Shown here piece after piece: positions 1 to 64,000 of a DNA stretch of 64,000 bases. Position 1 is the stretch's first letter. Every line of letters begins with the position of its first letter. The DNA is from Nitrospirota bacterium (GTDB lineage: Bacteria; Nitrospirota; UBA9217), in contig CAVVUN010000015.1 of the NCBI GenBank assembly GCA_963751455.1, positions 160,001 to 224,000 on the forward strand, read 5' to 3'. The notes below the pieces were generated by a model. It was not told the DNA's origin. It made no database searches and saw only the letters and a list, made by a program, of their open reading frames with translations. The position numbers and the translations under genes are program-made.

Positions 1-39
1 GCAACTCGTGATTCAGGGAGCCTCGGTTCGTTAATCGCG

Positions 40-1383
40 ATGAACGGCCTCGGATGCGCTATGGGTTCACTACTGACCTCCTTTGTATTTCTGCCGAAAC
101 TGGGCATTTGGACCTCACTTCTCATCGCCCTGATCGGATACGCAGTGCTTCTGTCATTCTCGGGAAAAACCAGGACCTGCTTTGCCGCCGCAGTTATCGG
201 AGGCGCGCTCATCTTTATTTTCAGCCCGCTGAGGCATCCTCTCGTCACTCCCGTTGATCCCGTTGACATAGGATCTCGGGGGTCGTTGGTCTCGGCAAAA
301 GAGGGAAAATACGGGATCGTATCCGTAATTGATTACAGGAACAGACGCACTCTCTGGCTCAACAATACGTATCAGCTCGAAGCCGGGATGAACGATGTGA
401 GAGGGCCCTACCGGATGGGCCTTCTCCCGACCGTGCTTCATCCTGACGCAAAGACGCTGGCGATGATCGGAATAGGGACCGGTATAAGCTCCAACGGATT
501 TTTGAATTCTCACCTGAACAGGATCACGCTTGTAGAAATGATCCCGGAAGTTGCGGACGCAGCGGCTAATCATTTTCAATCGTATAACGGAAACGTGCTG
601 GCAAATCCTCGTGTCGAAACGATCATCGACGACGGCCGGCATTATTTCAGAACCGGTAATCACCCGTTCGATATTATCTGTTCCGACGTTTTTACACCCT
701 GGAATGAAGGCACGGCTTACCTGTATACGGTCGATCACTTCAAAAACGTGAAAAAAAGGTTGAACCGGGGCGGCTTATTCTGCCTCTGGCTGCCCATGTT
801 CCAGATGACCCGGGAGGAATTTCTCATAATAGCGAAGTCGTTCGCGTTCGTTTTCCCGCATACTACTGTCTGGCAATTGAGCTGGGGTCTCGAGGACTCA
901 GGCGTGGCCCTTATCGGAACGGAAAAGATACAAACAGAAGCGATAAAGGCTTACAAGGAGCGACGCCCTTTTCCGGAAACCACACCCGATTTAATGCAAA
1001 TTCACGAGTCAGGTATCTTTGCCAGCTATATCGGGCCGGTCATCCCGAGCCAGGAGCTGTGGCAGCAGCTGCCGTTGAACACGCTTGATTTTCCGATCAT
1101 AGAATTTAAGGCGGCGCAGAAGGAACGCAAACTTCTCAAGGGAAAAGAGCTTCTCGACCTCTTCAAGCTTTTTTTCGCGCTTCCGGGCAACCCCGGCCAG
1201 GAATATTTCACCTTGTATGACGAACGCATTGAGGAATATCGCCTGGCAGGGTGGCACCTGAATCTTTCTTCTCTTTTTGCCGGAACCGGAGATTTTGAAA
1301 AAGCAGGTCATTTTGCGGCAAAAGCCACGTCCTTGCCCGCCTTCGTGACATATAAACAGGTACTTGCTGCGCGCAAGCAATAG
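40..1383 (+). CDS. Membrane-fused spermidine synthase-like SAM-dependent transferase (5' end probably outside window)
   Basis: Hydrophobic N-terminal helices, then IGIGTGIS, VEMIPEV, DDGRHY and DIICSD motifs of the spermidine synthase fold. Confidence 0.75.
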   Translation: MNGLGCAMGSLLTSFVFLPKLGIWTSLLIALIGYAVLLSFSGKTRTCFAAAVIGGALIFIFSPLRHPLVTPVDPVDIGSRGSLVSAKEGKYGIVSVIDYRNRRTLWLNNTYQLEAGMNDVRGPYRMGLLPTVLHPDAKTLAMIGIGTGISSNGFLNSHLNRITLVEMIPEVADAAANHFQSYNGNVLANPRVETIIDDGRHYFRTGNHPFDIICSDVFTPWNEGTAYLYTVDHFKNVKKRLNRGGLFCLWLPMFQMTREEFLIIAKSFAFVFPHTTVWQLSWGLEDSGVALIGTEKIQTEAIKAYKERRPFPETTPDLMQIHESGIFASYIGPVIPSQELWQQLPLNTLDFPIIEFKAAQKERKLLKGKELLDLFKLFFALPGNPGQEYFTLYDERIEEYRLAGWHLNLSSLFAGTGDFEKAGHFAAKATSLPAFVTYKQVLAARKQ

Positions 1384-1540
1384 CGAGCCAACCGGAAGAT
1401 GCATTCCCCGTTCAAACGTGTCTTGTACCGCGGTATTTAGAATCGGATTAGATACTATTTTAAATTACCTCTCAAAATCGTAGAATCCCCTCATTATGTG
1501 AACTAATTTCCCGGCAGCACAAAGGGGCCCAAAAAAGGGA

Positions 1541-1569
1541 TTGACAAGCACAGAAAAATCAGCTATATC
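1541..1569 (+). promoter_or_regulatory. Sigma-70 promoter of hgcC-hgcAB
   Basis: TTGACA-17 nt-TATATC, followed by CTGATTA direct repeats. Confidence 0.6.
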
Positions 1570-1618
1570 TTACTCAACTGATTAATCTGATTATGCTGAA
1601 AAAACGCGAGGTTTTGAA

Positions 1619-1894
1619 ATGATCAATAAAAAAGAAAAGATTCCTGTAAGAGGGCCCTTTGGGAAGAGCGCGGGCTGCTGCGCTGTTGAAGCCCTGGTCA
1701 CGGTCGACGAGCGCGGACAGATGGTGCTGCCCAAGGAACTACGGGCCAAGGCGGGAATCAAGGCAGGGGACAAGCTGGCTGTCACAAGCTGGGAAAAAGA
1801 CGGCAAAATATGCTGTATAGCGCTGATCAAAGCTGAAAATCTGGAGACAATGGTAAAGGGCATACTGGGACCGGTGATGAAGGAAATGCTGTAA
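1619..1894 (+). CDS. hgcC: HgcAB-associated AbrB/MazE-fold protein
   Basis: CC..EALVTVDERGQMVLPKELR..AGIKAGDKL AbrB signature, two CC pairs, directly upstream of hgcA. Confidence 0.8.
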   Translation: MINKKEKIPVRGPFGKSAGCCAVEALVTVDERGQMVLPKELRAKAGIKAGDKLAVTSWEKDGKICCIALIKAENLETMVKGILGPVMKEML

Positions 1895-2059
1895 AGAACT
1901 ATTGTAAATTGCAGATTGCATACTGCAAAATGCAAAATGGAATGAATCGTAGCATCGCTCGATAAGGTGATGCATGGTTAAGGGCATGCTGGGACAGGTG
2001 ATTAAGGAGATGCTGTAAAGAACTATTTCAAATTGCAAAGTGCACATGTAAAATGCAAA
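1850..2059 (+). repeat. Diverged direct duplication of the hgcC 3' end (1850-1936 and 1974-2059)
   Basis: Copies encode MVKGILGPVMKEML* and MVKGMLGQVIKEML* and share the downstream heptamer tract. Confidence 0.85.
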
Positions 2060-2100
2060 TAAAACGATGTGTATAGATTTTAATCGATCTGGAGATCCTT

Positions 2101-3186
2101 ATGCAATTACAGACGTTGAAATTCGTGAAGAAGGTTCCGCCTCCATGGACCAAGGGCTCGATTTCGACTCCGGCTGGTTCCATTTATAAACTATCATCCG
2201 ACTGGTCTCGGGACGATTATCTGGGTATGATCAAAAGCAGGCTCGGCGGGTTCCGAATGAATTATACTGTAACGCCCGGATTGTATGCGACCGGGGAGCC
2301 GACCACGGATTCGGACGTGTTCGTCACGGCAAACTATAAGCTCACATTTGACATCCTCCGGCGTTCGATCAAGGGCCTGGACGCCTGGGTGCTCGTGCTT
2401 GACACGAAGAGCATCAATGTCTGGTGTGCGGCCGGAAAGGGCACGTTCGGGACGGACGAACTGGTCAGGAGTATCTCGGAAACACGGCTTGAGTCGGTGG
2501 TGAGCCACAAAAAAATAATCCTGCCCCAGCTCGGGGCCGTGGGCGTGAATGCGTCCGAAGTGCGGAAGAGGACCGGCTTCCGCGTCTCCTTCGGTCCGGT
2601 ACGCGCTGAGGATATACCTGCATATGTCCGGTCGGGATATAAAAAGACCGCGGAGATGAGCTTGATCACATTCCCGATGATCGACAGGCTTGTCCTTACC
2701 CCGATGGAGCTCAATCCCGTGATGAAAAAATATCCCTGGTATGCGGGGGCCGTCCTCCTGTTGTTCGGGCTCCAGCCCGGCGGAATTCTGTTCGCGAACG
2801 CCTGGTCCGGCGGATGGCCGTTTCTCGTTATGGGCTTGATTGCTGTCTTCGCCGGCGCATTCGTGACACCTGTCCTGCTGCCTTTTGTCCCTTTCCGGTC
2901 CTTCGCGGTAAAAGGCTGGATCGTGGGAATGCTTTTAACGCTGTTCGCAGTCCAGGGCTTAGGACTCATTGACGCCAGAAGCCTGCCGCTTCTCGGCGCA
3001 GCCTATCTTTTCTTTCCCGCGCTCAGTTCCTATATCGCCCTCCAGTTCACCGGGTCTACTACCTTCACCGGAATGTCCGGAGTCAATAAAGAGCTGAAGA
3101 GCGGCATTCCACTCTATATAGGAACCGCAGCCGTATCACTCGTGCTGCTGGTCTTGTCCAAGCTCCAGGAATGGAGGCTCTTGTGA
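2101..3186 (+). CDS. hgcA: Mercury methylation corrinoid protein HgcA
   Basis: Cap-helix motif NVWCAAGKG (~2416-2442), TANYKLTFD motif, C-terminal transmembrane helices. Confidence 0.97.
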   Translation: MQLQTLKFVKKVPPPWTKGSISTPAGSIYKLSSDWSRDDYLGMIKSRLGGFRMNYTVTPGLYATGEPTTDSDVFVTANYKLTFDILRRSIKGLDAWVLVLDTKSINVWCAAGKGTFGTDELVRSISETRLESVVSHKKIILPQLGAVGVNASEVRKRTGFRVSFGPVRAEDIPAYVRSGYKKTAEMSLITFPMIDRLVLTPMELNPVMKKYPWYAGAVLLLFGLQPGGILFANAWSGGWPFLVMGLIAVFAGAFVTPVLLPFVPFRSFAVKGWIVGMLLTLFAVQGLGLIDARSLPLLGAAYLFFPALSSYIALQFTGSTTFTGMSGVNKELKSGIPLYIGTAAVSLVLLVLSKLQEWRLL

Positions 3187-3479
3187 AATATCTTGCGAAC
3201 GTTTCAACTCTCAAATATAATTCAGAAAAATGCAAAGGCTGTCGGCGGTGCGTTGAGGTCTGCCCGCACGGGGTGTTCGAGATGAAGGATAAGCTTGCAG
3301 CAGTAACCGACAAGGACCTTTGCATGGAGTGCGGGGCCTGTGCCTTGAACTGCGAGTTCGGCGCGATCACGGTGAATACCGGCGTGGGTTGCGCTGCCGC
3401 CATTATTAACAGCCTGATCAACGGCGGTCCGCCATCCTGCGACTGCAGCGGCACAAGCGGAAGCAACTGCTGCGGGTAG
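3183..3479 (+). CDS. hgcB: Mercury methylation ferredoxin HgcB
   Basis: Two CxxCxxCxxxC motifs including CMECGAC, GVGCA motif, C-terminal CC; GTG start overlaps the hgcA stop, GGAGG RBS. Confidence 0.95.
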   Translation: MKYLANVSTLKYNSEKCKGCRRCVEVCPHGVFEMKDKLAAVTDKDLCMECGACALNCEFGAITVNTGVGCAAAIINSLINGGPPSCDCSGTSGSNCCG

Positions 3480-3802
3480 GATAGCATCCCAGATACGTTG
3501 GGCGAGGGAAAATGGACGAAAAAGCAGGGAGCATGCGGCCCTCGTTCCAGAGAGTTCAGATTTTATCGGGATTAAACTGCCCGCATGATCATCTTTCAAT
3601 CTTTTCTCGGGGTTAAAAGCATAGGCTTTTCCTTTTAACCGGATCGATGCTTCCCCGTTTAGCCCGCCTTTCCCCGAATAAATAATCTGCCGTGAAAAAA
3701 GTGCTCCTTTCTGTGCCGGTCTTATGGTAAAATCACCTTAAATAAAAGCCCGATATCCTGAAAAAATATCCAAATCCGGAATACGTCACAAAGGAGAATA
3801 TT

Positions 3803-5062
3803 TTGACAACACGCAGGATGTTCCTGATTAGTGCAATGGTTTTCATTATTCTTTGCGGAAGCGCCGATGCTTCATGGTACCCGGAACGCCGTAAATCGCA
3901 ATTTCTGACTGAATACGGCTATGCGCTCTTTCCGTATCCCTACAGTCTTCCGGGAATAGGGCAGGGGCTGGGGCTAGTGGGCGCCGCGATGAACATCAAT
4001 AATACGACAACCGACGCGTACGGTATGCTCTTCGGCGGGGATGTAAGCGGCCTGGCACTGGGTGTCGGAGAGGTGCATGTCATTCCACGGAAGCTGATTC
4101 TTGACATCGGTCTAAGCAGTCTGACGGCCGCAACGATCCAAAGCTACAGCGAGCGCGGAATGACTTCCAGCAAGTTCGACTACACGAACATCGAGCTCGG
4201 CGATATGACCTATTACGGCTCGAGGATGACGGCCACGTTTCATGACCGCCGGTTCGAACTGTATGGCGCCTACTACCAGGGCAGTTCACAGCTGAAAAAT
4301 ATCCGCGACAAGGATGGAAACATTATTGTGCCTGCCGAGGATGCCGAAGTTCAGCGAGGACACGTTTCGATCTTCGGAACGAGAGTCGATCTCACGGATG
4401 ATTATCAGGATCCGCGGCAGGGAGTCCGGCTGGATATCAGCCGGTCATTGACGCCTCCCAGTGATTCGGGACCGGATTTCTATCAGCAGGATTATAATGC
4501 CACGGCCTATGTTCCTTTGGGCAGACGCAGCACCTGGGCTTTCAATTATTATCAGTCCGATGCCCATGTGAACCGAAAGGGACACACGTTGTTTACTGAT
4601 GTCGAAAATGACCTCGGGCTAAATTGCAGCGATCCTGCTCTGACATTAGAAGAACAGAAAGACTGTACTGATTTTGTCAATAATACAAGAGACAACAATT
4701 CCTACGGAACCGCCAGCTCTCTCGGCGGTTTCAACCGGCTTCGCTCCTTTCCGAACGGAAGATTCAAAGGTGCTCACACGATCTTTTACGGGTCCGAAAT
4801 CCGCTGGAACCTCACGGACGAGACAACCCCGTTTGACATCTTTGTCATGAGGGACGTCAGGACTTCATGGCAGGTGGCGGTGTATTATGAAGTGGGAAGC
4901 ACCGCGGACAAGCGCAAGGAAGTCGGCGATATTTGGCGATCGTCCGCGGGCTTCGGCCTGCGCATGGTCACGGCATCGGGCGTTGTTTTCCGGGCAGACG
5001 TCGCATCAGGAAAAGAAGGCGTATCGCCGAGCATTTTTATCGGCTATCCGTGGGAGCTGTAG
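3803..5062 (+). CDS. BamA/TamA (Omp85)-like outer membrane beta-barrel protein
   Basis: Signal peptide, LGGFNRLRSF loop motif, aromatic C-terminal strand. Confidence 0.6.
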   Translation: MTTRRMFLISAMVFIILCGSADASWYPERRKSQFLTEYGYALFPYPYSLPGIGQGLGLVGAAMNINNTTTDAYGMLFGGDVSGLALGVGEVHVIPRKLILDIGLSSLTAATIQSYSERGMTSSKFDYTNIELGDMTYYGSRMTATFHDRRFELYGAYYQGSSQLKNIRDKDGNIIVPAEDAEVQRGHVSIFGTRVDLTDDYQDPRQGVRLDISRSLTPPSDSGPDFYQQDYNATAYVPLGRRSTWAFNYYQSDAHVNRKGHTLFTDVENDLGLNCSDPALTLEEQKDCTDFVNNTRDNNSYGTASSLGGFNRLRSFPNGRFKGAHTIFYGSEIRWNLTDETTPFDIFVMRDVRTSWQVAVYYEVGSTADKRKEVGDIWRSSAGFGLRMVTASGVVFRADVASGKEGVSPSIFIGYPWEL

Positions 5063-5145
5063 CTGATCCGCCGAACCCGGCCAAATTGTTCGGCTATACT
5101 TGAAGTAAGGCGGCCCTTTTTAATGCAAAGAAGAGGAGAAATACA

Positions 5146-5463
5146 ATGGCAAAACAAATGTACTTCGCAGACGTTCTCAAAGAAATCTACGACAACAAAA
5201 AGAGCGGTTCGCTTTTTATCAATGTCGTGGAATCAAGCGAGGACCTCATCAGGATCTATTTTAAGAACGGAGAGATTTTTTATCTAACCTATGGGTCCGC
5301 AATCGGCGACGACGCGATGGATATCATCGAATATTATACCCTGAGCAATGCGACCTTTTTCCAGGCGCTGGATGCCCCGGCCGGAACCGTACACTCGAAG
5401 TTCCCGACAAAAAAATTTATCGAAAAAATGAACAAAACATATAAAAGAGTCCGGGTGCCCTGA
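5146..5463 (+). CDS. Hypothetical protein, DUF4388/PATAN-like
   Basis: GAGGAG RBS; KKSGSL...IYFKNGEI pattern. Confidence 0.5.
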   Translation: MAKQMYFADVLKEIYDNKKSGSLFINVVESSEDLIRIYFKNGEIFYLTYGSAIGDDAMDIIEYYTLSNATFFQALDAPAGTVHSKFPTKKFIEKMNKTYKRVRVP

Positions 5464-5650
5464 CTCGCCGATTTCAGGCGCCATGGCGCGCCGTTCCAAG
5501 CAAGCCGGTTCCCTTTCCTCTTTTCAGGCTGCACGTCTGGCCCCGTAAACACGGGACACGAAGGTTGCCGCCAATCACCGTTTCATCTGTATTGAGAACA
5601 CGACTGTTCGGAGCTATAATCATTGCAGAGGCCACCGGAAGGAGGCATGT

Positions 5651-6190
5651 ATGCAAACGGTCAGGAGTTTTACCGCAAAAAACGGGCAGGTAATAACCAT
5701 AAGGCCCGCCCAGCAGAACGACTCATGTGCGATACTTGATACCGTGAGATCGAATGCCATGGAGCGCAGTTATGTCCTGATGGAGCAATACGGCAAGGAC
5801 GTCGAGTCAGAGAAGGAATATATCGGCGAACTGGACAGCAAAAAAAATCTCCTGATAGTGTCCGTCTCCGGAGATGAGGTCGTCGGCTGTCTGGCAGCGC
5901 TCCAGGCGGACGCCGGCAGGCGACCGGAAACCAGTCATATACTCCATGTTGGCCTGCATCTGAAGGAGGCATTTCGCGGCCTCGGTATCGGCCGGTACCT
6001 GCTCGAGTATGGGATAGACTGGGCACGCGAGGCGCAATTTAAAAGACTTGAGGCAAATATTTTTACGACAAACAAACGCTCCCTCAGCATGTTTCAAAAA
6101 TGCGGATTCACTGAAGAGGGTGTCAGGCAGAACAGGATAAGGATCGGCAGGGATTTTATCAGTGAAGTGCTTATGGGTAAGATGCTGTAA
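5651..6190 (+). CDS. GNAT family N-acetyltransferase
   Basis: FRGLGIGRYLL acetyl-CoA motif; N..S..MFQKCGF. Confidence 0.85.
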   Translation: MQTVRSFTAKNGQVITIRPAQQNDSCAILDTVRSNAMERSYVLMEQYGKDVESEKEYIGELDSKKNLLIVSVSGDEVVGCLAALQADAGRRPETSHILHVGLHLKEAFRGLGIGRYLLEYGIDWAREAQFKRLEANIFTTNKRSLSMFQKCGFTEEGVRQNRIRIGRDFISEVLMGKML

Positions 6191-6270
6191 CAACGATTGG
6201 CTTCGATTAACGGTTTGACCAAACACTGCGTCTCCGCGTCAGTTTGAATTTCCGGCTGAGCGTCGGTTCT

Positions 6271-8193
6271 TCAGGTCTTCTTCCTCCCTTCCATCTCGCG
6301 CTTTACCGTAGGGAACGCATTCATGTTCGTATGCGGTAAAAAGAGCGCTTGCATATATTCATCCATGAAGCTGCGGGAAACAGAGAGCTCTATGTAAGTC
6401 ATCTTTCTCGCGATCTCTTCGGCCTCGTGGCGCAGCCGGTCGCACAGGAGGGCATAATAGGCACCCATGATTGAAGTATTGCCCAGAAACTGGAACTTGT
6501 CGACAGGGAGGTCGGGAAGCATCCCGATGGAAATGGCGCGTTCCACGTCGATGTATCGTCCGAACCCTCCGGCGATATAGAGTTTTTCAATGTCGGCGAA
6601 GGTCATTCCCATGTGCGAGAGCAGCGTCGCGAAGCCGGCGTAGATTGCCGCTTTTGCGCGGATAAGATTGTCCAGGTCCACCTCGGTTATCACGACTTCC
6701 TTATTGATCGCGCTCTCAATGCGCCAGACAAGCACATATTCGAGTCCGCTTTCGCCCCGCCTGATCCGTCCGGACCCGATCTCCTCCCGTATTTTTCCTT
6801 TCTGATCTATCACGCCGTTCAGGTACATTTCGGCCAGCGCGTCGATCATGCCCGAGCCGCAGATGCCGATGGGCTTTGCATCGCCGATGACGCGGTAGTT
6901 TACTTCATAGGTTTTGGGGTCGATCTCGATTTCTTCGATGGCTCCTTCCATGGCGCGCATGCCGAATTTGATGCCGCTGCCCTCGAATGCCGGGCCCGCG
7001 GAGCATGCGGCGGTAACCAGCCACTCCTTGTTGCCGAGGACGATTTCGCCGTTTGTTCCAATATCAATAAAGAGAGAGACAGCGTTCTGCTTGTGTATCT
7101 GAGAGACCAGAACACCGGCGGTTATGTCGCCGCCCACATAGCTTGCCACATTCGGCATTGCGTAGAGAATGGCGCGGGGATCTATCTGCAGCCCTACGCT
7201 CTTTCCTCTGACGAGCGGGAAGAACGTAGCCGCGGGGATGTACGGCTCCTCCCGGATATGCTGGGGGTCAATTCCGTAGAAGAGATGCTGCATGGTCGTG
7301 TTTCCGGCTACCACGATATAATCGATCATTCCAGGAGAGACCTGGTTTATTTCCGTCAGCTGGGAGAGCAGAGCCGTTACGTTATCGAGGGCAAGCCCCT
7401 GCAGTTCCCGTAAACCGTTTCGCTCGGTGGCATAGACAATGCGCGTTATCACATCGTCGCCGCACTTCACCTGGCTGTTATAAGTGGAGGCAGTACCGAC
7501 GATATGGCCATTCGTCATATCAACAAGGTAGACGACGATGGTTGTTGTTCCGATGTCCACGGCCGCGCCGTAGCGAAGCTTCGTTGCATTGCCGGGGAAG
7601 ATGTCGAGCACTTCGAGCACCTCTCCCATGCTGAAGACCGACGCAGTTACCTTCCAATTGCCTTCGCGGAGCACGGCCGGGAGCCTGGAAAGCATCATGT
7701 AGTTCATGTGCATGTGCTCTGCGCTGAAGCCGGCCCCGTCGAGGGCCCGCCTGACCCTCTCCATGTCCGCGATGTTGTCGTCGATCGTCGGAGGACTGAT
7801 CTCGAGGTAAATGCGGCTTATGCGCGATTCAAGGCAGCCGCCCGCCTGCATCATCAGTTTCAGAAGTTCGTCGGCCTTCGCACCGGTAGCGATCTTGTGC
7901 TTTGCCTGCATACGGGACTCGGGGGGAATCTCGACGACCAAGTCGCTCTTGATCCGGGAAAGACAGGCAAGCGTGTAACCCCGCTCCGCTTCCTCGGTCG
8001 ATAAAAAAGAACGCGATTTTCCGCTCTCGACGCTTCCTTCCCTGATAACGACCTTGCACTTGCCGCAGTTACCCTTCCCTCCGCAGGAGGACAACACATA
8101 GACGCCTGCGGCCTTGACGGCCTTGAAGAGGTTAGTGTTGTCGTCTGCGGTGATAGTGACATTGTCGGGCAGGAAGGTTACTTTATATTTCAT
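6271..8193 (-). CDS. ASKHA-domain [2Fe-2S] reductive activator of corrinoid proteins (RACo/AcsV-like, DUF4445)
   Basis: CGGKGNCGKC ferredoxin, VDIGTTT, DIGTNGE, SAGPAFEG, GICGSG and AGGFG motifs. Confidence 0.9.
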   Translation of the reverse strand: MKYKVTFLPDNVTITADDNTNLFKAVKAAGVYVLSSCGGKGNCGKCKVVIREGSVESGKSRSFLSTEEAERGYTLACLSRIKSDLVVEIPPESRMQAKHKIATGAKADELLKLMMQAGGCLESRISRIYLEISPPTIDDNIADMERVRRALDGAGFSAEHMHMNYMMLSRLPAVLREGNWKVTASVFSMGEVLEVLDIFPGNATKLRYGAAVDIGTTTIVVYLVDMTNGHIVGTASTYNSQVKCGDDVITRIVYATERNGLRELQGLALDNVTALLSQLTEINQVSPGMIDYIVVAGNTTMQHLFYGIDPQHIREEPYIPAATFFPLVRGKSVGLQIDPRAILYAMPNVASYVGGDITAGVLVSQIHKQNAVSLFIDIGTNGEIVLGNKEWLVTAACSAGPAFEGSGIKFGMRAMEGAIEEIEIDPKTYEVNYRVIGDAKPIGICGSGMIDALAEMYLNGVIDQKGKIREEIGSGRIRRGESGLEYVLVWRIESAINKEVVITEVDLDNLIRAKAAIYAGFATLLSHMGMTFADIEKLYIAGGFGRYIDVERAISIGMLPDLPVDKFQFLGNTSIMGAYYALLCDRLRHEAEEIARKMTYIELSVSRSFMDEYMQALFLPHTNMNAFPTVKREMEGRKKT

Positions 8194-8370
8194 GCGGTGA
8201 ATATATCAGGCAGACGGATCAGGGTCAAGAGGATTTGTGCCCTTTTTGATTGCACCAAAAAAATATTATGGTACAATTGTGAAGCCTGAATACTTAGGAT
8301 GCAGCCGGTCGCAAAAAAAGTTTTTTTGACACTCCGGCGACCGGACAGGAATGGGAATCATTGGGCACGC

Positions 8371-10548
8371 ATGAAGCTTTTTGAGATTATCGGCTATCCT
8401 CTTTTTGTTGTTTCCGTCCTTGAGTTCATTCTCGGGCTCATCCTGCTTAATAACAACCCGGGCAACAGCCGCGTTAAAAAGTCTCTGTCCGCCTTTTCCT
8501 TCTTCGCTGGCGCTTTCGCGCTCGTCACGTCGCTCATGTACATCCTTGCTGCCTCCGGCAGGGATATAACCCCTCTTGCCCGGGCCAACTGGGTCGGCTG
8601 GCTCATGATACCCGCGGCCCTGCAGTTTATTTTTTACATGAGGGACGAGAACAGCAGGGCCGCCCGGATAGCAGGATATGTCCTTTACACGTTCTGGCTG
8701 ATTGTTCTTTTTGTCAGCGTTTCCACCGACCTTATCGAGAAGGGCAATTACGCTTTGATCCCTTTCATCGACCGGTCCGGTCCTCTCGGCAAACCTCTTC
8801 GCGTGATCGGCATTGTACAGACTGCGTGGGTATTGTACGAGCTCTTTCTGCTCAGGAGTCGGGCGAGCGGGCTCAAACGCGCCCAGCTCAATTATTTCAT
8901 GTACGGCATGCTTATCTTTAGCGTTGGAGGAATACTCATCTCCGGCATCCTTCCTCTGATGGGCGGATCAGCCCTTGAACCCGGCCTCGGTTCCTACTTC
9001 GGATTCCCCTGGGTTGTCATGACGTATTACGCAATGACGCGCTACCGGCTGTTCGAGCTCCGGCTTGTCGCTTCGCGCACGGTCGGGATCGCGCTGCTGT
9101 CGCTCGCGCTCTCGGCCGTTCACATAGGACTTTTCACCCTGTTCGAACCGGAGTTCGGCCGTATCTTCGCGATCCTGGTCTCGCTGTCCATAATCTGTTT
9201 CATTTTCTTCGGGACCTCGCTTAATCGCAACGTGCAGCATTTCATAAGAAACGTCATTGTCCAGAACAGGTATGATTACCAGCAGATTCTGAGAGAATCG
9301 ATCAACGCAATCGGAACGAAACTCGACCTTTCAGAGCTTCTGGATTTTATCATCGCCAGTATACGAAAGAGCCTCGATGTGGAAAGCGTCCGACTGTTTC
9401 TGAAGGCCGAGGACGGACGCTTTGCACTCCGGAAGAGCTTCGATGCGCGCGGGCCGGTTGGACGGATCACACTCCTGGACGACCTTATTATCCAAAGGCT
9501 GCAGCGGTCCGGCAAGGTGACAATCAGGGAAGAACTGGAGGAGGAAAAAACGGACAACGGCGCCGGTCCCGTCGACAGGGTCATGGAAGGAATGGGTGCG
9601 GTTGCGATCGTTCCGCTCTTCCATAAGGGCCAACTTCTCGGCGTGCTGATCCTTGGTCCCAAAAAAAACAGAGAGTCGTATACGTCGATCGATCTCGATC
9701 TTCTCGGGGCGCTTGCAATCCAGGCCGCGGTTGCGATCGAAAACGCCATGCTGTACGACAAAATGGAGGAAAAAGTGCATGAGAGGACGAGGGAGCTCGA
9801 AGAGGCGAGAAGAAGCGCTGAGGCGGCGAACAAGGCCAAATCGGAATTCCTCTCGAATATTTCGCATGAACTCAGGACCCCCCTCAATTCGATCATCGGC
9901 TTTTCAGAGATACTGCGGGACGGCACCGCCGGGCCGCTTTCGCCCGATCAGCAGACATACCTGAAGGACATATGGGAAAGCGGCAAGCACCTCCTGCGGA
10001 TCATCAACAACCTCCTCGACCTTTCAAAAATTGAGGCGGGCATGATGGAGCTCGAGCTCGATGAATTTTATTTGAAGGAGCTTCTGGAGGGCAGCCTCGG
10101 TCTGTTTCGGGAGAAGAGCGATAGACGCCGGATAGTCCTGAACGCGGATATCAGCGGCGATATCGATATGATCACCGCGGACAAGACGAAGATAAAGCAG
10201 GTGGTCCTGAACCTCGTTGCGAATGCGGTAAAATTTACTCCGGATGGGGGGCGCGTCGGCATTACAGCATCACTGAACGGTGCGGGCGTGCAGGTCACTG
10301 TATGGGACACCGGCATCGGTATGCCGGCCGAAGATTGCGCCAGGCTCTTCCGGCCTTTTGTCCAGCTCGATAACACTCTCACGAAAAAATACGAGGGAAC
10401 AGGACTCGGCCTCCACATCAGCAAAAAACTGGTTGAATTGCACGGGGGCCGCCTCTCGGTCGAGAGCGAACCGGGCAAGGGTTCGAGATTCAGCTTTATC
10501 ATCCCTGCGAGGGGCGATAGACGCGCTCATAGACGACTCGAGCAGTAG
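8371..10548 (+). CDS. Membrane sensor histidine kinase (7TM-GAF-HisKA-HATPase)
   Basis: Multiple TM helices, [15 protein letters not shown]-box, NAVKFT, GTGLGL; ORF is open from 8299. Confidence 0.9.
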
Positions 10549-10606
10549 AGCGGAAACATTACAACCGTCACAGAGACGATGTACACGTACGATCTGAGGA
10601 GGAGAC

Positions 10607-11731
10607 ATGGCGGATGCCGACAAGCCGCAGCCCAGGATTCTTATCGTTGATGATGAGGAAAAGAACCATCGGCTTATTTCTGCAATTTTAAAAAATCTTT
10701 CCTGCGTTTTTGATACCGCGAAAGACGGAAGAGACGCCATAATGAGGACGGTGGCGTTCAACCCCGACCTGATATTCCTGGACATCATGATGCCCGAAAT
10801 GGACGGGTATGCCGTCTGCAGGTTCCTGAAGGACAACCCTGATACGCGGAACATTCCGATTATCATCGTCACCGCAATCGACGACAAGGCCTCGAAACTC
10901 AAGGCGCTCGAAGCCGGAGCAAACGATTTCCTTACGAAGCCGATCGACAGCACTGAAGCGATCATCAGGACCCGGAACCTGCTTCGGATCAAGGAATTCG
11001 AGGATTTCCTTAAGGACCACGCCGAGCGCCTGGAGGAGGAAACAAGGAAAAAGACGGCGGACCTCAATGAGGCGTTACAGGGCATCAAGAAGTCACAGCA
11101 GAGCCTGAAGGCAAGTTATCTTGACACGATTTACCGCCTTACCGTGGTGGCCGAATACAAGGACGAAGCAAGCGTATCCCACGTGAAGAGAGTCGGGCTG
11201 TGCTGCGAACATATAGCGAAAGAGTTCGGCTGGCCGGCCGAAAAGGTGGAAATGATAAAATACGCGGCGCCCATGCACGATATCGGCAAGATCGGGATAC
11301 CTTCCGATATCCTGCTGAAGCCCGGCGCGCTTTCTCCCGAGGAGCTGGCTCTGGTAAAAACCCACACGATCATCGGCGGCAGGATCCTTCACGGCTCGCA
11401 CTCGGAGTTCCTCAAGATGGCCGAATTGATCGCGATAAACCACCACGAACGGTGGGACGGGACCGGTTACCCTGCCGGGCTGAAGGGCCAGAAAATACCG
11501 ATCGAGGGAAGGATCGTCTCCTTTGCGGACCAGTATGACGCCCTCCGGAGTATGCGGCCGTACAAACCCCCCTTCGACTATGTCATGGCATACCGGATCA
11601 TCGTCGAGGGAAATGAGAGGATAAAGCCAGGGCACTTCGATCCCGAACTCCTCAAAATCTTTAAAGCTACGCATAAGACCTTCGAGAAGATCTACGATTA
11701 CCATAAGGACGAGCGCGCCCGGCTGATCTGA
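10607..11731 (+). CDS. Response regulator with HD-GYP c-di-GMP phosphodiesterase domain
   Basis: REC domain (DIMMPEMDG), HDIGKIG, HHERWDGTGYP. Confidence 0.92.
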   Translation: MADADKPQPRILIVDDEEKNHRLISAILKNLSCVFDTAKDGRDAIMRTVAFNPDLIFLDIMMPEMDGYAVCRFLKDNPDTRNIPIIIVTAIDDKASKLKALEAGANDFLTKPIDSTEAIIRTRNLLRIKEFEDFLKDHAERLEEETRKKTADLNEALQGIKKSQQSLKASYLDTIYRLTVVAEYKDEASVSHVKRVGLCCEHIAKEFGWPAEKVEMIKYAAPMHDIGKIGIPSDILLKPGALSPEELALVKTHTIIGGRILHGSHSEFLKMAELIAINHHERWDGTGYPAGLKGQKIPIEGRIVSFADQYDALRSMRPYKPPFDYVMAYRIIVEGNERIKPGHFDPELLKIFKATHKTFEKIYDYHKDERARLI

Positions 11732-11861
11732 CAGAAATCCGATTAGCCCCTTTGAGCGGGAGTTTCTCTTTACAAGAATTGCCAAACTGATCGGACTTAC
11801 AAAATAGTACGACTTATTATTCGGTGCTTTCCGGAAACAGGCACGGCAGGTTTGATGCGGA

Positions 11862-12347
11862 ATGGGACTTTATCAAAGTAAAAGAGTTATTCTGGGTTTG
11901 TTTGCCGGCTTGATGTCAGGCATCGTGATCGGATGCGCTTCCGCGCCACAGCCGAAACATCTTGAGGGATACTCTTTCCCGGTCGCAGAAAAGGCGGCTG
12001 CCATTGCCCGGGCCATGATCGGGAAACCCTACCGGTATGGCGGGGACAGCCCGTCAGGCTTTGATTGCAGCGGCCTGGTCCGGTATAGCTATCGTTCAGC
12101 AGGCCTGGATCTGCCGCACGGCACCGGCGAATTGAGGCGGCAATCCCGGTCGGTATCTTCCCGAGAGCTCCGAAAAGGGGACCTGGTATTCTTCAATCAG
12201 GAAGGAAAGAAATCCTCCCACGTCGGCATCTATACAGGCGGCGACCATTTCATCCATGCTCCGGGCAGCGGAAAGCGCGTACGCATGGACAGTCTCGATG
12301 ACGCGTACTGGAAAAAACATTTCGTCGACGGCCGCCGGTTTTATTAA
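11862..12347 (+). CDS. NlpC/P60 (C40) cell-wall peptidase lipoprotein
   Basis: Lipobox IGC, GFDCSGLV, HVGIY. Confidence 0.9.
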   Translation: MGLYQSKRVILGLFAGLMSGIVIGCASAPQPKHLEGYSFPVAEKAAAIARAMIGKPYRYGGDSPSGFDCSGLVRYSYRSAGLDLPHGTGELRRQSRSVSSRELRKGDLVFFNQEGKKSSHVGIYTGGDHFIHAPGSGKRVRMDSLDDAYWKKHFVDGRRFY

Positions 12348-12352
12348 CGAGT

Positions 12353-12467
12353 TCAAAAAACAAAGGATCCTGAACGTCATGCCGTGGAGTTCAGCCTGTA
12401 TTCGCGCTTCGCACTTATAACCACTGGCCGCAGGCGAGATCCTTTCTTTTTTCTGCACCGCCGTTCG
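12353..12467 (-). repeat. Palindromic intergenic repeat; second copy at 20131-20289 (+)
   Basis: Shared GAACGGCGGTGCAGAAAAAAGAAA(A)GGATC...GGCATGACGTT...CAGGATCCTTTGTTTTTTG. Confidence 0.7.
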
Positions 12468-12687
12468 CAGCGCCGCGCAGACATGCCAGAGTATCTTTAA
12501 TTTTACAGGTCAATACAGCTGCCAGTAGCGCTGAGCTTCGCACGCGCATGCACGATTGTGGTTACCGACTAGAGTCCCGGTCATGTAAAGCGCGGTCGAC
12601 CTGCACCCAACGATTTCGAGTGCGCAAGCGCGAGAGTAGGGCGTGCTCACGGGATGCAGGGGTGTTTTGAAAAAACAAAAAGGCTAG

Positions 12688-13467
12688 TTACTTGCGGGGC
12701 TTTCGGGAAGGTTTTCTTGTTTCAAGTTGTGCAAGCCGTTTCAGCCGGCTCTTCTGGGCAAGACCGCTCCAGAGGCCGTAGAACAGCACCTGCAGAGTTA
12801 TAACGACCACAAACCCTACATGGGTTACATATCCCATCGAGTCCGCCGCCTGCACAGTCATCTCTTCCAGCTTACGGTAAAGGATGACGAGGTTAGTCAT
12901 GGTCGTGATCATCGTCACCAGTGCGCCTACGATGACACCTTCCAGAACCGCCTCAGCTTTCGTTGTATATCCTATCCAGAGTCCTGTTCCAAAGCTCGAC
13001 GTAAAAGCTATAATTGCGAGAATAACCAGGCCTTCCGTGCCGCTCTGCCAGGGATGGTCTCCGCGCATAAACACAGCCACTGTTTCGATCGAGGCTGCAC
13101 CATAGATTTCGCTGAATGATTGACCTGTGAAGCGAATAAATGCAAGGCTATACAGAATTTCAATGGTAATTTTGATGCCGAAACTGACTCCAATCCCGAG
13201 AATGATACGCTCGACCGTGATCCCCTCAATTATTCTGCGCGCTCCCGATTTGATTCCATCGACATTTTTCTCGCGTTGACCGCTCTGCTGGTCAGTCGGA
13301 GTCGATACGACTTCTTTTCCCTTCATTTTTTCCAGTGCTTGATATGCAAGGGCATAGAGAATCGGGATAAGAGGGAGAACCTTGTTTGTCAAGGTTTCGT
13401 TACTGAGGGTGACAAGGCCGATAGCGCCGCCGATGGCTATGGTGAAGCTGAGAAATAGGTTGCCCAT
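12688..13467 (-). CDS. Hypothetical membrane protein
   Basis: 259-aa ORF with several hydrophobic helices. Confidence 0.65.
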   Translation of the reverse strand: MGNLFLSFTIAIGGAIGLVTLSNETLTNKVLPLIPILYALAYQALEKMKGKEVVSTPTDQQSGQREKNVDGIKSGARRIIEGITVERIILGIGVSFGIKITIEILYSLAFIRFTGQSFSEIYGAASIETVAVFMRGDHPWQSGTEGLVILAIIAFTSSFGTGLWIGYTTKAEAVLEGVIVGALVTMITTMTNLVILYRKLEEMTVQAADSMGYVTHVGFVVVITLQVLFYGLWSGLAQKSRLKRLAQLETRKPSRKPRK

Positions 13468-13541
13468 GGAAAAAAATTATACCACAATACGTAAGCCTTT
13501 TCGAGGGTTAAAAAATTTCTGACAAAGGAAAAATGGGATGC

Positions 13542-14198
13542 TTATTTTTTTTGGGCATAAGAAGCGAGTTGCCGGTAAAAATCTTTGCCGAGGAACGTTT
13601 CAATCGTCTTTTTAAGGCTTTTGTACATGGGCTCGCCCTTGGGCTTTTTCATGCACGGTATGTGGTCGAGATAGGGCGTGTCCTGGATAGAGAGCACCTG
13701 CCTGCCGTCATCCGAGGGATAGATCGCGAGCGGGTACTGGACACAGTCAGCGAATTTGAACTCCTCCCAGACGAGGCCTTTGTCCATGGCAAAGGTGTGT
13801 ACGGCGCAGTACCGGAAACCTTCCTTGTTCGTGTAGAGCAGCGAACAGGTGTTCTTGAAGATCAATACACAGCGGAAATCGCGGCCGCCGAAGGCGCGTC
13901 GAATCGCCCGGGCCTCATCCGCATGGATTTCGCAGCCCTTGGGGCACTGTTTCGAGCAGTCAGCGAGTATCGTTCCCTGTTTTTTGAGAACACCGCGGTT
14001 TTCAGCCGGCAGATAGGAAAGGATTTTGTCGAAATGCGCCTCGATGTTCTTCACTTCCTGGTCCGGAACGATGCAGGCCCTGTAGCAGCACTGCGATTTG
14101 CAGTCATAGCCGACCACATCGCATGTATACGGGCGGGTGAATATCTCCGGGTTTACCAGCACGGACGCTATTTCGATAAAGTTTTTTTCTGCGGACAC
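13542..14198 (-). CDS. DUF3109-like cysteine-rich protein
   Basis: CDVVGYDCKSQCCYRAC and YCAVH..CVQYP motifs; GTG start with GGAGG RBS. Confidence 0.6.
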   Translation of the reverse strand: MSAEKNFIEIASVLVNPEIFTRPYTCDVVGYDCKSQCCYRACIVPDQEVKNIEAHFDKILSYLPAENRGVLKKQGTILADCSKQCPKGCEIHADEARAIRRAFGGRDFRCVLIFKNTCSLLYTNKEGFRYCAVHTFAMDKGLVWEEFKFADCVQYPLAIYPSDDGRQVLSIQDTPYLDHIPCMKKPKGEPMYKSLKKTIETFLGKDFYRQLASYAQKK

Positions 14199-14341
14199 GA
14201 TCGAACCTCCAAGAGAATATTGCGAATCCCGAATTGCCCGGCCCAGCTCTGCGCTGACCGTAAAACAGTCCAATATTAAGACTATCCGGAATGGATGTAA
14301 AGACTTTTTTGACTGGCAGTCCTCCGACGGGGTGGCTTCAT

Positions 14342-14693
14342 CAGCAGGCCGCTGAAAAAGTCTTTTAAGCCTAAAAAAAGCATTTGGGACGCAGAAAAAT
14401 CGGATAAACGCAGATAAGGTCGGATAAAAAAACGTTCTTGTATCGTAAAAGCAGTCACCCTGCGGGTGAATTTTTTTCTCTAAAAATTCTTTTGTTTGAT
14501 CTGCGGTTATCGATCGACTGAGCTCACGCCGAAGTCTGCGTTCATCTGCGTCCAACTGCCGTATTCAGGTTAAGCCGTCTTTGCGAGCGAAGCGAAGCAA
14601 TCTCGCCGTTCACAATGCCTTGAAAAATCGAGGTTGCCGCGTCGCAAAAATCGCTCCTCGCAATGACAGCGAGGGTTTTTCAACAGCCTGTTA
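14342..14693. mobile_element. Nested MITE (CAGGCxGxTGAAAAA TIRs) holding a TTAA-flanked inner element and a palindromic repeat
   Basis: Outer imperfect TIRs at 14342-14362 and 14672-14693; inner CC...GG element ~14370-14569; GTCTTTGCGAG...CTCGCAATGAC palindrome. Confidence 0.6.
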
Positions 14694-15270
14694 GATCCCC
14701 CTCCCCCTTGATGGGGCAGTTTAAGAGAGAGTGACGACTATGCACGACGCATATTCCCCCTCCTCTTGATCTCCTGCCATCAGGAGAGCGGGTAAAAATG
14801 TTACCTCGCAGCTTGCTGCTAGAGTTCAACAGCGAAAAAATCCGTTTCATGGCTGTTCGAGCACGTTCCGATCTGGAAATTCCGGCAGTGTGCGGCTCCC
14901 GTGCTTCTCTTGCTGACGTCCTCCGGGCCCCGGAACTCTCTGATGAGCTCAAAACCGGAGATGAACGGGCAATCAGGGACGAAAAGAGGTCGAGAATACT
15001 ATCAGCCGCGGACTGAAAGTGACTGCAAAAGACTCCGGACGCCGCGCGAAAAAGATACGCGGAAAAAAAATGACGCGCATCCCATTTTATTCTTGACAAA
15101 GAGAACCAATTTTGATAAATCACGTTTAAATTAATTGTGTGATGGCGCCGTCCGAGGTCTGGACGGATTGGACTTGGTCACTAACCCTTCCGCGGAACGG
15201 AAGGCGGTGCTCGCGGAGTCCGGGATGGCATTCTCGGAGCAGGCAGCGGGCGGAGAAGGAGGCAAACAGG

Positions 15271-15705
15271 TTGCACGCGTTGGGGACCCACTTATTGTTG
15301 GAGTTGAAGGATTGCAACCCTAAGACCCTGACCAACTTAGAGTTTGTACAGGAAACACTAAAAAATGCAGCACTTGAGGCAAAGGCGACGATTGTAGAAG
15401 TCGCTTTCCACGAGTTCAGCCCCTTTGGCATCAGCGGGATGGTGGTCATCGCCGAATCCCATCTTGCCATCCACACCTGGCCGGAATACGGCTACGCCGC
15501 AGTAGATGTCTTCACTTGCGGAGACCTGATCGATCCGAGGGTCGCCGCACAATTCCTGATCGAAAAGTTCCAGTCTAAAAACCCGTCCATCATCGAGATG
15601 AAGCGCGGAATCCTCGGCCACGAGAAGCTTCCCCATAAAGTGACGGTACAGCAGGGAGAATCGCTCGAGCATGATAGAGCCGAAGAGTTACAAGTGGTTC
15701 ATTGA
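15271..15705 (+). CDS. speD: S-adenosylmethionine decarboxylase proenzyme
   Basis: GTHLLLEL and ESHLAIHTWPE autocleavage motif; TTG start with AAGGAGG RBS. Confidence 0.93.
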   Translation: MHALGTHLLLELKDCNPKTLTNLEFVQETLKNAALEAKATIVEVAFHEFSPFGISGMVVIAESHLAIHTWPEYGYAAVDVFTCGDLIDPRVAAQFLIEKFQSKNPSIIEMKRGILGHEKLPHKVTVQQGESLEHDRAEELQVVH

Positions 15706-16591
15706 GTACACGAGCCCCGAGGAGGGGCATCTTCACGGCATCCGCATGATCCAGTACGCAAGCCAGACCAAGTATCAGCGGATGGAGATCATGGACAGCG
15801 GCAGCTACGGCCGGTGCCTCGTGCTGGACGGCAAGATGCAGTCTACCGTCACCGACGAGTTCATCTATCATGAGGCACTGGTGCACCCCGCCCTTTTGAC
15901 GCACCCGAACCCCAAACGGGTCTTTATCGTGGGCGGAGGGGAGGGAGCAACGCTCCGTGAAGTCCTGCGCCACAAGAGCGTGGAGTACTGCATGATGGTG
16001 GACATCGACCAGGAAGTCGTTGAAAAGTCCAAGGAACTGCTGCCTGAGTGGCACCAGGGCGCCTTCGATGACCCCCGGACTGATCTGCGCTTCATGGACG
16101 CGCGCAAGTACCTGGAAGAAACGACCGATTCCTATGACGCGATCATCATCGACATTTCCGAACCTGTCGAGGAGGGCCCGGCATACCTTCTTTTTACGCG
16201 GGAGTTCTACGAGATCGTGAAAGAGCGGCTGAGCCCGGATGGGGTGATTTCACTCCAGGCAGGAACGACCGCGCTGCACCAGCTTCTGAATTTCACGGCC
16301 GTGGACAAGACCCTGAACGCGGTCTTTCCCGTGGTCGCGCCTTACTGTGTCTCTATTCCGTCTTTCGGACTTCCCTGGGGTTTTACCCTGGCATCGAAGA
16401 ACCTCGATCCCCGGAAGTTTTCGCCGCGGGACCTGGACGCCATGATCAAAAAGAGGATCAAGGGCGAAAATCGGTACTACGACGGCATAACGAACCAGGG
16501 CATGTACATGTTGCCGAAGCATATCCGCAAGGCCATGGCGGAAGAGACCAGGATCATTGAAGACAATGCACCCCTCTTTACGTACCACTAG
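15671..16591 (+). CDS. speE: Polyamine aminopropyltransferase (spermidine synthase)
   Basis: LDGKMQST, DEFIYHEALVHP, GGGEGATLRE. Confidence 0.93.
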   Translation: MIEPKSYKWFIEYTSPEEGHLHGIRMIQYASQTKYQRMEIMDSGSYGRCLVLDGKMQSTVTDEFIYHEALVHPALLTHPNPKRVFIVGGGEGATLREVLRHKSVEYCMMVDIDQEVVEKSKELLPEWHQGAFDDPRTDLRFMDARKYLEETTDSYDAIIIDISEPVEEGPAYLLFTREFYEIVKERLSPDGVISLQAGTTALHQLLNFTAVDKTLNAVFPVVAPYCVSIPSFGLPWGFTLASKNLDPRKFSPRDLDAMIKKRIKGENRYYDGITNQGMYMLPKHIRKAMAEETRIIEDNAPLFTYH

Positions 16592-16666
16592 CGGGACGCA
16601 GGCAGCGCGCGCCCTGCACGGGATTTTTTTTCTGCGAACCTGCGGGGAGAAAACCCGGATAATACA

Positions 16667-18151
16667 ATGAACCATCCTCCATCCCGATTCGAGGACGAGC
16701 AGTTCCGCACCCCGCTGTTCGACGCAATGGTCAATCTTGCGGAAAGCCGCAAGGTCTCGTTCCATACCCCCGGACATAAGAGCGGCAAAGGCATATCCAC
16801 CCGGTTCCGTAAATTCGTGGGACCGCGCATCTTTTCGATCGACCTGACCACGCTCGATGAAGTCGACTCACTCCAGAACCCCACCGGTGTAATCAAAGAA
16901 GCCCAGGAACTGGCCGCAAAGGCGGCCGGGGCGGACAGGTCCTATTTCCTCGTCAACGGCACGACCGTGGGCAATCACGCCATGGTTGCCTCCACGACGG
17001 GACCCGGCGACAAGGTCATCATCGCCCGGAACTGCCACCGCTCGGTCCTTACCGGCCTCATCATGAGCGGCGCCCAGCCGATTTTTTTTCAGCCGGCATT
17101 CGACCGGGACCTCAAGCTCACGCTGAACGTCACCTTCGAAACCGCGAAGCAGGCGATCGACGCCAATCCCGGCGCCCGGGCGCTCCTGATCACGAGCCCG
17201 AACTACTACGGCCTGTGCGCGGACATCGAAAAAATCATCCCGTACGCTCGCGAGAAGGGCCTTCTGATCTTCGTGGACGAAGCCCACGGACCTCACCTCA
17301 AGTTTAACCCGAAGCTCCCGAAATGCGCGCTGGAAGCCGGAGCAGACCTGTGCGTCCAGTCGACCCACAAGATCGTTGGGGGCATGACCCAGGCCTCGAT
17401 GCTCCATGCCATGTCGGCGAGGATCAACATTGACGACGTTACGAACACGCTCAAGCTTCTCCAGACGACCAGTCCTTCCTATATCCTCATGGCTTCCCTG
17501 GACCTCGCCAGGATGCAGATGGCAACCGAAGGAAAGAAACTTCTGAACCGAACCATAAAGCTCGCCGAAGAGGCCCGGCTGGCAATCGCGAAAATCCCGG
17601 GCATCACCTGCTTCGGCAAAGACCGGGCAAAGCAGGCAGGCATGGCGGACATGGATGTCACGAAAATGACGATCACGGTCTCCGACCTCGGGCTTTCCGG
17701 GTATCATGTGTCCCAGCTGCTGAACAACCGGTTCGGCATCCAGGTAGAGATGGCCGACCCGTTTCACGTGCTGGTAATCGTCTCGATCGGCGACCGGCAG
17801 GACGACCTCAACCGGCTCGTCGAGGCGCTTCGCGTCATCGCAGCGGAAAGCGGGCTCCAGGGCGCGCTACTTCCGCTCGACAAGGTGCATCCTCCGGCCC
17901 TGAACAACCGTTTCGCCATGACCCCGCGCGATGCCTTCTATTCCGACAGTGAACTCGTTAATCTCGACGGCGCTGCGGGCAGGGTATCGACCGAGATCGT
18001 GACCGTGTACCCGCCCGGCATACCCCTCCTCGTTCCCGGGGAAGAGATCTGCCAGGACGCCATCGATTATCTCCGCAATATGGCCGGCCTCGGCGCAATC
18101 ATCGACGGCATGAACGAGAACAACACGCTTGTTCGTGTGGCCAAGGCGTAA
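16667..18151 (+). CDS. PLP-dependent arginine/lysine/ornithine decarboxylase (fold type I)
   Basis: FHTPGHK, DEAHG, QSTHK, TTSPSY, YPPGIP; in operon with speD and speE. Confidence 0.9.
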   Translation: MNHPPSRFEDEQFRTPLFDAMVNLAESRKVSFHTPGHKSGKGISTRFRKFVGPRIFSIDLTTLDEVDSLQNPTGVIKEAQELAAKAAGADRSYFLVNGTTVGNHAMVASTTGPGDKVIIARNCHRSVLTGLIMSGAQPIFFQPAFDRDLKLTLNVTFETAKQAIDANPGARALLITSPNYYGLCADIEKIIPYAREKGLLIFVDEAHGPHLKFNPKLPKCALEAGADLCVQSTHKIVGGMTQASMLHAMSARINIDDVTNTLKLLQTTSPSYILMASLDLARMQMATEGKKLLNRTIKLAEEARLAIAKIPGITCFGKDRAKQAGMADMDVTKMTITVSDLGLSGYHVSQLLNNRFGIQVEMADPFHVLVIVSIGDRQDDLNRLVEALRVIAAESGLQGALLPLDKVHPPALNNRFAMTPRDAFYSDSELVNLDGAAGRVSTEIVTVYPPGIPLLVPGEEICQDAIDYLRNMAGLGAIIDGMNENNTLVRVAKA

Positions 18152-18283
18152 AAAACCAATCAACAATCTGGAAGCGGATCGATTCCGAAAATGACCCGAA
18201 TTTAAACAACTCCACACTCGCCACCCCCGTCTCGACTTTTCCTTGGAAGTTCCTCATTGCAGTGACTCTGCCGGTATATCGAT

Positions 18284-18356
18284 TTAACCTAAAAAAAGCA
18301 TTTGGGACGCAGAAAAATCGGATAAACGCAGACAGCCGAATGTATGAAAGGTTTAA
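18284..18356 (+). repeat. Short copy of the TTAA-CCTAAAAAAAGCATTTGGGACGCAG element
   Basis: About 45 nt identical to 14370-14413. Confidence 0.7.
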
Positions 18357-18439
18357 GTGAATTTTCCCATCCAAAAATAAATCGTACTATACTTAAACTA
18401 AGAAAAATATAAAGGAATGGACACAGGAAGGGAGACTAT

Positions 18440-18697
18440 ATGCTCTTTATCATGGAGTACTGGTACATCTGGGTCATCGGATTGATTGTACTGCCGATCA
18501 TTGCAATCTTGCCGCAGATAAGGAACATTCTCGAGATTATCGAGAATAAAAATAAGGACCCGAGAGAAATCGCGAAGCTTTTTTTGAAACCAGGGACATT
18601 GACAGTTACGATACTGGGAGGAATGGGGACGTTCATCTGCTTTATTTTTTTCTTTGCCTCGATTCTGTTCGCGATAATCAAGTACATAAAGTCATGA
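18440..18697 (+). CDS. Small membrane protein
   Basis: Two hydrophobic helices, GGAG RBS. Confidence 0.6.
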   Translation: MLFIMEYWYIWVIGLIVLPIIAILPQIRNILEIIENKNKDPREIAKLFLKPGTLTVTILGGMGTFICFIFFFASILFAIIKYIKS

Positions 18698-18840
18698 ATG
18701 CCTTCCCGCTTTACATTCATGTAATTTTATAGTATTTTTTAATTGTACGGGTGATCCCGTTTACTGCTCTGATTCTGTTTAACCATTCCGCAATCCGAAA
18801 TCCGCAATCAACAATTTTGGCATATGGTCACGCATAAAAA

Positions 18841-19887
18841 ATGAAGAAACTTGACCGTGCAGCAAACGAAGACTCCAGCGTGCCTCAGGTCTCGATCGTC
18901 ATGCCGTTTCGAAACGCGGAAGATACGCTTCCTGAGTGCCTCGATTCGCTCCAGCAACAGACACTTCAGGATTTCGAGGCGCTGCTCGTGGATGACGGGT
19001 CCGAAGATCTATCTGCAAAAATTGTCCGGGACCTGGCTCGGGAGGACAAGCGGTTTCGCCTGCTGTGCCCGGGCCGTATCGGGCTTGTGGCAGCGCTCAA
19101 TCTCGGCATAGAGCAATCCCGCGCAGCCCTGATCGCGCGGATGGACGCGGACGATATCATGCATCCGGACCGGCTGCTGCGGCAAAGCGAATTCCTTCAC
19201 GATCATCCGGATATTACGCTCGTCGGCTGCCGGGTGGAGCTCTTCCCTGAAGATGCGATTCGCGCCGGTTACCGGGAATACGTGCGATGGCAGAACGAAT
19301 GCGTCGACCCCGGCGCTATTGCGGCAAATATTTATGTCGAATCTCCGCTTGTCCATCCGTCTGTAATGGTCAGGCGAAGCGCGCTCCAGGCGCTGGGCGG
19401 CTATTGTGAAGGGCCTTTTCCCGAGGACTATGATTTATGGCTCAGGATGCACGAGGCTGGGCACAGGATGGCCAGGGTGGAAGATGTGCTTCTGTCATGG
19501 CGGGAGCGGCCGGACCGGACATCGCGCGTAGACCCGCGCTACGGCCGCGAAAGCTTCGATCGTCTGCGCGCCCGCCATCTTAGCCGGGACCCGCGTCTTT
19601 CTTCAGGAAGGAAACTGGTAGTCTGGGGCGGGGGAAGGTCGACCCGCAGCCGCGTGCGCTATCTGCTGGATCATGGCGTTTCAATTCATGCCTGGGTGGA
19701 TGTCGATCCCGGGCGGATCAATATGACTATCTGGGGACTGCCTGTGCATCCATACACCTGGCTCGAGCGCAGCCCGAGACCCTTTGTCCTGGTGTACGTC
19801 ACGAACCACGGCGCGCGAGAAGAGATCGCAGAGGCTCTTAACAAGTGGGGCTATGTTTGCGGCCAGGATTATCTGGCTGTAGGATAG
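18841..19887 (+). CDS. Glycosyltransferase family 2
   Basis: VDDGSED, ARMDADD, EDYDLWLR. Confidence 0.9.
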   Translation: MKKLDRAANEDSSVPQVSIVMPFRNAEDTLPECLDSLQQQTLQDFEALLVDDGSEDLSAKIVRDLAREDKRFRLLCPGRIGLVAALNLGIEQSRAALIARMDADDIMHPDRLLRQSEFLHDHPDITLVGCRVELFPEDAIRAGYREYVRWQNECVDPGAIAANIYVESPLVHPSVMVRRSALQALGGYCEGPFPEDYDLWLRMHEAGHRMARVEDVLLSWRERPDRTSRVDPRYGRESFDRLRARHLSRDPRLSSGRKLVVWGGGRSTRSRVRYLLDHGVSIHAWVDVDPGRINMTIWGLPVHPYTWLERSPRPFVLVYVTNHGAREEIAEALNKWGYVCGQDYLAVG

Positions 19888-20307
19888 CGGGGTTTGAGCA
19901 AAGTAAGAATGGACAAATTAAGAAGTATGAAAACATCTAAATTCTAAAGCAGTTGCAGTTCCAAAAGCGACTGCATCCCGTGAATACGTTCCTGCTTTGC
20001 CATGCGTGAAAAAACGGCATCCGACCATCAGCTTAAACAGCACAGCGAAGCAGAGCGGAGCGTGAGTGCTGCAGGTGGGCGCAGCGATCAGTAAAACCAA
20101 GAAACAAGCTGGCATGCTTGCAGGGACATTTGAACGGCGGTGCAGAAAAAAGAAAAGGATCCCGCGACTTCATGGCATGACGTTGATCTCGCCGCTGATT
20201 CAGGCAGACGATCTCGATTCACAGAGAGAGAAACAGCATCGTACTCGCTCGCTACGCTTACTCCAGAATTCAGGATCCTTTGTTTTTTGGCAACTCGACC
20301 GTACAAA

Positions 20308-20631
20308 TTATATATCGCTGTTCTGCGCCGTTTTTTCTTTCACGTTCTTTAGTTTCTCCATGCGCGCAGTTTCTCTCGCTTCTTCATGGCTGTTTGCCTG
20401 TTCCCACGCCTTTTTGTAAAGACCGCGCGGCTGTTTGAACACGATCCGGAAATTATCGCCATCGAGATAAACAGGCATGAACAGGCCTGCTTCCCGAGCG
20501 AGTACATCGGCCTGCACAAGAGCCCATTCGCTGCCGGTCTTGAAGCCTGCGGTCTTTCCCATCTGAAATGCGGTCCCAAAACAAACGAGCAGTATTGCGA
20601 GCGCAATAATTGAAGTAGTCAAATTTTTCAT
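20308..20631 (-). CDS. Hypothetical exported or membrane-anchored protein
   Basis: GGAGGG RBS, N-terminal hydrophobic segment. Confidence 0.5.
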   Translation of the reverse strand: MKNLTTSIIALAILLVCFGTAFQMGKTAGFKTGSEWALVQADVLAREAGLFMPVYLDGDNFRIVFKQPRGLYKKAWEQANSHEEARETARMEKLKNVKEKTAQNSDI

Positions 20632-20879
20632 AAATCGGGGGTCCCTCCATAAATTTAGCCCGTGTTTAGCAGAATGCGGAAAAAAGTGCAAGCAATTTTT
20701 GACCATCGTCGTATTGGTTTTTTTAATAGTGTCTGAAAGTGATTGAAAAAAATCAGATGAGCGGTTTGCGAAAAATATAATTTATTATTGAGACCGCCAG
20801 ATCGCGGTCTCGGATTCAACAACGCAACGTTATTATCTCTGCTCAATGCTCAATAACTCGATTGTCCGCACTCGAAGGA

Positions 20880-21026
20880 TTAACGTAAGACAATACAGGC
20901 AAGATAGCGCAAGAACTTTTCCCTCTCGACAAGCGACATATCGAGGTAGAGAGGACTCTCGCTTACGATATGATCCAGCTCCCTTTCCTCTTCCATCGCT
21001 TCATCGGTTGTTTCCTGTTCGTTCAT
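20880..21026 (-). CDS. 48-aa small protein (MNEQETTDEAMEEERELDHIVSESPLYLDMSLVEREKFLRYLACIVLR), absent from ORF track
   Basis: ATG with AAGGCGGT RBS, 40 nt downstream of a sigma-54 consensus. Confidence 0.55.
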   Translation of the reverse strand: MNEQETTDEAMEEERELDHIVSESPLYLDMSLVEREKFLRYLACIVLR

Positions 21027-21066
21027 AGATAGAGCACCGCCTTTCTCTTACCTATGCTGACACTAT

Positions 21067-21082
21067 TGCATTAGGCGTGCCA
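21067..21082 (-). promoter_or_regulatory. Sigma-54 promoter
   Basis: Minus strand TGGCAC-GCCTA-ATGCA with correct -24/-12 spacing. Confidence 0.65.
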
Positions 21083-21374
21083 TATGGAAAAAGAAATGTT
21101 TTCAAAGAATTATAATTTTACGCTCAGAAAGGAATGGGTGAATTAACCGCAGTGAAGGGGGCGTATGACCACATTGAATAATTATGTGAATATTACCCGA
21201 GGAAATAACGCAGTGGAATTGCGGCGTCGCATTTAACCGCAACTTAACGCTATGCGCTCTGCTCCTCACGCACTCCTCAGCGACTCAACACTTGGTCGTC
21301 AAGCATCCTATATCATGCAGTTTCCATCCTGCGTCGTTTCTGTTTCATACCCCAAAAATACCCTATCAAGCGGC

Positions 21375-21402
21375 TTGACACTATCGTGTTAATGCATATA
21401 AT
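21375..21402 (+). promoter_or_regulatory. Sigma-70 promoter of lipoprotein genes
   Basis: TTGACA-16 nt-TATAAT. Confidence 0.65.
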
Positions 21403-21524
21403 CAGAGTACCAATCCACGATAGCGCTCCTTCCTAAATTCACGATAGCACTAGCATCGGTTATGAGTTGGTTTTGCACTTTGTAATTTGCACTATTCAAT
21501 TTTCAGATAAATAGAGGAGGGCAT

Positions 21525-23078
21525 ATGAATAAAGCTCGAAGAGCATTCAGGTCAGTCGCGCTCGTAATTATGCTTTCATTTTTTTTTGGCTGTGGTGATA
21601 CCGTAACGACGAACAACAATTCAGGCGGCGCAACGATTTCGACTGTCAGTATCATTGGCCGGGTCAGTGAAGCAGCCACCCTCCAAGCCATTCAGGGCGC
21701 GGACCTGGAGCTGCTTGACACATTCGGTACTGTAAGCATTGGAACAGCTGAAACTGCAGCCGATGGATCATTCACTTTCTTCAATATCGAAACAGGATCT
21801 TATAAGATACGGGTGACAGCATCGGACTATGCTGATACGGAGTTTTCAGTGAATATTTCGTCAACCAGTAGCCCGGTCAAGAATATCGGCTACGTACTGC
21901 TCGGTAAAGCGTTCGATCTCACGGTTGTCGTTACGGATAAAGGAATGCCTGTGGCTGGTGTACCCGTCCTGGCATTTTCGTATTCCGACACTTCACAGTG
22001 CATTACCTCTATTTATGAAACAATAGCAAATGCATCGTCGAGGCAGATCATTTCTTCTGAGACCAACACGGCTGGGATAGCGGTTCTTAGGGTGAACCAG
22101 TGCGCCCGTTACGAGATCGTTACGACCTCATTCGATAGCGACAATGACGGTCTGAACGATTATGTCTCGGACAGTTTCTACTATGGGTTTGTACCGGCAT
22201 ACAACAACACAACGGTTGCCCTTTCTTTACGGTCCATGCCGTCCTATGATTCGACCGACCCTCAGCAAGTCATTTCTGCCAACAGCAGGAGGTCGAACGA
22301 CATTTTTTATAATGCGAGTAATATTACGTATGCCGGGGGCTTCTTCTATTCTGTATCGAGCCTTTCTGATGCTATAGGATCGAAGCAGCCGATCAGGATC
22401 GTTTTCCAATACCCGGTAGTGCTCTCGGGCGTGATTACAGCCAGCTACAGTGACGACCTTGTGAACCCGGATGGAGATGGAAATGCCATAGTGGACACCG
22501 GGTTCCCGTTCGAAAAGCAGGTGGCCGTAACTGCTTCTCTCGACTCGTCCGGAACTATTTTGACGCTCATGCCGCCGGCAGCCGGTTTTCCCGTGAACCG
22601 CGTCATGACGATTCAGGGATCGCTCACGACTATCACAAACGGGGTTTCGGACATCACAGAACTTTCGGACATTACGAACATGCCGGGCGGGGTCTATATT
22701 GCGGATGACGGCGATTCAGGTTTGAATTCGGGCAGTGCGATTACTGTCGATAACTACAACGGCGATAACGGCGCTTCAGGAACCGTATATGTCGAATTCC
22801 CGGAATATGTGGATGGCACCGTTCGCGTTATTTCCTATACAAAGGCCGGCATTTCGACGACCGTCAACGGCAGCGCTCTTTCGAGCGGTGGAATCATATT
22901 CACGGATGGAGGAACAGCGGGAGCGTGCCCAGGCAAATGCGGACAGGGCGCTGGCATCTTTTACCGCCTTAATACCGGCGTGTCTCTATCTGATGGTGAC
23001 CTCATGACACTGGCTGTCGATGTTGCTGATATGGAAGGCAACCGTCTTAGCCGGCAGGTTCAGTTGATGGTCCAGTAG
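21525..23078 (+). CDS. Surface lipoprotein with carboxypeptidase-regulatory-like (Ig-like) domain
   Basis: Lipobox FGC, S/T/G/D-rich beta-sandwich sequence. Confidence 0.65.
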   Translation: MNKARRAFRSVALVIMLSFFFGCGDTVTTNNNSGGATISTVSIIGRVSEAATLQAIQGADLELLDTFGTVSIGTAETAADGSFTFFNIETGSYKIRVTASDYADTEFSVNISSTSSPVKNIGYVLLGKAFDLTVVVTDKGMPVAGVPVLAFSYSDTSQCITSIYETIANASSRQIISSETNTAGIAVLRVNQCARYEIVTTSFDSDNDGLNDYVSDSFYYGFVPAYNNTTVALSLRSMPSYDSTDPQQVISANSRRSNDIFYNASNITYAGGFFYSVSSLSDAIGSKQPIRIVFQYPVVLSGVITASYSDDLVNPDGDGNAIVDTGFPFEKQVAVTASLDSSGTILTLMPPAAGFPVNRVMTIQGSLTTITNGVSDITELSDITNMPGGVYIADDGDSGLNSGSAITVDNYNGDNGASGTVYVEFPEYVDGTVRVISYTKAGISTTVNGSALSSGGIIFTDGGTAGACPGKCGQGAGIFYRLNTGVSLSDGDLMTLAVDVADMEGNRLSRQVQLMVQ

Positions 23079-23149
23079 GGTAACCGGGAACGGGAGAATT
23101 CAGCAAAGCCATCGACAATCGACTATTTAGCGTTCGTTAGGGGAGGAAT

Positions 23150-23806
23150 ATGAGATTAAAAGTGCGTTACGCAAATAGACTTTTATTTTTCATGATAATC
23201 CTGCTGCTTGTCTCCTGCTCCGGGCAGGAAGATGACGGGGGCAACACCGCTGATAACGACAGCTCCGGAGACACCGGGGGATACAGCGGAGGACCCGCAA
23301 GTATTGTTATGCCAGAACTTATTCCCATTTCTATGGGGCCGGTCGAGGGAACAATGTCGATTAGGCTCGGATCATCTCCTCTCATAACATATGCTTCGGG
23401 AACTGGTACAAGTATATATAGTTCTATCACTTCGACAAATCTGCTCAGTGTTGCCATGCATCACACTGAAATTGCATGCCAGGATTCCGCATCCGCGGTA
23501 AATATAAAAATTTATGAAGCAATCGGACCGCAGTTTTATACCGTGGATGATCAAACACTGCTCACTCTGACTTATTGTAAGAGTGGAAACTCGATCATCT
23601 ATTCAGCGACGAGCGGTACGATAACTATCAGCAGTGTTGGAGAAGCAGGAGAGCCGATTACAGGATCTTTTGATGTGATCCTCACATGCATAACGAACTG
23701 CGCTGGAACAACTTCTGCATCCGGGACTTTCTTCGCGACAAGAGTTTTGGTAGCCACTCCCTCCGCACCTGTTACCGTCGATCCCATGCCCGGCGCCGGA
23801 AGCTGA
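23150..23806 (+). CDS. Hypothetical lipoprotein
   Basis: Lipobox LVSC, S/T/G-rich. Confidence 0.6.
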   Translation: MRLKVRYANRLLFFMIILLLVSCSGQEDDGGNTADNDSSGDTGGYSGGPASIVMPELIPISMGPVEGTMSIRLGSSPLITYASGTGTSIYSSITSTNLLSVAMHHTEIACQDSASAVNIKIYEAIGPQFYTVDDQTLLTLTYCKSGNSIIYSATSGTITISSVGEAGEPITGSFDVILTCITNCAGTTSASGTFFATRVLVATPSAPVTVDPMPGAGS

Positions 23807-24253
23807 CGGTTCCACAGCTGAAAAATTCAAAATCAGGCCCGAAACTTTCCTTTCAGCGATTCCTAGGTAAATCCGTTTCGCGCATTATTCAATTCGTCTC
23901 GTCACTTCTCCGCCTGCACCAGCCTGCGCGCCGACAAGCGCGTCAGTGCAAGTGGGTGAGCTTACGAGTGCAATTTGCGTAGCCTGCTCTTGCGAAAGCG
24001 CTGGCTTGACTAAATACAATTTCTGGGTATACCCGGAATGTGTTAATATTATGCCGGATTAAAAGCAAACTGCATTGAGGAAACTGCGCGAATTGCAGCT
24101 TCCTCTAGAGACAGGAGTCGATTCTCTAGGTGAGAAGCGTAATCGTATTCTCGCTTACGCTCCCTCCAGAATTTACTTGAAGCTGAGGATGGATTTTGGT
24201 AGAGTGCGAACGCGTTGTGTAGAACACTGACAATCTGCAATTAAAAGAACAAT

Positions 24254-25183
24254 ATGCTAAAAAGTGATAAGAATAAATCCGTGGTCCCGCTGTCCGCCGG
24301 CCTCATTGTCCTGTCCCTCGGTCTCTTTATAGCGGGCATGAGGAGCCACGACTTCAACGCGCCATCGAGCCTGCTGATCCTGCTCTCGTTCGTGATACTC
24401 TGCGGACTTGCAATCGTTCTGACCGTTGTTGTTGCACGCACCGCAATCAGCAGTGCAGCGAAGTCTGCTTCAGGCAGGGGAACAGTTAAGCACGACAAGA
24501 AAACAGCGGGGCCGGCTGCTGCGGAGCGAGTAGACCAATCAACTCAGCTTTTTTCGGAAACAGCCGGGGAATTGAGAACTTCCGTGGACGTTATCCAGGA
24601 AGAGCTCGAGGAAATTCTGGATGACGACATCCCTGCGGACAAGGAACAGATAGAGTCTCTCTATGACGAAACGGACAGGCTCAAGAAGATCATCGTGGGA
24701 ATGGAACAGTTATCGCAGGCGCAGGCGCTTGCCCGCTCGCTCAAGAAGGATCGCGTCGAACTCAATCCGCTCTTGAACGGGGTGATTGAAAAGACCCGTA
24801 CAGCGTTTCAGGACAAAAACATTACGTTCGGCCTCGAGTGCGAGACAGGACTCGCCATGACCGCAAACCCCGATAGCCTCAACCGGATCCTCGGAAACCT
24901 CATGGACAATGCCGCCAAGGCGGTGAAGGATGCGGGAAGCGTCACGCTCGCGGCTTTGCGAAAAGGAGATATGATCGTTTTTTCCGTCAAAGATGCGGGA
25001 CCCGGGATCAGCCGGAAGCAGCTCCCTCATATCTATGAACGGTTTTTCCGGGGAACGGGCAGCGGCATAGGCATGGGCCTCGCCATTGTGAAGGAACTGG
25101 TGGATGCCTGCGGAGGGAAGATAGAAGTACAGACCAAGGCGGGCGAAGGGACAATATTTACAGTCCACATTCCGGAGGCCTGA
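24254..25183 (+). CDS. Histidine-kinase-like protein with degenerate H-box
   Basis: Two TM helices, AGELRTSV in place of HELRTP, NAAK, DAGPGI, GIGMGL. Confidence 0.75.
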   Translation: MLKSDKNKSVVPLSAGLIVLSLGLFIAGMRSHDFNAPSSLLILLSFVILCGLAIVLTVVVARTAISSAAKSASGRGTVKHDKKTAGPAAAERVDQSTQLFSETAGELRTSVDVIQEELEEILDDDIPADKEQIESLYDETDRLKKIIVGMEQLSQAQALARSLKKDRVELNPLLNGVIEKTRTAFQDKNITFGLECETGLAMTANPDSLNRILGNLMDNAAKAVKDAGSVTLAALRKGDMIVFSVKDAGPGISRKQLPHIYERFFRGTGSGIGMGLAIVKELVDACGGKIEVQTKAGEGTIFTVHIPEA

Positions 25184-25497
25184 TACAAGATAGGGGCAAG
25201 GGGCCAGTAGACAGGAGAACGGTAAACCTTGCTTCATTTAGGATGCGCTCTGCGTCTCACCCCCTCACTCAACATCTCAACCCTTTTTTTTCTTGACGCT
25301 ATGCGCCATGCTCCATGCGCTCTGCGTCTCACCGACCCCTGCTCAACCTCTCAACAACCAGACCACTCAACTTTTTCGTTTCCCCAAAACCTGCTTGACA
25401 ATAAATTGCTCATACATGATAATCACTCCACGTTACTGATGACGGCCGGAGCAATCCGGCTGCGTTCTTGAAACCATTTTTAGTCTTGCGGGGACCG

Positions 25498-26158
25498 ATG
25501 ACGACCGGAGAGCAACTCATAGAAAATCTGAAGACGCATCAGTTAATGGTCGCGGTGCGCACAGAAACTCCTGAACAACGCCTATCATGCGGCTATGGCC
25601 TGCGTGGAAGGAGGGATCAGGTTTATCGAGATCACCTTCTCGGTGCCCGGGGCCGATGAGGTGATAGGACAACTGCGTAAAGACGGGCGGGTCACGGTCG
25701 GCGCCGGCACGGTCCTCTCCGTTGACGACGCGAGAAAGGCGTTGAACGCCGGCGCCTCCTACCTTGTAAGCCCCGTTATTGATGAAGAAGTGGTGATGTT
25801 CGCAAAAAAGGAAGGCATGGTTTCCATTCCCGGCGCATGCACGCCCACGGAAATCCACCGGGCCCATAAAGCGGGCGCGGACATCATAAAACTTTTTCCC
25901 TTTGTCGAGATCGGCGGCCTGGGCTTTCTCAAAGCGGTCAGGGGGCCGCTGCCCTTTGTGAGGTACATGCTGTGCGGCGGGGCGACCCTCGACAATGTGT
26001 CCCAATACCTCGCTGCCGGAGCTGCCGGGATACTTATCGGTGCGGCCATCATCAGGCGCGAGCTCGTGGCAGCGGGGGACTGGAATTCCATTGCCGGCCT
26101 GGCCCGTGATTTTGTCGGCAAGGTGGAGGAGCATGCGCGAAAACAGATGACGGCATGA
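25498..26158 (+). CDS. eda: KDPG/KHG aldolase with apparent +1 frameshift near 25579
   Basis: IEITF, VGAGTVL, PGACTPTEI, KLFP; N-terminus (MTTGEQL..VAVR) lies in another frame. Confidence 0.8.
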
Positions 26159-26270
26159 ACCCTCTCCCCTTTGGGGAGAGGATAAAAGGTGAGGGGAAAT
26201 CATTCATAATGGCGGTACTGCGTTGGCGGCGCCGCGGAACTCATAATTTGAACTCAGGAGGCTTCAAAAC

Positions 26271-27222
26271 ATGTTTCGTCCTCAGATAAAAATCCTTGAT
26301 TGCACGGTCCGGGACGGCGGCTTGATCAACCAATGGCAGTTCAGTGATGAATTCGTGAGAAAGGTCTTTATCGCCCTGTCAAAGGCGGGCGTAGACTACA
26401 TGGAGATCGGATACAAGTCATCGGAAAAATGTTTTTCACGCGCTGAAAACGGCGCTTGGAAGTTTTGCTCGGAGGACGATTTGAAAAGGATCGTCGGCGG
26501 CATGGACAAGACGATGAAGTTGTCAGCCATGGCGGACATCGGCCGCATCGATCACGAAGACATCCCGAAAAAGAGCGAGAGCGCCCTGGACATGATCAGG
26601 GTGGCCTGCTATGCGAAGGAGGTCGATAAAGCGATCAGCCTTGCGCACCACTGCATGGACAAGGGCTACGAAACCACGATCAACCTCATGGCCGTCTCGA
26701 AGGTGCTTGAAAAGGAACTTGATGACGCGCTCGAGGACCTGGCGAAAAGCAATGTGCCCGTCATCTATCTCGTTGACAGCTTCGGCGCGATGTATTCGGA
26801 GCAGGTCCATTTCTTTGCAAAGAAATACATGGAGGCGCTGCCCGGAAAGGAACTCGGCATCCATACGCACAATAATCAGCAGCTCGCCTTTTCGAATACG
26901 ATAGACGGGATCATCGCGGGGATAAACCGGCTCGACGCGACGATCTACGGCATGGGCAGGGGAGCGGGCAATTGTCCGCTCGAACTCCTGCTTTCATTTC
27001 TCAAAAACCCCAAATTCGATATAACGCCCATCATCGAGATCATCCAGGAGATCTTCATCCCCATGAAGGCAAAAGTGGAGTGGGGGTACCATATTCCGTA
27101 TATGATAACAGGCATCCTGAACGAACATCCCCAGAAGCGGAATGAAGGCCATGTCGGCGAAAAAGCTCCCTGACCTCAGGAAGTTTTACGAAGACCTGAG
27201 AGACGGCACAGTACTGGATTAA
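26271..27222 (+). CDS. DRE-TIM metallolyase (4-hydroxy-2-oxovalerate aldolase-like), frameshift in C-run near 27130
   Basis: LDCTVRDGG, GIHTHNNQQLAF, GMGRGAGN; the true C-terminus can be read from the duplicate at 30428-30546. Confidence 0.8.
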
Positions 27223-27569
27223 AGAGAACGCAATCTTTTAACAGATGAGGAACGGGCGCGGAAAGCACAATACGTTTCTACCCGAGTCGTAAGCGGTTTT
27301 CCTGCAGAGTATTTATCGCGCCCGGTATCCTTCTGAAGCGGGACTTTTGCCGGACGGAGAACCTGTAGAACAGGACGCAAATCGGGCTCTTAAGTCCGCG
27401 AGAAACGTGGCCGGCTGGCTTCAGTCGATTCTGAGGAAGAAGTAAACTTCCTGTTCACGTATCTTTTTGCCCGCACTCCGCAATTACACACACGCCATGC
27501 TCTATGCGCTCTGCCTTCTCCCTTTACTTTTACTATATTTTATAGTACCTTTCATTAAAGAGGTATATT

Positions 27570-27890
27570 ATGCTCAAGGAAAAGGACCGCAAGATTGCCC
27601 GCGAATTGAAGGAAAGATTATCAGAAGTCGTTGAACTCCTCGACTTCAAGGTTTTCGGATCGCGAGCGCGCGGCGACGCGGACGAATACTCGGATCTTGA
27701 CGTTTTTCTCAAGATCGAGTCGCTCAACAAAGAAGTGAAGGAAAAGATCTCCGCTGTTGTATGGGAAGTCGGTTTTAATAATTATACGGTCATATCGCCG
27801 CTCATCTTCACCAGAGATGAACTCAAGAATTCTCCACTTCGCGTCTCGTCGATTGTCCAGGCTATATCCGAAGAAGGAGTGCCTGTATGA
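27570..27890 (+). CDS. MNT nucleotidyltransferase antitoxin
   Basis: FGSRARGD...SDLD motif. Confidence 0.88.
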   Translation: MLKEKDRKIARELKERLSEVVELLDFKVFGSRARGDADEYSDLDVFLKIESLNKEVKEKISAVVWEVGFNNYTVISPLIFTRDELKNSPLRVSSIVQAISEEGVPV

Positions 27891-28286
27891 CCGATCGTGA
27901 CGCTCTCCTCGCTTTCCGGTTAAAAGAGGCCGAGGAGACTTTGGCCGATGCCGAACGGATGCTGAAAAGCGGAGTGAGTGCCCGGTCTGTTTCCAATCGC
28001 TCCTATTACTGCATGTTTTATGCGGTGCTGGCGCTTTTTTTGAAGGTCGGGATCAGTGCAAAGACTTCGAAGCACGCAGGAGTCATTTCCGTTTTCGATA
28101 AGGAGTTTGTTCACTCTGGAAGACTTGACGCGGTATTCAAAGCTTCTTCACAAGATGTTTGAAGCTCGTCAAAATATTGATTACAAGGAACTTGTCCAGG
28201 TGACCATGGAAGAAGCCTCGGAACATGTGCGGGGTGCGCGAGAATTTATCGATGCCGTGAAGAAGTTTATACAATCAACCGCCTGA
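27887..28286 (+). CDS. HEPN domain toxin (frameshift near 28130)
   Basis: NRSYYCMFYA, KHAGVI, ARQNIDY split over two frames. Confidence 0.8.
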
Positions 28287-28479
28287 ATTACCGCCTGAAT
28301 TCCGGAGCGGCCCATTCCCGCATCTATCATTCATGAATCCTGCATCATGCATGTTGAATCATGAAATTCCTTCCGCATTCATAACTTCGCATTCGAAAAA
28401 TCAAGAAAAAGTCAATCGTCACGCTATCCGCTACGTCGAAACGGACAGGCTAAGGAAGATCGTGCTCTCAAGGGAATAA

Positions 28480-28600
28480 TGATGCCGATCGATATTCTCG
28501 TGGTTCGAGAAACGGTGCTGAGGGAATGCGCCGACGTTCCCGGCCTGATATACCGGGAGGCGATGAAGAACGGAAAGGTCGTTTATGAATCCGCAGCCTG
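28480..28600 (+). pseudogene. Remnant of a second MNT nucleotidyltransferase
   Basis: PIDILVV... and GLIYREAMKNGKVVYESAA* C-terminal pattern. Confidence 0.45.
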
Positions 28601-28666
28601 ATAAGCGGATGCCGGCATCCCCGGAGGAGTGGATGGTCCACGCGAAGGGTTGATCCGGAGAAATAT

Positions 28667-28780
28667 ATGCCTGTCATCTCCATGTTTTTCGGTTTAATCA
28701 TCAGGATGTACTATCAAGAGCACAATCCGCCTCACCTGCATGCTGAATATCAGGGATCGAGAGCAGTGCTCGATTTCTTT
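28667..28780 (+). pseudogene. Truncated DUF4160 toxin-like gene
   Basis: MPVISMFFGLIIRMYYQEHNPPHLHAEYQG, then similarity is lost. Confidence 0.7.
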
Positions 28781-29013
28781 TCAACACACCCCGTTTTTAT
28801 TCACCCAAATCAGAGTTTATTCAACTCCTTCCGTAACAAAACAATGGTCTGTATAATCGAAAGGCAAATCGCTTGCCGGATGGGCCGGCCTATCTGCTCC
28901 AGCAGGTCAGTATCATGCAGGAAGCCGATTATTTCGAGATCGCTTGCTGACATGCTGCAGGTCAAGTGAGTCTCTGATCATATCAGTGACTTTGTCCGGA
29001 AATAAAAAGCTGC

Positions 29014-29051
29014 TTGACATACTTTATGTATGTGTTATTATTATGCATAAT
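29014..29051 (+). promoter_or_regulatory. TA promoter with palindromic operators
   Basis: TTGACA overlapped by ACATAC-N5-GTATGT; TATTATGCATAATA palindrome. Confidence 0.6.
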
Positions 29052-29076
29052 ACAGGATAATTGATTGGAGTGGATT

Positions 29077-29388
29077 ATGACGACAAATCCGGCAAAAAGG
29101 ATCGGGGTCTCGATTCCTGACAACGTACTGAAAGATCTCCAGGCACTCGTACCTGAAAGAAAACGAAGCGAGTATATCGTAACGGCACTGCGCGACAGGA
29201 TCGAGGAGGAAAAGAAACGTTTGCTGCGTGAAAAAATGGCGGCAGGATATCGATCCAATACAAATGCGGATGCCGAGACAGCCGAAGAATGGCGACCGCT
29301 TGAGGAAGAGGTCGATGCGCTTTCAAGCGTCCGGGAACCGAAAAAAACATACGGGAGGAAGCCGCGTGGTCGTTCCCAAAAGAGGTGA
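29077..29388 (+). CDS. Ribbon-helix-helix antitoxin (NdoAI/MazE-like)
   Basis: RIGVSIPD..RSEYI..MAAGY; overlaps the toxin gene. Confidence 0.8.
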   Translation: MTTNPAKRIGVSIPDNVLKDLQALVPERKRSEYIVTALRDRIEEEKKRLLREKMAAGYRSNTNADAETAEEWRPLEEEVDALSSVREPKKTYGRKPRGRSQKR

Positions 29389-29710
29389 TGTATATTACGT
29401 CTCATTCGACCCGACTATCGGAGTCGAGATCAAGAAGACGCGTCCGGCGCTGATCATACAAAACGACATCGGCAACGTTCATTCTTCGGCAACCATTGTC
29501 GCGGCAATCACGTCAACTGCCAGAGGCGCGTTTCCTTACGAAGTTGCCTTGCGGGCAGGAGAAGGAGGCCTCCCGAAAGACTCCCTTATTCTTCTAAATC
29601 AGATCCGGACCATCGACAAGAAGAGACTCGGCCGAAAGACGGGAACAGTTTCCGCCGCAACTATGAAAGACGTTGACGAAGCAATAGCGATCAGTCTCGG
29701 TCTTGAATAA
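29366..29710 (+). CDS. mazF: PemK/MazF endoribonuclease toxin
   Basis: KRGDVY..DPTIGVEIKKTRPALIIQND, QIRTIDKKRL. Confidence 0.92.
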   Translation: MVVPKRGDVYYVSFDPTIGVEIKKTRPALIIQNDIGNVHSSATIVAAITSTARGAFPYEVALRAGEGGLPKDSLILLNQIRTIDKKRLGRKTGTVSAATMKDVDEAIAISLGLE

Positions 29711-30427
29711 AAGAGTTCAGACGAACCCCGCTTTTCACACGGAGCCGCGGAGCACACAGGGCAAGCGAAAACTCGATGAAGTGGACCGATATGCGATTTG
29801 CTCAGGGCTTTTCGGCCAGAAGTACCGGCTTTGAAGTTGCTGAGGACGTTTCACCGACCGAGCGAATTTGACCGTGCGACAGAGACCTCCTCGATCTTGT
29901 CCAAAAAGGGGTCCTGAAAAAATCAGGAACCACGGGACGAGGCACTTCTTACGTAATAGCTCGCAAAGGGGACATTATTCTCAAGGAATATTTTACGTCA
30001 GATTTACATCCGATCAAACAGCCTTTTCGTCAGATTTTGTTATTGCTTCAAGACGTATTTCAGGGTTGTCATGCGCTACTGTTTGAACCCTGAGATGTTC
30101 GGGTCCATGGACGGATCTCTAATACAGATAATCAAAAAGCTTACCCCATTTCTCCGTCTTTTTCCCCTTTTCTCCTGATTCTTTTGATTTCGATCCTGAA
30201 TAGTTACGAATGAATATCTCTCAGTCACCGCATTCCGTACTTGCACACCACGCTATGCTCTTTGCACTATGCTCCACACGTTTACGTATTCGGCGCTCCG
30301 AAATCCGCGCATCGTCCAATATGCGATTTATAATTCTGCGACCTATAATTCTTGATTTTAACTTTATTTTATAGTACTTCATTCCAGAAAGGAAATATTA
30401 GCGTGAAGGTGCGTGAAGTTGTAAAAT

Positions 30428-30618
30428 TGATAACGGGCATCCTGAACGAACACCCGAGAAGCGGGATGAAGGCGATGTCAGCAAAAAAGCTCCCTGACCT
30501 CAAGAAATTCTACCAAGAGCTGAGAGACGGCGCAGAACTGGATTAAAGGGACCTCAATCACCTTAAAAAAAGGAAGGAGCGGGTGCGGAAAGCACAACCC
30601 ATTCCGCTCTCGAGTCGT
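30428..30618 (+). repeat. Diverged duplicate of aldolase 3' end and trailer (partner 27103-27290), fused to a HicA-like start
   Basis: Encodes ITGILNEHPRSGMKAMSAKKLPDLKKFYQELRDGAELD*; preceded by (M)KVREVVKL from 30403. Confidence 0.85.
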
Positions 30619-30714
30619 CTCCCCCTTACTTAGAGTCTGTATTTAAATGTCCTTTCTATGAAGTTAAGGTTCACGTCACGAAGCGATTTGCAGTTATAGT
30701 TCCTTAAAGATGCT

Positions 30715-31311
30715 TTAATACTGAACTATATAAGTACAGTTCGAAGATCCTTTTTTCCGGCACGGCTTCGAATCGTCGTGCCGAACAACCGCGTCCGGCT
30801 GAAATTTCTGCGCCATGAATGTCAATATCCCCATATCGAAATCGCAGGGATAGGGATTTTCACACTCGCTGATTATAAGATTCTCACCGTCAACTTTCTT
30901 ATACCCGTAATGACCGATACCCTCGGTCATTTTACCGCTTGCAGGATCAAACAGCTCTTTCCCGCTTTTTCTGTGGTTCATATGATATGCGATATCAACC
31001 GATTGGATCGCGCTCTCGACGTCTTTAACCCAGGGTGGAAATTTTGCATTTTTGGGTATCGAAAGCCCGATTTGGAACAACACCGAACTCCCTACCCCCT
31101 TTGAAATGCTTTCAAATGCCTTGAGCCACGCCTCCTGAGAATACCATGCATCCAGACGAATCTTTACAGAGCCATCTTTTTCGACATCTCCTATTCCTGC
31201 GTCGCTCAGATGTTTATACGCGAGCGCTTTGATCACCCTGAACCCATCTACAATTGCATACACGGTTTGTCCATTCACCTCGATGTTTTTTTCAAACGGT
31301 TTAAACTGCAT
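30715..31311 (-). CDS. Hypothetical protein, V4R-like C-terminus
   Basis: NPYPCDFDMGI...PCRKKG...CTY; GGGGAAGGAG RBS. Confidence 0.6.
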   Translation of the reverse strand: MQFKPFEKNIEVNGQTVYAIVDGFRVIKALAYKHLSDAGIGDVEKDGSVKIRLDAWYSQEAWLKAFESISKGVGSSVLFQIGLSIPKNAKFPPWVKDVESAIQSVDIAYHMNHRKSGKELFDPASGKMTEGIGHYGYKKVDGENLIISECENPYPCDFDMGILTFMAQKFQPDAVVRHDDSKPCRKKGSSNCTYIVQY

Positions 31312-31650
31312 GGCTTTCTCCTTCCCCTGTTTTCAGCATGACTGCAGGACGTTTTTTCCAGTTCATAATAAATTACCAGATAGGATAAATAGTTACCATA
31401 CCCCAGACGGGGTATTTTCAGGGTATGACCGGATTGTCCAACCTTGAAAAAAACGAAGACTTAAGGGGCCTCCCCCTCTGGCGCTATTGAGTACTCCGCA
31501 CTAAGCACATGCAGCCTGTCCTCGAAGGAATTAATCGCGAACGCTCAGCACGCTATGCGCCATACCCGGTGGGAGTTGACGGTGTTAATTTTTCCAGTTT
31601 GAAATCCACCCGTATTCTGATATAGTAGGCATAAGTGGGAGGAATTTGGC

Positions 31651-31968
31651 ATGGAAATTACCGAAAACAAACTGAACGAGATACTGGATAAACAGCGCCA
31701 ACAATTCCAGCAGGTTGTCGAAAAAGAACAGAAGGAAACCCGTCATTTGTTCGGCATCATGAAAGAAAATTTCGATACGAAAATTGAGCTTATCGGTGAA
31801 CAGTACGGCACTGTTAAAGAGATGATCGGATCGCTTGCGGAAGATATTCAGGTCATTAAGACCGATGTCGAATTTGTGAAGAGCTCGCTCCGCAAGAAAG
31901 TGGACTACGACGAGTTTGAAGCGCTCGCGAAAAGGGTCTCGTCGCTGGAGGCAAAGGTAAGGAAGTAG
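31651..31968 (+). CDS. Hypothetical coiled-coil protein flanked by ~78-bp direct repeats
   Basis: GGAGG RBS; repeats at 31486-31563 and 32031-32110. Confidence 0.6.
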   Translation: MEITENKLNEILDKQRQQFQQVVEKEQKETRHLFGIMKENFDTKIELIGEQYGTVKEMIGSLAEDIQVIKTDVEFVKSSLRKKVDYDEFEALAKRVSSLEAKVRK

Positions 31969-32221
31969 ATATAATATTTTTTTGAAAATTGAACTCTGAA
32001 AACACCGACCTTTGAACTAACCATTCCGCAATTGAGTACTCCACACTCAGCACATGCAGCCTGTCCTCGACAGGAATTAATCGGGGAACGCTCAGCACGC
32101 TATGCGCCATGCCCCATGTGCCATGCGCCTCACCCTTCCCACTCAACTCCTCAACCACTGAACAACTCAATTGGTCTCTATACCAGACGCTCTGCTCCAT
32201 GCGCTATGCTCTTTGCGGAGG

Positions 32222-32416
32222 TCAATCACCCAGGCATGTTTCCTCAATGATCGCATGCGCTTCATCCCGATTGAGCTCGTCCTGCTGATAATATATGTAG
32301 TCGTCAACCATGCTGCAGACTTTTTCCCGCGGTGCATCGGGCATAATCTCGAGAACTTCCTCTTTAAATAACCTGGCAGCGTCAGGCGCCATTTCTTTTT
32401 TTTCGATCCTGTTCAT
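32222..32416 (-). CDS. Small hypothetical protein
   Basis: GGAGG RBS before MNRIEKKEM. Confidence 0.5.
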   Translation of the reverse strand: MNRIEKKEMAPDAARLFKEEVLEIMPDAPREKVCSMVDDYIYYQQDELNRDEAHAIIEETCLGD

Positions 32417-32766
32417 AGTGCCTCCCTTCCCATTCCGGAATCGTCCCCTGTTCTTATCCAAAGTATACCAGAGGATTACGAATGAAAAGGCAGCGCTCTG
32501 CTTCATAATCAAAGCTACCCATCAACGATAGCCCACCTCCCTTACCCATGATAGCAGCACTCAGTTTGCGTTTTATTTTTGCTTGAAAAGATTTAGGAAG
32601 TAACGGGCAGCGTCACGTCTTAAAACTCCGAACGCTGCTTGCTCTAAAATCTTGTCCTCGAAGGATTCTATCGGGAAGCCTTTATCTGGGGAAACGCGCA
32701 ACGTGGAACTATAGTAAATGATGTGCATCGTGTCTCTTCCTCAATCTTGAAAGTGCGACTCAATCA

Positions 32767-32875
32767 ATACCCCGCAGCAAGCTGACGGGGTATAAAGGTA
32801 AATTGTTCAACTGAGAAACCTGCGGTTTCTCTTACTCTTCCCTCTATACGGTGACCACGTAGCAAGCTACGTGGA
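32767..32875. mobile_element. IS200/IS605-like hairpin-ended MITE
   Basis: ATACCCCGCAGCAAGCTGACGGGGTAT and CCACGTAGCAAGCTACGTGG hairpins with a shared core. Confidence 0.5.
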
Positions 32876-32909
32876 ATAGCAAGTTCAAATAATATTTCGA
32901 AAAAAGAAC

Positions 32910-33562
32910 AAACGTTAATAGGTGAGACCTGACCCTAAGATTCTCCTAAGATTCTCTCTAAGATTCTCTACGATTCTCTCAAAACTAAAAACTAGCAACT
33001 GTATTAGACGGTGCATCGTGTCCTCTTTCATCATGCGTTAAAATTACCCGATTTACGATATCCAATAATAGCGATCCATTAAGCCTCTAGTGGAAAAATT
33101 CACGAGTAAAACTCTGAATGTTAATGGGTGAGGCCTGAACCTAAAGATTCTGGTAGATTAAGCCTCTGGCGGAAAAAATCTCCAGGTAAAATCCCGAATG
33201 TCAACAGATGAGACCTGACCCTAAAGATTCCTTTTCCTCGATGATAGAAACTTCCTGGCCAACGATAGCAATCGTCTTTTCCATTTTACTCTGAACTCAG
33301 AACTGAGAACTCCGAACTGTAATTCACGATAGCCTACTTTCTTTCCCACGATAGCAATTCTTTTTGACTTCTGAACGCAGCCTGCCCCGAGACAGTCTAT
33401 TCGGGGAACTAAGAACCGTGAACTGTAATTACTCACGTTCATCATGCGTTAAAATTACCCGATTTACGATATTCAATAATAGCGATCGATTAAGCTGTGG
33501 CGGGAAAAAATTCTCTGGTAAGACTCTGAATGTTAACAGGTGAGACCTGACCCTAAAGATTT
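32910..33562 (-). repeat. Four copies of the transposase-associated end motif (GAGACCTGACCCTAA on +)
   Basis: Copies near 32923, 33130, 33210 and 33542; reverse complement of TTAGGGTCAGGTCT at 52732 and 58026. Confidence 0.8.
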
Positions 33563-33567
33563 TTTTT

Positions 33568-34485
33568 CTCGACACCCTGAAGCCGTACAAGGAGCAGATC
33601 GTCGGTATTGTTGTCGAATCTACATTCAACTGGTACTGGCTCGTGGATTTGCTTATGGATGCAGGTTACCGTGTTCATTTAGCCAATCCTGCAGAGATTC
33701 AAAAATATTCCGGGCTTAAGTACTCCGATGATCAGGACGACGCTTTCTGGCTGGCCGAGATGCTTCGCTTGGAAATCTTGCCTGTAGGATATATCTACCC
33801 GAAGGAGGATCGCCCTGTTCGGGATCTCTTTCGAAAAAGGGCGCATCTGGTGAGGGTCCGCACATCATTGATTCTGGGACTCCAAAATATCATCGCGCGC
33901 AATAACGGGATCAGGCTCAAACCAGATGATGTGAAAGCGTTACGAACAAATCGCATCGCTCCTTTGCTTGAGCACGACGAAGACCTGGCGCTGGCTGGTC
34001 AGGTGAGCAAGGATTCTATAGATTTTCTGACGCGCCAGATCAAAACAGTCGAACGGGTCCTCGAAAAAAAAATGGATCTCCGGGAAGGGTACGGCGAACT
34101 CCGCACCCTTCCCGGGGTAGGGAAAATCTTGGGCCTTACCATCATGCTGGAGACCATGCTGGAGACCGGCCCGATCAGCCGTTTTACCAAGGTCGGCAAC
34201 TACGCATCCTATTGCCGGAAGGTCTCCAGTAAATGGATCAGCAACGAGAAGCAAAAGGGCAAAGGGAACAAGAAGTGCGGCAACAAGTATTTGGCATGGG
34301 CCTTCTCCGAGGCGGCTGAAATTGGGCGCCGCGAGAATGAGGATGTACGGGCTTATTTCAACCGCAAGTCACAGAAGACGAACAGGATGGTGGCGCATAA
34401 CGCTCTTGCCCACAAATTAGCGAGAGCTGCCTATTACATCATGCGGGATGGAGTTTCATTCATGCCGCAGAAGTGTTTTGGATGA
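33568..34485 (+). mobile_element. IS110 family transposase, 5'-truncated
   Basis: VVESTFNWYWL, HLANP, D..DAFWLA, LPGVGKIL, GNKYLAWAFSEAA; internal 12-nt duplication (MLETMLET). Confidence 0.88.
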
Positions 34486-35129
34486 AGGTTGGCTGGGACG
34501 GTGAACCAGTATTGGGGTTGGCAGAACCATGAGAAGTGATTGGTCAATCCGTCCCACCCCTTTTATATCGTTATCAGCGTCTTTACTGCCCGTGCCGCGA
34601 GCCTTCACCGGGTTGGCTTATAACCACGAGACGTGAAAAAACAATTTGGACGCGGCAAGGAGCCGAAGATTTTCTGGTCCCGCGATGCGGGAAAGGGTCA
34701 CGGATAAAGCCTTACCGATGACCGTGATCCTGATGGGTGACTGGTGCAGTGAAAAAACTGACGCCGAAACCTAAAGAAACTGCGGCAATGGTCAAGACTG
34801 ACGATGACGAAAAGGCTTGACGAGAAACGTTTCCGTTTCTCGTCACAAGATAGCTTTTTTCCCTTGACAGTGTCCTTTAAATGGGCGACCCCGATCGACG
34901 CCGAAGCGATTCCTATGGTATCCACTTGTTGTTGGTTTAACAATCTCCCTTATTTAGCCCTATAAAGATAGCCGCAAAATGGCATTTTTCCCGTCTCAGC
35001 GACCCGTGAATAGTTGAAATTGCGTTGCATTTGCATTACAAAGTATCTATTTCTGTTAGATCAGCACTTATGGCGTTATTCAATTATAGATTTTACTTTC
35101 AAAATCAAATAGTTTAAAAATTGCTAATT

Positions 35130-35145
35130 TGGCATTACACGTGCA
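35130..35145 (+). promoter_or_regulatory. Sigma-54 promoter of island operon 1
   Basis: TGGCAT-TACAC-GTGCA, GG/GC 12 nt apart; IHF-like AATCAAATAGTT upstream. Confidence 0.6.
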
Positions 35146-35190
35146 TCATATAAAATAATTAAAATTTATGGCGGTTTAAGGAGGTTAAGC

Positions 35191-35865
35191 ATGGGCAACG
35201 AACTCTTATATGAATATCTAGCTGGAAAGATTCTCCAAGATCTGATTTCCTCTGTGCCATTGGATAATAATTTGGCAAAAGAACTGAATAAATATCCAGT
35301 AATCGATCACATAAGAGATCAGGTCCAAGACGTTCATTTTAGCACTATTTCAAAACTTATTGCTGCTAAGTCTTGCTCAAAAGAAGTGAAGCAGTTAGCA
35401 GTTGGTCTCTTGCACAAGTATATTAGGGCTGAAAGACATGGGACAGAAATTAAACTTTTACTGTCTGATCTCTGGGAAACAGGTGACATGGAAGAGAAGT
35501 TTCATGTTATGTGGCGATTGCTGGATTTCGGTGACCTTGAAGAAAGCTTCCATTATGAGATGTTTGCATTTTTAAAGAGCAATAAAGATTATATTCTGTC
35601 CAAAACATTAGGTTGGTGCGGCTCTGAAGCTAAAATTCTGGACTATGCTGCCTCAAGACTAACAAACAAGTCTTTTCCAAAAACAAAATCCTGGATTTAC
35701 TTATTTATTGCCTCTCTCAGTCCTGACAAAGAGAATGCAAAAAGTCTTATTTCAAAATATGCTGATGGCGCCCAGCCTGTCCTCCGCAGAGTTGCCGATG
35801 AAATTATAGACGAACTTGACTCTTCTGAATTACAAACCTTCAACGATCAAGTTTGTTTTTGTTGA
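35191..35865 (+). CDS. Hypothetical alpha-helical protein
   Basis: AAGGAGG RBS, 224 aa. Confidence 0.7.
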   Translation: MGNELLYEYLAGKILQDLISSVPLDNNLAKELNKYPVIDHIRDQVQDVHFSTISKLIAAKSCSKEVKQLAVGLLHKYIRAERHGTEIKLLLSDLWETGDMEEKFHVMWRLLDFGDLEESFHYEMFAFLKSNKDYILSKTLGWCGSEAKILDYAASRLTNKSFPKTKSWIYLFIASLSPDKENAKSLISKYADGAQPVLRRVADEIIDELDSSELQTFNDQVCFC

Positions 35866-36116
35866 AGTCCATAAAGGATCCCAATTGTTTTTAATTTAAG
35901 CGACTTTAAAAGCATTACTAAAGATAGGTCTGATTCATCAACAATAAATGATTAATATCCGAAGGCCAAATGATCAAAAGTGACTAAATTAAAGATCTTA
36001 TTTCTATCACAGAGGGGGGCCCTACTGATTAAAAGCTCATTGATGTGTCAAACGTTCTCACCATCAACGAATAAACGGATGAAGCAGAATATCTTTTGTG
36101 AAAGCGAATTAATCCG

Positions 36117-36812
36117 ATGACCTATGAGTTCCCTGCTCTCCTCCCAAAGCTTTATAGTTTCACAGAGCCGTTTATTTTTTCAAAAATACTTTCTGATTCA
36201 AGAGTATTGGACGTAGGTTGTGGAGATGGTTATCTCACTAAAAGAATAATAATGAATACTAAGGCAAAGCAGGTCGTGGCAGTAGATATAAATGGCGACA
36301 TATTAATGAAAGCTGAAAGAACTCAGGCGGATACCAGAATAGAATATGTTCTTGGAGATGGCGAAGATTCCGAGCTATTTAAAATAATTGGTGGATTTGA
36401 TTTTATACTTCTCAGAAACACATTTCATCATTTTGATGATAAGGAAAAATTTTTAACAAATTTCTACAATCTTCTCAACAAAAGTGGTGTACTTCTAATC
36501 CTCGATTTGGACAAAGAAGCGAACTATTCCTTGCTGGGATTGCCTATTCCTTTACTGGTGACATTCTGGCAATCAGTTAAGATTAACGGTTTAATAGAAA
36601 CAACAAAAATATTATGGAATACTAAATTCTTTTTAAATAACACATTCAGAATGCACCGACATGAAGACCGGCAAAAACTTAAGCTTAGCGGGTGGCTGAC
36701 ATTCCAAGAAGTTAGCGAGAAAGTCATGAAACTTCTTCCCGGATGTAAGGTAGCTCGTTTGGGCAGCGTGTGTGGCTATGGAGGTTGTTATTATGTACTG
36801 TATCAAAAATGA
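36117..36812 (+). CDS. Class I SAM-dependent methyltransferase
   Basis: VLDVGCGDG, FDFI..NTFHH. Confidence 0.85.
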   Translation: MTYEFPALLPKLYSFTEPFIFSKILSDSRVLDVGCGDGYLTKRIIMNTKAKQVVAVDINGDILMKAERTQADTRIEYVLGDGEDSELFKIIGGFDFILLRNTFHHFDDKEKFLTNFYNLLNKSGVLLILDLDKEANYSLLGLPIPLLVTFWQSVKINGLIETTKILWNTKFFLNNTFRMHRHEDRQKLKLSGWLTFQEVSEKVMKLLPGCKVARLGSVCGYGGCYYVLYQK

Positions 36813-37601
36813 TAATATCGGTTTCTGCGCTGAAAATGTTTCCAAAACCTTCGATTCTAATAACCAGCAGGAAGTTGTTTTAAAGGGATTCGATATCACA
36901 ATTGATCGAGGCGAATTTATTTCTATTCTAGGCCTTTCCGGCATAGGGAAAAGCACCGTATTTAAAATTTTGAGCGGTCTTACAGAACCTACAGATGGTA
37001 ACGTTACTTACGGCGGTATCCCCGTTAAATGCGCATTATCGCAACGCAAATTCAGCTGTGTTTTTCAACGCCCTGTACTGGCTGATTGGAGAACCGTAAT
37101 AGAGAATGCCTTATTGCCGCTCGAAATCTTAAGACCCAAAGACAAGGCAAACATTGATATTGCAAATAACCTCCTTAAAGCAGTCGGTTTGGAGAATGAT
37201 TTGTCTAAATATCCGAGAGAATTGTCTGGGGGCATGCGGCAAAGATTGAGTCTTGCGATGGCCCTTTCATACGATCCAGAAGTTCTCTTTCTCGATGAAG
37301 CGTTTGGCGCTCTCGATGCAGTAACTCGGAGAAAGCTTCAATCTCTCCTACTAAATATCTGGAGTGTATCTAACAAGAAACAAACGGTCATTTTTATAAC
37401 ACATGATGTGAATGAAGCTTGTTTTATGGCAGATCGAATATTTATTCTGAACAGGAAACCAATTTCAGTAATAAAGGAATTGATGATCCCTTTTCCAAGA
37501 CCCGGGATTTTAGTTTATTATATTCACCAGAATTCAAGGACATTGCGGAAGAGGCGTATAAAAGCATTGAATGCAATGGAGTTGAGAAATGTGTACTGTG
37601 A
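36793..37601 (+). CDS. NitT/TauT-type ABC transporter ATPase (frameshift near 37503)
   Basis: GLSGIGKST, LSGGMRQR, LDEAFGALD, ITHD. Confidence 0.88.
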
Positions 37602-38200
37602 TTTCTGAAAATTCGATGGGGATCGCCTGGTTGATGTGTTTGAAATGGATAATTGAAAACGGCGATCAAATATTGGATGAAGATGTTAAATTAAATGAAT
37701 ATATTTCCCTTGTGTTAGATGTCAATCAACCTGATCAACTTGATTCAATAACCGAATCATTTTGGGCTTTGAAGTTCTGCGATGTTCAGCCTAAAACAAA
37801 AAATATTTTCGATTATATGTCAAGACTTAACAATTATAACGGCGTTAATCAGATTGATGTTATTCGAGATCGACTGCTAAGTAAACCCGAGACAAAATCC
37901 GCGACTGTAATAACTCTAATGCCCAGCAGTGATATTCAGAGAGTGCCATGTTTGGTATCCGCTGATTTTAAAATAAGGGGAGGAAAGTTGATAACGCAAT
38001 CTTTTTTTAGAAGTCAGGATGTATGGAACAAACAACCTTTTAATTTATTACTTCTAAAAAACGTTGCATCATTCTTAGCTAATGACCTTAATGTGAGGCT
38101 TGGGTCAATTAAACTGTACATCGCGTCTGCTCACATTTACGAGAGTGACCTTCAAGAAGCGACAACTTTCATAAAGGCAAATCATAAACATGGAATTTAA
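37589..38200 (+). CDS. Thymidylate-synthase-fold enzyme (short, divergent)
   Basis: NQID, VPCL catalytic Cys, FRSQD, QPFN, SAHIYE. Confidence 0.8.
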   Translation: MCTVISENSMGIAWLMCLKWIIENGDQILDEDVKLNEYISLVLDVNQPDQLDSITESFWALKFCDVQPKTKNIFDYMSRLNNYNGVNQIDVIRDRLLSKPETKSATVITLMPSSDIQRVPCLVSADFKIRGGKLITQSFFRSQDVWNKQPFNLLLLKNVASFLANDLNVRLGSIKLYIASAHIYESDLQEATTFIKANHKHGI

Positions 38201-38753
38201 TACTGGCCAAGTAGCTGTACTGGGCAAGGAAAAGATTAATCCGGAAATTCCGGAGCACCTCTATGCAATGGAAGAAGGTTACTTATTAGGAAAAGCACTT
38301 GGTCGAAAAAAGATAGTGGTTATTACTGGCGGGTTGGGTGGAATAATGGAAGCAGTCTCAAAAGGTGTGGCTGAATCCGGAGGTGTCTGTGCTGGCATCA
38401 TCCCTGTTTTATCCGAAGAAGAAAAGGTATTGAGAAAGCCAAATAAATATTCAACAGTCAAGATTAATACAGGGATGGATCAGCGATTGAGAATTCCGTT
38501 ACTTATTCGTTCGAGTGACGCCATTATCGTGATTTCAGGAGGCATGGGTGCGTGGCTTGAAGCAGCTTTTGCTCTGGCAAACGGACTTCCAATCATAACC
38601 TTGCCAAAAACTGGGGGAACTGCTGCGAGATTAGTATCGGAAAATCCATTTAAAGACAAAGTCCTCATTGCAAAAGATGGACTACATGCTGCTGAAATTG
38701 TGACTAATTTATTTAAAAAGGGGAATAAAGATGAAAACATTGTTGAAAAGTAA
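38190..38753 (+). CDS. LOG/SLOG family protein (TIGR00725-like)
   Basis: TGGLGGIMEAVSKG, SDAIIVISGGMGAWLE. Confidence 0.82.
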   Translation: MEFNTGQVAVLGKEKINPEIPEHLYAMEEGYLLGKALGRKKIVVITGGLGGIMEAVSKGVAESGGVCAGIIPVLSEEEKVLRKPNKYSTVKINTGMDQRLRIPLLIRSSDAIIVISGGMGAWLEAAFALANGLPIITLPKTGGTAARLVSENPFKDKVLIAKDGLHAAEIVTNLFKKGNKDENIVEK

Positions 38754-39729
38754 ACAGCTATTTGCTATCCTCTTATTTGCATTCTTCCTGGCTCTCGTTA
38801 GTTCCAATGCAAAAGCAGAGAAGCTGTCAAAAGTCAAGATCATGCTCGATTGGAAGCCAGGAGCCGAGCATTCCTTTCTTTATTTAGGACAAGAAAAGAA
38901 TATTTTCAGGGACAATGGTATTGATTTAGAAATAGTTCCAGGACAAGGTTCATCATACTCCGTTAATATGGTTGATGCAAGAAATGTTGACTTCGCTCTT
39001 TGTGCTGGCGAGTCCGCGCTACAAGGACGCAGCAGTGAACCACAGCGGAGCATTAAGGTACTTGCTATTTTCTATCCCAATACGCCAGCATCCGTTTATT
39101 CTTTAAAATCAAAAAATATTAAGAAACCGACCGATCTTTACGGCAAGAAAGTCGGTGTAATGAAAGGATCCTCTGCTTATAAGCAGTATCTAGCTTTTGT
39201 TGAAAAAGAGAACCTTGATAAGAATAATATAATTGAAATACCCTCTGCTGGAAGTATTCAAGAAATATTATCGGGAGACCTTGATGCTATGGTCCATTTT
39301 TCATTTCAACATCCTTTGCAGGTGAAGTTGAAAGGATATGGGATAAATGAAATTTTATTTAAGGATTACGGCGTAAAAGTTTACGGTCAGGGACTGATAG
39401 CGAGTGATGATACCTACAACTACAAAAAGGACTTAGCGAAACGAGTAGTTAAATCTGTAATATTATCGCTTCAATACTCATTGCAGCATCCAGAAGAAGC
39501 TTTGGGCGTATTTTTCAAGCTTTTCCCTGAACAAGATAGAGAGTACTCGAAAGCAAAACTGAACTGGGTTAATAGCTTTATCGAGCAAGGACAACACAAA
39601 GGGCAGCCTCTTGGGTATCAGGACGAAGAAGGTTGGAAAGCAACTCAATCTTATCTGTTGAGTCAGGGCCTCATCGATAAGAGTATTTCTCTAAGAAGTC
39701 TTTATTCTAACGAGTTCCTTGTAAGATGA
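38731..39729 (+). CDS. NMT1/THI5-like ABC substrate-binding protein
   Basis: Signal peptide, LDWKPGAEH, GIDLEIVPGQGS, DLYGKKVG. Confidence 0.85.
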   Translation: MKTLLKSKQLFAILLFAFFLALVSSNAKAEKLSKVKIMLDWKPGAEHSFLYLGQEKNIFRDNGIDLEIVPGQGSSYSVNMVDARNVDFALCAGESALQGRSSEPQRSIKVLAIFYPNTPASVYSLKSKNIKKPTDLYGKKVGVMKGSSAYKQYLAFVEKENLDKNNIIEIPSAGSIQEILSGDLDAMVHFSFQHPLQVKLKGYGINEILFKDYGVKVYGQGLIASDDTYNYKKDLAKRVVKSVILSLQYSLQHPEEALGVFFKLFPEQDREYSKAKLNWVNSFIEQGQHKGQPLGYQDEEGWKATQSYLLSQGLIDKSISLRSLYSNEFLVR

Positions 39730-40512
39730 AAAATATTTCGGTTAAATATTTGCTTGCTTTGTCGTTAGCCATTTCCTTATTGTTATGGGAAGGAATCGTC
39801 AGACTCTTTAATGTTTCAGCGGGCATATTCCCACCCGTCTCGATTGTCCTGGTGAAGATTTATGTCAAAAGAAATCTTTTATTCACTCACTTATCTTATA
39901 CGTTACTCGAAGATCGTCCTCGGTTTTGTCATCGGATTTATGACGGGGATAGTGCTTGCATTGATTTGTGACAGAATCACGATTATAAAAAAGATCCTTT
40001 ATCCGATACTGGTCTCCTTCCAATCTGTCCCTAAAATAGCAGTCGCGCCTCTTTTTGTTATCTGGTTCGGCTATGGGTTATTACCGAAGGTTATGATGGC
40101 TGCTATGATTTCTTTTTTTCCAGTTCTAATAAGTACTATGGCAGGATTAAGCGCTTATGATGAAGAAGTTAAAATGTTTATGGATATGCTTAATACTTCA
40201 TGGTGCCAAAGAATGTGGAAAATAAAGCTCCCTTATGCGATACCCTACATACTGACTGGCAGTAAAGTATCGATAACATTTGCAGCTGTAGGCGCTATAT
40301 TGGGTGAATTTGTGAATCCTAGCAAGGGGCTCGGGTATCTGATAGACATTGGTAAGGAAAATTTCGATACATCTTTGCAGTTTGCAGCAATTCTGCTGGT
40401 AAGCATCATGGGTTGGATCCTTTTCGAGGCCATATCTTTAATCGAGCTATTCTTCTTTAAGAAATACTCAAGATCTGTGTCCCAAGAAGGAATCGATACT
40501 CGATATGTCTAA
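39726..40512 (+). CDS. ABC transporter permease (frameshift near 39912)
   Basis: QSVPKIAVAPLFVIWFGYG, GAILGEF, GLGYLI. Confidence 0.85.
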
Positions 40513-42055
40513 TCCGAAATTAAATACAATCGCACATTGGAGGGATAAAATAAATTTTGCTTATTTGGCAAGCAGCGGCGTCGAAGACTGCGCCGAGCGA
40601 ATTACCGACATTATTGAAAGCCCTGATTTTTTGTCTTTTCTATGGAAAGAGTTTTCATATTGGCGAGCGAATATTTATACGTCAGATCCAGACGGACATT
40701 TTGAGTGCCTTCATAGGGGCATAGACAATAAGAGACTTGCTTTTCAGATCAGAGTGCCTTGGCTTTGTATTCACATGGACAATAATGGGACACTTTCGCC
40801 AAAACTAGAAAGAGCTTATAAAGTCATAAGAAACAGTGAAAAACCGCAATTAGCTGACGAGAATTTTCGAGATGAATATGAAGCAAAATTATTTGATAAG
40901 AGACAGAGAGAGGAGATTACAAGTTCAACACGGCTTTATCATTGGTACAAAAATCACTGCAAAGATATGCGCAGATTTAATGAACTTTGCATTGTAGTAA
41001 CCGAAGGGGAGATGCTCTTCTATCGACTGATGACTGATCTCGACTTTAGGGGCCAAATAACGGCGAGAGAAACGAATAAAGTGATTGAATGGATAAACGA
41101 CAATGCAAAAAATAACGATGTCATAAATCTCATATCTCCACTAAAAGTGGCCGACTTCATTAAAAGTCTTCATGGAAAAAAAATTACGTTAACTACAGAT
41201 CGGGTAGACTTAGCATGGGATACTACTAAAATTAACCCCAAACGCGAAATGACTATCTTGAAAAGCAGGAATATTGTTTTTTTCCCGTGTGGCAAATTTT
41301 ATTCGCATGACCACTTATCTGAGGTTTTTTTCTTAGGCAGCTTTTATGATACTAAAAAGATGTTGGATAATATATCTGCTATTATTGCATTGTTCTCGGA
41401 TTTAGCTTTCAAAGGAATTAGTTTATATGAGCAGAAGCTTGGTGAGGAAAAACTCATTTATGATAGGCATCATGAATTCGGCAATACCATTGCGCGGTTA
41501 CAAAGTACCTTTAATCGAAATTTATCTCCAAACCAAAAATTACGAGAAATACGAAAGAAAATAGCTCTGCTTAGGGAATGCTATTATGACTGGATAGACC
41601 CTAAGCGTCTTGAGTCAATTGAAAAGGTCGATATTTCTCAAATATTAAAAGAACTAAAGAATTTGTCGGAATCAACTCCGTATCCCAAGCATTTCAGCCA
41701 TCTCAAAAGCATTTATTATGTCAAAGCGAACAAGAGACTTCTTTCGAGTTCTATATTCGAACTTATACGTAACTCTATCAAACATACAAACGAAACACTC
41801 ATAGATAATTACCTTAAAATCAGTGCCAAGATAGAAAATAACAGAGTATTTATAACGATCTCAGATATGGCAAACAGTCTTACAGAAGAGATTTTCAAGG
41901 AATCTGCAAATAATCCTATTTTGAACCAGAACGGAGCGCATAAAGGTTTATATACTTCAAGAAAATATATCGAAAAACTTGGCGGCACTCTTTCGTTTCA
42001 TCCTAAACAGCCGAGAGGATCAATATTAATTATAACTCTTCCAGTGGAGCGATAA
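40505..42055 (+). CDS. Cytoplasmic sensor histidine kinase with unrecognised input domain
   Basis: HHEFGN H-box, ELIRNSIKH N-box, KGLYTSRKYIEKLGG; no TM helix. Confidence 0.75.
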   Translation: MSNPKLNTIAHWRDKINFAYLASSGVEDCAERITDIIESPDFLSFLWKEFSYWRANIYTSDPDGHFECLHRGIDNKRLAFQIRVPWLCIHMDNNGTLSPKLERAYKVIRNSEKPQLADENFRDEYEAKLFDKRQREEITSSTRLYHWYKNHCKDMRRFNELCIVVTEGEMLFYRLMTDLDFRGQITARETNKVIEWINDNAKNNDVINLISPLKVADFIKSLHGKKITLTTDRVDLAWDTTKINPKREMTILKSRNIVFFPCGKFYSHDHLSEVFFLGSFYDTKKMLDNISAIIALFSDLAFKGISLYEQKLGEEKLIYDRHHEFGNTIARLQSTFNRNLSPNQKLREIRKKIALLRECYYDWIDPKRLESIEKVDISQILKELKNLSESTPYPKHFSHLKSIYYVKANKRLLSSSIFELIRNSIKHTNETLIDNYLKISAKIENNRVFITISDMANSLTEEIFKESANNPILNQNGAHKGLYTSRKYIEKLGGTLSFHPKQPRGSILIITLPVER

Positions 42056-42056
42056 A

Positions 42057-43580
42057 ATGAACTTTTACAGATTCCTTGTCGTTGATGATGAAAATGATAT
42101 TCGACATAGTCTGGAAATGCTTCTTAAAAAACATTATAAAAAGTCACAAGTCTTCACTGAAAGTAACGGTGTGGATGCAATTAAAACATTAAGACATAAT
42201 AAAGTTGATCTGATTATTTCGGATATGATAATGCCTGCTATGGATGGGATGGATTTACTGCATCAGGTGAAATCGGAAATGCCTGATATTCAGTTTATTA
42301 TGATAACCGGATATGCGACAGTTGAAAGCGGCGTACGCGCTATGAAAGAGGGGGCATCTGACTATATAACGAAACCTTTTGATGAAGATGCTGTCATACT
42401 TCAAGTATCAAGATGTCTCAAAATGAAAAAATTGCAGGAAATCGATCTTAGGAATTCGGCAGCTCTTGAGGGATTAATTTTTAAGAGTAAAAAGATGAAG
42501 GAATTAACAGATGAAATTGAAAAAATTTCTGCTGAAGAAGCAGAAGTTCTAATTACGGGAGAATCAGGCGTCGGTAAAGATTTGGTGGCAAGACTCATTC
42601 ACTACAATCATAAAAGTAAGCGTAAGACTTTGCCTTTTTTGAATCAAAATTGTGCTGCAATACCTGACAGCCTTTTAGAAAGTATATTATTCGGTCACAA
42701 AAAGGGTACTTTTACAGGAGCAACTGACGATGCGGATGGGCTTTTCAAAAAGGCAGACGGGGGAACAATATTTCTGAACGAGATAGGCGATATGCCTCTT
42801 CTATTACAAGCAAAAGTTCTGAATGTAATTGAGAGCCAAGATTTTAGACCGGTAGGTGGTACAGAGAACATAAAAGTGAATGTGAGATTAATTTCTGCAA
42901 CTAACAAGGACTTGAGTGAAGAAATCGAGAAAGGTACATTTAGAAGTGATCTTTACTGGAGGATTAGTACATATCCGATAAAAATCCCAGCTCTGAGGGA
43001 AAGAAGAGAAGATATCGCAGACTTGTCAAAGCATTTTATTAAAACTATTTCTATTAATAATGGGAAAGAAATTAAAGATATTTCTTCTAATGCTCTTTCG
43101 CTTCTTGAAGCATATCCTTTCCCAGGAAATGTAAGAGAATTACGAAGTATTATTTTGCGTGCTAGCATTTCATGCAATGGTGATATGATCGAACCCGCGC
43201 ATCTCCCAGAATATATCAAATCATATAAAGAAGGTAATGCAAGTAAAAAATTTACCGATCTCTCTAATATTGGATTGGCAGACGTAGTAAAGAGTTTTCG
43301 AGCTCACGGCTCTTTCGACAAGTCAGATAAACTGGGACAGCTAGTAGAAAATATAATTGACCAAAACAAGGGCAATGTTACTGAACTCTGTAGTAAATTG
43401 AAAACCACTTCTTTAAGCTGGCAAATCGGAACTACACCTGACAAAATAAATCGCGCAGTCAATCAAAGCAATGGGAAGCTTTTCTATGCTGTTGTTGATA
43501 ACGGAAAAGTCAAAAAATGCGAGCAGAAAAGAAAAACGAAGAATTGCTTTGTCTATGCAGCCAGCAAATTAAACGACTAG
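42057..43580 (+). CDS. NtrC-family sigma-54-dependent response regulator
   Basis: REC domain, GESGVGKD, GTFTGA loop, FPGNVREL. Confidence 0.92.
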   Translation: MNFYRFLVVDDENDIRHSLEMLLKKHYKKSQVFTESNGVDAIKTLRHNKVDLIISDMIMPAMDGMDLLHQVKSEMPDIQFIMITGYATVESGVRAMKEGASDYITKPFDEDAVILQVSRCLKMKKLQEIDLRNSAALEGLIFKSKKMKELTDEIEKISAEEAEVLITGESGVGKDLVARLIHYNHKSKRKTLPFLNQNCAAIPDSLLESILFGHKKGTFTGATDDADGLFKKADGGTIFLNEIGDMPLLLQAKVLNVIESQDFRPVGGTENIKVNVRLISATNKDLSEEIEKGTFRSDLYWRISTYPIKIPALRERREDIADLSKHFIKTISINNGKEIKDISSNALSLLEAYPFPGNVRELRSIILRASISCNGDMIEPAHLPEYIKSYKEGNASKKFTDLSNIGLADVVKSFRAHGSFDKSDKLGQLVENIIDQNKGNVTELCSKLKTTSLSWQIGTTPDKINRAVNQSNGKLFYAVVDNGKVKKCEQKRKTKNCFVYAASKLND

Positions 43581-43726
43581 CAATACATTTATAATCCATT
43601 TGCTTCGCATTTGCCGCAGAAAGTTCGCTAGTAAAATAAAATAACTGCCTCTCGCACAAACCTCCATCCGCATAAGTCCTTATTTCAAAAACGATATCTC
43701 TATCCCCACTCCGATATGTTACCCCT

Positions 43727-43742
43727 TGGTACTAGCTTTGCA
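43727..43742 (+). promoter_or_regulatory. Sigma-54 promoter of island operon 2
   Basis: TGGTAC-TAGCT-TTGCA, near-consensus -24/-12. Confidence 0.75.
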
Positions 43743-43990
43743 TATAACTATGTAATTAAGTCTTCAGTTGATATTCACGTGAAGAAGTAGACTTTTTAAA
43801 AGGGGGTAAAACTAATGCATAAAATAAAAATTGATTATGGGTAGATAAAAGCGCTACCGACGGCCGTTCCAGCGGCCATCGGTAGCTGGGCAGGAAACCA
43901 TGCAGTCCCTTGTCGGTCCTACAATGAGCCCGCCGTACCGTAAATATAACATTTTTATAGTCGGCGGTCTCCAAAAAAGGAGGTTCACCC

Positions 43991-45268
43991 ATGGAACAGA
44001 TCGCTGACATTAGCAACCGGCGCATTATTAAACGGAATTCTGGACTTACCGCAACAGCAGCTGCTTTTTGCCTCGCTCCCTTCTTCTGTGATGGGGCAAT
44101 TCCAAAACGTATCGAGATCGAAGACATCGAAAAGATTTATTCCAGCCACACACCTCTCATTGTAAAACTCTTGACCGCAGATAGCGGTTGGTATGCCATC
44201 AGTGGCAAAGAATTATTCCTTACACACGAAGGCGATGCATCACAGCTGCATGTCGGCGAAATGACTTGGATGGCATCATCGCTGGCAGCAATGATGGACG
44301 GCGGGCGACATATGAAGGGAGTCATCGCCGCGAGCAAAATAATAGGGTCAGCAAGCACCTATACTCCATACCTGAAAGAAATTAAAACGATTCTCGACAG
44401 TGGCGGGATCACTCAACTGGTGGAAATCGGTCAAGGTTCCGGAGAGTGCATTTGCCAACTGCTTGCCTCGTACCCGACTGTCACTGGTTTAGCAATCGAT
44501 CTCGATCACGAAGCAGCAAAATTAACAAACAAGACCGCCAGCAAATTCGGCGTAAGTGACAGACTAACCGTAATTACCGGCGACGTGAATGACGGCTTGC
44601 CCGAGGATCACTTGTCCGGGAAGATGCTCATAATCGCGGGGTTCGTAATGCACGATTTTGTCGATATCGCCGCGGGAATCCAAACATTGAGTAGGGTAAT
44701 CCCGGTTGGCACGAGAGTCGTTCTTGCGGAGTTGGTCAGTAAGGTATCAGACGATCCGTTCGCAACCGCGATTATCGGGTTCCATTGTAAAAGTGGAAAA
44801 GATATTCCATCAACCGATCAGTGGAAGCAGATATTTCATGACGCCGGTCTTCATGTCGAAAATATCGAAAAGTACGCTGTAATGCCCGGGGCGGCAATAT
44901 TCAACCTGGTAAAATCTAATCCAACACCTCGTTTCATCCCAGCGGCGCAAAAGATATTTTCGAATCATGATGAGGAAGTTTTTACGCTAGATCTGGCCGC
45001 GCTCCAGCTACGGCACGCAGTAGAATCCGCCCTAGTGGATATGTCCCAATTTCCTGAAGGAATCAGTTCTGGTCACACTCACGACTGCGATGAGACGTAC
45101 ATCATTACTTCCGGCGTTGTCGATGTAATTGTTGATGGGGTGACCAAGCAGGTAACGGGGCCAATCGCGGTTTACATCCCTGCCGGATGCACCCATCATT
45201 GGAAGCCGGTTGATGTAAAAAAAGGCGATCATATAATCGGTTTTTTCACAAAGGGAGGTTCAAAATGA
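43991..45268 (+). CDS. SAM-dependent methyltransferase (MppJ-like) fused to a C-terminal cupin
   Basis: EIGQGSGE, FVMHDF, IGFH; cupin HTHDCDE...IPAGCTH. Confidence 0.7.
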   Translation: MEQIADISNRRIIKRNSGLTATAAAFCLAPFFCDGAIPKRIEIEDIEKIYSSHTPLIVKLLTADSGWYAISGKELFLTHEGDASQLHVGEMTWMASSLAAMMDGGRHMKGVIAASKIIGSASTYTPYLKEIKTILDSGGITQLVEIGQGSGECICQLLASYPTVTGLAIDLDHEAAKLTNKTASKFGVSDRLTVITGDVNDGLPEDHLSGKMLIIAGFVMHDFVDIAAGIQTLSRVIPVGTRVVLAELVSKVSDDPFATAIIGFHCKSGKDIPSTDQWKQIFHDAGLHVENIEKYAVMPGAAIFNLVKSNPTPRFIPAAQKIFSNHDEEVFTLDLAALQLRHAVESALVDMSQFPEGISSGHTHDCDETYIITSGVVDVIVDGVTKQVTGPIAVYIPAGCTHHWKPVDVKKGDHIIGFFTKGGSK

Positions 45269-46335
45269 TCAAGCATGCATTAAAAAAAGGGATCTTATTC
45301 AAACCTATAATCGGCGCGTCGATTCAGAATCCTTCGCTTGCGAAACTTTTTGCTCATATTTACGCGCTTGCCGGAGCTCTTCTTATAGATGTTCGAGGAG
45401 AAGCAAAAATGGTAAGGGCTGTCAGAGAGGGTATAAAGGAAGCAGGCGGATCCACAGCAGTAATAGCAAGCGTCAGCCCCATGCAGAACGATCCGCATTT
45501 TTTAAAGGCAGCCATCGACTGGATGGCTTGCGAAGGTTGCGGACAGTGTGAGGCTGTATGCCCACATGGCGCGATCAGCATTTTGGAAATCAATAAGGCG
45601 AGAGTTACAACGGAGAATTGTCGTGGTTGCGGTCATTGTTTGGACGTATGTCCGTCAACGGCCATTAAGCTGACCGATCCAGAACGTGCCGATTCGCTTC
45701 AAGGGATTGTGCGTGAATGCATGGACGCTGGAGCAGACAGTATTGAGTTTCACCTGAGCGGAATGAACGATAATGAAGTCCATTCTGTTATCAGCAGTCT
45801 GAAAGATGAAATCCGTACCATTAATAGCGGAGGTTATCCCGTTTCGATATGCGTTGGTAGCCTTCAATCTAGTCCTGCTGAGATACTCGAAGTAGTGAAA
45901 ATGCTGATCAGTCTTTTAGGAAGTGAAGGCTTCTTTATACAGGCTGACGGCGAGACAATGGCAGAGACAAAGCGTGGCTACGGTCTCCAAAGTTTAGCAC
46001 TTGTATCGCTCATTACCGGTGCTTATCCGAATGTAAGGGTTATTGCAAGCGGCGGGACGACTGAGAAGACCTGGGATGTAGCAAGAATGTTAAAGATACC
46101 GATCTCAGGCATTGGGATGGGGCTACGATCCTTTGAGGCCGTAAAACCTTACATTTTCGGTGACCAAATTTCAGATGTGACAGACGCTGTCAGCGCGGCA
46201 AGAACTCTATCGTGTCCGTTCGAATCAATGAACAATGACCACGACGAAACACTTTTCAAGGGCAGTGCGTGGCATACTTTGAATTCAAGGGAGGCATACA
46301 ATGAAACAATCATTACAGAATCCAAATGGTCTTAG
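45265..46335 (+). CDS. LdpA-like 2x[4Fe-4S] TIM-barrel protein
   Basis: FKPIIGAS..YALAGA..IDV, DPHFLKA, two CxxCxxCxxxCP, IQADG, SGGT. Confidence 0.75.
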   Translation: MIKHALKKGILFKPIIGASIQNPSLAKLFAHIYALAGALLIDVRGEAKMVRAVREGIKEAGGSTAVIASVSPMQNDPHFLKAAIDWMACEGCGQCEAVCPHGAISILEINKARVTTENCRGCGHCLDVCPSTAIKLTDPERADSLQGIVRECMDAGADSIEFHLSGMNDNEVHSVISSLKDEIRTINSGGYPVSICVGSLQSSPAEILEVVKMLISLLGSEGFFIQADGETMAETKRGYGLQSLALVSLITGAYPNVRVIASGGTTEKTWDVARMLKIPISGIGMGLRSFEAVKPYIFGDQISDVTDAVSAARTLSCPFESMNNDHDETLFKGSAWHTLNSREAYNETIITESKWS

Positions 46336-47074
46336 GATCTTTTTCGAGGAAGAGCTTTCGAAGTTCGTCACTTTCTTAAAGGTAGGCACTGAGTCTGAGG
46401 CTATGATGTTGCCATTCATAGCAATGCTGATAAACCTTGTGCGTAAGGAGAAGGTTGTTTGTAAAATTGGAGGACCTGATGCGCGCACAGACATTCATGA
46501 GATGTATCGGATCGGTATTCTTCGGTTTGTCGGTCCTATGATTGAGTCGCCCTTCGGTGTAAAAAAATTTATCGAGGCGATTACGAAAACCGTAGGATTG
46601 AGTTCAATTGAGGAGCTTACGATTAATGTCGAATCCATTACTGCATTCAACCAAATCGACGATATCCTTGCCGCTTCTAATGACCAGATCCATCGAATTA
46701 ATGTTGGCTTCAGCGATTTAGCAGCATCTGTTGGGGGCACAGTGACGGATCTGGAGCTGCTGAGAATGGCAAAAGAACTTCGAAATCGGTGCAAAATTAT
46801 CGGCAAGGAGTTCAGTTTTGGCGGAACGGTTACACCTGAGAATATTGAAAAGCGTCTTGAGTTCCTGGAACCGGATGGTTTTGAAACGAGGATGTTCGGA
46901 TTCTCTGGGACGATAGCTAATGCAGCCGTGGTGGTAAAAAAAGCTCTTGAGTTCGAGGCCGCTGTAGAAAGTTATTTCGCAGCCAATCAGCAGCGTCTCG
47001 TAAACGCAAGTATAAATCGTGCGGCATCCATTAACAAAAGATTGACAAGTGATTTTTTTACACTTGTCGCTTAA
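46301..47074 (+). CDS. HpcH/HpaI aldolase / citrate lyase family protein
   Basis: KIGGPDARTD, PMIESPFG, INVES, VGFSDL. Confidence 0.75.
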   Translation: MKQSLQNPNGLRIFFEEELSKFVTFLKVGTESEAMMLPFIAMLINLVRKEKVVCKIGGPDARTDIHEMYRIGILRFVGPMIESPFGVKKFIEAITKTVGLSSIEELTINVESITAFNQIDDILAASNDQIHRINVGFSDLAASVGGTVTDLELLRMAKELRNRCKIIGKEFSFGGTVTPENIEKRLEFLEPDGFETRMFGFSGTIANAAVVVKKALEFEAAVESYFAANQQRLVNASINRAASINKRLTSDFFTLVA

Positions 47075-47126
47075 CACACAACGACGGGGGAGGTAACGCC
47101 TCCCCCAATTATAAAAGGAGATTATC

Positions 47127-47855
47127 ATGACAAACATACTTCACTATAACGCCCCTGATTTAATGGAATTTGATAGTGTAATAACCGGCATCCGCAGTGA
47201 TGGCAGCGAAGTAATATTGGCGGAAACCTGCTTCTATAGCGAAGGCGGCGGGCAACCGAGTGATTTTGGACAAATAGATGTCAACGGTACGATATACAAA
47301 GTTACTGCAGTAAGAACCCTCGGGGACACGGTTTACCATAGCGTCGACCGTAATGTTACGAGTGGAATCGTCGGTGCAACCGTCCACGGCAGTGTAGACA
47401 AGGGCAGAAGGAAGTATCATTCTCGGCATCATAGTGCCTTGCATTTGCTGAATGCGTTTATGTTTCAGAACTTTAACGTCCGTGTGACAGGCGGGCAGGT
47501 GGGAACCCCCGGCGAGTTCAGTCGGCACGACTTTGAGCTTGATCGGGGTCTTTCACTGGAAGAACGGAGTCGTTTGGAAACATGGGTAAATCAGATCATT
47601 GCAGAAGACCGGCCTGTCACGGCAAGAATCTTTTCCGAAGAAGAAGCAAAGCTCATTCCGGGTTTCTGCCGAACACGTAACGTTGATATCCGAAAAACCA
47701 ATGGCGGAATAAGAGGAATAGAAATAGCAGGAGTCGACATCCAGGCATGTGGAGGAACTCACGTGAGCCGCACCGGAGAAATCGGTAAGTTCAGGGTTCA
47801 GAAGATTGACAACAAAGGATCGAATTTACGGCGAATCAAGATTATGCTCGCCTGA
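47127..47855 (+). CDS. alaX: Free-standing alanyl-tRNA editing protein (AlaX-M type)
   Basis: FYSEGGGQPSD, HSALH, QACGGTHV zinc motifs. Confidence 0.9.
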   Translation: MTNILHYNAPDLMEFDSVITGIRSDGSEVILAETCFYSEGGGQPSDFGQIDVNGTIYKVTAVRTLGDTVYHSVDRNVTSGIVGATVHGSVDKGRRKYHSRHHSALHLLNAFMFQNFNVRVTGGQVGTPGEFSRHDFELDRGLSLEERSRLETWVNQIIAEDRPVTARIFSEEEAKLIPGFCRTRNVDIRKTNGGIRGIEIAGVDIQACGGTHVSRTGEIGKFRVQKIDNKGSNLRRIKIMLA

Positions 47856-47875
47856 TTAAAATTAATTTCCTGGGA

Positions 47876-47912
47876 AAGGTGAGATGGGAAACCCACCTAT
47901 CTCACCTTTTTT
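47876..47912 (+). terminator. Rho-independent terminator
   Basis: AAAGGTGAGAT...ATCTCACCTTTTTT stem with U-tract. Confidence 0.75.
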
Positions 47913-48063
47913 CACATGACCAACATGATTTCAATATAACATTAATTTGCTTTTTCGAGATGTCAGAATGGAGAATTTCGATTATTCATTTGATTCGCAA
48001 AGGACGCCTTTAACCTGCCAATATATAAAAGCAACTTAACCTCTGAACACTTTAAATCTGGCT

Positions 48064-48091
48064 TGACAAAAAAATGCAAGTCTATATAATC
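48064..48091 (+). promoter_or_regulatory. Sigma-70 promoter
   Basis: TTGACA-16 nt-TATAAT upstream of the DNA methyltransferase. Confidence 0.6.
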
Positions 48092-48224
48092 GGAAATACC
48101 ATCCAAGATAGGCACTTTCCTCTCGGCCAATAACAATTAATGCGGCCACCTGTAAATGTTAAATCAGAACCTTACTGTTTATCTCAAGCATTTTAACAAG
48201 GAGAGTTGTTAAGAGAAGAGCACA

Positions 48225-49442
48225 ATGAAGAAACTCGAGAAATTACGGCCAATCCACCCGTTTCCGGCTAGAATGGCGCCGGGTATCGCCTTTGATGTTT
48301 TGGCTGAAGCAAAAAAGCCATTACGGGTTCTGGATCCCATGATGGGTTCTGGTACTGTGCTCGCTGTGGCCCGATCTAAAGGTCATCGCGCTATTGGTAT
48401 TGATATTGATCCGCTCGCTGTTCTTATTTCAAAAGTTTGGACAACTTCGGTAGATCCGGACGCTGTGCAGGACAAGGCAGTTGATGTTCTTGATCGAGCA
48501 GTAGATATCTTCGCAAGGTTACCAACCCGAAATGCATACCCTCGTGGGGCAGATCAACTGACGCGACAATTCATTACATACTGGTTTGATGATTATGCTC
48601 GGAGACAACTTACATCGCTAGTAATGGCAATAGAGCGAGTTAAGGATGATACTGTTCGCAACCTGCTCTGGTGCGCTTTCTCTCGGCTTATCATCACTAA
48701 GCAGTCGGGAGCTTCTCTCGCAATGGATCTATCTCATAGTCGGCCTCATAAGTCTTTTGCTCGTGCACCTGCTAAACCCTTCAGAAACTTTCTTGGCATG
48801 GTAAATCGCGTTGTTCCAAATTGCATCGATAAAAATTCTAAAAATCGAGGGCCAGCAACACAAACATATGAAGGGGACGCTCGCGCATTGCCGCTTGAAA
48901 GTCATTCAGTAGATTTGGTCTTGACATCTCCTCCTTATTTAAATGCATTAGATTACATCCGTTGCAGCAAATTTACATTAGTCTGGATGGGATACAGGAT
49001 TGAGGAGCTTCGACGTTTGCGAAGTCAGAGTGTCGGTACTGAATCATGCAGAGCGAAGATAGCTGACGATAAAGATATTGCTCATCTCATCACTGACTTA
49101 AAGTTACGGCCCGCTCTTGGGACAAAAGATAAAAGACCTCTTGCACGGTACATCTATGACATGCGTCTAGCCGTACACGAAGTTTCCCGCGTTCTTAAGC
49201 CGGGTGGCAGGGCCATCTATGTAATTGGTGAGAATACGATCAAGGGTACCTATATTAGAAATTCGCATATAGTGTCTGCCGTGGCAGAGCTTGCTGGGCT
49301 TAGTCTCATTGAGCGACGTGTACGAAGATTACCAGCAAATCGGCGTTACCTTCCGCCGCCGACGTCACGTCATAGCGTTGCTGCGCTAGATGCACGAATG
49401 CGAAGTGAAGTGATATTGTCATTTAAAGGAGTTGTGCCTTAG
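48225..49442 (+). CDS. Site-specific DNA amino-methyltransferase (probably m4C)
   Basis: HPFPARM, LDPMMGSGT, TSPPY. Confidence 0.88.
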   Translation: MKKLEKLRPIHPFPARMAPGIAFDVLAEAKKPLRVLDPMMGSGTVLAVARSKGHRAIGIDIDPLAVLISKVWTTSVDPDAVQDKAVDVLDRAVDIFARLPTRNAYPRGADQLTRQFITYWFDDYARRQLTSLVMAIERVKDDTVRNLLWCAFSRLIITKQSGASLAMDLSHSRPHKSFARAPAKPFRNFLGMVNRVVPNCIDKNSKNRGPATQTYEGDARALPLESHSVDLVLTSPPYLNALDYIRCSKFTLVWMGYRIEELRRLRSQSVGTESCRAKIADDKDIAHLITDLKLRPALGTKDKRPLARYIYDMRLAVHEVSRVLKPGGRAIYVIGENTIKGTYIRNSHIVSAVAELAGLSLIERRVRRLPANRRYLPPPTSRHSVAALDARMRSEVILSFKGVVP

Positions 49443-49492
49443 AAAATTATTAACAAGACCTAGGGCAATAAGCACGTATCTATCATGAGTTT

Positions 49493-51370
49493 ATGATGGA
49501 GAATATAAAAATGGATTTTAACTTAAATAGCTTAAAACAAGAAACAGAAATTGGTCATCGCTACGAAAAGCGGATTGCTTATCTTGTCAATAATGGGCAA
49601 GAAGTCGAAAGAATTAAAATCGTTGTTGAAACGGCAATAGATAATATCAAAAAAGGTCAAAAATCATTCGTTATCTACGGTGAACCTCAAAGTGGAAAGA
49701 CAGAAATGATGATTGCCCTGACAGCAAAGTTACTTGATGAAGGGCATAAAATCATTCTCGTCTTACTTAATGATAGTGTTCAATTACTGGGTCAGAACCT
49801 CGAACGTTTTCAACGCTCTGGCCTGTCACCATCACCTAAGAAATTCAGTGAAATATTAACTCCAGAAGTAAAGATTGGAGATAGACAGTGGATTATATTT
49901 TGTAAAAAAAATGCCAAAGATTTATATAAGCTAATTCTGAAAATTGAAGGTCGTAAAAGTCGTGTCGTTGTGGACGATGAGGCTGATTATGCAACGCCAA
50001 ACTCAAAAATTAACAAAAAAGAGAAAAGTAAAATAAACGAATTGACGGAGTCGTTAATTGGAAATGAAGGTATATACATTGGGGTCACAGCGACTCCGGC
50101 TAGACTTGATTTGAACAGAACTCATAAAAACCAAAATGAATATTGGATAGATTTTCCGCCACACTCTAATTATGTAGGGCAGGATATATTTTTCCCTGTG
50201 TCTGTTGAGAATCCAAAGTTCGGCCTATCATTTCTTTCCGATACGGGCGATCTTCCAAGACATCTTCGAGAATCGTTATTCCGCTTTGTTGTGGATGTGG
50301 CATACTTGAACATCGAGGTAAACGAGCGTGAGAAAAATTATTCTATGTTAATTCACACAAGCGGTAAAAAAAATGATCACATTGTGGATTATAAGCAAGT
50401 AATTAAAATATTTGAAACACTTCGTGATGACAAAAATAATAATCACGAATCGTATTATAAAAAAATATGGGAAACAGCAGCCTCAATATATCCAGAAAAG
50501 AAAAGCGAAATCGTAAAGTATATTATCGCTAATTGTGACCGCAATAACGTTGTGGTGATGAATAGCGATAAAGAGGTGAATGCTGCAGATAATAGAACCG
50601 CGACCGATCCTTCGGCTCCTTTTACGATAATCATAGGAGGAAATATTGTATCACGCGGTGTGACGTTTAATAATTTACTTTTAATGTTCTTTACGAGAGA
50701 TGTTAAGCATAAGCTCCAACAAGACACGTATATTCAGAGAGCAAGAATGTTTGGATCTCGCAAATCCTACCTAGGCTATTTTACATTAGTGATTCCGAAA
50801 ACATTATTCCTCGATTGGCAGCGATGCTTTATTTTTCACAGACTATCGCTCGAGGCAAGAAAACAAAATAATAGATCGCCAGTATGGCTTGATGGTGAAA
50901 GAATCACGGCCGCTGCAAGCACAAGTATTGATAAAACAAATATCGTTATAGACAAGGGTGAGATGAGTTTTGATTTATTCGATTATGACGAGGTCGGAAT
51001 TGCTCACATTTTAGATGAGAATATGTCAGCGTTAGGGAAGATAAAAGCTCTGAATGGACTGCTCGGCAAGCCGTGTTTGCCTGATTATTTAGTAAACTAC
51101 ATGGAAAGTTTTTGTCCCTCAGGAGATGACTCGATCGCTGTACATCATCCGAAAAGCATTGCGGGCTACGCTGACAAAAAAGGGGAAATTGATAAGGCAA
51201 CAATTACACGTACAAAGGGTTTTATCGGGGACAATCAACTTGAGCTTGGGAAGTATCCGAATGCGATTCATCATATTAACATTCTTTTTAATAACATAGG
51301 TAAAGCGCGTATTTTCTACAAATATCAGGGCAATATAAGATTTTTAAAGACCGCAAAGAAAAATGATTAG
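49493..51370 (+). CDS. Z1-domain protein with SF2 helicase-like ATPase
   Basis: GEPQSGKT, DDEAD, VTATPA, SMLIHTS, GGNIVSRGVT, QRARMFG. Confidence 0.8.
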   Translation: MMENIKMDFNLNSLKQETEIGHRYEKRIAYLVNNGQEVERIKIVVETAIDNIKKGQKSFVIYGEPQSGKTEMMIALTAKLLDEGHKIILVLLNDSVQLLGQNLERFQRSGLSPSPKKFSEILTPEVKIGDRQWIIFCKKNAKDLYKLILKIEGRKSRVVVDDEADYATPNSKINKKEKSKINELTESLIGNEGIYIGVTATPARLDLNRTHKNQNEYWIDFPPHSNYVGQDIFFPVSVENPKFGLSFLSDTGDLPRHLRESLFRFVVDVAYLNIEVNEREKNYSMLIHTSGKKNDHIVDYKQVIKIFETLRDDKNNNHESYYKKIWETAASIYPEKKSEIVKYIIANCDRNNVVVMNSDKEVNAADNRTATDPSAPFTIIIGGNIVSRGVTFNNLLLMFFTRDVKHKLQQDTYIQRARMFGSRKSYLGYFTLVIPKTLFLDWQRCFIFHRLSLEARKQNNRSPVWLDGERITAAASTSIDKTNIVIDKGEMSFDLFDYDEVGIAHILDENMSALGKIKALNGLLGKPCLPDYLVNYMESFCPSGDDSIAVHHPKSIAGYADKKGEIDKATITRTKGFIGDNQLELGKYPNAIHHINILFNNIGKARIFYKYQGNIRFLKTAKKND

Positions 51371-51878
51371 AGAGTTCGAATTTTATCATGGCGCCGTTTT
51401 TACATGTCTCTTGCATGGAATGCCGAGAGAGGTGTCCATACAATTGTTTCCTACTCAGGATAACGCATCTTATGTGATAGACAATAAAATAGGAATATAT
51501 ATTAAATACTCTTCCAAACGACTCTCGCCGTGGACCTTTTCATTCCAAAGCAGACACCAAGATGAAATTGCAGAGATGAAAAATAAAATAGGATTTGCTT
51601 TCGTACTTTTAGTTTGCAATGATGATGGCGTTGTTGTGTTAAGTTTTGAAGAGCTTAAACAGATTTTAGATCAATCTAATGGTGGGACAGAGTGGATCAG
51701 TGTTGCAAGGAACCGAAGGGAAATGTATTCCGTCAAAGGCTCAAATGGTAAATTGCAATTCAAAATTGGCAAAAATGATTTTCCCAGTAAAATATTTAAT
51801 CGCATCAATCAATCGCCGACAAAAAAAGAACAAGAAAGTGCTCATCTCAGAAGTGAGGGCAATATTCTTGTACCGTGA
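51363..51878 (+). CDS. Hypothetical protein, possible restriction-endonuclease-like fold
   Basis: Overlaps the Z1 gene; EFYHG..IYIKYS..PWTFSF. Confidence 0.55.
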   Translation: MIREFEFYHGAVFTCLLHGMPREVSIQLFPTQDNASYVIDNKIGIYIKYSSKRLSPWTFSFQSRHQDEIAEMKNKIGFAFVLLVCNDDGVVVLSFEELKQILDQSNGGTEWISVARNRREMYSVKGSNGKLQFKIGKNDFPSKIFNRINQSPTKKEQESAHLRSEGNILVP

Positions 51879-51879
51879 A

Positions 51880-52224
51880 ACATCCTCCAGCACATAAATA
51901 GCGATACAACTAGATCTGCCATGCTTACTGCCTCATGACCAATCATTACCACCTCCTGATCGAAACGCCTGATGGAAATCTCTCCCTCGGCATGCGCCAG
52001 TTGAATGGCATCTACACACAGCTCTTTAACAAACTGCACGGAAGGGTCGGTCACCTGTTTCAGGGAAGGTTCAAGGCGATACTGATCCAGAAAGATGGAA
52101 GCTCCCTGAACCGGCATGGAGCTTCGATTCACAATGTGAAATACGATCGTATTCGCTCTCTCCGATCACTCCAGAATTCTCATCTCCTCGAAGTTTGCCG
52201 GTATACGGTCTTAAATCCCGTCCG
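51880..52224 (+). pseudogene. RAYT/TIRYT transposase fragment 1
   Basis: MTNHYHLLIETP..FQGRFKAIL..YTVLNPVR; cut by IS66 end. Confidence 0.85.
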
Positions 52225-52725
52225 GTAACAGTTTAGCCCTTTCTCAATTGATAGAACCACACGGCCTAAAGAGAGCACCCCGCTCTTCACCCGGACCCGG
52301 AATGCAGAATTGCCCTGATTGTATTCTCGATTGGATTTCTTTTCAACTTGAATTGTTATACAAGGCGGCCTGTGCTGTTACGGTATCGGCCGTATGGAGG
52401 GTATGTAGGAATTCCCTTGGATGGACGCCCTGTCGTCGGGCGGTCTGTATGAGCGTGGGGATGATGCTGTGAGTTTTGAGCCCGCTGTCTGAACGGGTGC
52501 CGAAACAAACCTTCCTGAAGATCACCATTTTTCGCAGGGATTGTTCAGCGTGATTATTCGTAGGCGGTACGCCGGGAATCCGCAGGAACGTGAAAAGATG
52601 TTTTTGCTCAGGTCCGATCAGAAACGTCCGCAGAGTATCGGCAGGCTTGAACCGCAGCGGGTGTTTGCATATTTTCTTCAACTCCCGGACGAGCTTTTTC
52701 TCGATGCCCGCCGTCTCCTCCCGAA
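52225..52725 (-). mobile_element. IS66 remnant (tnpC 3' part and terminal repeat)
   Basis: PTNNHAEQSLR..RKVCFGTRS; GTAACAGTTTA end at 52225. Confidence 0.8.
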
Positions 52726-52786
52726 GAATCTTTAGGGTCAGGTCTTGTATATTGACATTTGCTTATTCTTTGTGCTATCGTAGCTC

Positions 52787-53866
52787 ATGTCCCGCCCCCT
52801 TCGCATAGAGTACGCTGGCGCAGTCTACCACGTAACATCTCGCGGCAATGAAAAGAAATCCGTATTCAGGACCGACCGGGACCGCGAGAACTTTTTGAAT
52901 ACCCTCCAGCATGTGACAAAAAAGTACAATTGGATCTGCCACGCTTATTGCCTCATGACCAATCATTACCACCTCTTGATCGAAACTCCAGATGGCAACT
53001 TATCCCTCGGTATGCGCCAGTTGAATGGGGTCTATACACAGCTTTTTAACAAATTGCACGGTCGGATCGGCCATCTTTTTCAAGGCCGGTTCAAGTTCTC
53101 AGATTGAAGCTCCCTGAATCAGCATGGAGCTTCGATTCTCAATGTGAAATACGATCGTATTCGCTCACTCCGTTCACTCCAGAATTCTCATCTCCTTGAA
53201 GTCTGTCGATATACGGTTCTCAATCCGATCCGGGCCAGGATGGTGCAAAGACCGTATGACTGGGCATGGTCCAGTTACCTGGCAACAGTCGGGAAAGTGA
53301 AGCCCCATGCCTGCCTGACCACGGACTGGGTTCTCGGTCAGTTTAGCGGGAAAAGGGGGAAGGCGGAGAAGGAGTATCGGAACTTCGTTCAATGGGGAAT
53401 CGGGAAGAAGACGATCTGGACGGAGGTCCGGGGACAGGCTCTCCTGGGCGAGGATGCCTTTGTGGATAAGCTTGTTGATCACCTAAAAAAACACAAGAAC
53501 ATTCCTGAAATTCCGAGAAGCCAGCGGTTTTCTACGAGACCCCCACTTGAAAAGATCTTCCCGGAGAGTGTCAGAAGAAAGAAGGGACCCATCCCCACAC
53601 CCTACACTCGCGCTTGCGCACTCGTAGCCGCTGGGCGCAAGTCCCCAGCCCTCCCGCTAACAACCCACCCTCATCCCGTCCTTCCCCCTGAGGTGGAAGG
53701 AGTGGCGGACAAGGATAATTCTATCGGGAGGGAGAAGCAGAAGCGGGATATGAAGATCGCTGAAGCCGTTCAAAAGCACGGGTATATGCAGAGCGAAGTA
53801 GCCCGGCATCTCAGTCTGCATACGGCAACTGTAAGCAGGCTGGTGTGGCTAGGGAAGAACAAGTAA
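52787..53866 (+). pseudogene. RAYT/TIRYT HUH transposase copy 2, interrupted
   Basis: MSRPLRIEY, HVTSRGN, NHYHL; stop at mini-element junction near 53105; extra in-frame insert ~53573-53734. Confidence 0.88.
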
Positions 53867-53954
53867 TAAATAGGGAGGAAGAGGAATGCCCGGTAATGTT
53901 CGCGGCGTGATTGGCGCTTGTTTTTTTTAAAGAACTTTGCTATTCTATCACAGT

Positions 53955-54263
53955 ATGAAGATCACTTTGCCGAAAGAGAAACTCGCCGAGTTCTGTAGTC
54001 GCTGGAAAATCACCGAATTTGCCCTTTTCGGATCGGTGCTTCGAGATGATTTCGGGCCTACGAGCGACGTGGATGTGCTCGTGACGTTCGCTTCAGATGC
54101 TCATTGGAGCCTGCTCGACCATGTGAATATGCAGGACGAACTGAAGGCGCTGTTCGGCAGAAACGTCGATCTGGTCAACCGCCGCGGCATAGAGCGGAGC
54201 CGCAACCCCATTCGTCGCAGAGATATCCTCGATTCCGCCGAGGTCATCTATGCAGCAGCGTGA
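53955..54263 (+). CDS. MNT nucleotidyltransferase antitoxin
   Basis: FGSVLRDDF..SDVDVLV. Confidence 0.9.
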   Translation: MKITLPKEKLAEFCSRWKITEFALFGSVLRDDFGPTSDVDVLVTFASDAHWSLLDHVNMQDELKALFGRNVDLVNRRGIERSRNPIRRRDILDSAEVIYAAA

Positions 54264-54591
54264 CCCCAGCCATCTCACCGATATCCTTCAAGCTGCAAAA
54301 CAGATACAGAATTTCCTTCAGGGCATTGATAAAGAACAGTTTGACGGCAGTGCGTTGATACAATCGGCCGTCATACGGCAGATTGAGATCATTGGTGAGG
54401 CGTCAAAGCGGCTCTCTGAACCATTCCGCTCGGCCAATCCGCATATACCGTGGAGACAGATCGCGGGAATGCGGGACCTGCTTATTCATGCCTATGACCA
54501 CGTGGACATCGATGAGGTCTGGAATGCGGCCCGGTCCGATATCCCTTCTTTGATATCCTGGATAGAACCTCTTATCAATAAATCCGTTTGA
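54250..54591 (+). CDS. DUF86/HepT-like HEPN RNase toxin
   Basis: EIIGEA, IPWRQIAGMRDLLIHAY (RxxxxH). Confidence 0.9.
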   Translation: MQQRDPSHLTDILQAAKQIQNFLQGIDKEQFDGSALIQSAVIRQIEIIGEASKRLSEPFRSANPHIPWRQIAGMRDLLIHAYDHVDIDEVWNAARSDIPSLISWIEPLINKSV

Positions 54592-54599
54592 GATCACAT

Positions 54600-55334
54600 C
54601 CACTTAACCTCTTTCAGGGCAGGTTTAAGGCCAGCCTATTGAAGCTCCATGAAGCAACACGGAGCTTCGATTCCTAATGTGAAATTCGATCGTATCCGCT
54701 CGTTCCACTCGCTCCAGAATGGAGCGCCCCTTCAACATTGGGAGCTCGATTCTCAGAGTGTTAATCATTGTCGTATTCGTTCGCTCTGCTTACTCCAGAA
54801 TTCAGAAATCATTTTCTGGAAGTCTGCCGCTATACGGTCTTAAATCCTGTCCGGGCGAGGATGGTGCAAAGACCGGAAGACTGGGCATGTTCCAGTTACC
54901 TGGCAACAGCAGGGAAATCGAAGCCCCATGCTTGCCTGACCACGGACTGGGTTCTCGGTCAGTTTGGCGGGAAAAGAGGGAAGGCAGAGAAGGACTATCG
55001 TCAATTCGTTCAGTGGGGGATCGGAAAGAAGACAATCTGGCAGAAGTCCGGGGCCAGGCGCTTTTAGGCGAGGATGACTTTGTTGACAAACTCGTCGATC
55101 ACCTCAAGGCACAAGCATATCCCCGAGATCCCGAGAAGCCAGCGGTTTTCTACGAGACCCCCACTTGAAAAGATCTTCCCGGAGAGTGTCACGAGCAACA
55201 AGCGCAAACGGGATAAGAAGATCGCTGCAGCAGTTCAAAAGCACGGGTATATGCAAAGTGAGATCGCCCGGCACCTCGGTTTGCATGTGGGCACGATAAG
55301 CAAGCTGCTGCGGGCGAAGAAAAGTGAGCAGTGA
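54600..55334 (+). pseudogene. RAYT/TIRYT transposase fragment 3
   Basis: 3' half with two tandem mini-elements and frameshifts. Confidence 0.8.
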
Positions 55335-55341
55335 AGCATAA

Positions 55342-57300
55342 ATGAGAAGCGGTAAAAAACGGGGTCAGGCGCGCCGGGTGCATGCAAGAAAAAAATTTCG
55401 TGAACTCACATGGGCACACCTTGAAGACTGGGCCGGACAAAAGATCGTATCCCGCGGGATGTCCTATCATAAGGGCGGGTCAGTGCGGGATTTGGCCGAA
55501 ACCTCCGAGGGCAGCATTATCGCCTGGGTGCAGGGGTCGGAAAACTACGCGACAAAGGTTTCGCGTGAACAGGGACGGCTTTCATCAGAATGCACCTGTC
55601 CCTACGGCGGAACCTGCAAGCATGCTGTCTCGGTCGTCCTCGAATACCTTGACCGGATTAAAAATAACGTTGAAATGCCTTTGGCAGGCGAAGATGACGA
55701 GCGGCTCAATCTCCTCGAGGATGAGCCGCCGGTAGGGGAGGACTATGATGACGACATAGAAACAGATGGGGGAGAGGACGATGAATTGATCGAAGAGGCC
55801 GAGCTTGCGCTTGCCGGCATTGATTCAGCCCTCAAGAAGAAGTCCAGGAAGGAATTGCAGTCAATGCTGGCCGGAATCCTCAAAGACCACCCTGAAATAA
55901 CGAAAGAACGGGGACTTGCGACAGCATCTCCCGGGAAAAAAGGCTGTCCCGCTTTGGTTAAGGCTGTGACCAGGGCCATTATCATCGTCAGCAGCGAACC
56001 GGGATGGCGAAACTACTGGAAGCACGAAGGCCATACACCCGATTATTCTCCTGTGCGCGAAGGCCTGCAGCAGCTTCTCGATGAAGCATGCGCGGATGAC
56101 GTTGTACGGTTGGGAGAAAAGCTGTTTGAAAGAGGGATAGCACAAATCGAACAGTCTCATGATGAAGGCGAGACCGCGGAAGAGATAGCCGAGACCATGC
56201 CGATCCTCTTCAAGGCCCTTGCCAAATGTTCCTTGTCCGATCCGGACAAACTGGAACGCGCCGTCGATTTCGGTTTGCGGGATGACTACGACCTCTGCCG
56301 TGGCCTTGAAGAGTTTATGGGGCGCAGGTTCGGGAAAAAGGCATGGAGCAGCCTGGCAGACCGTCTTCTTGCAAGGCTGCACCACATGAAACAGGAAAGG
56401 CAGGAAGACTCATTCTCGCGGAATTATAAGCGTGACCGCTTGTCTGATGAAATCATCCGGGCGTTGGAAAATGCGGATAGAGAAGAGGAAGCCGTTGCTG
56501 TCTGTTTTCAAGAAGCGGAAGCGTCCGGCAGCTTTGAGCGTCTGGTAAAGAAGCTGCGGGGCGCCGGCCGGGTGGCTGAGGCGGAAGAGTGGATCCGAAA
56601 AGGAGTGAAGGCAACACAGGACAGATGGCCGGGGATTGCATCCGCTTTGAAAAAAGAACTGCTGGATATCCGGCAGCGGAAGAGGGATTGGCTGTTTGTT
56701 GCAGCCCTCCGTGCCGATGATTTCTTAGATAATCCATGCCTGAAAACCTTCAAGGACCTTCAAACCGCTTCCGAAAAGTCGAAGGTTTGGCGGGAGGTCC
56801 GTGATGCAAGCCTGAAATTTCTCGAGACGGGCGAATGTCCTGTTGGAAAGCCCGGATGGCCCCTGCCCGGTACGGGCATCGGGAATATTCAAAAGACCCG
56901 GATGGGAAAGCCGCCGTTTACCGATAGCCTGATCGATATTGCTATTGAAGAGAAGCGGGTTGACGATATCGTACGGTGGCATGACGTCAAGCAAGAAAAA
57001 AAGGCATGGTCCAATAGATATCGAGACGACACGGTGGCAACCGCTATCGCTCATAAATATCCGGACAGAGCAATCGCAATCTGGAAGGATATCGCCGAGG
57101 GGCTTATTGCACAAACCAATGTCAACATTTACGGCGAGGCCGTGTCCTATATCAGGAAAGTTCAAAAAGCTCTGGACGGGCTTAACAGATCGGGCGAGTG
57201 GGCTGCCTATCTGAATGATCTGACCGAGACACACCGGAGAAAATCGCGGTTTATTCAAAAGCTGAACGTCCTTACAGGGAAACCGATTGTTTCGAAATAA
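55342..57300 (+). CDS. SWIM zinc-finger protein
   Basis: CTCP...CKH motif, helical repeats, HRRKSRF C-terminus. Confidence 0.85.
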   Translation: MRSGKKRGQARRVHARKKFRELTWAHLEDWAGQKIVSRGMSYHKGGSVRDLAETSEGSIIAWVQGSENYATKVSREQGRLSSECTCPYGGTCKHAVSVVLEYLDRIKNNVEMPLAGEDDERLNLLEDEPPVGEDYDDDIETDGGEDDELIEEAELALAGIDSALKKKSRKELQSMLAGILKDHPEITKERGLATASPGKKGCPALVKAVTRAIIIVSSEPGWRNYWKHEGHTPDYSPVREGLQQLLDEACADDVVRLGEKLFERGIAQIEQSHDEGETAEEIAETMPILFKALAKCSLSDPDKLERAVDFGLRDDYDLCRGLEEFMGRRFGKKAWSSLADRLLARLHHMKQERQEDSFSRNYKRDRLSDEIIRALENADREEEAVAVCFQEAEASGSFERLVKKLRGAGRVAEAEEWIRKGVKATQDRWPGIASALKKELLDIRQRKRDWLFVAALRADDFLDNPCLKTFKDLQTASEKSKVWREVRDASLKFLETGECPVGKPGWPLPGTGIGNIQKTRMGKPPFTDSLIDIAIEEKRVDDIVRWHDVKQEKKAWSNRYRDDTVATAIAHKYPDRAIAIWKDIAEGLIAQTNVNIYGEAVSYIRKVQKALDGLNRSGEWAAYLNDLTETHRRKSRFIQKLNVLTGKPIVSK

Positions 57301-57492
57301 ATATGGAGAATCCGGCTAGACCTCAAGAATCGGTCTTGTGGCCAAAGCATAATCCTGAATCTCCTTTACAATTAAACCGGTTTATTGTACTTTTATGACA
57401 GATGATACAATCTATAGACGCATACGAGAAATGCCATGAGTCCAAAAATTCAGATGTAAACAGGTCTAGAGCGAAAATAAGAAGATCAAAAA

Positions 57493-57753
57493 ATGAATTT
57501 TAAGTTCACCCGGCATGCAGAAGAGGAAATGCAACGGCGACAAATTCCGCACTCAGTCGTCCAAGCCTTGTTGGAAAAGCCTGATGAGATAGTGGACGAA
57601 TACGGCAATAAGAAAGCTTATCAGTCGCAAATCGATATGGGAAGCGGTAAAATATATCTTGTTCGCGTGATTGTGGATGACATGGCAGAACCGAAAAGGG
57701 TTGTTACAGTTTATCGAACGAGCAAGATCGCAAGATATTGGAGGAAATCATGA
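57493..57753 (+). CDS. DUF4258 (RelE-like) toxin
   Basis: FTRHAEEEM..R.I...VVTVY. Confidence 0.75.
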   Translation: MNFKFTRHAEEEMQRRQIPHSVVQALLEKPDEIVDEYGNKKAYQSQIDMGSGKIYLVRVIVDDMAEPKRVVTVYRTSKIARYWRKS

Positions 57754-57947
57754 AAATTACATATGATCCCGATGTCGATATTCTTCGCATTGTTTTCAGC
57801 GACGCGCCGGTTGAAGAGAGCGACGAGGAAAAACCGGGTGTAATTCTCGATTTTGATAAGAGCGGCAATGTGATTGGTCTGGAGATCCTCGATGCCTCCC
57901 GCCGCATGGAAAATCCGAGGTCCGTGGAATACGCGGTGTCCGGGTGA
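57750..57947 (+). CDS. DUF2283 antitoxin-like protein
   Basis: YDPDVDIL..GNVIGLEILDAS. Confidence 0.85.
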   Translation: MKITYDPDVDILRIVFSDAPVEESDEEKPGVILDFDKSGNVIGLEILDASRRMENPRSVEYAVSG

Positions 57948-58080
57948 TCCCATCCTGATGGAATACCTGCTCCTTATCATGATCGGAATCTACTCGATCG
58001 TGTCCATGTCCTTGAACGAGAGTCTTTAGGGTCAGGTCTTGCCTGTTGACATTTGCTTATTTTATGTGCTATCGTAGCTT

Positions 58081-59129
58081 ATGTCCCGCCCCCTTCGTAT
58101 TGAATATGCCGGTGCTGTCTACCATGTAACCTCCCGCGGAAACGAAAAGAAACCCGTCTTCAGGTCAGATCAGGACCGCGAAAACTTTCTCAACACCCTT
58201 CAGCACGTTAACAAGCGCTACAACTGGATCTGTCACACTTACTGTCTCATGACGAATCATTACCACCTTCTGATCGAGACGCCAGATGGCAACCTGTCCC
58301 TTGGAATGCGCCAACTGAACGGGGTCTACACGCAGCTCTTTAACAAGCTGCATGGAAGGACCGGCCACCTGTTTCAAGGCAGGTTCAAGGCCATCCTGAT
58401 CCAGAAAGATGGAAGCTCCCTGAACCGGCATGGAGCTTCGATTCACAATGTGAAATACGATCGTATTCGCTCACTCCGTTCACTCCAGAATTCTCATCTC
58501 CTCGAAGTCTGCCGGTATACGGTCCTCAATCCAGTCAGGGCAAAAAAGGTGCAAAGACCCGAAGACTGGGCATGGTCCAGTTGCCTGGCAACAGCAGGGA
58601 AAGCGAAGCCCCATGCCTGCCTGACCACGGACTGGGTTCTCGGTCAGTTTGGCGGGAAAAGGAGTAAGGCGGAGAAAGAGTATCGCAAGTTGGTTCACCC
58701 CGTTAGAGAAAGCCACCGATTTGTATCAGCGGTTATTATCTTATAGTTACAGTATTGTTAAAGCTATTATCTGCTAACGATAACTTGTTGTTCTCTAACG
58801 GGGTAAAGTGGGGAATCGGAAAGAAGACGATCTGGACCGAGGTTCGGGGACAGACGCTTTTGGGCGAGGATGACTTCATTGATAAGCTTGTCGATCACCT
58901 CAAGAAACACAAGAACATCCCCGATATCCCGAGGAGCCAGCGGTTCGCGACAAGACCTTCTCTTGAAAAGATCTTTCCGGAGAGCGTCACGAGCAACAAG
59001 CGCAAACGGGATATGAAGATCGCTGAAGCCGTTCAAAAGCACGGGTATATGCAGAGTGAAGTTGCCAGGCATCTGGGGTTGCATTATGGGACGATAAGCA
59101 GGCTGGTTCGGACCGTTAAGAAGGAGTAA
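58081..59129 (+). pseudogene. RAYT/TIRYT HUH transposase copy 4 with two insertions
   Basis: Full-length homology; in-frame 81-nt insert at 58411-58491 and disrupting MITE at 58697-58804; upstream end motif and TTGACA promoter. Confidence 0.88.
58697..58804. mobile_element. MITE with 14-bp perfect TIR
   Basis: ACCCCGTTAGAGAA...TTCTCTAACGGGGT; collapsed relative near 62246-62271. Confidence 0.8.
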
Positions 59130-59252
59130 CATTTCGAGTGCGGATTGCGGAATTAAAAGCCTGCATGCCTGGCAATGTAATCAGACTTCGAGAAGCAGTT
59201 GAATGTTAGAAGTAAGAGGGGGGGGTGAGGCGATGCTATCGGGGAAAAGGGT

Positions 59253-59618
59253 TCAGTCTATCGGCAGGGGGCACCGCCTGATGCGGGTTTTATCCACAAC
59301 GGTTATCGCGTGTTCGAGTTTCTCTTCGGTTTGCCGTTCAAGTACACGTTGGAGCAGAGAAAGCATCTCCTGCTCGCTGTAGTTCCCGCCCCGAAATAGT
59401 ATGATCCCCGGATCAGCGGCATGGCTTCGGGCGAGAAGTTGAGGAAAATCGAGGTCAGCAGTAATGATGATGCGACTTTGTTTTCTTGCGATTTCGGCGA
59501 TGTCTTTATCCTTTGCTTTATGGAGACCTATTTCCGAGGCATGAACCGCATCATGGCCCTCTTGCTTGAGCCATGCGGAAAGTTGAGGAGAGACAGGCAT
59601 GTCAACGAGGAAGTTCAT
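59253..59618 (-). CDS. DUF5615 PIN-like toxin
   Basis: FLVDMPVS..GHDAVH..IITADLDF. Confidence 0.85.
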   Translation of the reverse strand: MNFLVDMPVSPQLSAWLKQEGHDAVHASEIGLHKAKDKDIAEIARKQSRIIITADLDFPQLLARSHAADPGIILFRGGNYSEQEMLSLLQRVLERQTEEKLEHAITVVDKTRIRRCPLPID

Positions 59619-59836
59619 GCGAACTCCACTATCTCCTCGTTGGCGAACGCGGCTGCATACGCTAGTGATTCATCAATGTCCTCAGGTTCGAGATAGGGGT
59701 AGGCTTTCAGGATGGACTCCTTGGTTTCACCGGCCGAAAGCAGTCCAAGGATCCGGGACACAGGGAACCTCAATCCTCTTATGCAGGGTTTGCCAAAAAA
59801 CACTTCAGAGTCAACCGTTATTCTTTTAAACTTCAT
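59615..59836 (-). CDS. DUF433 antitoxin
   Basis: GKPCIRGLRFPV..YPYLEPEDI. Confidence 0.9.
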   Translation of the reverse strand: MKFKRITVDSEVFFGKPCIRGLRFPVSRILGLLSAGETKESILKAYPYLEPEDIDESLAYAAAFANEEIVEFA

Positions 59837-60140
59837 GGTATTCTCCTTTTGCTCCAGCGCATTAATAATAAGTTAACAAAGAATGGCTTTATTTGCAAAT
59901 GAAAAAGCGCGGACCTTAAAACCCAAAAAAGTGGCCGCGCGCGGAAACGATCTTAAGCCCTTGGTCCGATCTCATCCCGAAGGATTTTTTGCGGAAGATC
60001 TCCATTGCCTGGAATGCGGAATTGGGAAGACATTGAAGCCTTGTTGAGGTTGAAGGGCTACGACGTTGTGAGCGCTCACGAAGTCCAGAAACAAAGCCTT
60101 TTAGATCATCAGCAACTGACCTTTGCTGTTTCTCACTCTC

Positions 60141-60815
60141 TTACGTCCTTCCTGATTTTATCTTCACGAAATCGTCAATCTCCTTTATTTCATCAGGGGA
60201 AATCCTGTTGAACTTCATACCGTACTGCTTCATACCCGGTTGTTCCCCATCGGTCATGCGCACGATTTCACCGGGGAGCGAGACCTGCTTGTTGCCCGGA
60301 AGGAAGAACGAGCACTGCAGCCTGACTCCAAGAGCAAGATCTCGGTCTGTTTCGAGCAGCAGGCCGGCTGCGCTGATGTTTTTCAATCTGCAGAAAAAAG
60401 GCCGTTCAGTGCTGCCTTCGAATGCGGCGCTGATAAGGACTTTGTAGGTTCCGCGCAATGGAGTGCTCAGGAAAAAACGTGCTTTTTCGAACAGGAGTGT
60501 TCTGTTCACCGGCAGGGTCATGATCACATTCGGCCGACATTGTTCAGCGCGCAGCTTTTCGTCCGTCAGGTCATTGCAGAAGAGGATCAGTGAAACCTCC
60601 CGGAGCGCGGCGTCATTCCTGATCTCGGCAAACAAACGCTCACTCTGCATGCCGGGCGCATCCAGCCGGGATATGATGACGTTTACATTTTCCGCTCGGT
60701 GCAGGGAAAGCAGTTCATCATTCGTCCCAGCAACAAACAATTGCAGGTCCGGTTGCTGCCTCACCCACGCGTCCAGCATGGTTTCGAGTGTTTTATCGAC
60801 CAGGATCTTTTTCAT
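60141..60815 (-). CDS. Degenerate receiver domain plus PilZ domain protein
   Basis: KKILV N-terminus; NISAAG and YGMKF PilZ motifs. Confidence 0.7.
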   Translation of the reverse strand: MKKILVDKTLETMLDAWVRQQPDLQLFVAGTNDELLSLHRAENVNVIISRLDAPGMQSERLFAEIRNDAALREVSLILFCNDLTDEKLRAEQCRPNVIMTLPVNRTLLFEKARFFLSTPLRGTYKVLISAAFEGSTERPFFCRLKNISAAGLLLETDRDLALGVRLQCSFFLPGNKQVSLPGEIVRMTDGEQPGMKQYGMKFNRISPDEIKEIDDFVKIKSGRT

Positions 60816-60948
60816 GGCTTTTCCCAGCGCTCTTGAACGGAATTAGTATAGCATATCGGATATATTTCCGAAAGCAGATCGTGCGAATTGTTGCAGACGG
60901 CAACCGCACGTGGTATAATCGTTGGAAATAAAGTTCAGGAGAGAATCT

Positions 60949-61836
60949 ATGAGACTGGTGACGCGGGGGGACCTTGACGGCCTGGTGGCAGCTGTTCTGA
61001 TCACCACGATGGAGCAGGTCCACGAGGTGGAGTTGCTTCATCCCCAGGAAATTACGGACGGCAAGTTCGACATCAGGGAGGACGATATCCTTTCCAATCT
61101 GCCGTATCATCCTGCCTGTGGGATGTGGTTCGATCACCATGAACTCACCGAGAGCAACAGGAAGCCGCCCGAGACTTTCCGCGGTAAGCACGCTCTCCTG
61201 CCGAGCGTGGCCCGTGTGGTGTACGATTACTACGCATCCGAAAAGCTTTCGCGCTATGAACCACTCGTAGCCGAGACTGACCGGTTCGACTCCGCGCAGC
61301 TTTCGGTCCAGGATATTTCGGACCCGCAGGGCGCAATTCTCCTCGGCTTCGCAATCGATCCGCGGACCGGGCTTGGATTCAACAAAAGCTTGTTCAGAGA
61401 ACTCATAGAACTGCTGAAGACCGCGGACATGGACAAGGTCCTGGCAATGCCCGAGATTGTGCGACGGGTCGCCCTCTGCAGGGAAAACGACCTGTTGGCC
61501 GTGCGGGCACTCCAAAGGTATTCCCGGATCGACGGCAATGTCATCATTACCGATTTCCGAAATGCCGCAAAACCGCCCGTGGGCAACCGCTTTCTGATCT
61601 ATCTCATTTACCCGCAGGGAAATGTATCGGTACGTGTTCAGTGGGGACCGCGGAAGGAAAACGTTGCTGTGACCCTGGGACACAGCATTATAAACCGGAC
61701 GTGCACGACCCATATCGGCCACCTCTGCAGCGACTACGGAGGAGGCGGGCATCGCGGGGCAGGCGCCTGCACCTTGACACTTAAAGAGGCTGACCGGAGC
61801 ATCAGCGACATCGTGCGGATATTAAAGGAAGGATGA
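60949..61836 (+). CDS. DHH-family phosphoesterase (exopolyphosphatase-like)
   Basis: RGDLDG, FDHH, GGGGH. Confidence 0.85.
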   Translation: MRLVTRGDLDGLVAAVLITTMEQVHEVELLHPQEITDGKFDIREDDILSNLPYHPACGMWFDHHELTESNRKPPETFRGKHALLPSVARVVYDYYASEKLSRYEPLVAETDRFDSAQLSVQDISDPQGAILLGFAIDPRTGLGFNKSLFRELIELLKTADMDKVLAMPEIVRRVALCRENDLLAVRALQRYSRIDGNVIITDFRNAAKPPVGNRFLIYLIYPQGNVSVRVQWGPRKENVAVTLGHSIINRTCTTHIGHLCSDYGGGGHRGAGACTLTLKEADRSISDIVRILKEG

Positions 61837-61948
61837 AAGGACGATCAGATAGCGGCTCATTTGAATTTGCATTATTCAACGATCAGCAATCTGATTAGAG
61901 GGAAGCGTACACCAGACCTGACACTTATGGCGCTTCGGGGGTGGAAAA

Positions 61949-62023
61949 ATGAACGCAGTGCTCGATGCGATCAAGAAGAGACGCGCTATCCGGGCCTATG
62001 AGGCAAAGCCGGTACCCCGTTAA
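61949..62023 (+). pseudogene. Nitroreductase N-terminal fragment
   Basis: MNAVLDAIKKRRAIRAYEAKPVP, then stop. Confidence 0.55.
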
Positions 62024-62526
62024 AGATCCCGTCTTTGTTCAAATCGTCTGCAACAGCCACATAGACTGTGCTCGCCGTATTGACGCCGAAGTTCTGCGCC
62101 CCGATAATTGCCGACAGCAACGGCTTATGTGATGACAAGGACCTTCAGGCCCTCGGGATCGCTTCCAATATCGAGAAGGCGGATTTTTTCATCAATGGTC
62201 CGATCGATTTTACAGGAATTCCGGTCGTCCACTAATAATAAGATCCCGTTAGAGAAAGAATCCTCTAGCGGGATCCTCCGCTTGATCGTTGATCCCTGAG
62301 TGCCTGTCATGCCGCTTGCTCCGCCGCCCGTTTGTCCGCCACCGCCCGCAGTGCTTCCTGCCGTACCCTCGGTTCCGCCTCCGGGTTGACCGGCCCCGCC
62401 CGTCATATCTTGTGCTGTTTCCTTTTCGGTTAATCTCTCCACCAATCGGCAAGCAGGAGATTGCGACCTGTCTCGAGCTTCACTATTCATCTATCAGCAT
62501 GATCTTTAAGTGACGGGTAGTGTTAA

Positions 62527-64000
62527 CCTTGTAGTTGCATAAACATTTCTTGAAAATATGCAGAAACCTCTGGAAACAGGCTTCATTATTGGATATAGTG
62601 CTCCTGCGATATCATTATTTCACTCAAGCAGGAGGCCACTGAAAGTGAAGTCCAGTAAAGCACAGGTTCTAAGCCGCGTTCACAAAATACCGGAACTGAA
62701 GTTCGAGGATCAACAGCTCACTTCCTACGCGGGCCTTGCTATCATTCAGGCATTCTTCACGAAGCTGAATCTGAAAGCCCGCTTGAAAAGCTGCTTTGAT
62801 CATCTACCGTCGAGCGCCATCTTCGGCAATCACGTCATTACGCTCGTGCTGATCGTGCATCTGATGCTGGGTTATCGGAAACTCCGCGACATCGAATACT
62901 ATCAGGACGACCTTATGGCGCTTCGTCTTCTGGGCCTCCGAAAAATGCCGGACGTTTCCACGATCAGCCGGGCATTGATGACGGTCGACGCAAAGGACAT
63001 TTTGAATCTTCGTCGGTTCTGCCGGGAAATGTCGCTCTCCCGCATACAGGGTTTGAAGCTTCGTCGCGTGACGCTTGATTTCGACGGCTCTGTGCTCTCG
63101 ACCTCCCGATGGGCTGAGGGTGCCGCCGTAGGCTTCAACAAAAAGAAAAAAGGGCAGAGAAGCTATTATCCGCTTTTCTGCATGATCGCTCAGTTGGGCA
63201 TGGTCCTTGACGTCCTGCCCCGTTCGGGTAACGTACATGATTCCAACGGCGCCCGGGCGTTCATCCTTGCGTGCATCGAACAGGTGCGTGCAACCTGTTC
63301 GGATATCGTCATCGAAGTGCGCATGGACAGCGCTTTCTTCAGCGATGAAATCGTCGGCGCGCTGGAGCGCGACGGAATTGAGTTCACCATCTCGGTCCCC
63401 TTTGAGCGGTTCTCCGAACTCAAACACATGATCGAAGCCAAAAAACGCTGGAGGCGTTACGATTCCGTTGTTTCCTATTTCGACACACCCTGGAAGCCGA
63501 AAAGCTGGGACAGCCGGTTCCGCTTTCTTTTTATTCGTCAAAAAGCCAAAAAGCAGTCAAAAGAGCCGGTGCAGCTTGATATGTTCACGCCGCACGAATA
63601 CGGGTTTGACTTCAAGGTGATCGTTACAAACAAAACAACGACGGTGAAGAAAGTCCTGAACTTCCATCAGGGCCGCGGTTCTCAGGAAAACATCCTTGGA
63701 GAGCTAAAGTCCCAGTGCAATATGGATTACGTGGCTGTGAGAAGATTGCACGGAAATCAGCTATACATGATGTCGGCGATCATCTCGCACAATCTCCTGA
63801 AGGAACTTCACATGGTCGCGCATGAACCCGACCGGGGCACCACCGAAAAACGGGCCGCTCTTTGGGAGTTCACGGAGCCCAATACCCTGCGAAGAACACT
63901 TATACAGCGTGCCGGCCGCCTGACACAGCCCGGCGGCAAGCTAACTCTGACAATGAACGCCAATCCACGAGTCAAAAAGGGGTTGTTGCATTATCTCGAC
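62527..64000 (+). mobile_element. IS1380 family element; transposase from GTG 62645 runs off window
   Basis: LTSYAGL, TLDFDGS, SYYPL, VRMDSAF, RGSQEN..ELK; TTAA|CC left end; ORF absent from track because it has no stop in window. Confidence 0.88.

Follow-up and report, generated by a model that had tools for sequence, protein, structure and literature searches.

In LuxI/LuxR systems, the synthase and its receptor are encoded together, with positive feedback and output operons. The Lsr operon for AI-2 keeps an ABC importer and its binding protein in one unit with an intracellular sensor, catabolic operons usually consist of an importer, a soluble sensor and a sigma-54 activator, and in plant cytokinin signalling LOG releases a modified base, to be sensed by a histidine kinase with a membrane CHASE sensor. 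On the biosynthetic side, pairs of a C-methyltransferase and a cupin make beta-methyl amino acids, an AlaX gene in a cluster is a marker of non-canonical amino acid pathways such as those of BesG and AlfB (PMC13149037), and the bacimethrin cluster brings together a thymidylate synthase (TS), a methyltransferase, a glycosidase and an ABC system (PMC12345177). Here we compare with these systems a nine-gene cassette and its four-gene cargo operon, found in the window, by which we mean the whole 64,000-nucleotide stretch of DNA that was analysed. Our main reading, to which we give a probability of about 0.45, is that a self-made pyrimidine signal autoinduces both the cassette and its cargo.

Organisation and recurrence of the cassette

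Operon 1 comprises nine genes (35191-43580) and operon 2 four (43991-47855), all on the plus strand (Table 1). The first-pass annotation had described an AT-rich block of exactly two operons, the second of four genes and closed by a terminator. Both operons and the terminator are present as described, but "exactly" does not stand: a third AT-rich unit (48225-51878), a restriction-like trio of DNA methylase, Z1 helicase and nuclease-like gene preceded by a 12/12 sigma-70 site, lies in the same island. Operon 1 has a GC content of 0.376, operon 2 one of 0.472 and the third unit one of 0.401, while the flanks stand at about 0.52. Transposases and the restriction-like trio adjoin the cassette island. 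The overlap of most operon 1 genes was also correctly recognised, at five of eight junctions as called and six of eight once the permease is taken from its true start, 39726, and the gene families were named correctly apart from "LOG", which is an SLOG cluster-4/TIGR00725 protein.

Table 1. Features of the cassette, in window coordinates.
Feature	Position	Strand	Remarks
P1 upstream box, candidate activator-binding site	35017..35042	+	core at 35027, 102 bases before sigma-54 site
P1, sigma-54-type -24/-12 site	35129..35145	+	tied second-best in window; L017 equivalent exists
orf1, 224 aa, no Pfam family	35191..35865	+	homologues: one cluster found, from L017 contig
MT1, class I SAM methyltransferase	36117..36812	+	fused to ATPase in L011
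ABC ATPase, SsuB/TauB type	36793..37608	+	one-base frameshift near 37503
TS-like enzyme	37589..38200	+	separate clade
SLOG cluster-4/TIGR00725 protein, predicted nucleotide phosphoribohydrolase	38190..38753	+	above TIGR00725 cut-off
NMT1/THI5-family binding protein	38731..39729	+	N-terminal hydrophobic signal segment
ABC permease	39726..40512	+	one-base frameshift near 39910, N-terminal segment cut off
Soluble histidine kinase	40505..42055	+	rare sensor domain, His323, degenerate G1 box
Receiver-AAA+ sigma-54 activator	42057..43580	+	Asp56, GAFTGA-type loop at 217
P2 upstream box	43597..43622	+	core at 43607
P2, sigma-54-type -24/-12 site	43726..43742	+	best in window; equivalent is best site in L017
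Operon 2 structured leader	43754..43990	+	9-codon ORF 43815-43844; 14-pair hairpin 43853-43886
MT2, SgvM/MppJ-type metal-dependent alpha-keto acid C-methyltransferase fused to cupin	43991..45268	+	His221, His265
LdpA-like protein	45265..46335	+	two CxxCxxCxxxC [4Fe-4S] motifs
HpcH/citrate-lyase-family aldolase-like protein	46301..47074	+	weak Pfam hit; named homologue in Ilyobacter
Stand-alone AlaXM-type tRNA deacylase	47127..47855	+	HxxxH, CxxxH motifs
Operon 2 intrinsic terminator	47877..47913	+	hairpin 47877-47907 and U run, folding z -4.5

Operon 1 recurs whole and intact in the locus L017, with 56-75% identity and the same nine-gene order: unknown protein, methyltransferase, ABC ATPase, TS-like enzyme, SLOG protein, NMT1 binding protein, permease, kinase and activator. 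In all nine genes the identity between window and L017 is 0.42-0.52 at codon position 3 and 0.77-0.92 at position 2; judged by this comparison, operon 1 is under purifying selection. The DNA between orf1 and the methyltransferase gene includes a stretch absent from L017. Co-conservation is partial in the other loci, with the order ATPase-TS-SLOG-SBP-permease-kinase-activator in L010 and MT1-ATPase fusion-SBP-permease-TS-SLOG in L011 (L011/L014), where the DNA examined holds no kinase, activator or upstream sigma-54 site. As L011 thus has enzymes and transporter only, the core can stand without sensing. The first-pass annotation had named a lack of co-conservation in other genomes as a ground for its refutation; operon 1 withstood this check.

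Operon 2 had been regarded as a constant component of the system, a view that the comparison with L017 does not support. The likeness between the two DNAs stops at 43612, at the P2 box, and behind the equivalent promoter L017 carries a lipoprotein, a membrane protein, an AAA ATPase and a DegT aminotransferase. Since L017 keeps operon 1 and both promoters while the downstream operon differs, the unit is operon 1 plus the promoters, and operon 2 is exchangeable cargo, for which our searches found no second copy.

The host encodes RpoN, about 30 further sigma-54 activators, two ThyX matches and two ThiC; its housekeeping can therefore do without the TS-like and NMT1 genes. Across the 13 genes, Pfam and NCBIfam scans matched no LuxI-type synthase or LuxR HTH receptor and no ThiD, ThiD2, thiaminase or thiamine gene. 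Searches of the window, L032, L011 and L010 gave 0 matches to a TPP riboswitch or any Rfam element, none of the TS-like, SLOG, binding and kinase proteins is recognised by a PADLOC model, and the cassette encodes no exporter.

Enzymes and transporter of operon 1

The TS-like enzyme keeps Cys121, Arg141, Ser142, Asp144, Asn152, His182 and Tyr184, equivalent to the ThyA residues compared (the catalytic Cys, Arg166/Ser167/Asp169, Asn177 and His207/Tyr209). The Arg126'-Arg127' phosphate clamp of ThyA is not kept, being Lys103-Ser104 in this enzyme and, across 61 homologues, Lys-Ser in 50 and Lys-Ala in 5 (6 unscored). The best NCBIfam ThyA score, 112.7 bits, lies below the cut-off of 174.55; in clamp and score the enzyme departs from canonical ThyA. 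In the tree, the cassette proteins form one group with support of 100/99 (6 of 61 rows, two of these six assigned to the cassette by similarity). Lys103 aligns with Lys133 of MilA, the residue that tolerates ribose, while an Asn at the Asn152 position marks uracil substrates and a Ser at the Ser142 position favours deoxyribose. From the CMP hydroxymethylase set Lys133/Ala176/Asp186 only the Lys is kept, with Ser and Asn at the other positions, and because Ser142 favours deoxyribose, the product may be thymine, which would serve poorly as a private signal. Distant TS-like relatives lie in nucleotide-handling clusters at 13 of 14 genome loci, the neighbours being judged by eye from ORF starts.

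The SLOG protein scores 107.5 against TIGR00725, above the cut-off of 106.9. It falls far under the cut-offs of the cytokinin LOG models, TIGR00730 (31.8 of 96.35) and NF058542 (20.1 of 300). For orf1, language-model features offer a lead towards a HEAT/ARM-like protein and nothing firmer.

The NMT1/THI5 binding protein and its ABC partners are a ThiXYZ-like feature, and the nearest solved relatives of the binding protein include an HMP-precursor binder. For the THI5-type ABC transporter of the first-pass annotation, the window copy does not support an intact importer: ATPase and permease are both frameshifted, which that annotation had missed, versus none of 79 control genes, and in the ATPase the final 30 or so residues are replaced. 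The importer is probably crippled in this genome.

Kinase, activator and promoters

That the kinase has no transmembrane segment was upheld, hydrophobicity peaking at 1.52 and no segment exceeding 1.6. Its sensor domain is rare, with 8 examples among 1.84 billion representatives, and a structure model with a pLDDT of 86 predicts a GAF/LuxR-ligand-domain fold. RhlR (Z 9.0, rmsd 3.5, 159 aligned) and a phytochrome GAF domain (Z 8.6, rmsd 4.0, 163 aligned) tie as best fold matches; values of Z 7-9 are middling and the fold by itself indicates no ligand, and Foldseek returned nothing at E <= 0.001. The G1 box is degenerate in the window and in L017 and canonical in L010 and P0071. The gene ending operon 1 is indeed a sigma-54 activator and shows, next to an H-box kinase, the NtrC-type features of receiver Asp, AAA+ domain and GAFTGA-type loop. 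Its C-terminal domain is conserved and gives no HTH_8 hit.

A strict sigma-54 pattern matches the window four times against 3.29 expected, which is not beyond chance, and misses P1. In a weighted score, for which equally good sites occur at 0.026 per kb genome-wide, P2 and P1 hold the top ranks, and the two best sites in 13 kb of L017 fall at the equivalent places, so that the proposal of a -24/-12 promoter before each operon holds. A box core is common to all four promoters examined (P1, P2 and the L017 pair) at -102 to -119. Among 482 sigma-54-like host sites, a matrix from the L017 P1 box alone ranks the window's P2 first, and one built on both L017 boxes puts P2 first and P1 third; with single-site matrices P1 comes 14th and 16th, the shared box being short. 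From these sequences we infer that the activator binds the shared upstream box. The operon 2 leader folds at z -3.57, is single copy in the genome and has no Rfam match.

Cargo of the window

The best solved relatives of MT2 are SgvM and MppJ, and its two histidines align with His244 and His296 of SgvM. The best solved matches of the cupin part are weak (7eqk, E 2e-4; 6j4b, which we take to be MarH, E 4e-4). The AlaX gene is the only tblastn match to the AlaX protein in the host at E <= 1e-8, and Pfam/NCBIfam scans of operon 2 found no PLP aminotransferase. Operon 2 resembles a pathway to beta-methyl amino acids, with AlaX for self-protection.

Proposed mechanism and alternatives

We propose that the TS-like enzyme would attach a single carbon, as methyl or hydroxymethyl, at C5 of UMP or dUMP, that the SLOG protein would cleave the modified base off the nucleotide, and that MT1 would methylate the freed base. 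The base would exit the cell, be recaptured by the NMT1-type ABC importer and bind to the soluble kinase through its GAF-like domain, whereupon the kinase would phosphorylate the activator. Bound to the shared box, some 100-120 bases upstream, the activator would fire P1 in positive feedback and P2 for the cargo. There, the aldolase and the LdpA-like protein may supply a skeleton that MT2-cupin would methylate and epimerise, a host aminotransferase completing the analogue, a beta-methylated keto acid or amino acid, which AlaX would strip from mischarged tRNA. The shared box at both promoters and the small-molecule-binding fold predicted for the sensor fit such a make-import-sense loop. Counting against the scheme are the sensorless L011, the shortness of the box and the lower ranks of P1, the many other sigma-54 activators of the host, the middling fold scores, the degenerate G1 box, the lack of an encoded exporter, the two frameshifts and the prospect of a thymine product, and, for the cargo, the missing aminotransferase, the weak cupin match and the failure of our searches to find a second operon 2.

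Operon 1 might instead serve to make an antivitamin or antimetabolite, as bacimethrin clusters do, with an HMP or thymine mimic as a weapon, the ABC system handling this product and the kinase and activator timing production and offensive cargo on a different cue. Its enzyme classes and ABC transporter are those of bacimethrin clusters (PMC12345177), and the HMP-precursor binder, the sensorless core of L011 and a window cargo resembling another antimetabolite pathway with self-protection would all suit it. We consider it unlikely, however: the base-specificity position is Asn, not Asp, so no cytosine- or HMP-type product is expected, ThiD and thiaminase are missing from the 13 genes, a binding-protein-dependent importer suits uptake more than export, and the L017 cargo is no obvious weapon.

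Uptake would be natural if the cassette scavenged or detoxified a foreign modified base or nucleotide, phage-modified or a competitor's analogue, which would be taken up, detected by the kinase and then acted on by the SLOG, TS-like and MT1 proteins, with induction by substrate and not by density. Importer, soluble sensor and sigma-54 activator without an exporter fit a catabolic operon, and the nucleotide-handling neighbourhoods read by eye point the same way. TS-family and SAM-dependent enzymes, though, attach groups and do not degrade, the host produces its own HMP and dTMP, the window and three loci have no TPP riboswitch or Rfam element, and a salvage operon needs no second promoter with unrelated, exchangeable cargo; this reading appears improbable to us. 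The signal could also stay inside the cell, a nucleotide pool disturbed by infection or starvation giving rise to a second messenger for the kinase to read, with an incidental transporter. A soluble kinase, the adjoining restriction-like trio and transposases, intact enzymes and regulators beside a broken transporter, and the occurrence of SLOG domains in nucleotide-signalling defence systems would agree with this. Yet transporter genes are present in all three loci with enough DNA, identity of the binding protein among them is 51-72%, MT1 is fused to the ATPase in one, and the PADLOC result also speaks against this reading, which leaves an intracellular signal very improbable.

The autoinducing pyrimidine signal thus stays our preferred reading. 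More tentatively, and with real doubt, we suggest a new class of cell-to-cell signal, a modified pyrimidine base, in a portable cassette whose density-controlled cargo makes an undescribed beta-methyl amino acid antimetabolite; its parts would be synthesis by TS-like, SLOG and methyltransferase enzymes, NMT1-type recapture and a new family of soluble GAF-like kinases. If true, a nucleobase-derived signal would join the short list of bacterial autoinducer chemistries as a bacterial counterpart of cytokinin logic, in which a LOG-fold enzyme frees a base and a histidine kinase reads it, and the open sigma-54 promoter at the cassette end would place any downstream operon under density control. With cargo varying among genomes, this terminal promoter would be a natural plug-in regulator. 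The scheme would also suggest testable substrates for three orphan groups, namely the TS-like clade, SLOG cluster-4/TIGR00725 and a thiamine-independent NMT1 binding protein. The rival readings, too, predict a new modified base and, for operon 2, a new pathway to a non-canonical amino acid, in which an LdpA-like protein from outside the cyanobacteria would act as an enzyme.

Comparison with known systems

The cassette resembles the early bacimethrin and mildiomycin pathways (MilA/MilB, BcmA-type) in its predicted TS-family, N-glycosidase and SAM methyltransferase steps, its ABC transporter and the Lys that MilA, too, has at the Arg126' position. It differs in its uracil-type Asn and deoxy-type Ser and in having SLOG in place of a MilB-type hydrolase; unlike bacimethrin, it has no ThiD2 or thiaminase and adds a kinase, a sigma-54 activator and a second promoter for cargo. 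From ThiXYZ salvage it is set apart by the absence of a TPP riboswitch and of nearby thiamine genes. In operon 2, a keto-acid C-methyltransferase with both metal histidines and a cupin recalls MarI-MarH-MarG, StnQ1-StnK3-StnR, SgvM and MppJ, but in contrast to MarI-MarH-MarG and StnQ1-StnK3-StnR the two are fused, there is no aminotransferase, and an LdpA-like Fe-S protein, an aldolase-like protein and AlaX are added. Like AlaX-marked clusters (BesG, AlfB), the operon ends in a stand-alone AlaX after biosynthetic-looking genes, although LdpA, aldolase and methyltransferase have 0 occurrences in the main text of PMC13149037.

Among regulatory systems, the cassette departs from the NtrC type in that its activator gives no Fis-type HTH hit and the window kinase has a non-canonical G1 box. 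With cytokinin signalling it shares a LOG-fold enzyme that would free a base sensed by a histidine kinase, though the base is a predicted pyrimidine, the enzyme an SLOG cluster-4 protein and the sensor soluble and GAF-like. As in Lsr, an ABC importer and binding protein are paired with an intracellular sensor; transporter family, predicted ligand and regulator class differ, and the synthesis genes lie within the operon. Finally, the cassette unites synthesis and receptor with predicted positive feedback and an output operon in the manner of LuxI/LuxR, its predicted sensor fold being tied between LuxR ligand domains and GAF domains, but would do so through three nucleotide enzymes, an importer and a kinase-to-sigma-54 relay.

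Organisation of the island

The two same-strand operons proposed in the first-pass annotation are recovered by ORF calling, and the gene families named for them by family scans. Operon 1 encodes an unassigned 224-aa protein (orf1), a class I methyltransferase (MT1), an ABC ATPase, a thymidylate-synthase-like (TS-like) protein, an SLOG cluster-4/TIGR00725 protein, an NMT1/THI5 binding protein, a permease, a histidine kinase and a receiver-AAA+ activator. Operon 2 carries, in order, a methyltransferase-cupin fusion (MT2), an LdpA-like Fe-S protein, an HpcH/citrate-lyase-like (aldolase-like) protein and an AlaXM-type deacylase, and the terminator placed after it is real. The AT-rich block had been drawn as limited to these operons, but the island is larger: a restriction-modification-like trio (N4/N6 DNA methylase, Z1-domain helicase and small nuclease-like gene), preceded by a 12/12 sigma-70 site, is also low in GC, with the flanks at about 0.52. 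The island has an IS110 transposase on its left side, by family scan, and repeated transposase-like DNA on its right. PADLOC holds no family for the core genes of operon 1, hereafter the cassette.

Coordinates of the features discussed (window positions unless a locus or contig is named)
Feature	Position	Strand	Remarks
Operon 1 gene run	35191-43580		GC 0.376
Operon 2 gene run	43991-47855		GC 0.472
-24/-12 site before operon 1 (P1)	35129
-24/-12 site before operon 2 (P2)	43726
Stretch between orf1 and MT1	35809-36116		missing from L017, no other copy in the genome; perhaps the remains of a small gene
One-base loss, ATPase C-terminus	near 37503
One-base gain, permease N-terminus	near 39910
Activator C-terminal domain	43240-43580	+
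End of DNA likeness to L017	43612		just past the P2 box core
Operon 2 leader	43754-43990	+
Restriction-modification-like trio	48063-51878	+	inside low-GC island; GC 0.401 over 48225-51878
Cargo behind P2 in L017	L017 8740-13086 / L032 8740-14609		small ORF, lipoprotein-like, membrane protein, unknown gene, AAA ATPase, DegT aminotransferase
Methyltransferase-ATPase fusion	L011 1644-3170
LdpA-like gene of a relative	L051 786-3182		between sugar aminotransferase-like gene, HAD hydrolase and aldolase-like gene
Host ThyX matches	G000 C3:6045-6638; C15:1683-2252		one with internal stop in match
Host ThiC-family genes	C15:1664060; C9:79466

Conservation of the cassette and exchange of its cargo

Operon 1 is conserved elsewhere, as had been expected of it. 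An alignment of TS-like homologues, scanned against a genome collection, returned 14 loci. One of them, L017, holds all nine genes in unchanged order (56-75% identity); in the remaining 13 there is only a distant TS-like gene, among other neighbours. Codon-position identities between window and L017 indicate purifying selection on all nine genes. Three of seven metagenome loci also carry cassette genes: L010 runs from the ATPase through TS-like, SLOG, binding protein, permease and kinase to the start of the activator, its contig cut short at either end; L011 has an MT1-ATPase fusion, binding protein, permease, TS-like gene and truncated SLOG, with no kinase within 5.8 kb downstream, and L014 is near-identical to L011 but with SLOG whole. 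Taking L011 and L014 as one, there are four independent loci, the window included. In a tree of 61 rows the TS proteins of cassette type, six in all, group together with support. The SLOG subfamily comprises 19 clusters at E <= 1e-30, and its matches share four longest-contig sizes (15136, 11700, 3400 and 2565) with the closest TS-like matches, which suggests two further cassette loci. The natural fusion in L011, of a small-molecule methyltransferase with an ABC ATPase, ties modification to transport. The bin holding L017 is labelled an archaeon and looks mixed, its contigs differing in GC and gene content; sigma-54 activators are present in it.

Across a sample of 400 genomes from the host's phylum, a binding-protein profile did not find the cassette, its sole match having 23% identity and a different context, which together with the low GC points to acquisition by horizontal transfer. 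The TS-like gene has only weak matches in relatives (8 of 60, E >= 1.6e-7) and two distant ones in plasmids, and viral contigs gave no relative of it or of the binding protein.

What lies behind P2 is exchangeable. None of the L017 cargo genes is related to operon 2, and three are without a Pfam match. Since the cargo differs and the DNA likeness stops at the P2 box, the unit is operon 1 with both promoters, and operon 2 loses the place it had been given as a set part of the system.

Promoters and the shared box

The -24/-12 promoters proposed ahead of each operon hold up. Sites were scored by a weighted consensus and ranked within the window, where P2 comes first and P1 ties for second; sites scoring as well occur at 0.026 per kb genome-wide. 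The two best sites in 13 kb of L017 likewise precede orf1 and follow the activator gene. A strict pattern count was set aside as promoter evidence because the window holds no excess of it (4 matches, 3.29 expected), and ranking and conservation were used instead. RpoN is encoded by the host, along with about 30 sigma-54 activators.

All four promoters of window and L017 share the same six-base core 102-119 bases upstream, which appears in that band in about 1% of shuffled regions. With a matrix built only from the L017 P1 box, whose position does not correspond to that of window P2, window P2 ranks first among 482 sigma-54-like sites in the host; window P1 ranks 3rd with both L017 boxes, and 16th and 14th with single boxes. 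The four-site matrix is circular for both window sites and informative only on the remaining host sites, none of which comes close (the best of the rest 11.3, against 28.5), and thus no wider regulon is seen. We infer that the box is read by the cassette's own activator. The C-terminal domain of this activator has no HTH_8 match yet is well conserved in L017, and is possibly an undescribed DNA-binding domain. The leader of operon 2 shows an unusual degree of structure (z -3.57) and includes a 9-codon ORF after a purine-rich stretch and a 14-pair hairpin; it is single-copy in the genome, has no Rfam match and is a possible attenuator.

State of the window copy

Alignment to L017 places one frameshift in the ATPase gene and one in the permease gene. 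Among 79 control genes (30,306 aligned residues, with 12 further matches containing stops set aside; 0 of 90 in a first pass) no candidate was found, so both are probably genuine, general assembly error is disfavoured, and the importer is probably impaired in this copy. A reading of MT1 and the ATPase as a single gene broken by sequencing error was rejected, as L017 has the identical out-of-frame overlap.

Predicted activities of the cassette proteins

The gene first annotated as LOG does belong to the SLOG family and retains Arg and Glu at positions with a catalytic role in LOG-fold hydrolases, but its membership is in cluster-4/TIGR00725 and not among the cytokinin LOG enzymes. Among solved structures, the binding protein is closest to 4nmy and to a formyl-aminopyrimidine binder. 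In the TS-like protein the catalytic Cys, Asn152 and both the Arg-Ser-x-Asp and the His-x-Tyr motif are present, with Lys-Ser in the phosphate clamp where ThyA has Arg-Arg, and for its family profile MilA, a CMP hydroxymethylase, is about as good a match as the best TS. One study reports that Lys133 and Ala176 set the ribose preference of MilA, that A176S shifts it towards dCMP while retaining some CMP activity, and that Asp versus Asn distinguishes cytosine from uracil substrates (PMC5175136). A protein that combines Lys, Ser and Asn is therefore expected to act on a (d)UMP-type substrate, with a relaxed preference for the sugar. A housekeeping role in dTMP synthesis or thiamine salvage was rejected for the cassette because the host has two ThyX matches and two ThiC-family genes, and Rfam yielded no element.

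For the wider Lys-Ser TS-like family (L018-L030), which occurs mostly in CPR and DPANN-type genomes, inspection of ORF starts by eye shows neighbours that resemble HAM1-type pyrophosphatases, QueC-like enzymes, dCTP deaminases and nucleotide kinases; they may belong to a modified-nucleotide pathway not yet described.

The N-terminal 330 residues of the kinase have only 8 matches among 1.84 billion representative proteins, five of which (P0072-P0076) bear divergent, degenerate kinase-like C-termini without a Pfam match. Modelling from three sequences was poor (pLDDT 57) and from nine reached pLDDT 86; Foldseek returned nothing at E <= 0.001 with either model. A wide VIA search found the autoinducer-binding domains of RhlR (Z 9.0, rmsd 3.5, 159 aligned), LasR (8.3) and CepR2 (8.1) level with GAF domains (8.6, 8.1); language-model features gave GAF leads as well. 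These matches support a GAF-like fold, with large insertions, for a soluble sensor of small molecules, and point to no particular ligand. The kinase G1 box is degenerate in window and L017 and canonical in L010 and the homologue P0071.

Predicted operon 2 pathway

The best solved relatives of MT2 are MppJ and 8ftv/8ftr, the latter taken to be SgvM as the numbering fits His244 and His296; its cupin domain has weak best matches in 7eqk and 6j4b, presumably MarH. Both metal histidines are kept in MT2, those of SgvM being His244 and His296 (PMC10502145). In the Mar and Stn pathways a C-methyltransferase, a cupin epimerase and an aminotransferase are described as together making beta-methyl amino acids (PMC4742848), and stand-alone AlaX in clusters is described as a mark of non-canonical amino acid pathways (PMC13149037). 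By analogy, operon 2 would make a keto or amino acid analogue that carries a beta-methyl group, and AlaX would serve self-protection; the operon contains no aminotransferase gene. No second copy was found in the relatives or plasmids searched: among relatives MT2 is found in 0 of 400, the LdpA-like gene in 1 of 300 and the aldolase in 1 of 400, both in other contexts, and plasmids gave no LdpA-like match and three aldolase matches, the one examined sitting in an organic-acid cluster. The aldolase-like protein has no solved relative. In one relative the LdpA-like gene stands among putative enzyme genes (see table), and there is a hint that non-cyanobacterial LdpA proteins are enzymes.

Proposed mechanism and known systems

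Beside the observed architecture, conservation, promoters, shared box and cargo swap we set a mechanism whose chemical and regulatory steps we infer throughout: the cassette would make a molecule, release it, re-import it, sense it, and so autoinduce itself and drive the cargo. We give this reading a probability of about 0.45. Bacimethrin clusters have a layout in common with the cassette, combining a TS enzyme, a base-releasing enzyme, a methyltransferase and an ABC transporter (PMC12345177). Production of an antivitamin under separate control is rather unlikely as an account of the cassette. Salvage or detoxification is unlikely, and a messenger that stays inside the cell is improbable.

The lack of a described precedent claimed at the outset is borne out in the full-text literature searched, which yielded no description of the arrangement, nor anything on LDcluster4 or on LdpA homologs with citrate lyase, and which touches on SLOG beside thymidylate synthase in gene neighbourhoods only in work on jumbo phages; most subscription journals lie outside this coverage and an earlier mention is possible. 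The cassette does not qualify as a ThyA, bacimethrin, LuxI/R, cytokinin LOG or ThiXYZ system. As predicted, it would combine bacimethrin chemistry with the logic of quorum sensing, and if the signal is confirmed, the cassette would be categorically new.
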